Under the pieces are notes generated by a model. That model had not been told where the DNA came from, made no database searches, and saw only the letters and a list, made by a program, of their open reading frames with translations. The position numbers were made by a program, and so were the translations under genes. From NCBI RefSeq assembly GCF_036971445.1, contig NC_091469.1:158038001-158102000 (forward strand): DNA of 64,000 bases. Direction: 5' to 3'. Positions 1 to 64,000 of the stretch are shown here, piece by piece. The stretch comes from Narcine bancroftii (Eukaryota). How positions within the stretch are numbered: the stretch's first letter is position 1; every line of letters starts with the position of its first letter.

Positions 1-74
1 AATCAGAGAGCATCAATGGCAGAGGGATTACTTAGAGTGATACATGAACGGGAAGGTTGAGAATCACTGATTTG

Positions 75-480
75 AATTAAGGTCCCACACAAAGGCTGCT
101 GAGCACGATGACAGCAGGTGGAATCAGGAGAAATGTATTAACAGGGATTGAGAATCTATTATTCAACAGGAAGCAGTAAGAAATGAATCGATCCCTCTTA
201 GGGTGACATACAGTGACCAACAGGTCGATGGCCAATCTCCAGCCAATCACAATCTGCGTCAGCGAAGTGGGTGATTGGGGACAACCGTCCTCGTTCCCAG
301 CTCATTGTTGAGACGAGTGGACAGGAGGATGTAAAGATGAATCATGGTGTTTGATGAGAGAGTGGATGGGAGCGATCCAGTGAAATGCGTAAGCTATCCA
401 AAGAGGTGAATTCACGAAAAGAAAATTCATTGTTAAATGGTGAGTGATTTGGGTGTTTCGATTTTCAAGGAACCCCATAT
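75..480 (+). mobile_element. Highly degraded CR1 LINE RT fragment
   Basis: From ~79 it reads KVPH-RLLS-MTAGGI...IENLLFNRKQ, matching the KVPHKRL...GI.GKVL.WIENWL..R.Q stretch of the CR1 RT at 13682-14647; many stops and indels. Confidence 0.45.
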
Positions 481-817
481 ATACTTGGTTATGTCACTAA
501 AGACAAACACACAGTCTTTTCTTAGTTCTTAGGCCATTTACCCCAGACAATTATGAAAAGATTTGATCGTATCTCAACTAAAGGTGTAATCGGTGTTGGG
601 GTGTGCTGTGAAGATTCACTCACTGCTTCTCTGAGATCAAGGAGGGATGGAGAATACTAGGACGAGTGCATAAAAAAAGAAAGTGAATCTCAATGAAACA
701 TTCAATATTTTTACAAGGCTCGAAAGAATGGACGGAAAGGTGAGAGGAAGGTTCCACCTGTTTAGAGTCCAGTACCTGGGGATAGATTAAGCGATTAGTT
801 CTGAGATTGGGAGGAAA

Positions 818-1700
818 TTCAAGATTCAATTTACTGTCATTGTAATATAAATGTCATATTATACAAAATTGCCTTTTGCCTGCTGTAAGGCAGACAGATT
901 CGCCATTGGCAGAAATTGTCTGAAGCGCCTCTTACAGTCAGAGAGAGCGAAGCAAAAAAGAGCTCCCCCCACAACCCAGAGTCACCGAGTGTCCATGGAT
1001 TCACCGCCAGTGCTTCCACAGCCACACAGAGTCCAATCCCAAACATTGGCCGTCCGAGCTCCAGATCTGAACCTCTGGCACGATCAGGAACTCTTCAGCG
1101 CCTTCGGCACCCTCTTGAATCCCAGTTCTGAGACCTGGCCCCACTTCAGCCAGTTTCGAGCCAGTCTCTAGCAGCCTGCAACCCGCAGCCTGGCGCGAGT
1201 CCCCTAACAGCAGTCTCTCCAGCAGCCCCCAGCCTCCGTGGGTTCCCCACCTCGAGTCGCCAGCAGCCCCCTGCATGCGTACCATTCGGCTGCAGAGCCC
1301 CCTCACTGGCCCATCACCTTGGTCACCGTCCCATGGGTCGTCTCCTCTGCTTCTCCTTCTCTGATGGGATGGTCTCCTTGTTTTCCGGTGACCTGTGCGA
1401 CCGCGGGGTCAGCACCCAAGATGGCGGTGCCTCTGGCTTCCCTGGAATCTGCAACTCCTCATGTCTGCTGCCAATCAGAGGTGGGGCCATCTTGGGTGCA
1501 CACACCATCTTCCCCGCGGTCGTGGGATTTTAAATAAAACCACTGTTGGCTCCTTTAATGGGCTGTTCAAAGGCCATGCTGAGCTGACGGCAGTTCACTG
1601 GGCGGTTGGAACCCATGGGAGCACTGTATCCGCACTTCTGGTTCCCTGGACCAGCGGCAGCTCCCTGTTACAGTGGCTCTGGCCGCGCCGCCATTTCCTC
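818..1700 (-). mobile_element. Probable non-autonomous LINE-derived interspersed repeat
   Basis: On the minus strand it starts GC-rich (GAAATGGCGGCGCGG) and ends ...ATGACAGTAAATTGAATCTTGAA, a Rex1/L2-like 3' tail; no credible protein. Confidence 0.35.
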
Positions 1701-1997
1701 TCCCCCCCCCTAAATTCTTTAGGCAATAGAGAAGCCTATTGTAATTCTTTGAAGAAACAGGCTAGATAAATGAGAAGTGGTGGATGTTGTGTATTTTCAG
1801 AAAGCCTTTGTAAAGGCTCTGCACAAGAGGCTACTTTAACAAGATAAGAGCCCACGGTAAAACAGGAAACGTATTAGCATAAGTGGAGCATTGGCTGATA
1901 GGCAGGAATCAGAGAGTCGGAATTCAGGGATCATATTCTGGTTGGCTGCTAGTTGCTTGTGTTCCACGGCGGTTGTTGGGGCCACTTCTGTTCATGC

Positions 1998-2315
1998 CGG
2001 CACGCTTGACGTAGAAGGTGGCTGTAGTTAGCGCAATGCCTTTACAGCGCCAGCGATCGGGACTGGGGTTCGAACTCTGCGCAGTCTGTAAGGAGTCTGT
2101 ATGTTCTCTCTGTGTCTGTGTGGAGTTTCCACGGGGGCCCCAGTTTCCTCCCACCGTTCGAAATGTACCAGGGGCTGTAGGTCAATGGGGTGTAAATCAG
2201 GCGGCAGGGACTCGTGGGTTGGAAGGGCCTGGTTGTAGGTCAATGGGGTGTAAATCGGATGGCATGGACTCATGGGCTGGAAGGGCCTGTTACCATGCTG
2301 TATGTTTAAAAAAAT
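1998..2315 (+). mobile_element. tRNA-derived SINE (V-SINE/HE1-like) with CR1-derived tail
   Basis: B-box GGTTCGAACTC at ~2067, V-domain-like core (GTCTGTATGTTCTCTCTGTGTCTGTGTGG...TTCCTCCCAC), tail GGGCTGGAAGGGCCTGTTACCATGCTGTAT plus A-tract; splits a CR1 RT frame. Confidence 0.75.
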
Positions 2316-2522
2316 TGTATATTAATGATTTGGATTATGGAATGAATAGCTTTGTGGCCAAGTTTGCAGATGATATGAAGGTAGTGTTGAGGAAACACAG
2401 AGGCTGCAGAAGAACGTGGACGTATTAGGAGAATGGCAAATGAAGTACAATGTCTGAATGTGTACGGATATGCACTTGGGTAGGACAAAAATAAATGGGC
2501 GGACTATTTTTTAAATGGGGAG

Positions 2523-3055
2523 TGTGAGAGATGAGTAAAACTAATATGAAAATATGAAAGATGAAGAAAACTAGTATGGATATATGTGTAATGAATAAAG
2601 CCAGTATGAATAAGATAAGGAGAGATAATAGATAATAGAATGTAGGAAGGTAAAGTTAGTCTGAATAAGATAAGAGTCTTCTAGCCTTAGATAGAATTAG
2701 CAAGTTCTGCATATAAGAAGTTAGTCAGCCCTGAGAGTCGTGAAGGTGTGAATAAGGACAATGACATGATGGGACACCGACAGGATACCCCCTGGTCCTC
2801 CAAGTTCACAGAAACAGGTCGTAGGCAGACAGGATTGCCTAATGCCAAACTCATCCAGGAGGCAGAAGAATGTAAGGGGGAGGGTACTTCTATACTGAAA
2901 TCAACTGTATAAAAGTTGGGTGAGCCCCAGTGTATGTGTGTGTGTATTCCCAGGGTAAGGGGAAGCACCCAACTTTGCATTGTTGTATAATAAATGTTCT
3001 TTGTTCTCAATTTTGGTCTCGAGCAATTTCTGTGAAGGTACTTCTGTTTCTCACA
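2523..3055 (+). mobile_element. Solo LTR of the HERV-I-like ERV family
   Basis: TGTGAGA...TCTCACA termini, 5-bp TSD GGGAG (2518-2522 / 3056-3060), TATAAAA and AATAAA; near-identical to the LTR at 37527-38054 that follows env and a polypurine tract (PPT). Confidence 0.9.
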
Positions 3056-4299
3056 GGGAGGATATTGTAATTACCCAGATTTCAGATTTATTGTCAGAGT
3101 ACATACATGTCATCACATACAACCCTGAGATTCCAAGTCCTCATGCAGGATAGCCTGAAGGCAAATGCAATGTTGGCCTTCATTTCATGAGGAATCAAAT
3201 GCAAGAGCAGGGATGTGATGTTGAGGTTTATAAGGCACTGGAGAGACCTCACGTGGAGGATTGTGAGCAGTTTTGGGCTCCTTGTTTAAGAAAGGATGTG
3301 CTGACGTTGGAGAGGATTCAGGGGAGGTTCACAAGGATGGTTCTGGAAATGAAAGGGTTATCACATAAGGAATATTTGACAGCTCTTGGCTTGTACTTGT
3401 TGGAATTTAGCAGACTTGGGGCGGGGGGGTCCTCATTGAAACATTTCAAATGTTGAAAGGCATGGACAGAGTAGATGTAGAAAGGTTGTTTCCCACAGTG
3501 GGAGAGTCTAGGACAAGAGGGCACAATTTCACGATTGAATGTTGTCCGCTTAGAACAGAGATATGGAGGAATTTCTTCAGCCAGAGGGTGGGAATCTGTG
3601 GAATTTGTTGCCACTGGTGGCTGTGGAGGCTAGGTCATTGGGTGCATTTAAGGCAGAGATTGATAGGTCCTTGAATAGCCAGGGCATCAAATAATATGGG
3701 GAGAAGGCCGGGCAGTGGGGCTGTGGGAAAATGGATCAGCTCATGACTAAATAGTGGGGCAGACTCGATGGGTTGAATAGGCTATTTCTGCTCCCATGTC
3801 TTATGGTCTTTAAACTGTAAAAGTGAGTGACACTTTGCCTGAGTCTGGTCTAACCTCTTTCACGTTCCCCTTTAGACATAGACCTTCTTCCCATTGTGAT
3901 TTTCTGCATTGCCAAACCAAGGTCTGTAATATCGCTGAAGAGACATGGGTATAAGTGATTGATGGAGAAAACAGGTGTGTTGGGGAAGTGATTCATCATG
4001 ACCACATTGGTAATTATGGGATCCTGCTGTGCAGAAATCGACTGCATTTTTTCTTTGTTCATTAAAAAGGTGATTAGGCTTCCGAATGGTTTATTGGCTG
4101 TTCAGCACATCACAATATCTTTCATGTTGATCAGCGCAAACCCTTCCTTCCATGCGCATACAGCACGTGTCCAGCAGAGGTCACTGTCCCTCAGTAAGGC
4201 AGGTCTCACCGAGACCATTTGGAAAACTACCAGCTCATCTTGAGTTGGGATCACCAAACATGTTCCAGGCCAAGTGCGGGGGGAGTCCTGATTTAAAAA

Positions 4300-4530
4300 A
4301 AAATGTTGTTAGAGATACAGCATGGTAACAGGCCCTTCCGGGCCATGAGCCACTGCCGCCCAAATACACCAAATTAACCTACAAATCCCGTTTGATTTAG
4401 GAGGGTGGGAGGAGATTGGAGCACCTGGGGAAAACCCATGCAGACACGGCATATGTAGACAGCGGCAAATTCGATCCTGGATCGCTGGCGCTGTAAGAGT
4501 GTTTCACTAACAGTAATGCCAATTGTGCTG
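4300..4530 (-). mobile_element. V-SINE-like SINE
   Basis: Reverse complement of the SINE at 1998-2315 (ATACAGCATGGTAACAGGCCCTTCC...GATCGCTGGCGCTGTAA). Confidence 0.7.
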
Positions 4531-4577
4531 TTAAATCTCCACAACCTCTCCTTCACAGATCTCTAGTTGACCCATCC

Positions 4578-6754
4578 ATAAGAGCAAAAGACATAGGAGC
4601 AGAATTAGGCCATTCGGCCCATTGAGCTTGCCCTGCCATTCCATCATGGCTAATTTACTATCCTTTACAACTCCATTCTCCTGCCTTCTCTCCACAACAT
4701 CCTGATCATGAACGTACCTACCTCTGCCCGAAATATCCTCAATTAATTGGTCTCCATGTCAGTAGCGATGAAGAGTATATAACTAAATCACCACCTTCCA
4801 GATAAAGAAATGCCTCCTCATCTCTATTCTAAGGGGACATTTTTGTATTCTGAGGCTGTGCCCTCTGTCCCAGACTCCCCCAGTACAGGAAACCTCCTCT
4901 CCACATCCACTCCATTCAGGCCTTTCAGTATTCGATAGGTTTAGAACCGTAGAACATTACAGCACAGAAACTGACCCCTTTTGCCCTTCTAGTCTGTACT
5001 GAACCATTTTTATGCTAGTCCCATGGACCTGTACCCAGTCCATAGCTCTCTCATCCATGTACCTGTCTAAATTATTTCAAATGTTAAAATTGAGTCCGTT
5101 TTCATCACACTTCAGCTGGCAACTTGTTCTAGAACTAAAGAACTTAACAGCACAGAAAAACAGGCCATTCAACCCTTCTGGTCTGTGCCACCCAGTAAAA
5201 CTAGCTAGTCCCACTGACCTGTTTTTATTCCATAACCCTCCAGATCCCTCCCATCCATGTATTTATCCAATTTATTTTTAGAATTCCAGATTAAATCTGA
5301 ATTCACTACATCAGATGGCAGCTCATTCTATACTCCTACTACTCTCTGAGTGGAAAATGTTTCCCTAATGTTCCCCTTATACCTCTCCCCTTTCAGACTA
5401 AAGCTAAGACATCTCGTATTTATCTCCCCAAATCTAAGTGGAAACATCTTACTGTTACGAGCCCAGAGGACCCCAAAACCCAGCAGCAATGGATATTCAC
5501 AAAGACAAATGGTTTCTTAAACAAAATTTGCTTTTAATTAACTTTCAACATGAAAGTAGAATCACATTTTAACTTAACTCTATTTATTTACTTAACCTAA
5601 CTTAACCCCCTTCTAATTCTAAGCGCACATGTATGTAATGTATGTGTAAGTTCAGAAAATTTCTTTGGTTCACATTCCAATCTCATTTCTCATTCCTCAC
5701 TGATTGCAGGCAATTTTTATACTGTGCACGGAATTTAACATGTATAAAGTTCACCAGGCTTTGGTGCCAGAAAGGTAAATGGTTACTGCTCAGGAAGGTT
5801 CTTGTTGGTTTTCAGAGAGTGAGATGCATTGTTCCAGGACATCCACAACTGAGGTACTTCCATCAGTCACTTCAGTGTCTTGCTGAGAAAACTTGCCCCT
5901 TCAGGGTTCTCCAGATGATAACCTCTTTCTTTTAGGTCACCACAGAGTTCCTTTTTGTTTCTTTTATTTCAAGTGAAACATTAGACAGCCAGTCCTCTCC
6001 TCTTGAACCACAAGGGCTTTGACCAGGCCGTCTTCCAAATGGGGCTTTCCACAAGCTGGCCAGCTTGTCCTGTTCCAGTCCCTGCTTCTGTTACTGGCTG
6101 TAACACTGTAAAAGTGATCTCTCACTCTCTTTCTTTCACTCTCTCACTCTCTCACTCTCTCTCTTTCTCTCTTACTCTCTCACTCTCTCACTCTCTCTCT
6201 CTCAGAGAAAGCCTGTTTGACTCTCTCTGCTTGCAAAACCACATGACCCTCTTAGAACATCATCAGACAGTCTGCGGCTCCAACAAGCTCTTTCATCTGT
6301 TGCCTTTTGTAAATAACAATCCATTAGTGAAGACTCTTGCAAAAGCTGTGGAGCTGATATGTCTACCATGGGGCAGAGCTCCAGTATTTTAAATAAGATC
6401 TGTTTTAAAGTCTTTGTATGTGTGTATGTGACATACTCTATCAAACATTTGCCAATTTATCTCCCAAAAACATATCTATATACTCTGTCACAATACTCAT
6501 GTCTATTCTGTCTAAACTCCTCATAGCCTTATAAATCTCTATCAAGTTTCACCTCATTCTTCTTCGCTCCAAGGAATAAATTCTGTTTAATCTTTCCCAG
6601 TAACCCAACTCCTGAAGACCCAGCAACATCTTAGTAAATCTCCGCTGCACTCTTTCAATCTTATTGATATATTTCCTGCTGCTGGGCACCCAGAATGCAC
6701 ACAATATTCTAAGTTTGGTCTAACCAATGACTTGAATAACTTCAACATAACATC
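4578..6754 (-). mobile_element. Several old CR1 3' fragments hosting the LTR at 5453 and the L1 at 6755
   Basis: Repeated CR1 3' UTR tails; LFKSLVRPNLEYCV within ORF 6587-6847; the sequence resumes after the L1 at 12543. Confidence 0.7.
5453..6492. mobile_element. Solo LTR (~1 kb, probably Gypsy)
   Basis: TGTTAC...GTCACA termini, imperfect 4-bp TSD TTAC/ATAC, internal CT-rich repeat (6119-6203); related copies at 17041-17712 and 24392-25114. Confidence 0.8.
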
Positions 6755-6889
6755 CCGAGGAGTCACGTGATGGAGTAGTGGCCGGTCAGGGAACACCAGC
6801 CCTCTCCGGAAAAGTTTAAAAAAAATACACAAAACACAAAGGTACAAGAATAAAAATTAAAACAAAGGAAAAGTAAAGGTGGGAAGAAA

Positions 6890-8130
6890 ATGGCAGCGAA
6901 GAAAGAAAAGTCGAAAGCAATGGGAAGAAGAGAAGAAGAAAGAACGTCGGAAGAAGAAGGTGAAGGCCTTACCTGTCCGAGGAGGCCCGCCGCAGAGAGA
7001 GAAGCCCACTCCCTAAGGACAGTGGAAGTCCCGAGCTCGGGACTACAAAAATGGCTCACGGAGCAAAGTAAAAGTGTGCAACCACGCATGTGTGAAGAGT
7101 CGCGCATGCGCGATGCGCATGAAAAAAAAAACACTGACAGGAGGGGGGAACAGCTGAGGAGTCGATCTCCACAGCTGAGAATGACAGCTACAACACAACA
7201 ACAGGAAGAGAACATAGAAAACAACGAGAATAAGAAAGAAGAGAGTAAAAAGAAAACAAGGAAACAACAGATGACCAACCCAGAGGAAGAAGAAGAAGAA
7301 CATAGAGAAATGGAAGAAGGGAAAGGCAAGACAATGGATATATTTTTTTAAATGAATATATAGAATCAGTAAAAGAATGGCAATTACAAGAATTTAGTGA
7401 AATAAAAAGAAGAATTAAAAGTGCAGAAGAAAAAATGAATAGAATAGAGATGGTAATGTCAGATATAGGAAAAAGAGTGGACAAGGTGGAAGAATGAGAA
7501 ACAGCCATAGAAATGGAAGTAGAGGACTTAAAAGAGAAATTAGAAGAATCTAATAAAAAAGTTAAAGAGACACAAGAGCTGTTAGCTCAGAAGATAGATA
7601 TAATGGAAAATTATAATAGAAGAAATAATATAAAGATAGTGGGCCTTAAGGAAGATGAAGAAGGCAAGAATATGAGAGAATTTATAAAAGATTGGATCCC
7701 CAGGGTCCTAGGAAGACCAGAATTACAGGAAGAAATGGAAATAGAAAGGGCACATAGAACATTAGCCCCTAAACCACAACCACAACAAAAACCAAGATCC
7801 ATTTTAGTAAAATTCTTAAGATATACAACAAGAGAAAATATATTGGAGAAAGCAATAAAGAAAATAAGAGAAGACAAAAAGCCACTGGAATACAAAGGTC
7901 AAAATTTTTTTTTCTATCCAGACATAAGTTTTGAACTCCTGAAGAAGAGAAAGGAGTTTAATACAGCAAAAACGATTCTATGGAAAAAAGGATATAAATT
8001 TATGTTAAAGTACCCAGCGGTACTTAAAATAGTTATTTCAAGGCAGCAAAACAGACTATTCTCGGATCCGGAGGAAGCACGAAAATTTGCAGAACAACTA
8101 CAAAACAGGCAGAGAGATGAAGACATGTAA
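6890..8130 (+). pseudogene. L1 ORF1p (coiled coil + RRM + CTD, Transposase_22-like), disrupted
   Basis: ENYNRRNNIKIVGLKE, IERAHR, PRSILVKF, FYPDIS, LKYPAVLKI motifs; frameshift near 7345 and TGA near 7495. Confidence 0.9.
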
Positions 8131-8580
8131 CGAGAGTAAAAATGACCACGAACTATATGTATGTGTGTATATGGGTATATATATGTATATATATATATAT
8201 ATAATAAGGGAAAGAAAGGGAAGAGAGGAAGTAAGGAGGGAATTAAAAGAGTGACCTTTGTGACATATGAAAAGTGAAATCTTTTCTGGGGGAGGCGGGG
8301 TGGGGGGAAATAGCGGTCACTGCAAAATCAGTTGACGCTTGCGAGTGAATTCGCAAATCCAAATGGAGAGGGGAGTTGTGGTTGCCCGACAAGGGATAAA
8401 GGGCAACTCAGAAAGGGGAGGGGATAATGGGGTTAAAGAAATTTTAGATAGGAGAATAAGGGAAATGTTTGATGTTTTAGAAATGTTGTCTTATAAAGTG
8501 TTCAAAACAAGAAAGCAGAAATGGATAAGAAGGAAAGGTGATGATGAGGAAACGGAAAGGAAAGATAAACAAAGTATGAA

Positions 8581-11500
8581 ATGGCTACGTTGAACTATAT
8601 GACTTTAAATATTAACGGAATACATAACCAAATCAAAAGGAAGAAACTGCTAAATTTACTGAAAAAAGAAAAAATTGATATAGCATTTGTGCAAGAAACA
8701 CATTTAACTGAAATGGAGCACAAGAAATTAAAGAGAGATTGGATAGGACATGTAACAGCAGTGTCATATAATTCAAAAGCCAGAGGAGTAGCTATATTAA
8801 TCAGTAAAAATGTACCAATTAAAATAGAAGAGGAAATAATAGATCCAGCAGGGAGATATGTAATGATAAAATGTCAGATATATTCGGAGTTTTGGAATTT
8901 ACTCAATGTATATTCACCTAACGATTAAGATGAAAAATTTATGCAAGATATTTTTTTGAAGATAGCAGACACGCAAGGGAACTAATAGGAGGGGATTTCA
9001 ACCTTAATTTGGATTCAAACATGGATAAAACTGGGAAAAAAAATTAATAGAAAGAACAAAGTAACCAAATTTATAATTAAATCGATGCAAGAAATGCAAC
9101 TTTTGGATATATGGAGGAAACAACACCCAAAGGAAAAGGAATATTCGTATTATTCGGGTAGACATAAAACATACTCAAGAATAGACCTATTTTTGTTATC
9201 AGCTCGTATGCAAGATAGAGTAAGAAAAACAGAATATAAAGCTAGAATATTATCGGACCACTCACCCCTGATATTGACAATAGAGTTAGAGGACATCCCT
9301 CCAAGAATGTATAGATGGAGATTAAACTCCATGCTACTTAAAAGACAGGATTTTAGAGAATTCATTGAGAGACAAATTAAAATGTACTTTGAAATAAATA
9401 CGGAATCAGTGAAAGATAAGTTTATACTATGGGATGCAATGAAAGCGTTCATTAGAGGGCAAAAAATAAGTTATGTAACCAAGATGAAGAAGGACTACAA
9501 TCAGGAAACAGAGCAGTTGGAAAGGGAAATAGTAAATATAGAAAAAGAATTAGCAATGAAGGAAGATACAACTAAAAGAAGAGAATTGGCAGATAAAAAA
9601 ATAAAATATGAAACACTACAAACATATAAGGTGGAGAAGAACATAATGAAGACAAAACAGAAATATTATGAACTAGGTGAAAAAACGCACAAAATCCTAG
9701 CATGGCAGCTTAAGACACAACAAGCTAAGAAAATGGTATTGACATCAAGGAAAAAAGACAAACAAATTACATATAATCCAAAGGAGATTAATGAAAACTT
9801 TAGAGAATTCTATGAACAATTATACCAAACTGAAAACGAAGGGAAAGAAGACAAAATAGATGAATTTTTAACTAAAATTGAACTACCAAAATTACAAATA
9901 GAGGAACAAAATAAATTAACAGAACCATTTGAAATAGTAGAAATACAAGAGATAATAAAAAAAACTACCAAATAATAAGACACCAGGAGAGGATGGATTC
10001 CCAAAAGAATTCTATAAAACATTTAAAGATTTATTAATTCCTCCCCTCCTGGAAGTAATCAACCAGATTGATAAAACACAAAGCTTACCAGATTCATGCA
10101 AAACAGCAATAATTACAGTAATACCAAAGACAGGGAAAGATCCACTCGTACCAGTGTCATATAGACCAATATCATTACTTAACACAGATTATAAGATAAT
10201 ATCTAAACTATTAGCAAACAGATTAGCAGAGTATGTACCTAAAATAGTAAATCTAGACCAAATTGGATTTATTAAAAAAAGACGAACAACAGACAATATT
10301 TGTAAATTTATTAATTTAATTCATGCAGTAGAAGGGAATAAAGCTCCAACAGTAGCAGTTGCTTTAGACGCAGAGAAGGCCTTTGACAGAGTAGAATGGA
10401 ATTATTTATTCAAAGTATTACAAAAATTCAGTTTAACTTAAGCAGATCAACAAGGCAGTGATGCCCACTATCACCCTTATTGTTCGCGTTAGCTATGGAA
10501 CCACTAGCAGAATTGATAAGAACAGAAAATAAAATAAAAGGGATAAAAATAAAAGACAAGGAATACAAAATCAATTTATTTGCAGATGACGTTATAGTAT
10601 ACTTAACAGAAGCAGAATTATCAATAAAAGAATTACATAAGAAATTGAAGGAATATGGAGAAGTGTCGGGTTACAAGATTAACGCAAATAAAAGTGAAGC
10701 AATGCAAATGAATAATGCGGATTTCACAAAGTTTAAGAAAGAATCGCCATTTAGATGGCAAACACAAGCAATGTGATACCTAGGTATACAACTAAATAAA
10801 AACCTCGACCATCTATATAAACTCAATTACCATCCATTAATGAAAAAATTACAAGATGACTTAGAGCATTGGAAAGACTTACCACTAACACTGATAGGAA
10901 GGATAAACTGTATTAAAATGAATATTTTCCCAAGGATACAATACCTATTTCAGTCATTACCAATACACCTAACAGAGAAATTCTTCAAGGAGTTAAAGAA
11001 AATAATAAGGAAATTTTTATGGAAAGGGGGGAAACCGAGGATAGCACTAGATAAATTAACAGAATGGTATAAACAAGGAGGCTTACAACTGCCAAACTTT
11101 AAAAATTATTATAGAGCCGCACAATTAAGATACCTATCAGATTTTTATCAAACAAGGGAAAAGCCAGATTGGACTAGATTAGAACTAGATAAAATAGGGG
11201 AGAAGATACTCGAACATATATTATATAAATGGGATGAAAAATTGGTATAACGTAGGAATTCTTCAGTATTACATAATCCGCTCAATATTTGGAAGAAGAT
11301 TCATGTAGAAAGGAATAAAACAAATTACCAATTATCAAAACTAATACTGACGCAAAATCAGCTAATCCCTTTTACAATAGATAACCTTTCCTTTAGAGAA
11401 TGGGAGAAAAAAGGGATCAAAAGAATAGAAAATTGCTTTTCAGGAAATAAATTATTATCCTTTGAACAAATATAATATAACTCATGATACAGTGTTGGCA

Positions 11501-12276
11501 TACTACCAACTGAGATCCTACTTGAAGGACAAATTAGGAAGCAGTCTGAGGTTACCAGAGGGAAGTAATTTTGAATATGTGATTACAATCACAATGATAA
11601 TCAAAAGATTTATAACAAATATGTATATTAAACTACAAGAAAAGGAGAATGAGGAAACAAATGGTAAAACTAAACAAAAATGGGAACAAGATTTAAACAT
11701 AAAGATAAAGAAGGAAACATGGAAGAAGTTAGTTCTGGAACGATGAGAAATACAATAAATACGAGGTTACGTATGATACAATATAACTGGATACACAGGC
11801 TATACATTACACCTCAAAAGTTAAATAAATGGGACCCAACAGTATCTGACAGATGTTTTCGTTGTAAAAAAGAAATGGGAACAACAATTCATGCAATCTG
11901 GACGTGTGAGAAAGTAGAAAAATTTTGGGAAGATCTAAACCAAATATTAAATAAAATTACAGAAAACAATATACCAAAGAATCCAGAGATCTTCCTCCTA
12001 AGTAACATAAAAAACAAAGAATTTGGACTTGATTTGGATGGTGCACAAAAAAGATTTGTTAGGATAGCCCTACCTGTAGCAAAAAAATGTATTATGTCAG
12101 CCTGGAAATTAGAAGATAACTTGAGAATACAACAATGGTATGTAGAAATGAATAAATGTATTCCATTAGAAAAAATAACATATAATTTAAGAAATAATAT
12201 TGCAATATTTGAACAAATATGGGAGCCTTACGTGAAACACAATAGAGAAAATCTACCGGGGTCATCTATCACCTAA
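8581..12276 (+). pseudogene. L1 ORF2p (APE endonuclease, RT, C-terminal Cys/His motif), disrupted
   Basis: NINGI, VQETH, YSRIDLF, SDHSP; YRPISLLNTDYK, LDAEKAFD, LFADD; CFRC..EMGT..HAIWTC. Several stops and frameshifts plus an RT deletion near 10434. Confidence 0.93.
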
Positions 12277-12542
12277 AATAACGAAAGGAGAAGGAAATGA
12301 AAAGAATTGACTCAGTGGAATTTCTTGTTTATTTTTATTGAGTGACAACATTGTTTGACTGGTTTAATGTATCTTAGATTCTGTACTTTAAATGAATAGG
12401 AGGGGAGGTAGGGAGGGTGGGATGGGAAGAGGGAGGGGGGGAGAAAACAACACTGTATATATTTGAAAAGGAAAATGTATGTATCTTGATCAATGTGGTT
12501 TATGGTGTGAAAAATAAAAAGTTAAAAAAAAAACATAACATC

Positions 12543-13232
12543 ACAACTTCTCTTTCAATACTTTGATTTATAAAGGCTAAGATGCCAAAAGCTTTCTTTA
12601 CTCATGTGACACTACCTTCAGGGAACAATATATATTTCTTCCCAGATCTCTTTGCTCCTCAATGGTCCACCATTTACTGTGTATGTCCTACCCCAATTTG
12701 CTCTTAGTGCAACACCTCACACTTATCTGCATTAAATTCCATCAACCATTTACTGGACCAATTTCCCAGGTCATTGATGAGATCCTCCCTCATTCTTCTG
12801 AACTCCAATGAGTACAATCCAGGAGGCTTCAGACGTTTGTTAAATGAAAACCCTTTCACTTCGGGGGTCGTCCTTGTATATCTCTTCTGGTTTCCTCTTC
12901 AATACCAACACCCACTTCTTTAGATATGGAAATCCCAAACTTCTCACAATACTCCACGTATTGATCATGACCAATGCCCTACAAAGCCTCAATGTCACAT
13001 TCCTGCTTTTATATCCTATCCCTTTTGAAATGAATGCTAGCATTCGACTTGCCTTCCTATGTAAGCTGGCATTCAGGGGGTCTTGCACGACGACCGTAAA
13101 GTTCTGCTGCAGCTCTGATGTCTGACCTCACTGCTTGATTAGAAAAGAGAATATGTCTTTATTCCTTCCACCAACATGATCGTGACCTTCTTATCGCTGT
13201 ACATCATCTGCCACTTCCTTACCCACTCTTCT
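12543..13232 (-). mobile_element. Old CR1 fragments
   Basis: Continuation of the CR1 split by the L1; KASRMLAFISKGIGYKSRNVTLRL within ORF 12840-13088. Confidence 0.7.
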
Positions 13233-13327
13233 AACATAGAAACATAGAAACATAGAAGATAGGAGCAGGTCATTCGACCCTTCGAGCCTGCTCCGCCATT
13301 CAACGAGATCATGGCTGACCTTAAAGT

Positions 13328-16269
13328 TCAGTACCCCGTCCCCGCCTTCTCTCCGTAACCTTTAATACCCTTATACTGAAGAAATAGATCTAATTCCCTC
13401 TTAAATATATTTAATGAACCTGCCTCTACTGCCCTCTGTGGCAATGAATTCCACAGATTCACCACCCTCTGGGTCAAGAAATTCCTCCTCATCTCGGTCC
13501 TAAATGGTTTGCCTATTATCCTCAAACCATAGCCCTGGGTTCTGGATTTTCCCATCCTTGGAAACATCCCATCTGCATCCATTCTGTCCAGTCCTGCCAG
13601 AATTTTATACGTCTCTATGAGATCCCCTCTCAATCTTCTAAACTCCAGCGAATACAATCCCAATTTGCGCAATCTTTCCTCCTAAGTCATTCCTGCCATT
13701 CCAGGTATCAGCCTGGTGAATCGCCTCTGCACTCCCTCCATTGCAAGAACATCCTTCCTTATATAAGGTGACCAAAACTGCACACAATACTCCAGGTGGG
13801 GTCTCATCAAGGCCCTGTACAGCTGCAGTAAGGTATCCTTGTTCCTAGACTCAAACCCTCTTGATATGAAGGCCAACATACCATTTGCCTTTTTAACCGC
13901 CTGCTGTACCTGCATGCTCGCCTTCAGAGACTGGTGTACAAGTACCCCTAGGTCTCTCTGCACTTCCCCATCTCTTAATCTATTGCCATTCAAATAGTAA
14001 TCTGCCCTCCGGTTTGTATTATCAAAGTGGATAACCTCACATTTATCCACATTGTAGTGCATTTGCCATGTATATGCCCAGTCCCTCAATTTATCCAAAT
14101 CACACTGGAGCTTCCTAACCCCCTCTTCCGTGCACACAACCCCTCCTAGCTTAGTGTCGTCTGCAAATTTGGAGATATTCCATCCAATCCCCTCATCCAG
14201 ATCATTAATGTAAATTGTGAACAGCTGGGGTCCCAGTACAGATCCCTGTGGCACCCCACTGGTCACCGCCTGCCACTCAGAAAACAAGCCATTTATCCCA
14301 ACTCTCTGTCTTCTACCTGCCAGCCAGTTCTCAATCCACATCAATACTTTGCCCCCAATCCCATGAGCCTTCATTTTGTAAGCCAGTCGTTTATGCGGGA
14401 CCTTATCGAAGGCCTTTTGGAAGTCCAGGTACACCACATCCACTGGCTCTCCCCCATCTATTTTACCTGTCACCATCTCAAAGAATTCCAATAGATTTGT
14501 CAAGCACGATTTACCTTTTGTAAATCCATGTTGACTCCGTCCGATCCCTTCTCTGCTAGTCATGTGTTCCGATATTACATCCTTAATAATGGATTCCATC
14601 ATTTTGCCCACTACTGATGTAAGCCTCACCGGCCTATAATTCCCCACTTTTTCTCTAACCCCTTTTTAATAGTGGGGTAACATTAGCTACCCTCCAATCC
14701 ATGGGTACTGATCCTGAGTCTATCGAGTTCTGGAAAATAATTCTTAAAGCATCTGCTATCTGAATGGCCACTTCCTTGAGTACCCTAGGATGTAGATTAT
14801 CAGGCCCTTGGGATTTATCTGCCTTCAATCCCATCAATTTCCCCAAAACCATGTCCTTAGAGATACTGATTTCTTTCAGTTCCTCCCTTGCATTAGTCTC
14901 TATGTTTCCCAACATCGTTGGGAGGTTATTTGTATCCTCTCTTGTAAAAACTGAACTAAAGTAGGAATTTAATTGGTCTGCCATTTCCTTATTCCCCATT
15001 ATATATTCCCCTGATTCCGACTGCAAGGGACCTACTCTGGATTTCACCAATCTTTTCCTCTTGACATATTTATAAAAGCTTTTGCAGTCGGTTTTTATAT
15101 TTGCTGCGAGCTTACTTTCGTAATTTATTTTTGCTCTCTTGATTAATCCCTTTGACCTCCTTTGGTGCATCTTGAACTGTCCAGTCTTCGGTTGTGGTAC
15201 TTTTTTTGGCCAATTGATATACTCTCTCTTAGGACCTAATGCTGTCTCTAATTTCCCTTGTTATCCACGGTTGAGTCACCTTTTTTGGTTTATTTTTATG
15301 CCAAACCGGTAGAAACGATTTTTGCAATTTCTCCATTAGATCTGTGAATGCTTTCCATTGTCTATCCACAGTCAACTCCCCCATAAACACCACCCAATTA
15401 ATCTTACTCAACTCCCGTCTCATACCATCATAATTCCCTTTATTTAAATTCAGGACCTTAGTCTCGGGTTTAATTTCATCACTCTCCATGTCGAGTGAGA
15501 ATTCGATCATATTGTGATCGCTCCGACCCAAAGGGCCTCGCACAACAAGATTGTTGATTAGTCCCTTATCATTGCATAATACCCAGTCTAAAATGGCCTG
15601 CTCCCGAGTTGGTTCCTTGACATATTGGTCTAGATAACCGTCCCGTAAACATTCAAGGAATTCCTCCTCCTCAGTATTTTTACCAATTTGACTAGTCCAA
15701 TCTATATGCAAATTAAAGTCTCCCATGTTGACAGCTGTTCCCTTATTGCAAGCTTTTCTAATTTCTCTTTTAGTGCCTTCCCTCACCTCTACACTACTAT
15801 TTGGAGGCCTATATACCACCCCCACTAACGTTTTCCGCCCCTTGCTATTCCTCAGTTCTACCCATATAGATTCCGCATCTTCCGAGGTGATATCCTTTCT
15901 GTCAATCGTGTCGGTCCCTTCTCTCACCATCAATACTAACCCACCCCCTTTTCTTTCTTGCCGACCCCTCCTAAGTATCGTATACCCCGGGAAGTTAAGT
16001 TCCCAGGCTTGCCCACCCTGCAGCCATGTTTCTGTAATCCCAATCAAATCATATTTGTTTGTCTCAATTTCCACAGCTAATTCATCAACCTTGTTCCGAA
16101 TGCTTCTTGCATTAAGATATAAAGCCTTCAGATTTGCTTTTTTCACCCTCCTTGCTCTTTCTGATTTTTTACTTTCGCTGCCTAACCTAACTTTTCCTCT
16201 TTTATCTTTCCTGTCCTTTGCCCTATCATACAGGTTCCCACCCCCCTGCCAAATTAGTTTAAACCGCAC
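13328..16269 (-). pseudogene. CR1 ORF2 (APE endonuclease + RT), frameshifted into 4 ORFs
   Basis: YLNARS, GITETW, VYRPP, GDFN, SDH; NYRPV.LTS, YLDFQKAFD, GVPQGSVLGP, KFADD. Confidence 0.93.
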
Positions 16270-16958
16270 CCGATGGTTGTACCAAACCTACCTGCCAATA
16301 TATTGACCCCTTTTGGGTTTAGGTGTAACCCATCCTTCTTGTAGAGGTCATGCCTTCCCCAAAAGAGATCCCAATGATCCAATAAGCCAAAACCCTGTCC
16401 TTTACACCAGCCCCTCAGCCACACATTCATTTTTCTTAACCTTCCATTTTTGTCCTCAGCTGCACTTGGCACAGGTAGCAAACCAGAGATCACCACCCTG
16501 GCTGTCCTGTTTCTTAGTTTCTGTCCTAGCTCTCTGTAATCCTTTTTCAGTACTTCCTCCTCCTTTTTATCTATGTCATTGGTACCCACATGTACCAAGA
16601 CATCAGGCTGTTCACCTTCCCCTTTTAGAATACCCTGGACCCGATTTGAGATATCCCACACCCTTGCACCAGGGAGGCAGCACACCATGCGAGCACATCT
16701 ATCTGGCTCACAGAATCTCCTGTCTGTATTTCTGACAATGGAGTCCCCAATGACCACTGCATTCCTCTTTACCTTTTGGTCCACCATGCCAGGCTCAGTG
16801 CCAGCGACCTGGTCACTGCTGCCAGCTTCTGTCAGGTCATCTCCCTCAACAGCATCCAACAAAATATACCTGTCACTGAGAGGGATAGTCACAGGTGTGC
16901 TCTCCATTTTCCTGGTATTTTTCTTCCTTCCCCCGACAGTTACCCCCTTACCTGACAC
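16254..16958 (-). CDS. CR1 ORF1 SGNH/GDSL esterase-like domain (5' part missing)
   Basis: Block I VIGDS, block III VHVGTND and block V DGLHLN are all present in an open 234-aa frame. Confidence 0.85.
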   Translation of the reverse strand: MSGKGVTVGGRKKNTRKMESTPVTIPLSDRYILLDAVEGDDLTEAGSSDQVAGTEPGMVDQKVKRNAVVIGDSIVRNTDRRFCEPDRCARMVCCLPGARVWDISNRVQGILKGEGEQPDVLVHVGTNDIDKKEEEVLKKDYRELGQKLRNRTARVVISGLLPVPSAAEDKNGRLRKMNVWLRGWCKGQGFGLLDHWDLFWGRHDLYKKDGLHLNPKGVNILAGRFGTTIGCGLN

Positions 16959-17040
16959 ATCTGGTCTTGGGGTAACTATGTCCCTGGAAGTTGAATCTAT
17001 CAGCTCCTCACTCTCCCTTACCAGCCGTAGGTCCTCAAAA

Positions 17041-17712
17041 TTCTTGTAGGTTTGCAGAGAGAGATTTGTTGTTCCAGGATTTCCACATCTGAGGTACCAC
17101 CATTAGTCACCTCAAGGTCTCGCTGATGAAACTTGCCCCATCAGGGTTCTCCAGTTCTTTCAGGCTACCACAGAGTTCCTTTCTGTTCTGCTTATTCCAA
17201 GAGAAACATCAGACAGATTGCACTTCCAGCCATCTGCCACTCTGGAGCTTCTGTTTCAGTTCCAACAAGCTTCTCCTGGCTTGTTACCACTTTCTGTGTC
17301 TCATACACAAAGACTCCCTTCTGCATCTCTCTCTTACTGAGATTCAAACTGCCAGCCACATGTCCTTCTCTCTCTCACTTGCAAAACCCCCAACCTTTTC
17401 CGGCAAACAATAGGAGTTAGTCTTCTGCTCCCATCTGTTGTTTTAGGTAAACAAATGTATCAAGGAGTCAGCACTTTGCAGAGAGGTCAAAAGCCTTGCA
17501 AAAATGTCCATGGCTCTTCCAAGACAATAGCCTATTCATTTCATGACATCATTTCAATTAGCACTTACTTGTGAAATGTCCATAGTTTCTGTACAGTCAC
17601 TGAATATGAATTCTTCAGTATTTCAAATAAGATGTTTTAAAGTGTGTGTATGTATGTAACCTCTAATTTTACCAATTTATCTCTCAAAAACATTCCCAAA
17701 TATTCCATCACA
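17041..17712. mobile_element. LTR fragment, same family as 5453-6492, cut on the left by CR1
   Basis: Collinear similarity (TTGTTCCAGGA..TCCACA.CTGAGGTAC...AAACTTGCCCC.TCAGGGTTCTCCAG), ending TCACA. Confidence 0.75.
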
Positions 17713-17905
17713 ACTGCTTGAACTGCTGAGTTTCTCCAGCGTCATGTTTTTTACCTTAGCACTCACCTGATGTTAAAACCAGGCCCATCAACACATAATA
17801 AAACCTGGCTACGCCCGAGGATTGAGTAGGAAAACCTCCTACCTGTTCCAATGTTCTTCTACCATTGTTCTAATATTTATTTTCGCTCCCCCTCACCCCC
17901 TGCAG

Positions 17906-18290
17906 GGTTTTCCACCGACGGCTGGACTATGTCTGGTGCTGATGAGGATATCAGCAGTTGAAGGAGCTTCTGTTGTGTTGCCATTTGCTTTTACCCACCC
18001 GCCCAAAGCGTGGACCCTCGCCGGTACCGTGATGTGGTACAGGAGCAAACCAGGAGCTGATCAACTTTTGTTTAACTGTACGTACCCCGACTTTGGTTGA
18101 TCCCGATGCGAACAAGCCACCCCAGAGACCGGAGGGGTTCAGTTCATATTCGTGGGGAACCTGAGCTGGAGAGATGCCTCAGTCATGGTAAATCATCTGC
18201 GCCGGGAGGATGAAGCTCAGTATTTGTGCAGCTTGAAGCTAAACATTGGTGTCTTTCCATCTGTGGTTGAAACGAAACTGATGGTAAGAG
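17906..18290 (+). pseudogene. Ig V-set exon 1 of a Siglec-15-like receptor (disabled)
   Basis: Acceptor ccccctgcag|, donor AGAG|gtgagg (phase 1). Reads GWTMS / VLMRISAVEGASVVLP(F)AFTHP..VMWY..LFNC..*SRC..FVGNLSWRDAS..LRREDEAQYLC..ETKLMVR. Lesions: inferred +1 frameshift near 17934, Phe at the B-strand Cys position, in-frame TGA at 18098-18100. Confidence 0.85.
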
Positions 18291-18866
18291 GTGAGGAACA
18301 ATGTTCAGAGTTGCAGCTGCCCAGAGCACGTGGACCACCTTCTCCACCACTCCCCGCCCGTCCAAAGCCTAGCCTAAGCGTTTTGGGGTAATGCACCCAG
18401 GTTCCTAACCCTGATCCCTCTCCAGTGAATGCCGCTGGACAGTTTTCTCCAGGAAGTGAATGAGATTCTGCTCCCAATTGTACTGACATCCCAGTCAATA
18501 GCCCACATCCCACTAAATTGGCCATGCAATGTCCCAGAATAGGAATGGGGGGAGGGGGGTTTAGCTTTTCACACCTGACCACTCCTAACTGGGACACTGA
18601 ATGCTTAAGACTTGCAAGGAGTCATCCCTAGAGTTGGGACTGCCCTACTTTCTACCAGTGACGTTATGACGCATCAAGCGACGGTGGATCTGCACTAAAC
18701 CCTGATCAATGTATCTTATATTTGAACAAAATAAATCATGTCTAATTACAACATCGTTAAGCTTTATGTACAGCCCAGTATGAGCCCATCAGCCCCTGTT
18801 GTTGATGTGCCGACCTATATAAACCTTTATAAAGGGACCGTGGGAAAGTGCTAACAATCAATAGTA

Positions 18867-19067
18867 ATAGTGGACCATATTTAAACAGCGTAGGAAAATT
18901 TGTAGCGCTATAGCACACAATTTACAAATACCATGGGAAAAAGCAGTGGCGGACCTGTCCTCCCAGAATTCACTGCTGTATGCCCAGCTGCATGCATGGA
19001 GCATTCATAGAGGGGTTTCTCTGCCATGCCACCAATTTTCCCACACTGTTTAAAAATTGTCCGCCAT
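18867..19067. mobile_element. MITE-like element with ~40-bp imperfect terminal inverted repeats
   Basis: Left ATAGTGGACCATATTTAAACAGCGTAGGAAAATT versus reverse-complemented right end ATGGCGGACAATTTTTAAACAGTGTGGGAAAATT; non-coding interior. Confidence 0.55.
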
Positions 19068-19558
19068 GAAGAGAGCCGCATTGAAGAAGTTCAGTGCTCG
19101 ACGTCTTAAAATTCGATAAATCTGACCACCCTGATCAAGTGAATCTTACATGCTCAAGGGAAAAAATTGCAGGAGACCCGTCAGAGACATTCACCGTGCT
19201 ATTGGGCAAGGGTAAGATGCCAGAGACTGGAGGGAGGTAAATGCTTAGTTTCAGAAATGCTGCAAGGACCAGCCAGAGAACGAGAGACAGTCGATCTTCG
19301 CATCAGTCATGAGTACCTTACTGGAGGCGCCTGTGAGATTCAGGATCTACTTGCATTTGAAAAGCTTGGTCAATAATTTCACAACAGTTTGATTGAGTTT
19401 CTTTTTCCCCTGAAGAGGTGACCAAGAACAGTACTGAGGACAGGGCGGTAAATATGAGGGGTTTACAAATTTGATTGTAACATGACTTTAACCTGACAAG
19501 TTGGGTGCTTTTCCACCCGTGTACAGGCCAATTAGTGGGTAGAATTTAAACAAAACTT

Positions 19559-19601
19559 CACAGGTCAACAATCCACCTCGGAGGTGGATTGTTGACCTGT
19601 G
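19559..19601. repeat. Perfect inverted repeat, 21-bp arms with a 1-nt spacer
   Basis: CACAGGTCAACAATCCACCTC-G-GAGGTGGATTGTTGACCTGTG. Confidence 0.95.
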
Positions 19602-19785
19602 TATGAACACCATTTAGCTGCTGCTGGGTCAATCTGCAAGCGATCGATGGCTACCTGACGTCAGCACCTGCGTGAAGTGGTCATTTTCCTTACCCATAAT
19701 ACGATACGATGCCTTTATTGTCATTTAAGACCAGACTGTAAACAGTGGTAAACCAAATAAAATTCCTCTATACTGTAATGCTACC

Positions 19786-20072
19786 TTTTCTTCTTTGGCT
19801 TGGCTTCGCGGACAAATATTTATGGAGGGGTAATGTCCACGTCAGCTGCAGGCTCGTTGGTGGCTGACAAGTCTGATGCGGGACAGGCAGACACGGTTGC
19901 AAGGGAAAATTGGTTGGTTGGGGTTGGGTGTTGGGTTTTTCCTCCTTTGTCTTTTGTCAGTGAGGTGGGCTCTGCGGTCTTCTTCAAAAGAGGTTGCTGC
20001 CCGCCAAACTGTGAGGCGCCAAGATGCACGGTTTGAGGCGATATCACCCCACTGGCGGTGGGCAATGTGGCA
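19786..20072 (-). mobile_element. RTE-clade LINE 3' fragment
   Basis: HRQW...SNRASWRLTVWRAATSFEEDRR...C.RVCLSRI.L.SHQRAC; same family as 59223-59830. Confidence 0.85.
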
Positions 20073-20589
20073 CATCACAAGATTATACAAAAACAACATA
20101 GACAACGCAAGACTACATCATTCCTACATCAGACAACACTATAAAAAATGACACAACACTGGAACACTCCTACCAGAGCGGTTCCAGCAGCATGAGGGAT
20201 TATGGGTAAGAAGGACAGTCATGGCTCCTGCCCCAGCTCCGTTCCCCGCTGGCCTTACAGTGTTTGCCGGCCAGACTGGCAATGTTTTTCTCCCCCCCAC
20301 CCCACCCCCCCAGCCTCGACCCCATTTTCCCAGTCCCAACAGTGCCCCTTCCCCTCCGCCCCTCCCCAATTCCACGCCCACCCTGGCCACTGACCTTTCG
20401 GAGGCAAGCACATCACTCACCGAGTCACCGAAGGAGCGGGAGTGCCCTTAAATAGCCCAGTTGACCAGGCAATTTAGGGTCCAGTGTGTAAGGGGCTGCA
20501 GGGACCCACTACACGGGTAGAATACACGGGTTTTGAGCAGCCCGTTTGTAAACGCCTATTGTCTACATGATATCTACATGAGGTGTTAA

Positions 20590-20955
20590 GATAATGAAAG
20601 GGATAGATAGAGTTGATATGGAAAGGCTTTTCCCATTGAGAGTAGGAGAGATGGATATAAGAGTTCATGGGTTGAGAGTTGACGGGCAAAGGTTTAGGAG
20701 TTACATGAGGGGGAACTTCTTTACTCAGAGAGGGGTTACTGTGTGGAATGGGCTTCCGGGAAAAGTGGTGGAGGCAGGGTCAATTTCGTCATTTAAGAAA
20801 GAGTTGGATAAGTATATGGATGGGAGGGGGATGGAGGAATATGGGCGGAGTGCTGGTAAATGGGATTGGAGGAGGGTACTTGGATCAGTGTGGACTAGAT
20901 GGGCCGTGATGGCCTGTTTCCATGCTGTAATTGTTATATGGTTATATGTTCTTTG
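20590..20955 (+). mobile_element. CR1 3' fragment
   Basis: MKGIDRVDMERLFP...FFTQRGVTVWNGLP...FKKELDKYM plus a CR1 tail. Confidence 0.85.
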
Positions 20956-22711
20956 AGGAAGCCGGCATGGACGGGTGGTCCTAAATATCAGAAGTACACT
21001 ATTGCAAATCAATGTTACTTTATTTACAACCTGGTAGAAGCTGATTCCAGCCTCTGCCGAATTAGACACCATCAACGTGCCAATCCTTACATTTTTGAAA
21101 GGTGAGATGATACGGGTGGACACCGTGTAGATCACAGGGAGAAGATGTATACCCTTTACAGGCAGCGCTGGATTTGAACAGGGGTCGCTGGTGCTGTAAT
21201 AGCAATGGGTTCACTGTGGTGCCCGATAGTTGGCATGAAAATTGATGAGAAGGTTATCTAAGATTTCAGTAGGATTGAGTTGAACAGGACAAATCGGCCA
21301 AGCAATAGCAGATGTAATCTCAGCAGTGAAAGATGTTGTACTTTGGTAGTCAACCCAAGGCAGGACATACTTGGAGAATGGTGTTCTGCTGAACAGAAGC
21401 TTGGGCGTTCATTGGCTTGTAATGAAGTATTCTACTATAAATGTCATTTGTGGAATCGCTGTACACGTTGTCGAGTTGATGTATACGAGGGGAAGTTGAT
21501 GTACCCGCTGTGGAGTCTAGACTGACACCTCCAGGGTTGCAAGCATCATGGCTTCTGTTACGTGGATAGAAAGTGATGTCATCAGTGATGCCATCAGCCC
21601 AGATAAAAACCTGTGTTGGATGCAGGTCAATTTCCCAAGTTTTCCACAGCACGTCCAGCATTTTGGGAGTCAGTTCACTTGCTGGTAAATGGGTCACCAC
21701 AGGCTTATTCTTCCATGATAACGAGGGTATGTTCAGATTGTCCGCCTTCAACAGTCAGGAACAACTCTGTGGCAACTTCACAAGACTGCACTTAAGAATA
21801 TTGCATCCCTATGCTGGCCACATGCGCCTGTACAAGATGTATAATTAACCTGGAATGTGTCGGCAGAAAAGGAAGCAGACAATGTTTCTCAGTCTGGTGG
21901 GGTTGATTATGAGGAGACGTGCAAAAAGGCAGGGGATTTCTCTGTGGATCTTTTAAGGTGGGGGACCTGAAATCATGAGGGGCCTGAATTTCATCAGTGG
22001 TCACAGTCGTTCTTACGGACTGATAGAATCTCCAACTAAAGGGCAGTGGCTTTAAGTGAGAATTTGAAATGGCAGCGAGGAGACAGTTCACACAGAGAGC
22101 CGTGGGATGATGGAACGACAATGTAAGAGACAGAAGGAGAGGCGGGGACAACTGTAATTCTGAAAATGCATTCAGACAGTCACATGGGCAGCAAGGGTTT
22201 CGTGAAATAATGGTCACGTCGAACTGGGTAGACAAAACGGTGGGACAAAAGGCATATTTATGTTCTGTAGAACATGATGATTCGCCGTGACCATAAATAA
22301 GAGAGGAGATCTCTGAGGAGAAGAGTGCCAGTCACCTGGGTAGGCGAACACATCACCACCCAAAGCCCCCACCCCGTTCAATACGCTGCGGCATACATTG
22401 AATAATCTCACTGGTGGACAGAGGCGGGATGTAGAGAGACACAGGTCATTGTCACCCCTCCCCCCTCTCCCATACTATGGGACAGGGTCAAGAGAGTGCC
22501 CCAATGTCAGAAATGCTCTGCCCTGTGCAGTGATCCTGGTTTGGGGACTATTGTTGAATCTATCCTGTGCACATCCTAACCCACCTTCCCGGGATCTTCC
22601 ATGTTATTTTCCCGAAGGGCAACGTCACTATCTAATGCACCGGGAGGAGACTGGATCTAGTCAATTCATTCATTAAATGCTGATCCATTTTGGTGTCTGT
22701 CCTTCCCTCAG

Positions 22712-23104
22712 CTCATGACCACAGGGCATCAATGGTGACTGGGGCAGAGGGAGCATCAGCCACCTTACCCTGTATCTTCTCACAGTCTCCATTTTACACC
22801 ATACACACGGTCACCTGGATGATGAAGGATCCCTACCGACACGTCGTTACATTCAGGCACCAATCTAATGGATCGTGGGCGGCAGAAAGCGGTGCAACTC
22901 GGTACGAGCTCGTTGGGGACCCCGAACAGGGAAATGCCTCAACCCGGATAAACCAGCTGAGTGTGCGAGACAGTCACGGCTACCTGTGCCTGGTGGAGTC
23001 CCAGAAACCAGATGATGTCCCTCATCCATTGGAAATGTATCCTTTTGTGCAGCCCCCATTTATCCATCTGTCCCAGAGAGAGGTTCAGCTGCAGCTCAAC
23101 CCCG
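22712..23104 (+). CDS. Ig V-set exon 2 of the Siglec-15-like receptor (open frame)
   Basis: Acceptor ccttccctcag|, donor CCCG|gtaaga, phase 1-1 and compatible with exon 1. VTGAEGASATLPCIF..VTW..RYELVGDPEQGNAS.RINQLSVRDSHGYLC.VE has the canonical B-Cys, C-Trp, D-x-x-x-Y-x-C pattern. Confidence 0.88.
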
Positions 23105-23239
23105 GTAAGAAACCATTGTCACATTCTCCAGGGTCAGGTGAGGGGCGGAGGGAGGGGAGCTGGTGCGGGATTCCCCATCTCTCAGCATGATCAGACCCCT
23201 CTCTGAGGGGTTAGGTGTCCATTCCGGAGACACCGAAGT

Positions 23240-24045
23240 TTGACCTCAGTTACCACATGGATTGCAACCACCCGCAATCTGGCAGAACAGCACCTCCTCC
23301 TCTGCTGGGCGGCCTCCAACCGGATGGCATTAACCTCAACTTCTCTGGCTTCTGATAACCCCCCCTCTCCCACTTCTTCTCTAGGAGCCTCCCCCCGTGG
23401 AGGAAAATCTGAAAACAAAGGGTTAAGGGTTCGCCCATAAGTTGCAAACTGCTTAAGTGGAGGCAGGGAACCTCAAGGTTGTGATTTATCTGCAGACACG
23501 ATAAGCTTTGGAATTCTGTGAAACAATGATTAAATTATTACCAAATGACATTGATAAACTATTGTCAGGTTGACCGCAACAGGAAGCTCACATGCAGGAA
23601 TGCACTGCCATTTATTGTATATAAACTCTGTTAAAACTGGCTGTGGTCAGAGCAAGCTCAGCTGGGTGCTGGGCCTGCTTTCCAAGATATGCTGCCAATT
23701 AAACTCTTCCGAAGCGTTACCCTGGCGTCAGTAGTTAATCCTTTCTCCGCCACACCCCCACGCCAGCTCTGTCTCTCTCCTTTTTCTCTCCTCCCTTTGC
23801 ACAAAGTCAATTCTCACCTCTCCATTTATCGTATCAAATAAACTCTTTGTGTTGGTCTGGATTCCTCCCCCAGCCGGCACCATCTCTATTCTGAGATTTC
23901 CTGATTTTTTTTTGCTTATACCTTGAAGAAAGGTTCAGTCCCAAATTGTTGGCAATGTATCATTATCTCCTATATGATGCTGCAAGACTGGCTGAGCTCC
24001 TCTGGTATTTCAGTGTGTTTGTTTAACTCTGCAGAGTTTTGTTTC
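23240..24045 (+). mobile_element. Penelope-like element 3' remnant, split by a solo LTR
   Basis: TRNLAEQHLL..GGLQPDGINLNFSGF* resembles the GIY-YIG C-terminus; downstream CTTGAAGAAAGG..CCCAAATTGTT..GCTGAGCTCCTCTGG resembles Penelope 3' repeats. Confidence 0.6.
23396..23754 (+). mobile_element. Small solo LTR
   Basis: (C/T)GTGGAGGAAA...TTTCTCCGCCACA termini, CCCC on both flanks, TATATAAA at ~23618 and ATTAAA at ~23698. Confidence 0.6.
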
Positions 24046-24074
24046 ACGTGGAGTACAGTATGGAGGGGTTGATG

Positions 24075-24240
24075 AAATGTTTAGAGTTAATTTATTCAGT
24101 GCACCTGATCCATCTAACTACACTATGTACCTTTGGATCGTGAGGAAAACCCGGGAAGGAATTGTGCAGGCCACGGGGAGAACGTGCAAACTCCTTGAAG
24201 ACAGCGGCCAACTCATAACAGCGCAGCGACAACCGTGTCA
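24075..24240 (-). mobile_element. Degraded V-SINE-like SINE
   Basis: CACGGGGAGAACGTGCAAACTCCTT..AGACAGCG, the reverse complement of the SINE core. Confidence 0.5.
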
Positions 24241-24391
24241 CCCTGTTCAACCAAGTTCCCAAGCGCCCCTTCAAGCCACCCATGCATCCATTTTAAGATG
24301 TTATGTCAGGTGTAAAACCAGAACATTTTGGATAAGTAGAGTGAAGCAAGATCAGTGAAGATGAATGAAAGGGCAGTTGCCTAGTTACTGG

Positions 24392-24910
24392 TGTTACAGA
24401 GTCCAGAGGACCCCAAAACCCAGCAGCAATAGATATGCACCACAAAAAGGGTTTCTTAAATAAAAGTTGCTTTTAATTATCTTTGAATGTGAAAATAGAA
24501 TCAAACTTTAACTTATTACTATCAACATACTTAACTTACTTAACCCCCCCCCCCCCCTAATTCTAAGCACAGGTGTGTGTAATGTGTATATAAGTGTAGA
24601 AAAGTTATTTGGTTCACAGTCCAATCTCACTGGTTGCAGGCAATTCTTGTACTGTGCACAGAAGTTAGTATTAATAAAGTTCACAAGGCTCTGGCAAACA
24701 GTTACCATTCAGGAGGGTTCTTGTTGGTTTTCAGAGAGAGATTCCTCTTCCAGGACATCCGCAACTGATTCCTTCTCAAACGAAACTTGCCCCCTTCAGG
24801 GTTCTCCAGATGATCCTCCTTCTTTCAGGTCACCTTTCAGAGAGCCAGCCTTCTCCTTTGACCAGACAGTCTTCCAAAAGTTTGCCAGCTTTGTCCTTCT
24901 GGAACTGATT

Positions 24911-24947
<37 letters not shown>

Positions 24948-25114
24948 GACTGCAAAGATCACATGGTCTCCCAGACAAGCTGTATGCTGATACTTTGTTG
25001 TTCTTTTGCAAAAAGCACTCTGCAATTATCCTGCAAAAATTCTGTGTTTTACAATGTGTGTGTGCAACCTGCTCTCACAATTCCTCCCAAACCACCTCTA
25101 AATACTCTGTCACA
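24392..25114. mobile_element. Solo LTR, shorter variant of the 5453-6492 family
   Basis: TGTTACAGAGTCCAGAGGACCCCAAAACCCAGCAGCAAT...ATACTCTGTCACA; no TSD visible. Confidence 0.8.
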
Positions 25115-25560
25115 ATTCATTCACAGGTTCCAGAACGGCAGGTTGATTGAGATTGAGATGTGAGAGAGTAGAGCAGACATCTCTGAAACACGTAGATTCC
25201 CAGAAGGCTTGAGAGGGACAATGCAGGGAGCATGCCTGGCAGGCTGATGAGTCCAGGAGCAAGGTCCTAGTTATATGTGTTGACCATGAAGCACTGAAAT
25301 AAGGAGGAATGACTGCTCTGAGGACAGTGAACCTTTGGAATTTTCCGAAGTCTGTGTGAGTTCATCCAAAACAGAAATATGAACCCACTTTACTGACCTG
25401 AACCCGGAATTACATTCCTCTCTCCAAAGAAGCCACCTGATTCACACAAGCAGTTACATTTGTTATTGTCCCACTGCTGACTGCTATTTTTGTCACAGAG
25501 TCTGCATTTACATTAAACAATCGCTGTCAATATTACTGGATGTATCGTTTGGCAACACCT

Positions 25561-25992
25561 CTGCGCTGGGTGGGTCACGTCTCCAGAATGGAGGACTATC
25601 GCCTTCCCAAGATCGTGTTCTCTGTCAAGCTCTCCACTGGCCACCAAGACAGAGGTGCACCAAAGAAGAGGTACAAGGACTGCCTAAAGAAATCTCTTGT
25701 TGCCTGCCACATTGACCACCACCAGTGGGATGATATCGCCTCCAATTGTGCATCTTGGCGCCTCACAGTTCAGCGGGCAGCAACCTCCTTTGAAGAAGAC
25801 TGCAGAGCCCACCTCACTGACAAAAGACAAAGGAGGAAAAACCCAACACCCAACCCCAACCCACCAATTTTCCCTTGCAACCGCTGCAACCGTGCCTGCC
25901 TGTCCTGCATCGGACTTGTCAGTCACCAACGAGCCTACAGCAGACACGGACACACCCCTTCATAAATCTTTGTCCACGAAGCCAAGCCAAAG
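25561..25992 (+). mobile_element. RTE-clade LINE 3' fragment
   Basis: LRWVGHVSRMEDYRLPK...GAPKKRYKDCLK...CNRCNRACLS.IGLVSHQR. Confidence 0.88.
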
Positions 25993-26017
25993 ATGGCACC
26001 AGTGATTGGTGTTGGGC

Positions 26018-26200
26018 TCCGAATCCCGCACGGTCTGTAGGGAGGTTGTATGCTCTCCCCCGTGTCTGCGTGGGTTTTCCCTGGGGGCTCCGGTTTCCTC
26101 CCGCCATTTGGAACGTACTGGGGATATAGGTTAATTGGGCGGCACGGACTCGTGGACTGAAATGGCCTGAACCATGCTGCATGTCCAAATTTAAATGTAA
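26018..26200 (+). mobile_element. V-SINE-like SINE (5'-truncated)
   Basis: CGAATCCCGC...CTCCCCCGTGTCTGCGTGGGTTTTCC..CTCCGGTTTCCTCCC and a CR1-like tail. Confidence 0.65.
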
Positions 26201-26486
26201 ATGAACCATTCAGTACCTGACCCAATGGTAGTGATATGGGACAGAATTACCCTTGCTTGTAAATGATCACAGAATTGACTCCATGCTGTCAAGGTTTTAT
26301 TTCCTAACCCTGGCTTCATTGTGTTGCTTGTAAACTCCCCTCACTTATTCCTTTACGCACGCTTTACCCTCCTCAGATCCTTCGGATAGTTCCAATGCCT
26401 CCACACCTACAGATTTTGTTCAGTTTGCATTATTGATCTCTTCCCTTCGCCCGAGGCTCATTTGGACCTCTCTCATTTTCTCTCAG

Positions 26487-26586
26487 CTGCAGAGCTTTTC
26501 GTCATCATGATCTTGTGTCTTCCACTTGGATTGAAAATTCTTGCTCTTCTAACAATGTGCATCGTTCTGTACACTAGCAAACTCGG
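26487..26586 (+). CDS. Transmembrane exon with a central Lys (DAP12-type) of the Ig receptor
   Basis: Acceptor ttttctctcag|, donor CTCGG|gtatgt. In phase 1 from exon 2 it reads AAELFVIMILCLPLGLKILALLTMCIVLYTSKLG; the Lys codon is 26534-26536. LGLK parallels the Siglec-15 TM motif LGFK. Confidence 0.8.
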
Positions 26587-27134
26587 GTATGTACGATTGC
26601 TGAAGACACTTGTCTTTTAGCGCTTGAAACTCAACCTGTGTATCGAGTGATCGAGTCATTGCATCCCACAGCGTGGAACAGAGTCACAGTCCCAGCTCAT
26701 CTGCACCAAGCAACATGACCTCCTTCTTTCTTCCCAGTTATTCCCATTAGGGTCATACCCCTCCACTGCTTTAATCCTTGGAAGGGTTTCTTTAATGAAG
26801 CTAACGCACCTGCCTTCACCACATTAGCAGCTCGTACCATATGCCCAACACCTTTTGAGTGATGATGTAGAGTCACGGAACAGACTTGATGGGCCTAGCG
26901 GCCTGTTCCTGTTCCTTTATCTTGTGATCTAACGTCCCTTCTAAATCCCACCTCCTCACCTTATATTTATACAAGATTCTCCTACTCAAGCAGGCTGATA
27001 TTATCCGTACCCCTCATGATTTTATAGATCTCAATAAAATCCCCTCTCAACCTCCTCTCCTCGATGGCAAACAGGCCTAGTTTTTCCAGTCTCTCATGCT
27101 AGCCCTAATTCTATTATAAAATTGGTAAGCATCT

Positions 27135-27467
27135 TGTGGTGATATGTTTACGCCAATGTATATTAGGTGGGGGGATCTAGTGGAGTTGTTTGAGTGAACC
27201 GGCGTGGACTTGAAGGGACGAGATGGCCTGTTTCCATGCCATAAACTGATATCTGGTTAGTTTTCATTGCCTGTTGTATATAGAGTTGGCCTGCCCACAG
27301 ATGACTGATATCCTATGACTGATATCCTGTGGTCCTGGGTCATAAAGATCGAGCCACCTCTCCCCTGTTGCCATTCCCATTCCTGGATCTGGGCCGGCAA
27401 AGTTCTTCTGCGTATTAAAGCCTATCGTTTCTGCAACCTAGTTTTTGTGGTTACTGGTGGTGCCTTA
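27135..27467 (+). mobile_element. Gypsy solo LTR carrying a short CR1-tail insert
   Basis: TGTGGTGATATG start as at 47775 and 62011; CATAAAG.TCGAG.C.CCTCTCC core shared with the LTR at 62011; ATTAAA. Confidence 0.6.
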
Positions 27468-27599
27468 TAGTCTTCTATTTCCTTTCCAAATTTTAACTGT
27501 CTCTCCTAAACTGCGCACAGTATTCTCAGGGTGGCCTCACCTTCGACACAGGTGCCCTGGACGATGCAGGCAAGCGTCCCAAGATTTCTCCTCAGAACC

Positions 27600-28420
27600 C
27601 AGTCCCTCTGAGCTGCCATCTTTAAAGAGCTATGTACTTGCATCACTGCGTCCCTCCGCTTCATCACACTCTTGAAGCCCCTCTCATTAACAGAAAAAAA
27701 TACTCTGGATCGGTTCGATTTACCCAAATGCAGCACCTCGTGTTTCTCTGAGTTGAATTGCATGTACAATTCCTGAACGCAGTTCCTCATCTGGTTTATC
27801 CCATTGTAAACCCAGATGACCTCTTCACTGTCCAATGTAGAGCAGTTCTCCCTGACATCGGCAAACTTGGACAGACATCCTTGTCCAAGTTAATTATCTA
27901 TATTAAACAAGAGCAAGGGTTATAATACTGAACCCTGAACCACCCCAATGGTCAGGGACCTCCCGTCTGAAAAACCTTCCTCTACATCAACTCTCTGACT
28001 CCTATCACTGAACTCATTGTGTTATCCAGTTGGCTTGTTGGCCTCCTACCTTGTGCATCCGAAGGTCCCAGAGCAACCAACATTGTGGGACCTTAACGAA
28101 CATTCCATTTATATAACATCAATGTCTTGAAATGCTTTGTCACCTTTTCAGATTTTTTAAATCAAAAATTACACTATTTACCTCCACAATTCCTTACTGG
28201 CTCTCCCAAATCTCACCGTCCTTTCAAATGTTTGTGGATTCGATCTCTCACAATCATCTCCCGTGTTTCCAGACCACTGAAGTCAGACCAACAGATTTGG
28301 TGTTAACCAAATTATCATTGCAGCCCATTTTTAAATAGGACACCATATTTGTATTCTCCAGTCCCTTGGAACTTCTATCCTCAGTGATGAGTTAAAAAAA
28401 TCTATCAGGGCCCCAACAAT
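27600..28420 (-). mobile_element. Very degraded CR1 RT fragment
   Basis: MQFNSEKHEVLHLGKSN in ORF 27506-27835; KFADV and GVVQGSVL remnants. Confidence 0.55.
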
Positions 28421-30215
28421 TGTCTTCCAAATTTCTGCTATTGCAAGAGCTAAGCTGTCGAAGGCCATCAGGGAAGCAAAGCGTGCTCATGCTAGCATAT
28501 AAATAGTCACTTCCTGGACCGCAAGGAGATGGGACTGGTGGAAGGGCATCACCAAACACAAGATCACACCATCTGCCTGTGCTAGCAATGCCTCCCTCAC
28601 AGATGGACTGAACGACTTCTATGTGCATTTTGAGGCAAAAGCGACATTGCACAAAGAAGATGATCTTTCCCCCAAACAATCAGGTGCTGGGTCTGACAGG
28701 AGGAATAAGCTAAGCAAAGTTAACCCGTGGAAAGCTGCTGGGCGCAGATAACATCCCTGGCAGAGTGCTCAGGGGATGTGTGGCTCAGCTAACAGATATT
28801 CTCACTGGCATCTTTAACATCTCCCTGAGAAACGCCTTACCTCAAAGCTGCCACTATCGTCCCTGTGCTGAAGAAATTGTCTGTGTCCTGCCTCAGTGAT
28901 TACCGCCCTGTCGCACTCACGTCGATTGTCATGAAGAGCTTTGAGAAGCTCGTCATGGGGCACATCAAGCTCCTGCTGCCCCTGGCACTAGACCCCTTGC
29001 AGTTTGCATACGGATCCAACCGCTCCACGGATGATGCCATCACCACTGGCCTCTATCTAGCCCTCACCCACCTGAAAAATAATGATTCGTATGTTCGGAT
29101 GCTGTTTATTGACTACAGTTTAGCATTCAACATGATCATACCCCAGTCCCTGATAAGGAAGTTGGGTCTGCTGGGTCTAATCACCTCCCTCTGCAATTGG
29201 ATTCTTGACTTTTTGTTGGGGAGATCTCAGGCAGTCCGGATCGGAAGGAGCATCTCCAAGACCATCACACTGAGCATGAGGGAGCCCCCCCCCCCCCAGG
29301 GATGCGTCCTTAGCCCACTTCTGTTCACTCTGCTGACCCGTGACTGTGCAGCCAAACACAGCTCCAACCACATCATTAAGTTCGCTGACGATACGACCGT
29401 GGTGGGCCTGAGGAGTCAGCCTACAGAGATGAGGTGCAGTCGCTCACTGACTGGTGCAGAGTCAACAACCTGCATCTGAACATTAATAAAACAAAAGAGA
29501 CGGTTGTTGACTTCAGGAGACCCCGGGGGGTCCACACTCTGTTGACCATTGACGGCTCAACCATTGAGGCCATCAAGGGAATAAGGTCCCTTGGAGTACA
29601 CTTGGCGGAGAATCTCACCTGGTCCCTTAACACCAGCTCCACAGCCCAGAAATCCCAGCAGCGCCTCTACTTCCTGCGAAGGCTGAGGAAAGTCCATCTC
29701 CCACCCTCACTATGTTCTACAGAGGATGTATCGAGAACATCCTGTGCAACTGCATCACTGCCTGGTTTGGAAGCTGTACCACCTTAGTCCGCGAGACCCT
29801 GCAGAGGACAGTGAAGTCAGTGCAAAAGATCATGGGGGGGGGGGCTCTCTTCCTACCATGAAGGACACCTACAACACTCGATGCAGGCAAAAGGCAATAA
29901 ACATTGTGAAGGATTCCACACGCCCCTCAATTAAACTGTTCTCCCTTCTGCCATCTGGTAGGAGGTACCGTGGCACTCGGGCCCTTACATCCAGACTGGG
30001 CAATAGCTTTTACCCCCAAACCATCAGACTCCTGAATTCCCAGGACATATGTGTATAGAGTCCCCTGGTACTGGGGACTCTTATGATATACGTCTTAATA
30101 TTTAATGTTTTATGTGTTTAACTTCTATCTTATATTTATGCAAATATGCTCCATGGTCCTCTTCTTTACCATGTTAGCATGGTATGAAGGATAAATAAAG
30201 GGGACTCGACCTGAC
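28420..30215 (+). mobile_element. Rex1/Babar-clade LINE, 5'-truncated and disrupted
   Basis: [91 protein letters not shown]; AATAAA tail. Confidence 0.92.
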
Positions 30216-30843
30216 TCCCCTGGCTCCTGCTGACCCATTGGGGGTCCGATGGTAACACCCATCAAACGCTCCCTTCTCTTTCATCGCGTAGCAGCCAGCA
30301 TGTCAGCGTCTTAAACTTTCAAACGAGATTGAACTGGACTCCATCGGTATGGTATTTATTTATAATCAGGTTTAACGTACATATTCCAATCTCAGCCTCC
30401 TCCTGGTCTGCCATAGATGGCACTTCCTTAGCACCGTGGGTTGGTAAACCAAGCTCCCTCTGTACACCCGGGAAGCCAGCATCCTTTGCACAGGTCCCAC
30501 TCTCGACGCCAAACAAAATGCATCTCAACTTCTAGCATAAGGATTAACCTAACATTACTCATTCCATTTTACCACCTGATCGACATCATCCTGTGGCAAG
30601 TCGCCACTCCTCAGTGTCAACATCCCCACCAATCTTCACTCCATCGCCGAAGTTTCTAATTTTATGTGGCTATGGGTCCACGCTTATTGTCAGACAAGAT
30701 CATCTGCCCTCTGGAGAGTTCTACTGCATACTCCAATCGAATCCCTTCCAAAATTATCCATTGGGTATTAGTTGGGTGGCCAGAAGTGGGTTTGTTGCCC
30801 AATTTCCTATGTTCACTTTTGGTTGATCTTGTTTTGCCCACAG

Positions 30844-30877
30844 AAATGAGCGAGATGGATCCATCGCAAGAGATTGA
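30844..30877 (+). CDS. Candidate terminal (cytoplasmic) exon of the Ig receptor
   Basis: Strong acceptor ttgatcttgttttgcccacag| in non-repeat sequence; joining to the phase-2 TM donor gives GNERDGSIARD*. No homology support. Confidence 0.35.
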
Positions 30878-31407
30878 GAGACCTGTTTGCAGTGCTCCTC
30901 AACCTGCCCAGCTGCTCTGAAACCGCCCATTCATCTCTGCTGTATGATTCGACTGCCAATTTTGCGGGCCATATTATGTCAATCATTTTGATTTCACACT
31001 TTTAATTGACTTTTCAAGATGTTCCCAAGTAATTCACAGAACTTTCAAGCAAACCTAGCTTCTTGAAAGCTCGGGGGGAGCGGTCGCCAATGAATTTAAG
31101 AGGGAGTGAGGGATCCTGGGCTCAGTGAGTTTACATGGAGGGTGGGAACAGTGGCTTCAGTACATCAACATGCATGGAGACAGTGTTCCTGCTGAGTCAA
31201 TGCAGGGCTGTAACTGGAGTGGATATACTCCCGCCTGCTGTGAAGGAGAAAAAATCCAGTTACACAGTGTCAGAGCTTGGAGTTTGCAGATCAGTTTTGA
31301 GGGGATGATGGATGTGGCAGGCTACATCAAAGGAAAATTCAGGCACAATACTGTTTGGGACAACACAGCTTTATTCCACTCTCATAAAGATCTAGTTGGC
31401 TGCTAGC

Positions 31408-31413
31408 GAGAGA

Positions 31414-31467
<54 letters not shown>
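31408..31467. repeat. (GA)n microsatellite
   Basis: About 30 GA units with one interruption. Confidence 0.98.
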
Positions 31468-31472
<5 letters not shown>

Positions 31473-31844
31473 CACACCACCAGGTACTCTGTTCGGCCCG
31501 GATTCTTTCATTTCCTCTCCCAAAGACAGCCTGCCTGTCATCCTCTGATTCTTGTGGTCAAATTGGGTGTAGAAGGCTTTGAGTTCATCTGAGAGTGAAG
31601 CTTTGCTGTCAGTGGCACAGGCAGGTTTTGACATTGGGGGAACGAGAGCACGTAAAAAAGGCTCCACGATCGCAGCTGTGCGCATGCGCACATGTTTCAT
31701 TCAGCGCACATAGGAAATTAATGTGCACACATCCACGCTACATACCAAATAATTTTAAATTGATTATACATATTTATCTTGTATTTATCAAAACAACTCC
31801 AACAACCTCTTTCGTCTACGCTTCATTCTAGCAAAGCTAGAATC

Positions 31845-32160
31845 TTTCCCTCTCCACTCTAATCTCTCCCCCTCCCCACTCTCTCCCACCTAAAGTCCCA
31901 CTCTCCTCCCTCCCCAATCCACTCACCCCCTCCTCCATCCCTTCCTTCTCTCCCTCCAGCCTCTTTGATCTCTCTTCCCTTCTTTTCATATCCCCCTCCA
32001 TTTCTCCCCCCACTCTTTGCTGCCCAACTCATCCGCCTTCCTCCCCTTCCCCTCTTAACTACATCCCCTGTCTGTCCCTTCCCTCCACCCCCTCACCGAT
32101 CCTGCTCACCTTTCCCACCCCTCTTCTCCCCTATCCCCTCCCTCTGCCCATTCACAGCCT
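31845..32160. repeat. Pyrimidine-rich low-complexity tract
   Basis: About 300 bp of mostly C/T with many CCC runs. Confidence 0.8.
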
Positions 32161-33306
32161 GCTGTACCTAATGGGCACCGTCGGCAGGTGACTGAGGAAG
32201 GCCACAGGAGAGTTGCCAGAGTAAAAATGTTGCTCTAGCAGATAATGTGAAGGTAAACCCAAAGAGTTTCTGTAAGTACATTAAGGTTATAAAATAAAAG
32301 AACAGAAGTAGGCCATTCAGCCCATCAAGTCTACTCAGCCATTCCACCATGAGTTAAACCATTCTCACATCTAGTTCCAAATTCTGACCTTTTCCCCATA
32401 TCGTCTGATACCCTGACTAAGTAGATACCTATAAATCTCCTTCTTAAACCACCCCCAATGATCGGGCCTCCACAGCTGTATGTGGCAATGAATTCCACAA
32501 ATCCATGATCCTTTTTCTAAAGAAATTTAATCTTTAATGCTAATATTAATCTTTAAAGTTAAAATCTTTAGTTATAAATTATATATATTTTAGTGAGGGA
32601 ATTGTGGGGTGGATTTAGGTCACAGCTGCACTCAGAGCGATAAACCATTTTTGGAGATGAAACATCTTAATTCTGCAGCTGAAGCAGGAAAATGAAAAGC
32701 TTTATATGGTTCTTGAGATACTGAGAACAATGGAGTGTTTGCTTCATTAACAACTGAAGTACATAAGAATATAAAAAGTAGGAGCAGGAGTCTGCCACCC
32801 GGCCCGTCGAGCCTGCTCCCCATTCAATAAGATCATGGCTGATCAGATCATTGACTCAACTCCATCGACCTGCCTTTTCCCCATAATCCCTTAATTCCTT
32901 TTTTATGTAAAAATCTATCTAGCTGAATCTTAAATACGTTTAATGAAGTCGCCTCAACTGTTTCCCTGGGCAGAGAATTCCACAGATTCACTTCTCTCTG
33001 GGAAAAACAGTTTTTCCTCATCTCCGTCTTAAATCTACTCCCCTAAATCTTGAGGCTGTGTCCCCTAGTTCTGGTCTCACCTACCAGTGAAAACAATTTT
33101 CCTGCTTCCAAACTTGTCCCTTTGATAATTTTATATCTTTCTATAAGATCTTCTCTCATTCTTCTGAATTCAAGTGACTATAATCCAGGGTGATTGAGTC
33201 CCTCCTCGTAGGTCAACCCGCTCAGCTCCGGGATCCACCTGGTGAACCTCCTCTGGACTGCTTCCAAGGCCAGTATATCCTTCCTCAGGTCTGGAGACCA
33301 GAACTG

Positions 33307-34281
33307 GTGTGACCTTTCCATTAAATCCTGGATTACTGTTGTTAGGAAATTTTCCAAGTATTACTCCTAAATTACTTTTGTCAGATTCTCAATTAAAATT
33401 TGTTAAATTAGCCTTAGTAATTGCAAGGAAATGTATTGCTATAACATGGAAATCTGATGTTTCATTAACGTTAGAAAAATGTCTTGCAGAGGTTCAAAAT
33501 TATATTGCTTTGGAAAAAATATTACTTATAATTTAAGGAGTAAATATTCCTTATTTCTACAAATTTTGGGCTAGTATGCTAGAATTATGGGATTAAAATT
33601 ATTTTTTACTTATTTTGAATCCTCCTGACCAGTGAAGTTTTCCCAGAATGAATAATAACTTTAAGATATTTTTAGAATCTTTGAGTGTAATCTGATGCAA
33701 TTTGAATTAATATGCAGCTGTAGTGGTACGCTGGGTGGGGGGAGTGGGCGGAACCAGCACTAACAGCTCCAAACTCGTGACACAACAGGCTCCTATCTAC
33801 CGGCAACTAGCCACTACAGCCATGAGGCATAGTGACTCAGCAGCACCCGTAGGTCTACGGAGAATCCCTGGCCTACTCAACGTGAATGTTCTGAGGTGGT
33901 ACGTACTCCAGATGTCACGACTCCAGGTCACCTGTTGTTTGTCTATATCATGCCTGACAGCACATCAATAAATGGTTTTGCTCTTCTCTGGCTGAATCCT
34001 GAGGTGTGGTCTCATCATTCATCCTATTTCAACATGAAATATGCCCATAACTTAAATCTGCCACATTGCTATGTTATTATGTATTTTATAATGGATTAGA
34101 TTAGTTATGGGATTAGATTAGGTTAAGGGGGAGGGGTTTAGGTTGTTTTTAGTTTTTAGTTTAGTTCTTTTTTTCATTTCCTTTTATATATTCTCAGTAT
34201 ATATCTGTTAACACTATAATATTGTGATTTATTATTGTTTGTTATTATATTTGTTGATTTCAATAAAATATTCAAAATAAA
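33307..34281 (+). mobile_element. 5'-truncated L1-clade LINE (different subfamily)
   Basis: 18-bp TSD GTCTGGAGACCAGAACTG (33289-33306 / 34282-34299); ORF2 C-terminus LALVIARKCIAITWKS..LEKI; AATAAA tail. Confidence 0.88.
33720..34033 (+). mobile_element. Probable small solo LTR inside the L1 3' UTR
   Basis: TGTAG...CAACA ends, GC-richer than the flanks, TATA-like motif and AATAAA (~33967); no TSD seen. Confidence 0.45.
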
Positions 34282-35509
34282 GTCTGGAGACCAGAACTGC
34301 ACCCAGTTCTCCAGGTGCAGCCTCACCAGTACCTTGTACAGTTGCAGCATGAACCTCCCTGCTCTTAAATCCAATTCCTCTAGCAATGAAGGCCAACATT
34401 CCATTTGCCTTCTTAATAACCTGCTCTACCTGCAACCCAACATTTTGCAATTCATGCACAAGCCCTCCCAAGTCGCTCTGCATCGCAGCAGGCTGCAGTT
34501 TCTCACCAGTTAAATAATAATCTGCTCTTCTATTTTTCCTACCAAAGTGGATGACCTCACATTTACTAACATTGTACTTCATCTGCCAGACCTTTGCCCA
34601 CTCACCTAACTTAACTATATCCTTCTGCATCCTCTGTACAATTTGCTTTTCCACTCAATTTAGTATCATCCACAGACTTGGCTTCGCTACACTCTGTCCC
34701 CTCTTCCAAATCATCAATATAAATGGTGAACAGCTGTGGGCCCAGCACTGACCCCTGTCCTGCCAATCAGAAAAACACCCATTGATCCCGACTCTCTGCC
34801 TTCTGTTCAGTTAACCAATCCTCAATCCATGCCAGTATACGTCTCCCGACTCCATTCATCTGTATCTTTTTGATAAGTCTCTTGTGCGGCACCTTATCAA
34901 ACGCCTTCTGGAAAACCAAAGTATTTAAGGACTCAAGAGGAACTGTTGGTTGTTCAAGGAGGCCATCTGTTTAAATACAAGACCCTTTGCTTTCATACTT
35001 ATGTTGTTAGAATGGAGATTCAGATGGCATCTGCTTAAACAAAAACAGATTTTTGCTTGAGTCAGGAGACAGATTGGAGACTCATAAACGTTTGAAGTGG
35101 CTTTAAATGGCTAGAGATGTATTTAGCATTTAAATGTGAAAGGATCACCTAAGGGCCATCTGGCATGATTCATGCTTTTGGAGAATTGAAACAGTATCAG
35201 TGATGATGTCACGTGTCATGTGATTGAACACTTCAGAGAGAATAATTTTGCTGGAAGCAGACATTTTGAAACCAGTAGGAAGTTGATCTCCTGTGAGTAA
35301 GACAGTAACCAGAGAAAGGACTGTTGGGAGTTACTCCTGGAAAAAGGGGAAATCAGAATGTGGGTTTTGAAAGAAAACCACTTTTGACTGTCTCCTTAAG
35401 AAAAGAAGACAGTTCAAGCACGTCCTTTCCAATTTGGGCACTTTGTTTAGCCCTTGTCTGGGTTTGTGAAATCATTGTGGAAGAAAGTAGCCAACTTCAC
35501 TCTCACTTG

Positions 35510-36254
35510 TGTGAGAAACCGAAGTCTTTGGCTTGGCTTCACGGACGAAGATTTATGGAGGGGGTAAATGTCCACGTCAGCTGCAGGATTTGCTCGAGAC
35601 AAAAATTGAGAACAAAGAACATTTATTATACAACAATGCAAAGTTGGGTGCTTCCCCTTACCCTGGGAATACACACACATACACTGGGGCTCACCCAACT
35701 TTTATACAGTTGATTTCAGTATAGAAGTACCCTCCCCCTTACATTCTTCTGCCTCCTGGATGAATTTGGCATTAGGCAATCCTGTCTGCCTACGTGCTGT
35801 TTCTGTGAACTTGGAGGACCAGGGGGTATCCTGTCGGTGTCCCATCATGTCATTGTCCTTGTTCACACCTTCCTGATTCTCGGGGCTACAGTCTCTTGAT
35901 ATGCAGAGTTGGCTCATCCTGTCTAGGGTTGGCTAATTTAATATGTATAAATTTGTGAAAGGTTAGCTAATTAGATATGTAGGACTTGGTACTTCTGTCC
36001 AGGGCTAGGAGACCCTTATCTGATCCAGACTACCTCAACTTCCTACATTCTATTGTTCCTTACCACTCCTTATCTTAGTCTTATGGTCTTGTCACAAAGA
36101 CTAGAAGATTCTTATGTTAATCGTGCTGACTCTGCTTTCCTGCATCCTAATTCCCAAGCTCATCCTGTTTGTACTGGTTACAGCCATTAACTGATGTATG
36201 AATTTTAGTTTCCTTCATGTTCATAATTTTAGATCAGTTTTCCCATCTCTCACA
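35510..36254 (-). mobile_element. HERV-I-like LTR, long-U3 variant
   Basis: R/U5 near-identical to 2523-3055 in reverse; U3 longer and diverged; TGTGAGA/TCTCACA termini. Confidence 0.88.
35526..35587 (-). mobile_element. ~60-bp RTE 3' end inserted into U5 of the LTR
   Basis: CTTTGGCTTGGCTTCACGGACGAAGATTTATGGAGG..CCACGTCAGCTGCAGG matches the reverse complement of 59757-59819. Confidence 0.85.
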
Positions 36255-36380
36255 CATAGAACGAATTAAACAAGCTGCTGATCCACGGACTAAAGACATT
36301 GATAATCTACCCTCCACCTGGCGTGCAGTCCTTCATCCTTCTGATCTGAAAGTTACACTACGCCGGGAAAAAGTGCTGTA

Positions 36381-37421
36381 ATGTTGTTTTTACCATTTGC
36401 TGTTTTGTTTACTTGTTGGTTCCCAATTTTTGGGAAATCACCAAATTGCTCACAATGTATTAAGTCCTCCTGGAATAGGGGCAGCAGAGGTGACAATTAT
36501 TTACCTTTAGAATGCAGACAGGGCGCAGGTATAGAGTATAGTCATAGTGGGGTATGGGTTAATATAGGATCCGCACATGGACCAGGGGAACAGAACGGCT
36601 CTAGGGGAGTAGACTTGGTTTGTATTCCGACCTCTACAGATATTAAAAAGAGGAGTTTTAAAGGGATAGCACAAAGAAGATGGTGGGACAAAGACAGACA
36701 GAATGTTAGTCAGGGTTGTACATGTAGCAGAGATCGAGTGAATATATATGCTAATGTTCACAGACAGGCTGCAACTCACAGGTTCAGTGATACTTATGCT
36801 AATGTTCGCAAACAAGCTGCAACTCACAGGTTCAGTGACAAGAAACAACTTGGTCTCCTGTAAAGCATCCTTTGGGTCACACAGACATTCGGAATGTTAA
36901 GAACCACCACTGTAAGGGGAGTTCCAGTTGTAAACGACGTAAGCTGCTCCAGAACTCCACAGCTGCTTGGCATTTAAATCGTTTAATCAGACTCCAGCCT
37001 TGGAGATCATCACCGAACAGACAGTGATGGCCCTGAATTTATGGGCTGAAGAAAGACGACAGATACGAGCCACAGTTCAACAAAACCGCCTGGCTCTCGA
37101 TTACTCGTTGGCTGCTGAAGGCAGCGTTTGTGAAAGACTGGTTAATGACAATGCTCACAACGGTCAGGCGGTTAAAGACACTTCTTCAGGAGTTCGAAAA
37201 TCTTCCCATGCCCAGGTTCAGACTTGGCAACCTTGGTGGGATGGACTAGACTTTTTATTGGTAACTGGAGTCTGATACCCACAGCCCTTATAGCAGCTGG
37301 ACTCGCTATTCTGGCCATTATGGTGCTCCCCTGCCTAAAGACTTGTGTGCAGTATTTAATTCAACGGACCCCTCGTCAGATCACGAGAACCCAAAGGATG
37401 AGTTTCCCTAATTCTGTCTGA
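36381..37421 (+). pseudogene. env: Retroviral env remnant, HERV-I/ERV3-like gamma-type TM
   Basis: Signal-peptide-like N-terminus, CSQC, IKKR; LEIITEQT..ALNL.A.ERRQIR..VQQNRLALDYSLAAEGSVC (immunosuppressive domain, ISD), HAQVQTW, anchor LIAAGLAILAIMVLPCL; followed by a PPT (37510-37526) and LTR. Deleted and frameshifted. Confidence 0.88.
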
Positions 37422-37526
37422 TGATGCTGAGACTGCAGTTCGTTTACTGACCCGCTGGGAAAAAGACCAAGTTTACAAGTAATACATTGAGAAGTCACGA
37501 AGCGTAGCTAAAAGAAAAGTGAGGAT

Positions 37527-38054
37527 TGTGAGAGATGAGTAAAACTAATATGAAAATATGAGAGATGAAGAAAACTAGTATGGATATATGTGTAATGAAT
37601 AAAGCCAGTATGAATAAGATAAGGAGAGATAATAGATAATAGAATGTAGGAAGTAGAGTTAGTCTGAATAAGATAAGGGTCTTCTAGCCTTAGACAGAAT
37701 TAGCAAGTTCTGCATGTAAGAAGTTAGTCAGCCCTGAGAGTCAGGAAGGTGTGAATAAGGACAATGACATGATGGGACACCGACAGGATACCCCCTGGTC
37801 CTCCAAGTATACTGAAACTGCACATAGGCAGGAAGGATTGCCTATGCCAAACCCATCCACGGGGCAGAAGAATGTAAGGGGGAGGGTATTCTGATACTGA
37901 AATCGACTGTATAAAAGTTGGGTGAGCCCCAGTGTATGTGTGTATTCCCAGGGTAAGGGGAAGCACCCAACTTTGCATTGTTGTTATAATAAATGTTCTT
38001 TGTTCTCAATTTTTGTCTCGAGCAATTTCTTTAAAGGTAATTCTGTTTCTAATA
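37527..38054 (+). mobile_element. 3' LTR of the HERV-I-like ERV
   Basis: Directly follows PPT AAAAGAAAAGTGAGGAT; near-identical to the solo LTR at 2523-3055. Confidence 0.92.
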
Positions 38055-39889
38055 TATGTGAGTCCACCCCTTTTCTTTCGTTCGCACGGCAGTGTCTGTA
38101 ATCAAAAGTACACAATAGGGGCCGTCCCAGACAGGTTTTAGTTGGTGATCTTGCCATGCTTTTACATATACCCAATCACCAGGTTTAATAAAATGAATAG
38201 GATGCTCCAGGGGTGGGTTTGGAACTAATAAACCCTTCTGTCTTAATTAACTGCCAATGTATTCCCAGGATTTATTAGTTCACGATCCTGTTTACTTGGT
38301 GAAACGCTAATTAAAAATGAATAGCTGCAATTTAATGTCTTATCTGTTTTTAACAATAGTTTCCAAAATCGTTGTGGGGCAAGACACCATTTACCATAAC
38401 AATCTGACTTTTCTTTGTGTTAGTGTAAATGTTATATTTAGAATTATTGTAAAATGAAACACAAACCATATTTCCATGGGTTTTGAATATATTAGACCTT
38501 ATTAAAACGCAGTTGGAGCTGCTTGTCTGTATGGGGCAACAACCTTCCAATTTGTTAGAGTGAGTACATAACAGACATTGCAGCACAAGAGCCCCTTTAG
38601 TTCTGCCTTAAGTACGCAATTAGCCATAATGATTCGGCGAGTGATATTAACTGTATTCTAAATGAATTTATTTTAAAAATAGCCGAGTGGGAATAAGACA
38701 TGTCTTTGTCACTGCAGACGGCAACGAATTTGACAATTATTTAACGTCGCTATTGTAATTTAAACATTAAATGCCTTGCGCCACAGCCTACAGGAGCTGG
38801 CCTTATTTAAAGCAATCTGTAAAACCGGCACCGATAAACATTTAAAAGATGTTCTTATGAAGATTGCACACACAATCATTTAAGTACAGGCTAGTTTCTA
38901 TTATATTCCACTTAAAGTCCTGCTGCATGAATCCTGGAGCTTGTGGAGTCATTATTGAATCAAGAAATATTGGTGCCATGCCAATCTCTCTGTAACATGC
39001 CAATTTTTCCAGTCCATAAGCCGAGACGTACTGATTAGCATCTGGTACAAGATCTGTGAGCCATTAATGATATTGTTATTCTTATGCACCCAATTGTTCT
39101 GAACGATGCCACTAATTTAAATCATATTCCAGCTATTGCAGTACTCACACACCACCATAGACCTGTTCGCATTAAGCTGAATCCAGTCGCGCAGGGTTTA
39201 CCTCCGTGATTATTTACAATGTAACTTCCGCACAACCAGATTTAAATATAAACCTGATGAATGGGGGGGAATGTTATCATGAACTAAATTACAGCGGCAA
39301 TACAGAGAAATTGTGCTGAGGCATGAGTTTCACTCCGGAGGAAAATGCACCAGAGAAATCAATCATTAAACTTATTGGATTCCCCAGAGGTTTCTTTATT
39401 CTCCAGAGGTGGGCGATCTTTAAGCTCACGGACCTTGAATGCTGAATGTGTAGAACAAATGTACTAAATCTATTGAGATGGCTCCATACTGCTAACTGCA
39501 AGACAGGTGCCTGGAGCCTCAGTTTCAAGTGCCACAACGCGCTTAAAGGGACATGCACACTCCCCCTTCAACTGGCTGATCCAGCCACTTTACACATCAG
39601 ATCCTTTCTTTATCTTACATACACTTAAAAAATAAGACGTATAGAACTCACCCTATTTGCGCAAACATTTCTCCCTGCAAATGTTATAACATCGCTCAAC
39701 TCTCATGTACTCCCTGTGCAAAATCACGTTTGAATACAATTTATTTCATAAAATGAAATGAACTGGTAGTTAAATTCGCTCATTCTATGATAAACGATCA
39801 TTTATGACATTTACATTTTAGCATGAATTTTAGCATTAATTAATATTGGTCAGTGACTGAAGTGAGAAGTCGTGATTTATGAAATTATC

Positions 39890-41409
39890 TCTGGTCTCTA
39901 CTCTCCCACTCCCGGCGCTTCTCCCATCGTCCAGGAGCTGGCACACAGCCCCTAACATTTCCCTGCTGTCCCTCCACAACTTCCTTGACTGCCTGCATCA
40001 AAATCTAGCCTTTCCTTTCTGTTTATCCTCAGACCTCTGGATGTATGCCCTTTGTGTGATCTGTAAAAGCTGTGTTATTCCCTGTTCATGCCAATTCTCA
40101 GTCTTCTGCAATTTTCTCCTGATGTCTGGGGCTGAGTTTGTAATGAAGCCCATTAATATCAATTGTTCACCCGCTGGGGATTCTATATCCAGACCCCCAT
40201 ATTGCTGTATGGCATTACGCAATCTATTCAGAAATGCAGAGGGGGTCTCCTCGGGACCTTGGGGAACCTCAAATGCTTTCTTAAAATTCTGTCCCTTTGG
40301 AACAGATTCCCTGATTCCTTTTATCAGATTAACCCTTTATTCCTCCATTAATGTGCGACCATCATTATTATTCTTATCCCAATTTGGTTTTGCCAGGGGG
40401 AATTTAAGTTCCCCAGGTATCGCCTCTGGTTCCCCTTGGTGTTCCCTATCCCAGACTCTAATCCCTGCCTGGCGAATCATTCCACGTTCATCCAAAGTGA
40501 ACAGAGCCCTAAAGATCGATGTTAAGCCATCCCATGTATATATATTTGGCCCCAAAAATTGATTTAATTGTTTGGCACATCCCTGAGGATCCTCTATCAG
40601 GGAGGTCATTTCTCTCTTAAAGTTACACACCTCCGTACTAGTCAGGGGCACATTTACGAAACCGAGACCCCCTTCCACAGGAACTTCCCGTAAAAGTCTC
40701 ATCCACTTAATTTCTGACTTATTCTCTCCTTTATAATGTCTAGGTTCCTGCTCTCCGGGAAATGAATCAAAGGATTCTGCCCTTCCCTCCCGGAGGGTCT
40801 CACACTGTTCTGAATCCAAGTCTCCTCCCTCTCTTGTCAATTGAGGTGGTAATCTAGTACTTTGTGAACGGGTCATCATACCACCCCTACTTTCTTCTCC
40901 TTTCTTTAGCTGTGGGGGAGGAGGGGAAGGTGAAGAAGGGTAGAGCATAGGAGAGAGGGGAAAGATAGGAGCCGGCATAGGAGGAGCATAAGGTGGAGGA
41001 AGGGAATGTAACACATCCCATCCTTGTGTTTCAGGGACAAAAGGTTCCTCATCCTTCTTGTCCTTACATTACTTTTCATTCAAAACCAGTAGATCAACCG
41101 ATCCACTGAGCCAGCAGGCTGCATATTCCCTGCTCTCAATATTATCTCTTTGGTTTTGATAGAGCCAGATGTTCAATGCCTGACACATCCAGTCATCCTC
41201 GGATCCGAGCTTTGGCCAATATACCAAACTCCCTTTTATCGGACTTTTAACCCATTCCAGACAGCAATACCTGACCATGGTCAGTTTGTCTTTCCCGCGG
41301 GTTCTCCCCGCACCCAATCAGATAGCATTAATCCGAACGGACTTTGCTTAGTTATCTGATCGTCCCGTCCTTAATTAGGACTATTTCCCTTGCTACTCAC
41401 ACCTCCCAT
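39890..41409 (-). pseudogene. gag: Retroviral gag remnant, HERV-I-like (class I)
   Basis: MG start at 41409, SPFGLML, MVRYCCLEW..YWPKLGSEDDWMCQAL (MA), PPPY late domain, LREVPVEGGLGFVNVPLTSTEV..QFLGPNIYTW (CA), FITNSAPDIRRKLQK; stops and frameshifts. Confidence 0.9.
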
Positions 41410-41573
41410 ACTAACAGGTAAGTAAAATTCCTCTTACCGGGATCCAGTAGCTATTCCTAGCATGCTTCCTTAACATCCTCCCGTCGTTTGTTCTCAATGC
41501 CTCTTCTCGGATATCATTCGCTTCATCCACTGACAAGTCACCTGCCTTTGTCCTTATTCACGCCTTCCCAACC

Positions 41574-41789
41574 CTCAGGGCTTACTAACTTCTTATATGC
41601 AGAACTTGCTAATTCTGTCTAAGGCTTACTAATTACATATGTGGAACTTGCTGATTCTCTCTAGGCTAGAAGACCCTTATCTTATTCAGACTAACTTTAC
41701 TTCCTACATTGTATTATCTACCCTTATCCTATTCATACTGGCTTTATTCATTACACATATTTTCATATTAATTTTAATCATCTCTCACA
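41574..41789 (-). mobile_element. Partial 5' LTR (U3 only) of the gag-bearing ERV
   Basis: Reverse complement of the first ~210 bp of the 2523/37527 LTR; R-U5-PBS missing. Confidence 0.85.
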
Positions 41790-42882
41790 CTTTGGAAAAG
41801 AGAATAGATTTATTGTGTGGAACATAAGCCGTTTTCAGGCGGCCACCAAGCCAGACTGTAAAGTCGCACAGGATACTCCTGTGTGGCTGTCTGGTGGCCA
41901 TCTGCAAACGGAAAAGCCAGCCAGGAGGGTTACTCAACGAACCCTTCTCCGAGAGGTATAACTAGCCTGCTTGCAGCATCGAGTGTGGCAGCTGAAAGTG
42001 GCCAGGCTGCCGGGGAGGGGAAGCGGGCTGAGGACCTCGTCATGACATCATCAGCCATCGGCTCTGGCCGCGATTTTTGAAAATACAACAGTTATTTAGC
42101 AATCTCGTGGTAATCAGTACAGTTCAGTTTTTTGCAGCCAAATAATCATCCATGGTCTCAAACTTGTCTAGAAAGCAGTCCAGAGTGACAGTCCAGCCTT
42201 CCAGGTTCATCTTGCAGAGAGACAAAACCTCTTAGTGTACATATTAGTTTATTAAAGCTGTCTTATACTCGCACTGCTGGTGTGGTTATTGTCAGTACAA
42301 TTTAATAAATTAATATCATAGCTACTAGGATGGAAGCTGCTTCTGCTCCAACGCGTATTCTCGACCACTTGGAGACTCTTCCTGAGGAATGGAATCTGGG
42401 GACGACCTGCACGCATCTGTATCTGAGGACAGAGACGGCGAGGGACCGCTGTACTGGAATCGTGCTGGAATGCGGGGAAGACTACTGAAGTATGATAGGG
42501 CAGGAAAGAAATGGCCAAGAGCCCTGCCTGCCCATGGGTTTGCAGGTACAGGTGCCGCCAACCCTAAACCCTGGTCCGATCAGAAAGGGGCCACTACAAG
42601 TGGAACGATCTCTACAAGTTGTGCTCCTGATCACCACGTATGTGCAGAATTCCCGACCACTCCAGAGCCAGGGAAAGCAGACACTGCGACTGTCACTCCC
42701 CCAGCAGCAGTTTCCCCAGTACCACGGAGACCTGACGCTACCGCTGGGATCCCCCTAAGCCCACTGCAAATGTCCCAAAACCAGAGACTTAGCCAACAGC
42801 CCCAGCACCCAGGTTACTCTTCCAGCAGACACAAGCCCCACAGAGGCTCTACCAACAGCTTCCAGTACCCCAGGGTCTGCCC

Positions 42883-45800
42883 TTGCTACACCTAGACCCA
42901 GAGACCACGTGGAGACTGGGAACGATCCCCGGAATGCCTCTACATTACCTAAGGGACCAGAGACTGCGGCTTAGCCATGTGCTGCAACCAGACAGGCTGG
43001 AGCTCGACCCCAGAAATCCCGGATCCGGCACGCACTTCGGCTGCTTGCGGAGATGCTTTCTGAATTACGTGGAGGGTGCTGAGGCATCGGATAAAGAGCT
43101 ATTAATGCTGCTGTTAGCCCAGCTGGGAGACCACCCTTACTCCCTTATGCAGGATGCCAGGTCCTACCAAGAGGCAATGAGCACTTTACAGAGGCATTAC
43201 AGTGAGGGGCATCGGGAACTCCACTCCCGGTACAGGCTCATGACCAGGTCTCAACAAGTAGGGGAGTCTGCCAGAGACTTTATACTCTCTCTGAAAGACC
43301 TGGCCAGAGGCTGCAACTTTAAAGCAGTATCAGCTCAGGAGTATGCGGAGGACCTTAGAAACATAGAAACATAGAAGATAGAAGCAGGAGTAGGTCATTT
43401 GACCCTTCGAGCCTGCTCCGCCATTCAAAGAGATCATGGCTGATCTTAAAGTTCAGTACCCCGTCCCCGCCTTCTCTCCGTAACCTTTAATACCCTTATA
43501 CTGAAGAAATAGATCTAATTCCCTCTTAAATAGATTTAATGAACCTGCCTCTACTGCCCTCTGTGGCAATGAATTCCATAGATTCACCACCCTCTTGGTA
43601 AAGAAATTCCTCCTCATCTCGGTCCTAAATGGTCTGCCTATTATCCTCAAACCATGGCCCCGGGTTCTGGATTTTCCCATCCTTGGAAACATCCCATCTG
43701 CATCCATTATGTCCAGTCCTGCCAGAATTTTATAGGTCTCTATGAGATCCCCTCTCAATCTTCTAAACTCCAGCGAGTACAATCCCAAATTGCGCAATCT
43801 TTCCTCCTAAGTCATTCCTGCCATTCCAGGTATCAGCCTGGTGAATCGCCTCTGCACTCCCTCCATTGCAAGAACATCCTTCCTTAGATAAGGTGACCAA
43901 AACTGCACACAATACTCCAGGGTCTCACCAAGGCCCTGTACAGCTGCAGTAAGGTATCCTTGTTCCTATACTCGAACCCTCTTGATATGAAGGCCAACCT
44001 ACCATTTGCCTTTTTAACCGCCTGCTGTACCTGCATGCTCGCCTTCAGAGACTGGTGTACAAGTACCCCTAGGTCTCTCTGCACTTCCCCATCTCTTAAT
44101 CTATTGCCATTCAAATAGTAATCTGCCCTCCGGTTTGTATCACCAAAGTGGATAACCTCACATTTATCCACATTGTAGTGCATTTGCCATCTATCTGCCC
44201 AGTGCCCCAATTTATCCAAATCTGACACTGCCCAGAGAGCATCTGACAGTCAAGTTCCAGTCAACGTGATTTGTGGCGGTGGGGACCATTCCCAGGATGG
44301 CTCCACAATAGGGACATGCCTGGAAGGGGAATGGTGGGGCTAGATGAGACAGAGACTATTGCAGAAGCTTTAGAAAGCACCAGGAAAGAATTGGAGGAGT
44401 ACTCACAGGACTTTGGGGCTGGGACTGGGACAAACATCGCCCTCTATCCCCACAAAAAGAAAAGATTGCTGCCTCACAGGAATTCACAGCAGCAGCACCT
44501 TGAGGGTCCCAAGTGCTTTTTCTGTGGACATAAAAGCATCCCAGAGCCTTCTGTCCTGCCGGAGAAAATGTCTGTTCCAACTGTGGAAAACGTGGGCATT
44601 ATGCAAAAGTCTGCAGAAGTCCCAAGGCCACGGCCAAGGCCCATTCTCATGCTAATGAGAAGCGGGAAAGCTCTTCTTTCTCCACAGACAAACAGAGGAA
44701 GAAGAATGCCATGTGCAGCCAGCCATCTTGGACAAATGCTACAGAGCAGAGGACACAGTCTTCAGGAGATGAATATGACGCCAAGTACTATCAGATGGAA
44801 GGACACGAAGGACACGCTTGCTTCCCTACACATGAATCAGGTGAATCCATACAATTTATCTGATGCCACTGTGTGCATCAAAATTAATGATGTGAGGGTA
44901 AATTCCTTAATAGATAGTGGAAGCACTGAAAGTTTTATTGACCAGGGGTTAGTCAACCGCCTTGCCCTCCCCACACGCCCGAGTGAGCACCGGATCCTGT
45001 TAGCAGCCTGCAGCCTTGTGGCTGAGGTAAAACAGTTTTGCAGGGTTACTCTAGAAATCCAGGGCATAAAATACGAAGGGTTCAAATTACTAGAACTCCC
45101 TCACCTCTGTGCCCCGGTACTATTGGGGTTAAATTTTCAGTGCCAGTTAGAAAGCATTACAATAGTGGACAACGGGCCTCACCCCCCACTACGTCTTACG
45201 AAGAAATAACACTGCAGCCTGTCTGTCCTGAACATAGAACCCCCTCCGCTGTTCACACACCTGACCCCAGAATGTACACCAATAGCCACAAAGAGCAGGA
45301 GGTATAGCCCGAGGGACAGAGCCTTCATTAGGACAGAGGTCCGCAGGCTACTACAGGAGGGCACCATAGAGCAGAGCACCAGCCCCTGGAGAGTCCAGGT
45401 GGTTGTAGTAAAGTCAGGAGAAAAACTACGCATGGTAGTGGATTACAGCCAGACAATCAACAAATTTACACAACTAGATGCCTAACCCCTGCCATGCATA
45501 ACAGACATGGTCAACAACTGAAGGAGTTCTCCACCATAGACCTGAAGGCAGCATACCACCAACTGCCCATTAGAAACAGCGATCGCATTTACACGGCATT
45601 TGAGGCAGACGACAGGCTGTATCAATTTCTGCGCCTCCCCTTCAGTGTCACCAATGGAGTGTCCCTGTTTCAGAGAGAAATGGACCGAATAGTAGATGAG
45701 TTCCAACTGAAAGCAGTGTTCCTCTACTTAGACAACGTGACAATCTGTGGCCACACTCAGGAGGATCATAACACGAATTTAAAACGCTTCTTCAAGGCAG

Positions 45801-47666
45801 CCGAGGAAAGGAACCTAACATACAACAGGGACAAATGCGTCTTTAGCACCAGGAAGTTGCCAATCCTGGGCTACATAGTGCAGAACGGGGAAACCAGCCC
45901 AGACCCAGCCCGTATGCGCCTTCTCTTTGACCTCCCAGTGCCACACACGCTGAAAGCATTAAAAAGGTGTTTAGGACTGTTCGTTTACTGCACCCAATGG
46001 GTCCCCAACTACTCCAACAGGGCCCACTTATAAAAGCCTCCGTTTTCCCACTGTGTCAAGCAGCCACCAGAGCATTCAGGGACATTAGGGACCATATTGG
46101 TAAAGCTACCATGCGGTCCATAGATCAGTCTATCCTTTTTCAAGTAGAAACGGATGCATCCGATGTGGCTCTGGCAGCCACCCTAAACCAAGACGGACGA
46201 CCGGTGGACTTTTTCTCGCGATCCCTACAGAGGTCAGAGGTAAGACACTCAGCAGTAGAGAAGGAGGCCCTAGCCATTATGGAAGCGGTAAGGCACTGGT
46301 GACATAATCTGGCGTGCAAACACTTCACCCTCGTCATGGATCAACGTGGCTTTTATGTTTGATAACCAGAACAGGGGGAGAATTAAGAATGACAAAAACC
46401 TGCGCTGGTGGATAGAATTGTCTACATTTAACTCCAACATTCTATACCGCCCTGGGAGACTCAACGAGCCCCCGGACGCACTGTCCAGAGGCACTTGTAC
46501 CATCCTTAACCCCACGTCCCAGTTGCAGAGCTTGCACAATGAGCTGGGCCACCCGGGGGTCGCTAGACTGTTTCACTTCATTAAAACCCCAAAACCTCCC
46601 ATTTTCGGTAGAGGAAGTGAGGTCAGTGAACAAGGGAAAACTGCAATTTAACGTCCAAACAAAGCCACCCTGATAAAAGCTACCAAACCTTTTGAGCGCC
46701 TTAGCCTTGATTTTAAAGGCCCACTCCCGTCCAATAATAGAAATGTCTATTTCCTCAACTTAATAGATGAATATTTCCATTTCCCCTTCGCAATCCCGTG
46801 TTCTGATGTATGAACAGTTACTGTTATAAAATGCCTCCAACCCATCTTCAGCATATTTGGGTACCCAAACTACATACACACAGACAGGGGGGCTGCGTTC
46901 ATGAGCACAGAAGTACAGCAGTACCTGCTGAGAGAGGGATTGCTACCAGCCGCACTACAAGTTACAATCCCAGGGGAATGGACAAGTTGAAAGGGAAAAT
47001 GCCACTATCTGGAAACGGTCCTCTTGACCTTAAAAGCAAAAGACCTGCCTGTGACTAGGTGGCAAGAAGTGTTGCCAGAAGCCCTACACGCTAAACGTTC
47101 TTTGTTGTGTACTGCCACTAACATGACCCCACATGACTGTATCTTTCACAAGGAAAGCCACGACGGGCACAGTTCTGCCTAAATGGATGATGACACCGGG
47201 ACCTGTTCTCCTCCAGAAGCACTGCAGACCCCACAAAGTGGACCTGCTGGTGGATCAAGTGGAGTTGAGGCACACAAACCCTCAGTACACCTTCATCACA
47301 TTCCCAGATGGAAGAGAAGACTCGGTGCCCACCAGGCATCTTGCGCCGGCCGAATGTGTGAACAAAGCGGAGGAAACACAGATGTCTATGGATCAACAAG
47401 GAGCCCAGCAGCAGTCACTAGAACAGCCGTCCATCGAGTCACCCCAGAGGACTATACCACCCACCCCGGAAATCAGGACCCTGGGCACGACCGCCCCACA
47501 AAATATCACCACCCTAGACTTGATGGCAGGACCTAATCCCATACGAGAATCCCCAGCCCACATGGCCATATGGCCAACCAGTACTTCCCACTCCCACACC
47601 TCCACCAATAAAGACCGAAAGGCAGACCGCACTCCCCACCCCTACACCACTACCGAGGAGTTCTAG
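42883..47666 (+). pseudogene. Gypsy gag-pol (disrupted)
   Basis: LQPDRLELDP..CFLNY gag start, Cys/His knuckles (CFFCG; CSNCGKRGHYAKVC), protease LIDSGS, RT IDLKAAYHQ..YLDNV, RNase H VETDAS..EKEA, integrase HPG..DFKGPLP..TTSYNPRG. Confidence 0.92.
43356..44222 (-). mobile_element. CR1 3' fragment, same young subfamily as 13233-17040
   Basis: (ACATAGAA)n tail; near-identical to 13233-14100; interrupts Gypsy gag. Confidence 0.93.
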
Positions 47667-48180
47667 AAGGCAACAGAAGCCATGAAAAATTTTGGACTTA
47701 TGAACTTACAAGCAATGGAAGGAGGATGGGGGTGGGGGGGCGGGGGCAATAACAATTTTTTAAGGGGGGGTGAATGTGGTGATATGTAATTCCACCACTA
47801 GGTCACCAGGGGTCATCGCGGTGACCTTGTATATAAAGCAGTCCAGAGCTACAGTCTAGCCTTGCAGGTTTGTCTTGCAAAGAGACAAGACCTCTTAGTG
47901 TATATATTAGTTTATTTTTAAATTAAAAAAAAATTTCACACTGAACTATATTAATCAAAATACACACAAACATTTCCCTCTTGAATATGCACAGTGTCAT
48001 TTTTTCCCCTTTTTTCCCCCCTCCTTCCCACCCCCCTCCAAACTCATTAAACATACAACATACACAATACAATAAAACCATTAAACAATGTCATCACATA
48101 ATGAAAATAAACAAGAAAATTGTATCATCTACTTTTACACACTGGGTCAGTTCATTTCGTCTTCTTCTCATCCTGTCATT

Positions 48181-51100
48181 TTAGAGGGTGGGGGTCCGCG
48201 GTAGGCCCTCTCTGTTATGTTCCATGTACGGTTCCCAAATTTGTTCGAATACTGTGACGTTATTTTTTAAATTATATGTTATTTTTTCCAATGGAATACA
48301 TTTATTCATTTCCATGTACCATTGCTGTACTCTCAGGCTCTCTTCTGATTTCCAGGTTGACATTATACATTTTTTTGCTACATCTATCATAATAATTTTT
48401 TTTTTGCACTTCATCCAGTTTGAGGCCTAGTTCTTTACTTCTTATATTACTTAGAAGAAAGATCTCTGGATTTTTTGGGATGTTGCTTTGTGTGATTTTA
48501 TTTAATACCTGGTTTAGATCTTCCCAAAACCTTTTCACTTTCTCACATGCCCAAATTGCATGTACTGTTGTTCCCGTTTCCTTCTTACAGTGAAAACATC
48601 TGTCTGATACTATTGGGTCCCATTTATTTAACTTTTGGGGCGTGGTGTAACCAATTATATTGTATCATGCGTAACCTCGTGTTTATTGTATTTCTCATAG
48701 TTCCGGAGCATAACTTTTCCCATATTTCATTTTTTATCTTTATGTTTAAATTTTTTCCCCCTTTTTTTTGGGTTTACAGCTTGTTTTCTCATTCTCCTTT
48801 TCTTGCAGTTTGATGTACATGTTCGTTATAAATCTTTTAATTATCATTGTGTCTGTAATCACATATTCAAAGCTGTTTCCTTCTGGTAACCTCAGTCTGT
48901 TTCCCAATTTGTCCTTTAAGTAGGTTTTCAGTTGGTGGTATGCAAACATTGTACCTTGAGTTATTCCATATTTGTACTTCATTTGTTCAAATGATAATAA
49001 ATTATTTCCCAAAAAACAATTTTCTATTCTTTTGATCCCTTTTCTCTCCCATTCTCTAAAGGAAAGGTTATCTATTGTGAAAGGGATTAGTTGATTTTGC
49101 GTCAATATTAATTTTGATAGTTGGCATTTTGTTTTTTTCCTTTCCACGTGAATCTTCTTCCAAATGTTGAATAAATGGTGCAGTACTGGAGAACTTCTAT
49201 ATTGCACAAGTTTTTCATCCCTCTTATAAAGTATATGTTCTGGTACCTTCTCCCCTATTTTATCTAGCTCTATCTTGGTCCAATCTGGTTTTTCTCTTGT
49301 TTGATAAAAATCTGATAGATATCTTAATTGTGCTGCTCTATAATAATTTTTAAGGTTTGGTAGCTGCAAACCACCTTGTTTGTACCATTCTGTTAATTTA
49401 TCTAGTGCTATCCTCGGTTTTCCCCTTTCCATAAGAATTTCCTTATTATTCTCTTCAGTTCATTGAAGAATTTCTCTGTTAAGGGAATTGGTAACGATTG
49501 AAATAGGTATTGTATCCTTGGGAAGATATTCATTTTAATGCAATTTACCCTTCCTATCAGTGTTAGTGGTAAATCTTTCCAATGTTCTAAGTCATCTTGT
49601 AATTTCTTTATTAATGGCTGATAATTTAATTTGTATAGATGGCCTAGATTATTATCTAGTTGAATACCTAGGCATCGGATTGCTTGTGTTTGCCATTTAA
49701 ATGGTGATTCTTTTCTAAACTCTGTGTAATCCACATTATTCATTGGCATCGTTTCACTTTTATTTGCATTGATCTTGTACTCCGATATTTCTCCATATTC
49801 CTTCAATTTCTTATGTAATTCTTTTATTGATATTTCTGGTTCTGTTAAGTATACTATAACATCATCCGCAAATAAACTGATTTTATAATCCTTCTCTTTT
49901 ATTTTATTTTCTGTTCTTATCAGTTCTGCCAATGGTTCTATTGCTAAAGCGAACAGTGAGGGAGAGAGTGGACATCCCTGTCTCGTTGACCTGCTTAATT
50001 TAAATTGGTTCGATATATATCCATTTACTGTCACCTTTACCATTGGTCCCTTATATAATGCTTTAATCCAATTAATATATTTCTCTGGTAGGTTGAACCT
50101 CTGTAATACTTTGAATAAATAATTCCATTCTACCCTGTCAAAAGCTTTCTCTGTGTCTGAAGCAACAGCCACTGTTGGTATCTTATTTCCTTGTACTGCA
50201 TGGATTAGATTATTAAATTGACAGACATTGTCCATTGTTCGTCTTTTCTTAATAAATCCAGTTTCATCTAGTATTACTATTTTTGATACACAGTCGGCCA
50301 ATCTGTTTGCTAATAATTTCACTATTATCTTATAATCTGAGTTAAGTAGAGGTATTGGTCTATATGATGCTGGTGTTAGTGGATCCTTCCCCATCTTTGG
50401 TATTACAGTAATTATTGCTGTTTTACATGAATCTGGCAAGTTTTATGTTTCTTCTATCTGGTTCATTACTTCTAGGAGAGGAGGAATTAATAAGTCTTTA
50501 AATGTTTTATAGAATTCTATTGGGAGTCCGTCGTCTCCAGGCATTTTACTATTCGGTAGCTTTTTTAATATATCCTGTATTTCCTCTCTTTCAAATGGTT
50601 TTATTAATTTGTTTTGCTCCTCTTCTTGCAATTTCGGTAGTTCAATTTCAGCTAAAAACTCTATTTTTTCTTCTTTCCCTTCGTTCTCAGTTCGATATAA
50701 TTGTTCGTAGAATTTCTTGAAGTTTTCATTAATCTCCATTGGATTATATGTAATTTGTTTGTCCTTTTTCCTTGATGCCAATACTGTTCTTTTAGCTTGT
50801 TCTGTTTAAGCTGCCAGGCTAGTATTTTGTGTTTTTTTCTCCTAGTTCATAATACTTCTGCTTTATTTTCATTATGTTCTTCTCCATCTTATACATTTGT
50901 AGTGTTTCATATTTTATTTTTTTGTCCGCCAATTCTCTTCTTTTGTTGTATCTTCCTTTATTGCTAATTCTTTTTCTGTACTTACTATTTCCCTTTCCAG
51001 CTGTTCTATTTCCTCCTTTTTCATCTTAGTTACATCACTTATTATCTGCCCTCTGATGAACGCTTTCATTGCATCCCATAGTATAAATTTGTCTTTCACT

Positions 51101-51909
51101 GATTCTGTATTTATTTCAAAGTACATTTTAATTTGGCTCCCAATAAATTCTCTAAATTCCTGTCTTTTAAGTAGCATGGAGTTAATCTCCATTTATATGT
51201 TCTTGGTGGGATGTCCTCCAGCTCTATTGCTAATAACAGGGGTGAGTGATCCGATAACAATCTAGCTTTATATTCCGTTTTCCTAACATTCCCTTGGATA
51301 TGGGCTGACAACAGGAACAGGTCAATCCTTGAGTATGTTTTATGTCTACTCGAATAATATGAGTATTCCTTCTCCTTTGGGTGTTTCCTCCTCCAAAAGT
51401 TGCATTTCCTGCATTGATTTAACCATAAATTTGGCTACTTTGTTCTTTTTGCTAGTCTTTTGACAAGTTTGAAACCAAATTAAGGTTAAAGTCCCCTCCT
51501 ATCAATATATTCCCCTGTGAATCTACAAACTTAAAAAGAAATCTTGCATAAACTTTTGATCCTCTTCATTAGGCACATATATATTGACCAAATTCCAGAA
51601 TTCTGAATATATTTGACACTTTATCATTACATACCTCCCTGCTGGATTTATTATTTCCTCCTCTATTTTGATTGGTACATTTTTATTGATTAATATAGCT
51701 ACACCTCTGGCTTTTGAGTTATATGATGCTGCCATTACGTGCCCTACCCAGTCTCTCTTTAATATGTTATGTTCCACTTCAGTTAGATGCGGTTCCTGCA
51801 CGAATGCTATATCTATTTTTTCTTTTTTCAGTAAATTTAACAGCCTCTTCCTTTTGATTTGGTTATGTATTCCATTAATATTTATAGTCTTATAGTTCAA
51901 CATGGCCAT
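48181..51909 (-). pseudogene. L1 ORF2p, copy B
   Basis: NINGI, SDHSP, YRPIPLLN, RQGCPLSP, LFADD; multiple frameshifts. Confidence 0.92.
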
Positions 51910-52392
51910 TTCATATTCTGTTTACACCTCATTTCCGCTTCCTCACCACCACCTTTCCCCTTTTCCCCATTTTCATCCCTCAGTTTTCCCTTTTTGAACA
52001 CACTGTATGACAACACTTCTAAAACATAAAATACTTCAACCACACCCACATCTAAAATTCCCTCAACCCCAAGTGTCCCCCCCCCTCTCTGAGTCGCCCC
52101 TTGTCCCTTGCCGGGCAACCACAACTCCCCTCTCCATTTGGACTGCGAACCCGTTCCCAAGTGTCAACTGATTTCGCAGTGACTGTTACACCCAAACCCC
52201 TCCAGAAAAGACTTTTATCTTCACATTACAACAAAGCTCCCCCTCTTTTCTTCTTTTACTTTTTATTTACTTTTGTCCCCTCCTCTTTTTCCCCCTCTTC
52301 TCCCTTACTTCCCTTTACTTCCCTCCTTTAGTTCTTACTTATACATTATTTTTACATCTTTATATGTAGTTTGTTATCGTTCTTCGTTCTTG

Positions 52393-53784
52393 TTACATCT
52401 CTTCATCTTTTTGTTCTGCAGGCGTTCTGCAAATCCTCGTGCTTTCTCCGGATCCGAGAACAGTCTGTTTTGTTCCCCCGGGATAACTATTTTAAGCACC
52501 GCTGGATATCTTAACATAAATTTATAGCCTTTTTTCCATAGGATCGATTTTGCTGCATTAAACTCCTTCCTCTTTATGAGTTCAAAACTTATGTCTGGGT
52601 AGAAATTTTTTTTGACCTTTGTATTCCAGTGGCTTTTTGACTTCTCTCATTTTATTCATTGCCTTCTCCAATATATTTTCTCTTGTCGTGTATCTCAGGA
52701 ATTTTACTAAAACGGATCTTGGTTTTTGTTGTGACTGTGGTTTTGGGGCTAATGTTCTCTGTGCCCTTTCTATTTCCATTCCTTCCTGCATTTCTGGCAT
52801 ACCCAGGACTTTTGGGATCCATTCTTTTATAAATTCTTTCAAATCTTTGCCTTCTTCATCTTCCTTAAGGCCCACTATCTTTATATTGTTTCACCTACTA
52901 TAATTTTCCATTATATCCGTCTTCTGAGCTAACAACTCCTGTGTTTCTTTAACTTTTTTGTCACTTTCTTCCAATTTTCTTTTTAAGTCGTTCACTTCCA
53001 TTTCTACCGCCATTACACGTTCTTCCACATTTTCTGATCCTTTCCGTAGATCTGTTATGACCAGCTCTATTCTACTCACTTTTTCTTCTGTACTTTTCAT
53101 TTTTATTTTCATTCCACTAAATTCTAGTGTCAACCATTCTTTTAATGCTTTCATTTGTTCTTGACATTTTTTTTAATCTATGTACTGTCCATTCATTTTA
53201 CCTTCTGTTCCTCTGTGCAGAGCGTGGTCTTCTTCTTCTTCTTCTTCTTCTTCTGTGTCTGCTCTTGGGTTTGTGTCTTCTACTTCTCTTCCTTGTATCT
53301 GTGTCTCTGACTTTCTTGTTGAGCTGCTTGTCTGTTTGTTGGATATTTTTTTCATGGTTTCATGATGTTGGTCCTCTTCTTCTGGTGTGGTTATCTGTTG
53401 GGCCTCCTGCTTCTGTTTTTCTTTCTCATCCCTCCCTTTCCCATTGCTTTCTTTTTCTTCCAGCTGGGAGCCCTGCTGTCGGGCATCTCTCAGCTGTTTG
53501 TGCTATGTAGTTTCACTCCACAGCTGGTCTACCCTCCTGTCGGTGTTCTCCTTGTCCTTGTTGTGTGCAGTTGTGCACCCCTGTTTGGCTCAGTGAGCCA
53601 TTTTTGCAGTCCCGCGGTCAGTAGGTTGCGATCCTGCGGGGTCTCCACTAACCTCGGGGAGCAGGCTCCTCTTTCCACGGCGGGTCCCTGCTTTTTCGTG
53701 CAGGTAAGGCCTTCTCCTTTCTCTTCCGGTGTCTTTCCTTCTTTTTTTCCCCGTTGTTTTTGGTTTTTCTTTCTTAGGTGCCAT
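52393..53784 (-). pseudogene. L1 ORF1p, copy B
   Basis: MAPKKEK start, coiled coil (52891-53154), GLKEDEEG..IERA.R..PRSVLVKF; disrupted. Confidence 0.88.
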
Positions 53785-54039
53785 TTTCTTCACACCTTTA
53801 TCTTTTAGTTGTTGTGATCTGTGTATCTGGGGCTTTGCTTTTCCTTCACTTTTTTTCTTCTTTTCTGGAGAGGGCTGGTATTTTCCTACCAGCCACTACT
53901 CCATCACGTGACTCCTCCATATTAGTTTATTAAAGCTATCTTATACTTGCACAGCTGGTGTGGTTATTGTCAGTACAGTCACCACAAAGAATAGGTTGAG
54001 GAAACTGTGGGCCTTAATACACAGAAGAACCTTGCTGAA

Positions 54040-57000
54040 GAACCGAGACCTACGGGGTGCAGGGGTGGGAGTAGTGTGATGTTCCGCCAGCCAGGTGTCT
54101 ACAGATGGGGTCACCAATGGACAAGATGGCGAGGGTACCGTATGTGTCGGGGTGATGTCGGTCACAGAACTGAAGGGAGGTGGGGTCAGTGCCCTGAGGG
54201 GAGCCAGTCCCGTTGGAGTGAGGTCCACGGGGACTGGAATCCCAGGTGAGTCCACCCCTAACAGTGAGTCCCATTGCGGAGTACTGTGAAACACAGGGTT
54301 AACGGGGGTGTAACGAGTGGTTCCAGGCTCTCCAGCATGCGCCAGATCCCAGACAGGTATAGAGTCCTTGTGGCCGTCGGGGTACCTCACAAAGGCGTAC
54401 TGAGGGTTGGCATGAATGAAGTGCACCTCTTTGACCAACAGGTCAGTCTTATGGCCCCTCAAGTGCTACCTGAGCAGGACTGGACCTGGTGTTGCCAACC
54501 ATGGAGGAATCGAGGAACCATTCGCCAACTTCCTAGGGAAGGCAAACATGCGTTCGTGAGGAGCAGTGTTCGTGGTGGTACAAAGGAGCGAGCGGATAGC
54601 ATGCTTAATCACTGTGGCCGTGGTCATATCCGGACGGGGATGGCGAAATGGAACCGGGGGTATTCATCAATAACATTCAGGAAATAAATATTCCTGTTCG
54701 GTAAGGGAAGGGGCCCTTGAAATCAATGCTCAGTCATTCGAATGGGCGAGTGGCCTTAATGAGGTGTGCCTTGTCAGGCCTATAGAATTGCGGCTTGCAT
54801 TCTGCGCAGACCCGACAGCTTCTGATCATGGACCTGACATCTTTGACAGAGTACGGGAGGTTCCGGGATTTGATAAAGTGGAACAGTGTCGTGACTTCGG
54901 GGTGGCAGGGGGAGTCGTGTGGGGCTTGGAGACGGTTGAGATGTGTGCTGGCGCACATTCCCCAGGATAGAACATCAGGTGGATCGTTGAGTTTACCTGG
55001 CCGGTACAAGATATCGTAATTATAGGTGGAGAGCTCGATTCTCCACTTGAGGATCTTGTCATTCTTGATTTTACCCTGCTGCTGCGTGTCGAACATGAAG
55101 GCGATGGCCCATTGGTCCGTCAGCAGGGTAAACTGTTTCCAGGCACGGTAGTGGTGCCAGTGGCGCACCGCCATCACAACTGCCTGCGCCTCCTTCTCAA
55201 CCGAGGAGTGCCGTGGCTCAGGGCCATGGAGGGTACGGGAAAAAAAGGCTACTGGCCTGCCTGCCTGTTATAGTGTGGCGGCCAGCGTGAAATCAGAAGC
55301 ATTGCTCTCCACCTGAAAAGGGATGGATTTGTCTACAGCATTCATCGTGGCCTTTGCGATGTCCTCTCGGATCTGCTGAAAAGCAGCCTGGGCCTCCGCC
55401 GATAATGGGATCATTGTGGACCTAATGAGGGGGTGGACCTTATCAGCAAAGTTGGGCACCCACTGTGCATAGTAGGAAAACAGCCCCAGGCACCTCTTCA
55501 GTGCTTTCAGGGTGTTCGGGTCGGGGAGCTCCATTAGGGGTCGCATGCGGTCAGGGTCTGGGGCAATGACACCATGTGCCATGATGCATCCTAGGAGGGC
55601 CAGGCAATTGGTATTAAAAACACACTTGTTTTTATTGTATGTAAGATTGAGCAGTCCGCAGAAATTTAGTTAGGTTAGCGTCGTGTTCCTGTTGATCATG
55701 GCTGCAGATGTGACGATATTGAGGTAAGGGATGGTCGCTGCCAGATTGTGCTCCTCCATCATCCTGTCCATCACCCTCTGGAACATGGAGAGGCCGTTCA
55801 TGACACCGAATGGAACCCAAAGAAAATGGAAAAGTTTTCCATCATCAATGAAACCCATATAAATAAAGTCACTGGGGCAGAGGGGAAGCTGGTGATAGGT
55901 CGACTTAAGGTCAATGGTCAAGAATACCCGATATTGCGTGACCCTGTTGACCACGTCGGCGATCCGGGGAAGAGGGTAAGCGTCCAGCTGGGTGAAACTA
56001 TTGGTGGTTTGACTGTAGACAATGACCATATGTGTTTTGCTCCCATCCCTGACCAATAGAACCTGGGTTCTCCAGGGGTTGGTACTCAGGGCAATGATCC
56101 CCCACCACCAGGAGTCATTGAACCTCAGCCCACATAAACACCATATCCTCAGCGCCTGCTCTTGGTAGCGATAGGCCGATAATCCGGGATGAGGTTCACG
56201 ACAGAGGGGATACCTGAAGGGTGGTGAATCCACAAGTTGGAGCTGGGGACTGGGGGTGGGCGGAGGGGTCCTTGAGGTGTGGGTTATTCACTGTCAGGAG
56301 CGACTGGGGGCCTCCAAAAGCCATCGTCACGCTCCTGAACTGGCTTTGAAAGTCCAAACCCAAGAGGATTGGCGCGCAGGGTTGGGGCATAACAAGTAAC
56401 GAGAAATTATCGTAACGCTCATTCCCCACCGTCAGAGATGCAACACAATAACTCCCAATGTCAGTCTGGTGGTCTTTGACAGCCAGCGATATCGAGCCAC
56501 TCATCGGCCCGACTGGGAGCGAGAGTCTGCGGGCAACATCTGGGTGAATAAAACTCTCCGTGCTGCCACTGTCAAATAGGCAGTTCGTTTTATGTCCATT
56601 CACATCGATCTGCCCATTGATGGGCGATCGGATGAGGGCTGGTCTGATTCAGGATTGGTGGGTCGTTTTCATCATCAGTGCGGAGGCCCAAAGCACAAAA
56701 TGGCAGACTCCATGTTGACCAAGCAGTGATGGCTGGCGAGGTTGGGGAAGAAGACGGAAGTGGTGTCGGAGGAGCGTGCTGCGCCTGCACAGACCATGCA
56801 GAAGGCTGGAGCTGTGGCGGGTAAGATGGTGCGCCTCTCTGCACGCACGCAGTCTGAATCGGAACCAGGGGCGGCATCCATCCATCAGCCACAAACACTA
56901 CGCTGCTTCGAGGGGAGGTCTTAGCTTGACATACCCGCAGATAGTGACCCTCTTTCTGCAGCCTGAGCAACTTGCGTTCCTCATGGGACAAAGTCGTTGT

Positions 57001-57583
57001 GGGTGCAGAAAATACACTTCGTGCATTCGGACACCACCGCTGCTTTTCCCGATGCCATCTCCCAAGATGGCAGCATTTTTGGCACACAACTGGAGAATGT
57101 GCTTTTGCCCATGATCGATACTGCGTGGCGCTGGGCTGAGTCTAGAGTCCTGATTATCTGTATGGTTCGTTTCAGTAACAACTGGTCTTCTTCGAAGAGG
57201 CACTGCTGTATGTAATTGGACCTCAATCCCAATACATAGGCATCCCAAAATGGTCTTTGATGCACTGGGCCACCGGTACAGGAGCCATTATCCCCACAGT
57301 CTTTCCCCAGAATGAGCAGGGCCTGAATAAATTCTTCGGCTGACTCATGAGGCTACTGCTTTTTGGAAGTCAGGAGATAACGTGAGTAGACGTCATTGAT
57401 CCTCAGTTTATAGAGGCCCCCGAGCTCAGCCATCGTCTCGGTGTACGTAACGCAGTCCCTGATTGCTTGGAACGCTCTCTGGCCGACTCTTGCTTGCAGA
57501 ACCTTGAGCTTCTTTTTGTCCGAGTCTATCAGATTGGCCATAGCCTCGAGGAAATTACCAAAGCAGCCTTTATAGAGGAGCAT
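54040..57583 (-). mobile_element. Gypsy copy 2, internal gag-pol only, disrupted
   Basis: gag CFGNFL..KKKLKVLQARVG, protease LFDSGS, RT LDAYPLP..IDLKSTYHQ, RH, IN CRVCAECKP; no LTRs recognised. Confidence 0.9.
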
Positions 57584-57584
57584 C

Positions 57585-58420
57585 TTTGTGAGGCCTTATG
57601 CAGACCACTCACAATTCCGCAGAATAAAAAGAGTCTGACCAGGATGAAAGTTTGGGTAAGGTCATTTCGTGTGATCCACCGAACAAACCAGAATCCATAT
57701 TTGGTGTCAGAAGTGGGATTCCAAAGTCTCTGCAGATCTTTGACAGACGGAACAAAGTGGAGTGGGTCTGTGCAGACCAGGGATTTAGCCAAGTGGAGAA
57801 TGAATAATTTTTTATCTCCTCTGTTTTCCCTGTTCTGAATGAACCGTCTCTGCATGATTCTATGGCCAGGGACTAAGAGACCGGATGGAAGTTAACAGTG
57901 GACAGCGAAAGGTCAAACTTGAATTAAGAGTTCAGGGAACTCGGTGATCTGGGGCCATGGTTTAATAGGAACTCAGATAAGGTCAGGGACCTTAATGGGT
58001 AATGGTATGGATACAGTGAGTGAACTGGGTCCACCAATACAAATGATGCGTGAGAAATGTTCGGAAGATCAGAAAGTTATACATAAAGTTTCAGGGGCTT
58101 TGAATAAGAAATTGGGTAAAGTTGGGTGGCCTTCAGGAGGTACATGGGATGATGAATTAATGAAAGAGGCACAACAGTTGATTTGGAACCGTATATTAAT
58201 GAGAAATCTAGGAATACAATAGGGAAATGGCTCCGACTAGCTCAAGAAAGAAAAGAGAGAGATAAATTTGCTAGTTGGCAGACTAACGTCGTAAAATTGG
58301 AGATCCCATTGACAGAAGGGGGGATGTTAAAACCCGTGGAAGTTCTCCAGAAAGAATGTGAACACAGAAAAAAAAGGAGGTTCAGAGAATTGATGAGGAA
58401 AACTGCACAGTGGGGTGAGT
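57585..58420 (+). mobile_element. ERV-like 5' end: partial LTR, tRNA-Leu PBS, gag MA remnant
   Basis: AATAAA at ~57622, PBS TGGTGTCAGAAGTGGGATTC (57702-57721), MGNG start at 57995 with GWPSGGTW. Confidence 0.7.
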
Positions 58421-61400
58421 AGTAAGGGGTATGATTTACCTTGTATGTAGAATAATGATGTAATCTTTTAATTCAATTTGCTTTCTTGAGTGTATAAAAG
58501 TTGATGCATCCATTTGTTGAATAGAGACCTCTGGAGACTGCTTTCAAGGCTGAAAGCAGTAAGGGTCTCTCAGGTTAACTTGGTGTCCAATAAAGAGTTA
58601 ACTGGACCAGTTCTGTGCGCTGTGTTCTTTGCATCGGGAAGTGGCAGTTTCAATACATTTGGCAAACCAGCCAGGAGTCCAAGATTGAGGAATGCTTACT
58701 GGATGGTGTCAGTGACCGGCTGAATTTCCATCTCATGATTAAAGAATGGGCCCACGGGATACTTTCCCAGTTTTTCTCTTATGGTGTTAGATCAATTGAT
58801 CCCCCTCTCCCGACAGCATAACTCTGATGGACTCCAGATGAACTATGAGTGTCGCATCCCGAGCGTACAGAGGCTTGAGGATTTGCTTGGTGAGGAGATG
58901 AATGTACAGTCCAAAATAACATGTTCTCCTAGTTCTGACGTCCTGCCTTAGACTGGTTGTTAAGAGGGGAAATCCCCACACAAAGGTCAGGACCCTGAAG
59001 TGGCGCAGAGGAACAAAACGACAAGACAGGAGTAAACACTCTGAGGGGTAAAATGTTGGGAATGAGTGATGTGGGGACCCTGGGACGGCCAATGTATTAT
59101 TTCTATCTGACGTATGGTAAAAATTTAAATTGGACAGTGAGTTGCAGAACTCAGAAAAAGGTAGGAATTGAGCAGGAGGCCAGGAAAGGGCTGGCCAGGT
59201 ACATTTATGGTCGCGTTAAAAACATGGGTCCTCTACCGGCACCACCTACGGCTCCTAGAACGCTTCCACCAGCGTTGTCTCCGCTCCATCCTCAACATCC
59301 ATTGGAGCGCTTTCATCACTAACGTCGAAGTACTCGAGATGGCAGAGGTCGACAGCATCGAGTCCACGCTGCTGAAGATCCAGCTGCGCTGGATGGGTCA
59401 CGTCTCCAGAATGGAGGACCATCGCCTTCCCAAGATCGTGTTATATGGCGAGCTCTCCACTGGCCACCGTGACAGAGGTGCACCAAAGAAAAGGTACAAG
59501 GACTGCCTAAAGAAATCTCTTGGTGCCTGCCACATTGACCACCGCCAGTGGGCTGATAACGCCTCAAACTGTGCATCTTGGCGCCTCACAGTTTGGCGGG
59601 CAGCAACCTCCTTTGAAGAAGACCGCAGAGCCCACCTCACTGACAAAAGGCAAAGGAGGAAAAACCCAACACCCAACCCCAACCAACCAATTTTCCCCTG
59701 CAACCGCTGCAACCGTGTCTGCCTGTCCCGCATCGGACTTGTCAGCCACAAACGAGCCTGCAGCTGACGTGGACTTTTTACCCCCTCCATAAATCTTCGT
59801 CCGCGAAGCCAAGCCAAAGAAAAGAAAAAGGTAATGATATATCAGAAAAGGGACCGGTCCCATTCGTGTTCCAATTACACGGAGCAGGAAGAGAATTGAT
59901 AATGTTACTAATACAGCGTTGGCAAAGCAACTAATGTGGAGAAAAGCAGAAGAGCTGGAGAGATAATGGGAGCCACAGGGGAGGAAACGTTGGGGATCTC
60001 AATTACGTGTCTGGAATATTGCTTGTGTTCAAAGGTAAAGTTAATCCTGATTGGCAGTTCCCGCCCTGTCTGGGCCGTATATTTATTTAAGGCTGAAATT
60101 AAACATTTCTCCACGTAAGATGTATAATAAAAATTAAAGTTGAATAAGGAACAGACCAGCACCAACCACAGAATGGGAAACTGATTTAGTATTTCAGATT
60201 AAAGAATTAGGATGGTGACACAGTCCCTCAGGCAGAAAATGATTAACAAGCGGAAGGTGAAAAAATAAAACCCGATGTCAGGCAGGGCGACCCTATTCTT
60301 GCAGGTGGGTAAGGCCACGCCCAGATGTACCCCAGCAGCCACAGTGTCCAGACCTGTGTCTCACTAGTTAAGATAAAGAAGAAGGTTTCAAAGTTAGCTT
60401 TAATGTAAAATTGTTGCTCATTTTGGAAAAAAAAAGCTTGCCTCACACTTTCATGACAGTAGAAAGACTGTGCATGAGTGAGGATGAAGGGGTTAAAGAG
60501 CTTGAACTGAAAGTTCCCTGCAGTAATTTGAAACCTGCCTTCCAGAGAGCTTCAACCATGCAGCAATTTCACAATGAAGGAATGGTGTTCCACTTCTGCA
60601 GTGTTTCCTGGTTCTAACTTGTAAAAATGAATCACACAGAAGAAAGGATTTTTTAAACCTGCAACGTTGTTTAAGACTAATTGAAACTGGTCAAATACCA
60701 ATAACAAGGCGATGACTCCTGGGCCAAGTATTAAAGAGAGAGAGCTGAGATACCTTCGAAACCCAGAGTGAAATACATCCGACGTTTAGGAGAAGCTTTC
60801 CCACGTCTAATTCAATAGATGACTCAAGCACTTTTGAGCCACTACGAACCTTTCCCTTAGTGAATTCATCTGACCTTCTATGAGTACATTACTGTTCACT
60901 CGATGGCCTTTTAAAACTGCCTTGTGAAAAATACAGAAATGAAGTAAGGAAGACGGATGGCTGCCTTCTATCATCCAGTTTTCCGTGAATTTGAATTGTT
61001 TGCCCTCGTCAGAGCCTACATAATAGGGGAAGGAATCTATGCCCATGCCAGAACTTTTTACCCCTTGGGAATGATCACACAGATGCTCCAGCAAAAGGTG
61101 CTGTTATAAATGGTCCCTTCACCGTTTATTCAGAAAGTGGTGAACTGCTTGAATAGAACGGTCTGGCCTGATACGGGGATGAAGCATATGTTCAGGGGAA
61201 CGCCCCCACCATTTCATTAAAGCTCTGTAAACAGTAGGGGTGTGTCAGAAATCAAATTAGGAACTACTCCTGCTGGACAATCTTTGTACCAAACTCAATT
61301 TCTTTTACTTGAACTACTTAATTATAAATATATGCAATAATGTAGATTGGCTAAGGAGGAGGGGCACGTCACTAATCTAAGAAAGGAGGACATTCCAAAG

Positions 61401-62010
61401 GAAGGAATTATTATCTGCCTACAACATGGTCCTGGTAAAGAAATTGAATGCCTACCATTTGAGTGTATATGGATTGATTTTATAGAATTAAGTACACATC
61501 TATCAGTATTGTCTTGTTCTTATTGATTTGCCTGGGTCCTTAAAGAACAAATTGACTAAGTTTTCGGCAGAAACTGGGTTGAATTGGATGAAGGATTTGG
61601 GGATTCCAGTGGTTCCACTACTCCTGTTAACACCAGGCAGCAGGAATAGTGGAATGTGCCAATAAAAAAAAACTACACTGGCCAAATTGACTGAGGAAAC
61701 AGGGCTAAAATTGGCTAAAAAGTGCAACCCCAAGCATTGTTTTAAATGTGGATGACACTGCAGACTAAGTGAGGGCTATCTGCTGCAGAGATGGCTAACG
61801 GACAGCTAATACGGACATCTTGGGGAGCAAAGCCCATACTGCCGGTAGGGATGGATTTATTATCATTAGATGAGGACATAAGGAAATATGTGAGAATTCT
61901 AACACAATCTTTTTTGAGAGATGCATTCATAGGTAAAACAAACACACCTAAAGGAGGCTGATCCAACAGATCAAAGTGGTGAACATCTTAATGTCAAACC
62001 TGAGAATTAC
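58421..62010 (+). mobile_element. Second, heavily degraded class I ERV: LTR, tRNA-Arg PBS, gag/pol remnants
   Basis: LTR 58421-58657 (TATAAAA, AATAAA, CA end), PBS TGGCAAACCAGCCAGGAGTC (58660-58679), integrase remnants ICLQHGPGK..PFECIWIDFIEL..QYCLVLID and LKNKLTK..ETGLNW (61410-61800). Confidence 0.75.
59223..59830 (+). mobile_element. RTE-clade LINE 3' fragment (young, open frame)
   Basis: WVLYRHHLRLLERFHQRCLRSILNIHW..LRWMGHVSRM..RLPKIVLYGEL..C2H2-like end; GCCAA/A-rich tail. Confidence 0.92.
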
Positions 62011-62463
62011 TGTAGTGATATGATTATGTGCACTGGCTGGCCTGCCCTCCGGGTGTCTTCCTGTCCTTGACAGGTCCCTGGTCCTGCCTATGTGACCCCA
62101 GGCCATAAAGGTCGAGTCCCCTCTCCTTCCCGCTCATTTTCCAAGCCTAGACCTGGACCAGCAGCCTCTAGTACGCGGATGGAGTACAATCGTTCCCCTC
62201 AGTCTTTATCCGTGTTATTATTGGGGCTACTGATGGCACCCAACAATTTGTTGTACTAGATTTTGGAGGTCTCCAGTAATGGAGAAATTGCTGCGCCCGG
62301 AACGGCTGGAAGTTGACCCCCAAGTCCTAGGTGCCTCGATGATCTTCGAGCAGTGGATGAACTGCTTCAACAACTTCCTCGACGCTGCTGCTGAGGTGGT
62401 CGACTCTAACAAGAAGAAACTAAAGATCCTTCAGACATGAGTCAGCCAGAGGGCCTTCCTGAC
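62011..62463 (+). mobile_element. Gypsy copy 3: 5' LTR (62011-62245) and start of gag
   Basis: TGTAGTGATATG..CAACA; ATG at 62279 MEKLLRPERLEVDP..FEQWMNCFNNFL; interrupted by copy 4. Confidence 0.85.
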
Positions 62464-64000
62464 TGTAGAGCTCGTCGAAAGAACCAAAGACTTGTTGATC
62501 CAAACCAAGGCTTTTATTAGCAAAAGACAGGAGCTCTTCACAGGTGGCCGGCCAGTCCGGAATGATCCGACCTGGCTAGGGACACAACCCTTGAAGGCCC
62601 AGACAATAGGTGTGGCTTAGCTCTCAGCCAATCGCTGTAAGCACAGTCTAGATACAGTAACTGTATACACTATGTACATTGGTGATAGAGCTGTACTATC
62701 ACATTCACCCCTTCTTGGAGAATTGACCCTGGAAAAAAAAACAAAAACGAGGGAGAGAATGAAAGGAAAGGGGTAGGTCAAGGACTGTAGTGGTCAGGGG
62801 GTCTGACCAACCGGTGTGACCGCCGTGGTGCCGGGATTGGGGTCGCTGGAGTGGTGTCGCCAGCGGGCTCGTTGGGTGCGATTGCTCCATCACTCAATTC
62901 CCCAGTCGTGTTGTCGGCAGGGTGGCCCGGGTCGTTGGGGTGTTGTTGGTCCTTCTGTTGCAGCACGGGGCCTGGGGAATAAAGAGTTGGGGAAGGTTGG
63001 GTTGGGGGGTTTGCTGGGTCTACCACGTCCTGAGCTAGGTCCCGCACCGAAACAGTGTCCTCCCGCCCGTCTGGGAACTCAGCGTAGGCCTAATGTGGGT
63101 TTGCGTGGAGTAGAGTCACTCGGTCGACCAAGGGGTCGTTCTTTGAGTGCCGGACGTGGCGTCGCAAAAGGACGGAGCCAGGGACGGTGAGCCAGGCCGG
63201 TACAGTGGTTCCTGATTTGGATTTCCTTGGGAAAAGGAACATCCTTTCGTGGGGGGTGGCATTTGTTGCAGTACATAGGAGGGAGCGGATAGAGTGTAAG
63301 GCACTAGTGAGAACCTCCTGCCAGTGAGAGGTGGGGAGACCTTTAGACCGGAGAGCCAGTGTAACCGCTCTCCATATGGTGGCATTCTCCCTCTCGACCT
63401 GGCCAAAACCGCGTGGGTTATAGCTCGTGGTCCTGCTTGAAGCAATACCACACTCCAGAAGGTACTGTCGCAGATCTGCGCTCATGAATGAGGACCCCCT
63501 ATCACTGTGGATGGAATTGGGGTACCCGAAGATGGTGAAAATACTGTGAAGGGCCTGTATCACTGAGGTGGCAGTGGTGTCTGGGCAGGCCACAGCGAAT
63601 GGGAAGCGGGAGTACTCGTCGATGGCTGTAAGGATGTAGGTATTACGGTTGGTCGACGGTAGGGGCCCCTTAAAGTCTACGCTAAGACGCTCGAAGGGGC
63701 GGGTGGCTTTGATAACGGGGAGTTATCCGGACAGAAGAAGTGGGGCTTGCATTCAGCACACACTGAACAGGCTCGGGACATGGAGCGGATCTCCTCGACT
63801 GTGTAGGGTAGGTTGCGCGCCTTGACAAAGTGAGCAAACCTAGTGATCCCTGGATGACAGAGCGCCTCATGGAGTTTCCGTAGTCTGTCCATCTGTATGC
63901 TGGCGCACGTCCCCCTGGAGAGCGCGTCAGGCGGGTCGTTGAGCTTACCAGGCCGGTACAGGATGTCATAGTTAAAGGTGGAGAGTTCGATTCTCCATCT
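62464..64000 (-). mobile_element. Gypsy copy 4: integrase, PPT and 3' LTR (62464-62703); runs off the window
   Basis: LHEALCHPG..CSVCAECKP, DFKGP, IHSDRGSSF, TTSYNPRG.GQVERENAT; PPT AAGAAGGGGTGAA; TG..CA LTR. Confidence 0.93.

Follow-up and report, generated by a model that had tools for sequence, protein, structure and literature searches.

A probable disabled copy of an activating-type immune receptor with a Siglec-15-like V domain in Narcine bancroftii, and its elasmobranch family

Described receptors of similar design

To our knowledge, fishes are held to have only the conserved Siglecs (Siglecs 1, 2, 4, and 15), and the expanded, fast-evolving sets of paired Siglecs are regarded as mammalian or tetrapod. 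In mammals, the CD33-related Siglecs are paired receptors with a V-C2n build, among which loss of the essential arginine and disabled activating copies are known. Siglec-15 (human Q6ZMC9; PDB entry 7zoz), a single conserved gene, carries a V-set domain followed by a C2-set domain; its defining residues have been set out, and an extra disulfide of the C95-C104 type has been called unique to it (PMC10264397). In fishes, the skate MDIRs, which are paired receptors built of V domains, and the teleost NITRs are examples of lineage-specific multigene families in which V-domain receptors occur both as activating forms, with a charged transmembrane (TM) segment, and as inhibitory forms, with ITIMs (PMC3031540). 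The V domains of the MDIRs are described as similar to those of CD300, TREM, and pIgR. Finally, JAML (AMICA1) is a type I membrane protein with two tandem V-set domains.

The gene analysed here shares traits with each of these systems. It lies in a stretch of 64,000 nucleotides from N. bancroftii (the window) and belongs, on the evidence of sequence homology, to a large unnamed family of paired Ig-like receptors of sharks and rays. Like the CD33-related Siglecs (Siglec-5/14, Siglec-11/16, and the SIGLEC16P null allele), this family follows a paired activating and inhibitory logic with near-identical ectodomains, and both groups show frequent loss of the essential arginine and disabled activating copies. 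The first V domain (V1) of the family is nevertheless nearest to Siglec-15 and not to CD33, and its two V domains differ from the V-C2n build. It resembles the MDIRs and NITRs in being a lineage-specific V-domain multigene family with charged-TM activating and ITIM-bearing inhibitory forms, but the MDIR V domains are described as above, and no MDIR-named or NITR-named protein turned up among its matches. It shares the tandem V-set domains and type I topology of JAML, but the identity is only 14-15%, JAML has no Siglec-type motif, and its signalling differs.

Exons and lesions of the Narcine copy

The window holds four exons in the order V1, V2 (the second V domain), TM, and tail, all on one strand, with AG/GT borders and compatible phases. 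They are listed here with the other features discussed below:

17543-17603, + strand: possible decayed leader (signal-peptide) exon, low confidence, reading MTSFQLALTCEMSIVSVQSL
17906-18290, + strand: V1 exon, Siglec-15-like V-set, disabled; acceptor cag, donor gtgagg
17944-17948, + strand: V1 frameshift, one extra base at about 17946-17947
18098-18100, + strand: in-frame TGA inside V1, between both cysteines of the extra disulfide loop
22712-23104, + strand: V2 exon, 393 nt, phase 1 to phase 1, donor gtaaga; intact second V-set and stalk
26487-26586, + strand: TM exon with central lysine, 100 nt, phase 1 to phase 2, donor gtatgt; AELFVIMILCLPLGLKILALLTMCIVLYTSKL
28395-30055, + strand: reverse-transcriptase fragment of a retroelement in the TM-tail intron, outside the gene product (from the ORF list; Pfam RVT_1, E 4e-17)
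30844-30877, + strand: tail exon, phase 2, (G)NERDGSIARD followed by a TGA stop

The coordinates, splice sites, and phases of the V1, V2, and TM exons had been proposed in a preliminary description and are confirmed here. Each exon is homologous to annotated elasmobranch proteins. Homology searches were run exon by exon, never with a joined spliced model. Family V1 domains match the V1 exon with tblastn E values of 6e-41 to 8e-40 and 60-65% identity to Narcine paralogues, family proteins match V2 at E 3e-56, and family TM segments match the TM exon at E 4e-7 (58% identity over 31 aa; family consensus CIPLGLKTLALLVM). At such values, the homology of the exons is far beyond chance. V2 also matches the Pfam V-set profile PF07686 (E 9.5e-12), and a search of 1.84 billion representatives with it gave 132 relatives at E ≤ 1e-3, the best with a phmmer E of 3.7e-85. 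For V1, the Pfam V-set match is limited to a C-terminal piece, and a protein atlas search returned generic V-set clusters only. In a tree of V2 domains, the window copy falls inside a Narcine clade on a short terminal branch, with 81% identity to V2 of the N. bancroftii protein P0180.

The tail exon, a candidate in the preliminary description, also stands. It is preceded by a strong polypyrimidine tract and AG, and its sequence (NERDGSIARD*) resembles family tails such as SKREDGSIAGS* and RKRQDCSTAGD*. The family tails are rich in G, and a plain identity scan with them gave no useful signal; the tail motif [DE][GCRS]S[IT][AT]x1-3*, by contrast, has a single match in the six-frame translation of the window, in this very exon. 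A phase-1 tail of the KRKxD type was sought in the window and none was found, and the TM exon ends in phase 2 instead.

V1 as assembled is not an open exon, a point that the preliminary description had missed. An exon running from phase 1 to phase 1 should have a length divisible by 3, which the 385 nt of V1 are not, and the family member P0003 aligns by tblastn in frame 1 up to 17943 (residues 21-33) and in frame 2 from 17948 (residues 35-154). The first 13 codons (FSTDGWTMSGADE) are read in a different frame from the remainder, and the break reads GWTMSGADE-X-ISAVEG in the window where P0003 has GWTMSGADVVSAVEG. The extra base falls in a short run of Gs, and an assembly error could account for it. 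The second lesion is the TGA at 18098-18100, in a column that is H, R, P, S, or Y in 76 family V1 domains. Read-through of this codon as selenocysteine was considered and rejected, since relatives carry ordinary residues there and the frameshift persists anyway. Two further changes, Ser at the Siglec arginine position (YLCSLKL) and Phe in place of the canonical B-strand Cys, provide no evidence of decay, because Arg-to-Ser (P0008, P0007) and Cys-to-Phe (P0003) also occur in intact annotated paralogues.

No leader exon had been reported, and no functional leader with a donor was found by tblastn and a family leader PSSM in the 17.9 kb upstream of V1. The search yielded one weak candidate at 17543, about 300 nt 5' of V1, which ranks fifth of 2,263 Met-started 20-mers in six frames and matches family leaders without gaps (M1, S3, L8, V15-S16-V17-Q18). 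Its tblastn E value is only 0.83, it carries a Glu in the hydrophobic core, and the phase-1 position where a GT donor would be expected lacks one. Taken together, the frameshift, the TGA, and the lack of a leader with a donor mean that the window copy does not have the open frame from leader through tail seen in the family.

Conserved columns were counted after adding the conceptual product to the family alignment (A1) with X at both V1 breaks, a step taken for this count only. In V1, the window copy agrees with the family at 11 of the 12 invariant columns and at 9 of the 12 near-invariant ones; in V2, it does so at all 20 invariant columns.

An elasmobranch family of paired receptors

At least 118 clusters of the family at 90% identity were found in sharks and rays, with many copies per species. 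Members consist of a leader, V1, V2, TM, and tail, and the V1-V2-TM-tail exons of the window are homologous to these parts. The V2 domains of relatives match PF07686 with E values of 1e-18 to 1e-24. In the AlphaFold model of P0008 (pLDDT 82), two beta-sandwich domains are followed by a TM helix, and the best Foldseek matches are V-V tandems (JAML, scFv, and pIgR). JAML comes first (E 3.8e-15), a match that reflects the common V-V architecture only. V2-only proteins also exist (P0001 and P0198).

Two types of TM and tail can be distinguished among 123 sampled proteins. One (32 proteins) combines a TM segment with a central lysine and a tail of 6-12 residues, and the other (31 proteins) an uncharged TM segment and a long tail with ITIM-like V/IxYAxV motifs. 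Of the 76 family V1 domains, 52 have R at the position of the sialic-acid arginine. Another residue occupies it in 8 of 19 Lys-TM proteins, as opposed to 1 of 21 of the ITIM type. The intact paralogues P0175 and P0179 have the Arg. In Pristis (LOC127572574, LOC127572726, and LOC127572805, for example), Hemitrygon, Hypanus, and Rhinoraja (LOC144592307, for example), RefSeq models begin at an internal Met of V1, and such models are enriched for Lys-TM members (10/15 vs 22/108; Fisher p 5e-4, with isoforms not removed).

Among solved structures, V1 is closest to Siglec-15. The A1 profile matches 7zoz first (E 2.5e-21, profile positions 21-150), with the CRVE segment aligned, and P0008 alone matches 7zoz by phmmer at E 3.7e-12. 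Family V1 domains and Siglec-15 share W-S/T-M/I, AVLPCTFTHP, and the F-x-C...C second disulfide, as well as RFRxxGN, the DxS..VERL block, and Y-x-C-R-V-E with the sialic-acid arginine. Of the 76 family V1 domains, 75 have one of the two extra cysteines and 73 the other; both are present in the window, so that a Siglec-15-type N-terminal V-set with its second disulfide is recognizable in the window V1 as well as in the family profile. The family also shares with Siglec-15 a short tail and a central TM lysine in an LG-x-K-x-L-x-LL context. The window has LPLGLKILALL, whose Lys aligns with that of the LGALGFKALLLL segment of 7zoz, a segment match that is not significant alone. The second domain, however, is a V-set and not the C2-set of Siglec-15, as judged from Pfam and from the V-V tandems among the best fold matches. 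The window copy further departs from Siglec-15 in its broken exon, in Phe for the B-strand Cys, and in Ser for the essential Arg (R143, strand F, right after the F-strand Cys). Whereas Siglec-15 is a single gene, the family is a large expanded set with inhibitory partners, and its many copies per species argue against simple orthology with vertebrate SIGLEC15.

The preliminary description had proposed a Siglec-15-like V1, with its motifs and extra F-x-C...C pair, in a family with two V domains, no C2 domain, a Lys-bearing TM, and a short tail. The profile match to 7zoz and the retained second disulfide bear out the former, and intact relatives have exactly the latter build. Its further proposal of a lineage-specific family derived from Siglec-15 holds at the family level but overlooked the inhibitory ITIM-tailed partners. 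The receptor is also less "hidden" than supposed. RefSeq predicts family members in more than 20 species under inconsistent automatic names, including "uncharacterized", "Siglec-15", "sialoadhesin-like", pIgR-like, JAML-like, and HAVCR1-like. In the literature outside subscription journals, no description of the family was found under Siglecs in elasmobranchs or sharks, DAP12 of cartilaginous fishes, or V-set/ITIM multigene families of cartilaginous fishes.

The nearest paralogue appears to be expressed, with its V2 joined to its TM exon. Contigs presumed to derive from RNA cover V2 and TM with about 92% identity to the window, their translation equals P0180 at 86 of 87 residues, and one passes from V2 into the TM exon with the joint at 26508. 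The V2-TM joint is seen in a paralogue contig and not in a locus-specific one: no contig of at least 99% identity over the exons was found in four presumed-RNA runs. These four runs may derive from tissues in which the gene is silent. A collection of 5.8 billion proteins contains none identical to the window exons, which fits either an unannotated locus or a pseudogene.

Status of the locus and reach of the family

The locus probably represents an activating-type member of this elasmobranch-wide family that was disabled recently and is now a pseudogene or a null allele. Intact members are type I membrane proteins in which a leader is followed by V1, a homologue of the V domain with which Siglec-15 binds sialic acid and itself a putative sialic-acid binder, then by V2, which occupies the place of the Siglec-15 C2 domain, and by a stalk. 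Members with the TM lysine are expected to pair with a DAP12-type ITAM adaptor, and the V/IxYAxV motifs of long-tailed members may act as inhibitory ITIMs. The window copy retains an intact V2, TM, and tail next to a V1 with a one-base insertion and a nonsense codon and a leader that is absent or decayed; with these defects, the sequence as assembled cannot give a V1-V2-TM(Lys) protein. The decay is most likely recent, as suggested by the retention of nearly all invariant V1 and V2 columns and the short V2 branch. The working activating receptor originally proposed at this locus thus fails on the V1 lesions, on the lack of a functional leader, and on the lack of a contig of at least 99% identity over the exons.

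Whether a shorter receptor might survive the loss of V1 is a legitimate question. V1 and V2 are both phase-1 symmetrical, so that skipping the dead V1 would be frame-neutral, and a leader spliced directly to V2 would give a functional single-V activating receptor (leader-V2-TM(Lys)-tail). The frame is fully open across V2, TM, and tail, with all invariant family residues present, V2-only proteins are known in the family, and the enrichment of internal-Met models in Lys-TM members hints at recurrent loss of V1 with V2-TM persisting. Two lesions lie in the 385 nt of V1 and none in the 527 nt of V2, TM, and tail, a distribution with a chance of about 0.07 under equal decay, and some constraint on V2-TM may therefore remain. 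Against this stand the poor leader candidate at 17543, charged in its core and without a donor, and the lack of a locus-specific transcript, and the internal-Met models may be annotation artefacts. A single-V receptor is accordingly unlikely, and the locus appears to be non-functional rather than rescued by exon skipping. That the receptor is instead intact, a V1-V2-TM(Lys) protein whose leader went unrecognised and whose V1 lesions are assembly errors or confined to one haplotype, is quite improbable. Canonical splice sites in all four exons and the many conserved V1 columns would agree with it, and polymorphic null alleles such as SIGLEC16P and SIGLEC14-null are common in mammalian activating paired receptors. 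However, the one exon carries an indel as well as a substitution, which are independent lesions of different types; a modern assembly is unlikely to contain a substitution error that creates TGA; within 17.9 kb, no leader followed by a donor was found; and a retrotransposon of about 3.4 kb (13685-17102) lies directly upstream of the gene.

It could also be asked whether the family is related to Siglecs at all, or belongs to a described group such as the skate MDIRs, the CD300/TREM/pIgR-like receptors, or the NITRs. For V2 alone, the matches to CD276, TIM-2, and pIgR are about as good as that to Siglec-15, some members carry the NCBI labels pIgR-like, JAML-like, or HAVCR1-like, and the MDIRs are themselves paired V-domain receptors of a skate (PMC3031540). 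Yet the V1 profile matches Siglec-15 first and is alone in doing so at E 2.5e-21, with the specific second disulfide and the Arg aligned, whereas the next-best non-Siglec matches of the V1 region have E values of 1e-9 or weaker. Domains of CD300 and pIgR typically carry an extra Cys pair, and V2 has the two canonical cysteines only. Neither the 118 clusters of the family nor the 132 representatives include a protein named MDIR, NITR, or CD300, and we regard this origin as very improbable.

A wider and more tentative view, less likely than not, can be entertained, namely that sharks and rays took a Siglec-15-type V domain and TM segment and independently made from them an equivalent of the CD33-related Siglecs of mammals. 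These would be a fast-turnover cluster of paired sialic-acid receptors, inhibitory and activating. It would be mainly the activating partners that lose the Arg, and in some cases all of V1, with V2-TM(Lys) retained. The copy in the window would then be one caught in the act, and V1-less activating copies might work as V2-only receptors. An expanded elasmobranch-wide family that puts the V domain and Lys-bearing TM of Siglec-15 to new use, replaces the C2 domain by a second V domain, and comprises activating and ITIM-bearing forms would be a second, independent case of paired-Siglec logic, 400 million years removed, and would offer testable material on the decay of activating decoy-type receptors. 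As the family is already present in RefSeq under a dozen conflicting automatic names, the gain is a consistent description rather than unseen genes. As a locus it is unremarkable, a broken copy in a region rich in TEs and flanked within the window by TE sequence only.

Exons of the receptor locus

The window, which is free of N runs, consists mostly of retroelements, and the receptor locus within it comprises four exons on the + strand, each bordered as follows:

17906-18290, + strand: V1 exon, acceptor ...ccctgcag, donor gtgagg
22712-23104, + strand: V2 exon, acceptor ...ccctcag, donor gtaaga
26487-26586, + strand: TM exon, acceptor ...ttctctcag, donor gtatgt
30844-30877, + strand: tail exon, acceptor ...ttgcccacag, TGA at its end

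V1 ends in phase 1, V2 (393 nt) runs from phase 1 to phase 1, the TM exon (100 nt) from phase 1 to phase 2, and the tail is in phase 2; all phases are compatible. Borders and phase count thus uphold the exons proposed in the preliminary description, with their canonical borders and matching phases. The conceptual V1-V2 joint reads ...MVR-A-HDHRASMVTGAEG, the counterpart in P0180, the closest Narcine paralogue, being ...FVRAPDHRVSVVTGAEG.

The V2 exon encodes an undamaged V-set domain, matched by Pfam PF07686 at E 9.5e-12. A search with V2 among 1.84 billion representatives returned 132 relatives, 15 of them with E below 1e-30, and in most of the 132 the match lies at residues ~150-280, after another domain. 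When family proteins were compared with the window by tblastn, matches were found at V1 (E 6e-41), V2 (E 3e-56), and TM (E 4e-7) only. The TM peptide is AELFVIMILCLPLGLKILALLTMCIVLYTSKL, to be compared with the strongly conserved family TM ..CIPLGLKTLALLVM.., and the tail reads (G)NERDGSIARD before its stop, where relatives have SKREDGSIAGS, RKRQDCSTAGD, or RRKEEDRSITGS. The pattern [DE][GCRS]S[IT][AT]x1-3-stop occurs once in the six frames of the 64 kb, at the tail exon; with this unique motif, the phase 2 fit, and the family-like peptide, the formerly candidate tail exon holds. Judged by their sequence, the four exons are real.

A Siglec-15-related family of elasmobranchs

The relatives come from rays and skates (Narcine, Hemitrygon, Hypanus, Mobula, Pristis, Leucoraja, Amblyraja, and Rhinoraja) and from sharks (Heptranchias, Heterodontus, Chiloscyllium, Hemiscyllium, Stegostoma, Rhincodon, Scyliorhinus, Mustelus, Cetorhinus, and Pristiophorus), and they form at least 118 clusters among the matches listed. 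Their automatic names conflict (uncharacterized, Siglec-15, Siglec-10, Siglec-12, sialoadhesin-like, CD33-like, pIgR-like, JAML-like, HAVCR1-like), and no description of the family was found in the literature searched, mostly outside subscription journals. Among the matches listed in the family-profile search there is no holocephalan, teleost, or tetrapod protein. The sole non-elasmobranch with a good score among them is P0260, a Latimeria chalumnae protein of 258 aa (E 1.8e-18, 30% identity).

Siglec-15 has a V domain characterized by C64-C142, a 'unique' C95-C104 bridge, R143, and W44, followed by a C2-set domain and a charged TM that couples to DAP12/DAP10 (PMC10264397). Among solved structures, human Siglec-15 (7zoz) was the top match of the single family protein P0008 (E 3.7e-12) and of the family profile (E 2.5e-21), the latter spanning the whole of V1 and aligning W-S-M, AVLPCTFTHP, both extra-loop Cys, RFRxxGN, VERL, and YxCRVE. 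The Siglec-15 motifs and extra Cys pair earlier noticed in V1 are thereby substantiated at the family level. HMMER also aligned the family TM to Siglec-15 LGALGFKALLLL, Lys on Lys, a stretch not significant alone. V-domain and TM features are therefore common to both, whereas the second domain is C2-set in Siglec-15 and V-set in the family; the best matches of the predicted P0008 model (pLDDT 82) are V-V tandems, e.g. JAML, scFv, and pIgR. Thus, on these alignments, V1 of the family is Siglec-15-derived and its TM probably so, but the family is not Siglec-15 itself.

The two-V, C2-less, short-tailed architecture proposed earlier describes one part of the family: 32 of 123 sampled proteins combine a Lys TM with a short tail, but 31 have an uncharged TM and a long tail with VIYAAV, VTYAAV, or ILYAEI motifs. 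In the tree of V2 domains, grouping follows taxon, and the two types are interspersed. By mammalian precedent, V1 of those intact members that retain the Arg would bind sialylated ligands, Lys-TM members would signal via a DAP12-type ITAM adaptor, and long-tail members would inhibit via ITIM and phosphatase recruitment.

The Arg is lost in 8/19 Lys-TM proteins versus 1/21 of ITIM type, a lead rather than a statistic, as isoforms were kept and rows are related. Moreover, 15 RefSeq models start at a conserved internal Met of V1 (MVERL...), among them, from other species, P0006, P0013, P0152, P0157-P0162, P0189, P0242, P0243, and P0246. A Lys TM is present in 10 of these 15 versus 22/108, again only a lead given retained isoforms and related rows. 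Either these models were cut short in annotation, or many activating copies in different rays have a disabled V1.

Lesions in V1 and status of the locus

The working receptor with an open V1 envisaged in the preliminary description is not borne out, since V1 carries a frameshift and an in-frame TGA, both unnoticed there. The frame right after the V1 acceptor gives xFSTDGWTMSGADE (family GWTMSGAD) and then a stop, and the remainder of the domain (ISAVEGASVVLPFAFTHP...) lies in a different frame from its start. In tblastn, the Narcine paralogue P0003 aligned in two pieces: its residues 21-33 fall in frame 1, as far as 17943, and frame 2, beginning at 17948, holds its residues 35-154. This implies one extra base at ~17946-17947, because of which V1 measures 385 nt, not a multiple of three. 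Translation from 17906 meets the TGA at 18098-18100, a column with H, R, P, S, or Y in relatives.

Two further changes are not specific to decay, as annotated relatives share them. The B-strand Cys is Phe, likewise in P0003 (76 family V1 domains: C 69, F 3, W 3, Y 1), and the Arg after the F-strand Cys is Ser (R in 52/76), the column being S, G, or Q in P0008, P0007, P0164, P0180, and P0165.

No leader with a GT donor was found in the window sequence, the same outcome as before. The best candidate, 17543-17603 (MTSFQLALTCEMSIVSVQSL; family leader MRSLRVCLCTVLLSVSVQGY), ranks 5th among 2,263 Met-started 20-mers and lies where a leader is expected; against it stand a Glu in the core and AT at the GT donor position. 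Upstream, the V1/leader region is adjoined by an element that may have cut the gene off from its promoter or leader:

13685-17102, - strand: non-LTR retrotransposon, endonuclease (Exo_endo_phos) and RT domains

As assembled, the locus cannot make the V1-V2-TM(Lys) receptor protein. When its conceptual spliced product, with X at both V1 breaks, was compared with the family alignment, 11/12 invariant columns were kept in V1 and 20/20 in V2; because of this near-complete retention, the locus is likely to be a young pseudogene or null allele. An assembly error behind the V1 lesions is unlikely, and a V1-skipping, V2-only product rather improbable.

The transcript data are Logan contigs of four runs of one study, guessed to be RNA. 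Unique intron bins have zero depth, with V2, TM, and repeats covered, so the runs behave like RNA. Contigs on V2 begin at 22710 (acceptor), with 382-406 more letters upstream in the record, are ~92% identical to the window across 22710-22976, and in two runs pass from 22976 to 26508, within the TM exon. With their differences applied to the window (~9 synonymous, ~10 non-synonymous), the peptide equals N. bancroftii P0180 at 86/87 residues; they thus stem from an expressed paralogue with V2 followed by TM, not from this locus. V2-TM joining is accordingly seen in the paralogue, but no contig of ≥99% identity covers the window's own exons in the four RNA-like runs.

The likely pseudogene or null allele is also a mosaic: its V2 falls in the Narcine clade beside P0180 (81% identity), but its V1 is nearest to P0003, a different Narcine gene of ITIM type (65%); an origin of the window in Narcine or a near relative is probable. 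Within V2, identity to the expressed, activating P0180-type gene is ~92% over the first 267 nt; over the last 128 nt, the stalk, divergence exceeds 10% and the sequence is like the P0003-type stalk. This pattern suggests exon shuffling or gene conversion between cluster members.

Other elements in the window

7498-12273, + strand: LINE copy
48305-53895, - strand: LINE copy of the same family
24400-26200, 19780-20150, 59160-60000: repeat, at least 3 copies in the window
40000-47700 (+/-), 53940-57350 (-), 62780-64000 (-): LTR-retroelement/ERV-like pieces with Gag_p30-like, aspartyl protease, RT, RNase H, and integrase domains

The LINE copies flank the receptor locus in opposite orientation and have near-identical ORFs (e.g. 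TKYEMATLNYMTLNINGIHNQIKRKKLLNLLKKEKIDIAFVQETHLTE and TEYEMAMLNYKTININGIHNQIKRKRLLNLLKKEKIDIAFVQEPHLTE), that at 48305-53895 matching RVT_1 (E 1.7e-38). The repeat copies have common ORF pieces (e.g. ...ASWRLTVWRAATSFEEDRRAHLTDKRQRRK...). Summed depth of the repeat in the RNA-like contigs is enormous, reaching ~1e6 at 25600-26000; the repeat thus belongs to a very abundant element family, which is probably transcribed.

Follow-up and report, generated by a model that had tools for sequence, protein, structure and literature searches.

An animal Gypsy lineage that likely primes reverse transcription with its own RNA

How does a retrotransposon begin reverse transcription when no tRNA primer site follows its long terminal repeat (LTR)? 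The question is raised by an element in a 64,000-nucleotide stretch of the Narcine bancroftii genome (NCBI RefSeq assembly GCF_036971445.1, contig NC_091469.1, positions 158,038,001 to 158,102,000 of the forward strand), which we call the window. Self-priming, in which an element uses its own RNA, has been shown experimentally for the yeast element Tf1, is regarded as a mark of the Tf1/sushi chromoviruses, and has been predicted in plants. Here we ask whether a Gypsy lineage of animals may do something similar.

An element whose leader complements its own LTR

The element at 42163-53977 is a broken Ty3/Gypsy (Metaviridae) retrotransposon, recognised by its LTRs, its polypurine tract (PPT) and its matches to zinc knuckle, protease, reverse transcriptase (RT) and RNase H (Table 1); its lineage has the LTRs, PPT, target-site duplication and protease-RT-RNase H-integrase order of the Metaviridae. 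Its 5′ LTR ends at 42299 with GTCAGTACA, and the identical end recurs in the 3′ LTR (53969-53977). A first, sequence-only reading of the window had pointed out that no TGG primer site follows this end and that the leader at 42301-42316 is instead the reverse complement of 42241-42256, with one G-U pair, in a stem that covers ATTAAA. Both observations hold: the two arms differ at that one position.

Table 1. Features of families A, B and D in the window (positions are those of the window)
Feature	Coordinates	Strand	Remarks
Family A 5′ LTR, 5′-truncated	42163..42299	+	LTR positions 52-188 of 188; TATA decayed in window copy
Family A predicted transcription start	42197..42199	+	LTR 86-88; 30-32 nt after the TATATAAAG of other copies; inverted copies in fossils end at LTR 87-88
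Family A LTR arm	42241..42256	+	3′ end ATTAAA; putative 3′ end of self-primer
Family A 44-nt loop	42257..42300	+	Remaining R, U5 and 1-nt spacer A (42300); predicted hairpin directly after arm
Family A predicted primer-binding site	42301..42316	+	Reverse complement of arm; one G-U in window copy
Family A broken gag-pol	42330..47762	+	Zinc knuckle, protease, RT, RNase H, then integrase-like sequence; frameshifted
Family A polypurine tract	47763..47774	+	
Family A 3′ LTR, part 1	47775..47916	+	TATATAAAG at 47830-47838
Family A 3′ LTR, part 2	53919..53977	+	Beyond insertion of about 6 kb
Family B 5′ LTR	62011..62245	+	CATAAA in 62103-62111; Inr-like TCATT, A at 62136; arm remnant 62167-62174; AATAAA lost
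Family B predicted primer-binding site	62247..62260	+	14 nt in family; one A>G in window copy; gag ATG 62279
Family D 3′ LTR, within family B gag	62464..62703	-	Arm 62512-62525

Other copies of this family (family A) pair better than the copy in the window. Among the best 30 of 1509 candidates, all 16 pairs form in 21, and pair 10 is G-C in 25, G-T in three and mismatched in two, so that the G-U of the window is a minority variant. The sequence-only reading had named absence of the complementarity from subfamily consensuses as one of two results that would count against it, and the copies show the opposite. The fold of 42190-42345 has a z score of -3.15, with 1 of 200 shuffles equally stable, and a TATA motif lies 74 nt upstream of the arm in 25 of the 30 copies. 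Rfam gave no match above gathering score in 42100-42400.

The copy in the window has suffered further insertions: a LINE piece interrupts gag-pol at about 43356-44230, and a LINE-like insertion of about 6 kb (47917-53918), which matches 6757-12512 in reverse, splits the 3′ LTR, its 13-bp duplication (47904-47916 = 53919-53931) falling exactly on the AT-rich arm. Family A Gag (42330-42975) has about 215 additional N-terminal residues, rich in Pro, Thr and Ala, ahead of the conserved start known in family B. Two neighbours should also be mentioned: a further degraded element, apparently of the same lineage, on the minus strand at 53978-57650 (its 5′ LTR was not found there), and the TGG-type primer site of a different, tRNA-primed element on the plus strand at 57702-57719.

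Pairing and covariation across families

The sequence-only reading had taken a second pairing, of 62167-62174 with 62253-62260, for another copy of the same family. The pairing is real, but it belongs to a separate family, B, whose window copy is a decayed remnant that has lost AATAAA; elsewhere family B has a 14-bp stem ending at AATAAA, with CATAAA 62-63 nt and the Inr 30-32 nt upstream of the arm. A third family, D, has only its 3′ LTR in the window and its 5′ LTR just beyond the window edge (locus L384), and its leader was predicted from the arm of the 3′ LTR. The prediction was confirmed: after two of 30 loci were dropped, the leader was present in nine of 28, with a stem of 14 bp in five and of 8-13 bp in four. 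At one family D locus (L391), 13 nt of the primer site follow the LTR and spacer before unrelated DNA begins, and no PPT lies upstream.

The same arrangement recurs well outside this genome. Named RT relatives come from sharks, rays, a coral and a sea anemone. Alignment of Gag led to 80 metagenome loci and alignment of the polyprotein to 11 genome-contig loci; 12 of these 91 were dropped (no Gag start, or less than 110 nt upstream), and the remaining 79 together with families A and B fall into 35 clusters. Taking the best member of each cluster, a perfect stem of 9-18 bp is found in 27 of the 35 (p <= 0.033, 60 shuffles; the mean in shuffled sequence is 5.5-6.7 bp), reaching at least 10 bp in 23 of those 27; counted by locus, 61 of the 79 foreign loci have a stem of at least 9 bp, many of these loci being near-duplicates. 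The letters differ from family to family and the geometry is common: the LTR ends in CA, a single spacer base follows, then the stem, and the arm ends in ...AAA. Stem length averages 13.6 bp within families versus 4.8 bp over 702 cross-family pairings. Elements that have both LTRs and a 5-bp duplication (L113, L119, L121, L123, L124) gave the position of the LTR end by an independent route.

Details of the 27 stem clusters are similarly consistent. At the junction of LTR and leader, CAA meets TTT in 22; RCC stands directly 3′ of the arm in 19, and in predicted folds a hairpin usually begins there. For the helix of arm and site the predicted pair probability is 0.81-0.99. In 17 clusters the last bases of the arm are AATAAA or ATTAAA, and in one the arm extends a base past the hexamer; the hexamer lies in the loop in three, and none is nearby in six. 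The arm starts with a pyrimidine-purine step in just four. TGG stands at the primer-site position in none of the 27. The stem is absent from eight of the 35 clusters; four of these still begin like a leader, their arm being damaged or missing.

Within the Narcine genome, a family with a TGG primer site, which from its sequence pattern we take to be Mag-like, served as a control: its stem is only 4 bp (5 copies), and other Gypsy copies have 4-9 bp. The lineage resembles what we assume to be Mag-lineage Gypsy in its short LTRs, 5-bp duplications and double zinc knuckle, and differs from the Mag-like family in lacking the TGG site, RT/RNase H identity between the two being about 25%. Four other Gypsy loci of the genome (L372, L374, L377 and L379), presumably of Gmr1-like order, have leaders that start with TAATTTGGGG, with no immediate TGG and no LTR stem.

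The proteins of the lineage have marks of their own. The RT catalytic motif is YXDN, not YXDD, in 96 of 120 lineage proteins (P0004-P0123), the window copy (45518-46030) included, and two CCHC knuckles are present in 35 of 40; no paper pairing YXDN with retrotransposons was found in the literature searched. Motif searches of papers and of one supplement set did not yield a name for the clade, for which MolGy1/2, Cigr-1 and Tor2 are candidates (PMC6238403). No relative turned up in the viral contigs scanned. Eleven contigs from bacterial metagenome-assembled genomes (L191-L201) bear these Gypsy elements, probably as host contamination.

Covariation of the arms was one of the checks that the sequence-only reading had proposed. 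Both arms do change together in family B, for which 135 copies were compared (25 of 160 loci being dropped as duplicates or for missing anchors). Pairs 1-14 are Watson-Crick in 85-98% of copies and G-U in 0-3%, and pairs 15-16 fall to 3-5%; mutual information is 0.54-0.70 at pairs 7, 8, 9 and 11, and at least 12 mirrored haplotypes of arm and site occur. For every variable arm site the best correlate is its own partner (r2 0.76-0.96) when set against 78 other informative sites, and relatedness among copies therefore does not explain the covariation. The arm is not slowed in its evolution (four of 8 variable columns, versus 11 of 61 in the loop). Rare mirrored variants are present in both LTRs and in the site in three of four copies tested, and in a young foreign family, 98-99% identical, one of 10 copies (L138) has a transversion in both LTR arms together with the mirrored change in its leader. 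The primer site thus follows the LTR and not a tRNA, and the mirrored pattern is what would be expected of a site rewritten from an arm-derived template. A tree pattern in which the arm changes first and the site follows was considered and dropped: the 3′ arm matched the site in six of nine testable discordant copies.

Fold-back inserts and the identity of the primer

In Tf1 the cDNA retains a copy of the primer, as described in the available text of PMC11042837. A cDNA that ends in such a copy can fold back on its own arm, and junctions of this form (LTR end, spacer, site, then inverted LTR; matched exactly for A, with two mismatches allowed for B) are present in the genome: 146 for family A, 121 for D and 9 for B (one false), about 275 in total, with none in a reversed-pattern control. 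The false case (L490) proved to be a normal 3′ LTR, inverted and with a short stretch deleted, and was removed. We examined 70 of these fossils for A, 30 for D and all nine for B. The inverted copy reaches the first bases of the LTR in 57 of the 70 A and 24 of the 30 D fossils, which demonstrates fold-back of DNA, not the origin of the primer. Complete palindromes have two U3 ends and a 5-bp target duplication; among A palindromes the duplication is perfect in 15 of 27 and matches at 4 of 5 bases in another eight (23 of 27), and among D palindromes all 5 bases match in five of six. The two halves share alleles missing from 29 ordinary copies in four of nine palindromes, and the flanks are not inverted; these are therefore separate integrase insertions and not read artefacts. 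An identical opposite-strand joint (1557/1601) was found in two independent public runs of the four contig-only runs examined.

A smaller set of junctions bears on where the primer might begin. Ten jump into the element's own sense strand, and their endpoints can be compared with transcription starts that were predicted from TATA/Inr spacing, for A and B before the endpoints were read and for D, at LTR position 141, within the same analysis. Nine end at or 3′ of the predicted start, six of them within 2 nt (rough binomial 3e-8, microhomology and shared origin ignored): in family A, L461 at LTR position 87 and L449 at about 94; in B, L486 and L491 at +1, L484 at +2 and L489 at about +22; in D, L513 at +1, L514 at +3 and L516 at +8. 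The tenth, L500 of family D, ends at the LTR start. Microhomology makes several jump points uncertain by as much as 6 nt, and a single event may account for two B fossils that have a variant in common. Three further A fossils end at 87-88 and then pass into unrelated DNA; the simplest reading of a template that stops at this point is that it is the 5′ terminus of the RNA. At the opposite end of the putative primer, seven of the 30 D fossils have a U5 part starting at the boundary of the arm, which fits either an RNA cut or a nick in a DNA hairpin. In one duplicated D event (L503/L504), integrase, PPT, U3 and arm are followed by the complement of U5, which terminates at the boundary of the arm. 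A contrary case is also L495, in which the end lies 3 nt beyond the predicted start and antisense sequence follows.

Some inserts have other structures. Tandem arrays with 120- and 170-bp units of LTR pieces in alternating orientation (L420-L426, L438-L440) look as if RT had rolled round hairpin or dumbbell DNA. In a single D fossil (L517) the left LTR is without the stretch from predicted start to arm end (about 142-190), the same stretch as the presumed primer.

The sequence-only reading had offered self-priming from the R region as one possible role of the stem, and this part of it has gained support from the lineage-wide covariation, the out-of-sample prediction for family D, the mirrored rare variants and the integrated fold-back products. 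What is established at the level of sequence is that arm and site pair and covary, where they lie, and that products of copying from the primer site onto an arm-containing template were integrated. We regard it as very probable that the primer is an RNA of the element that contains the arm; that this RNA is the 5′ fragment of the transcript is probable, with somewhat more room for doubt.

The main competing account also invokes self-priming and differs in the molecule: the primer would be the arm in the 3′ LTR, at the distal end of the RNA, or a second RNA such as a 5′ poly(A)-stopped transcript trimmed to the duplex. The extension of L503/L504 into the PPT and integrase region is what a 3′-end primer would predict, and in the recombinant L253 arm and site are linked with U5, not with U3. 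However, the linkage in L072 is the opposite. A painting of recombinants for the place of the first jump gave a mixed picture: L072 and L234 are consistent with a crossover immediately 3′ of the arm, and L253 is not. A 3′-end primer also has U3 behind it, yet nine of the ten sense-jump fossils do not pass the predicted start, no endpoint falls inside U3, and none of 30 screened A fossils runs on into the 3′ internal region. The endpoints thus disfavour a far-end primer; a second RNA is compatible with them, since its 5′ fragment would fit every start-site endpoint equally well. Taken together, we consider this account unlikely.

Alternatively, the stem might serve mainly to hide the poly(A) signal of the 5′ LTR (it forms only where the leader follows), with priming achieved by other means. 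This was the second role suggested by the sequence-only reading, and it agrees with the 18 of 27 arms that contain AATAAA or ATTAAA at their end and with the high predicted pair probability of the helix. Nine of the 27 arms are without a canonical hexamer, though, three having it in the loop and six having none nearby, so suppression of polyadenylation is not the general reason for the stem. Masking moreover needs no fixed site one base past the LTR, no scarcity of G-U pairs, no unslowed evolution and no DNA ends at the site, and no other primer site was found. We therefore see masking as a very improbable main function; it may be a side benefit of a self-priming stem where the hexamer lies in the arm. 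Priming by a host tRNA or tRNA fragment, with the complementarity incidental, is extremely improbable, and the tRNA match that the sequence-only reading had named as a contrary result did not appear: a screen of the leader against 13 isoacceptors (27 genes; no Leu tRNA and no positive control among them) gave longest matches of 6-7 nt and 3′-anchored matches of 1-2 nt, and a tRNA primer would keep the site constant, as in the TGG family, whereas the site here is not the same from family to family and tracks the LTR among the copies of one family.

A proposed priming cycle and its relation to Tf1

We propose that reverse transcription in the lineage is likely self-primed, in a Tf1-like manner, by a 5′ primer of 44-59 nt that comes from the element's RNA and ends at the hexamer. 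Transcription would start 30-45 nt upstream of the arm, as the TATA and Inr positions suggest, and the arm would then pair with the site, with the adjoining hairpin directly 3′ of the arm. Between ...AAA and RCC the RNA would be cut, with RNase H of the element as the probable nuclease, as in Tf1, freeing a 44-59-nt 5′ primer that stays paired by its last 14-16 nt only. Whether such a cut is made in cis by RNase H we would put at about even; a nascent DNA end switching onto the uncut 5′ end of the RNA could take its place. From the freed primer, RT would copy the spacer, U5 and the short R between hexamer and poly(A) site, the last forming the overlap for the first jump. The arm may end at the hexamer or upstream of it because a cut there would leave the hexamer-to-poly(A) overlap for that jump. 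Plus strong-stop DNA would then copy the primer back, and the site would therefore be rewritten from the LTR and mirror its mutations. Finally, over-long copies would fold back or mis-jump and integrate as palindromes or chimeras.

The feature is real and lineage-wide, and it is best read as a variant of Tf1-type self-priming with a different predicted primer geometry. A chromodomain at the integrase C terminus is usual in chromoviruses; none was detected in the 24 full-length polyproteins of the lineage (E <= 0.01). It is on this absence and on the predicted primer geometry, not on RT placement, that the lineage is not filed with Tf1/sushi. Tf1/Tf2 of Schizosaccharomyces pombe, Tj1, Tosmo1-3 and other Tf1/sushi elements, as presented in the accessible parts of the sources, use no tRNA and have a site past the 5′ LTR that complements an LTR segment, with neighbouring duplexes (PMC7175516, 10.1101/2022.12.06.519325, PMC4600332, PMC11042837, PMC5341516). 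The lineage is like them in having no tRNA site, a post-LTR site complementary to the LTR and, as the fossils suggest, a primer copy at the cDNA end. The primers themselves differ. In Tf1, by the account in the available text of PMC7175516, the primer is bases 1-11, fully paired to the site, with RNase H cleavage falling between 11 and 12; unlike this 11-base 5′-end primer, the arm of the lineage lies 30-45 nt inside the predicted transcript and mostly ends at a poly(A) hexamer. Around the site, where Tf1 has the three duplexes of its "pretzel", the picture is mixed: a hairpin follows the arm in most predicted folds and an outer duplex appears in the predicted fold of family A; pairs 17-19 of family B do not covary (135 copies).

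Elements without TGG are known elsewhere. Skipper of Dictyostelium, the fungal GalEa elements and bivalve TRIMs are LTR elements whose priming is left unexplained in the portions of the sources at hand (PMC5006619, PMC6934838); according to these, Skipper has no LTR complement, and the hairpins of GalEa and TRIM lie within the internal region, unlike those of the lineage. In plants, self-priming of Tcn1 (gypsy) and of TAR, Houba and Osr-1 (copia) was predicted from LTR complementarity of at least 10 bp at 0-5 bp past the LTR, and the available text of that study mentions neither poly(A)-signal geometry nor fold-back fossils for the Tcn1 and TAR lineages (PMC6317226). These differ from the present lineage in being plant elements, Tcn1 a chromovirus relative of Tf1/sushi and TAR a copia element. 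Some Repbase Gypsy entries are said to mention self-priming palindromes. The literature searched, seen in part and with subscription journals, Butler et al. 2001 and Repbase outside its scope, gave no description of the lineage's priming or of such palindromes, and the earlier suggestion that this form of priming may be undescribed holds within those bounds only.

A wider reading is tentative, its chances falling just short of even: a widespread animal Gypsy clade in which self-priming evolved independently of Tf1, with a long capped 5′ fragment cut exactly behind the poly(A) hexamer, a single helix serving as primer, R overlap and poly(A) cover, a site rewritten in each cycle, and inserts that record both ends of the primer. 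Self-priming in a lineage that lacks a chromodomain and whose named relatives come from sharks, rays, a coral and a sea anemone would mean a separate origin with another geometry, and defences in which tRNA fragments act against primer sites could not act on these elements. Annotation pipelines that require a tRNA site will mis-score such elements. Having a U3 at each end, the fold-back inserts form an unusual class among LTR products, and they fix the predicted ends of the primer; if the interpretation is true, palindromic and start-site-terminated inserts would allow retrotransposon priming to be mapped from genome sequence alone.
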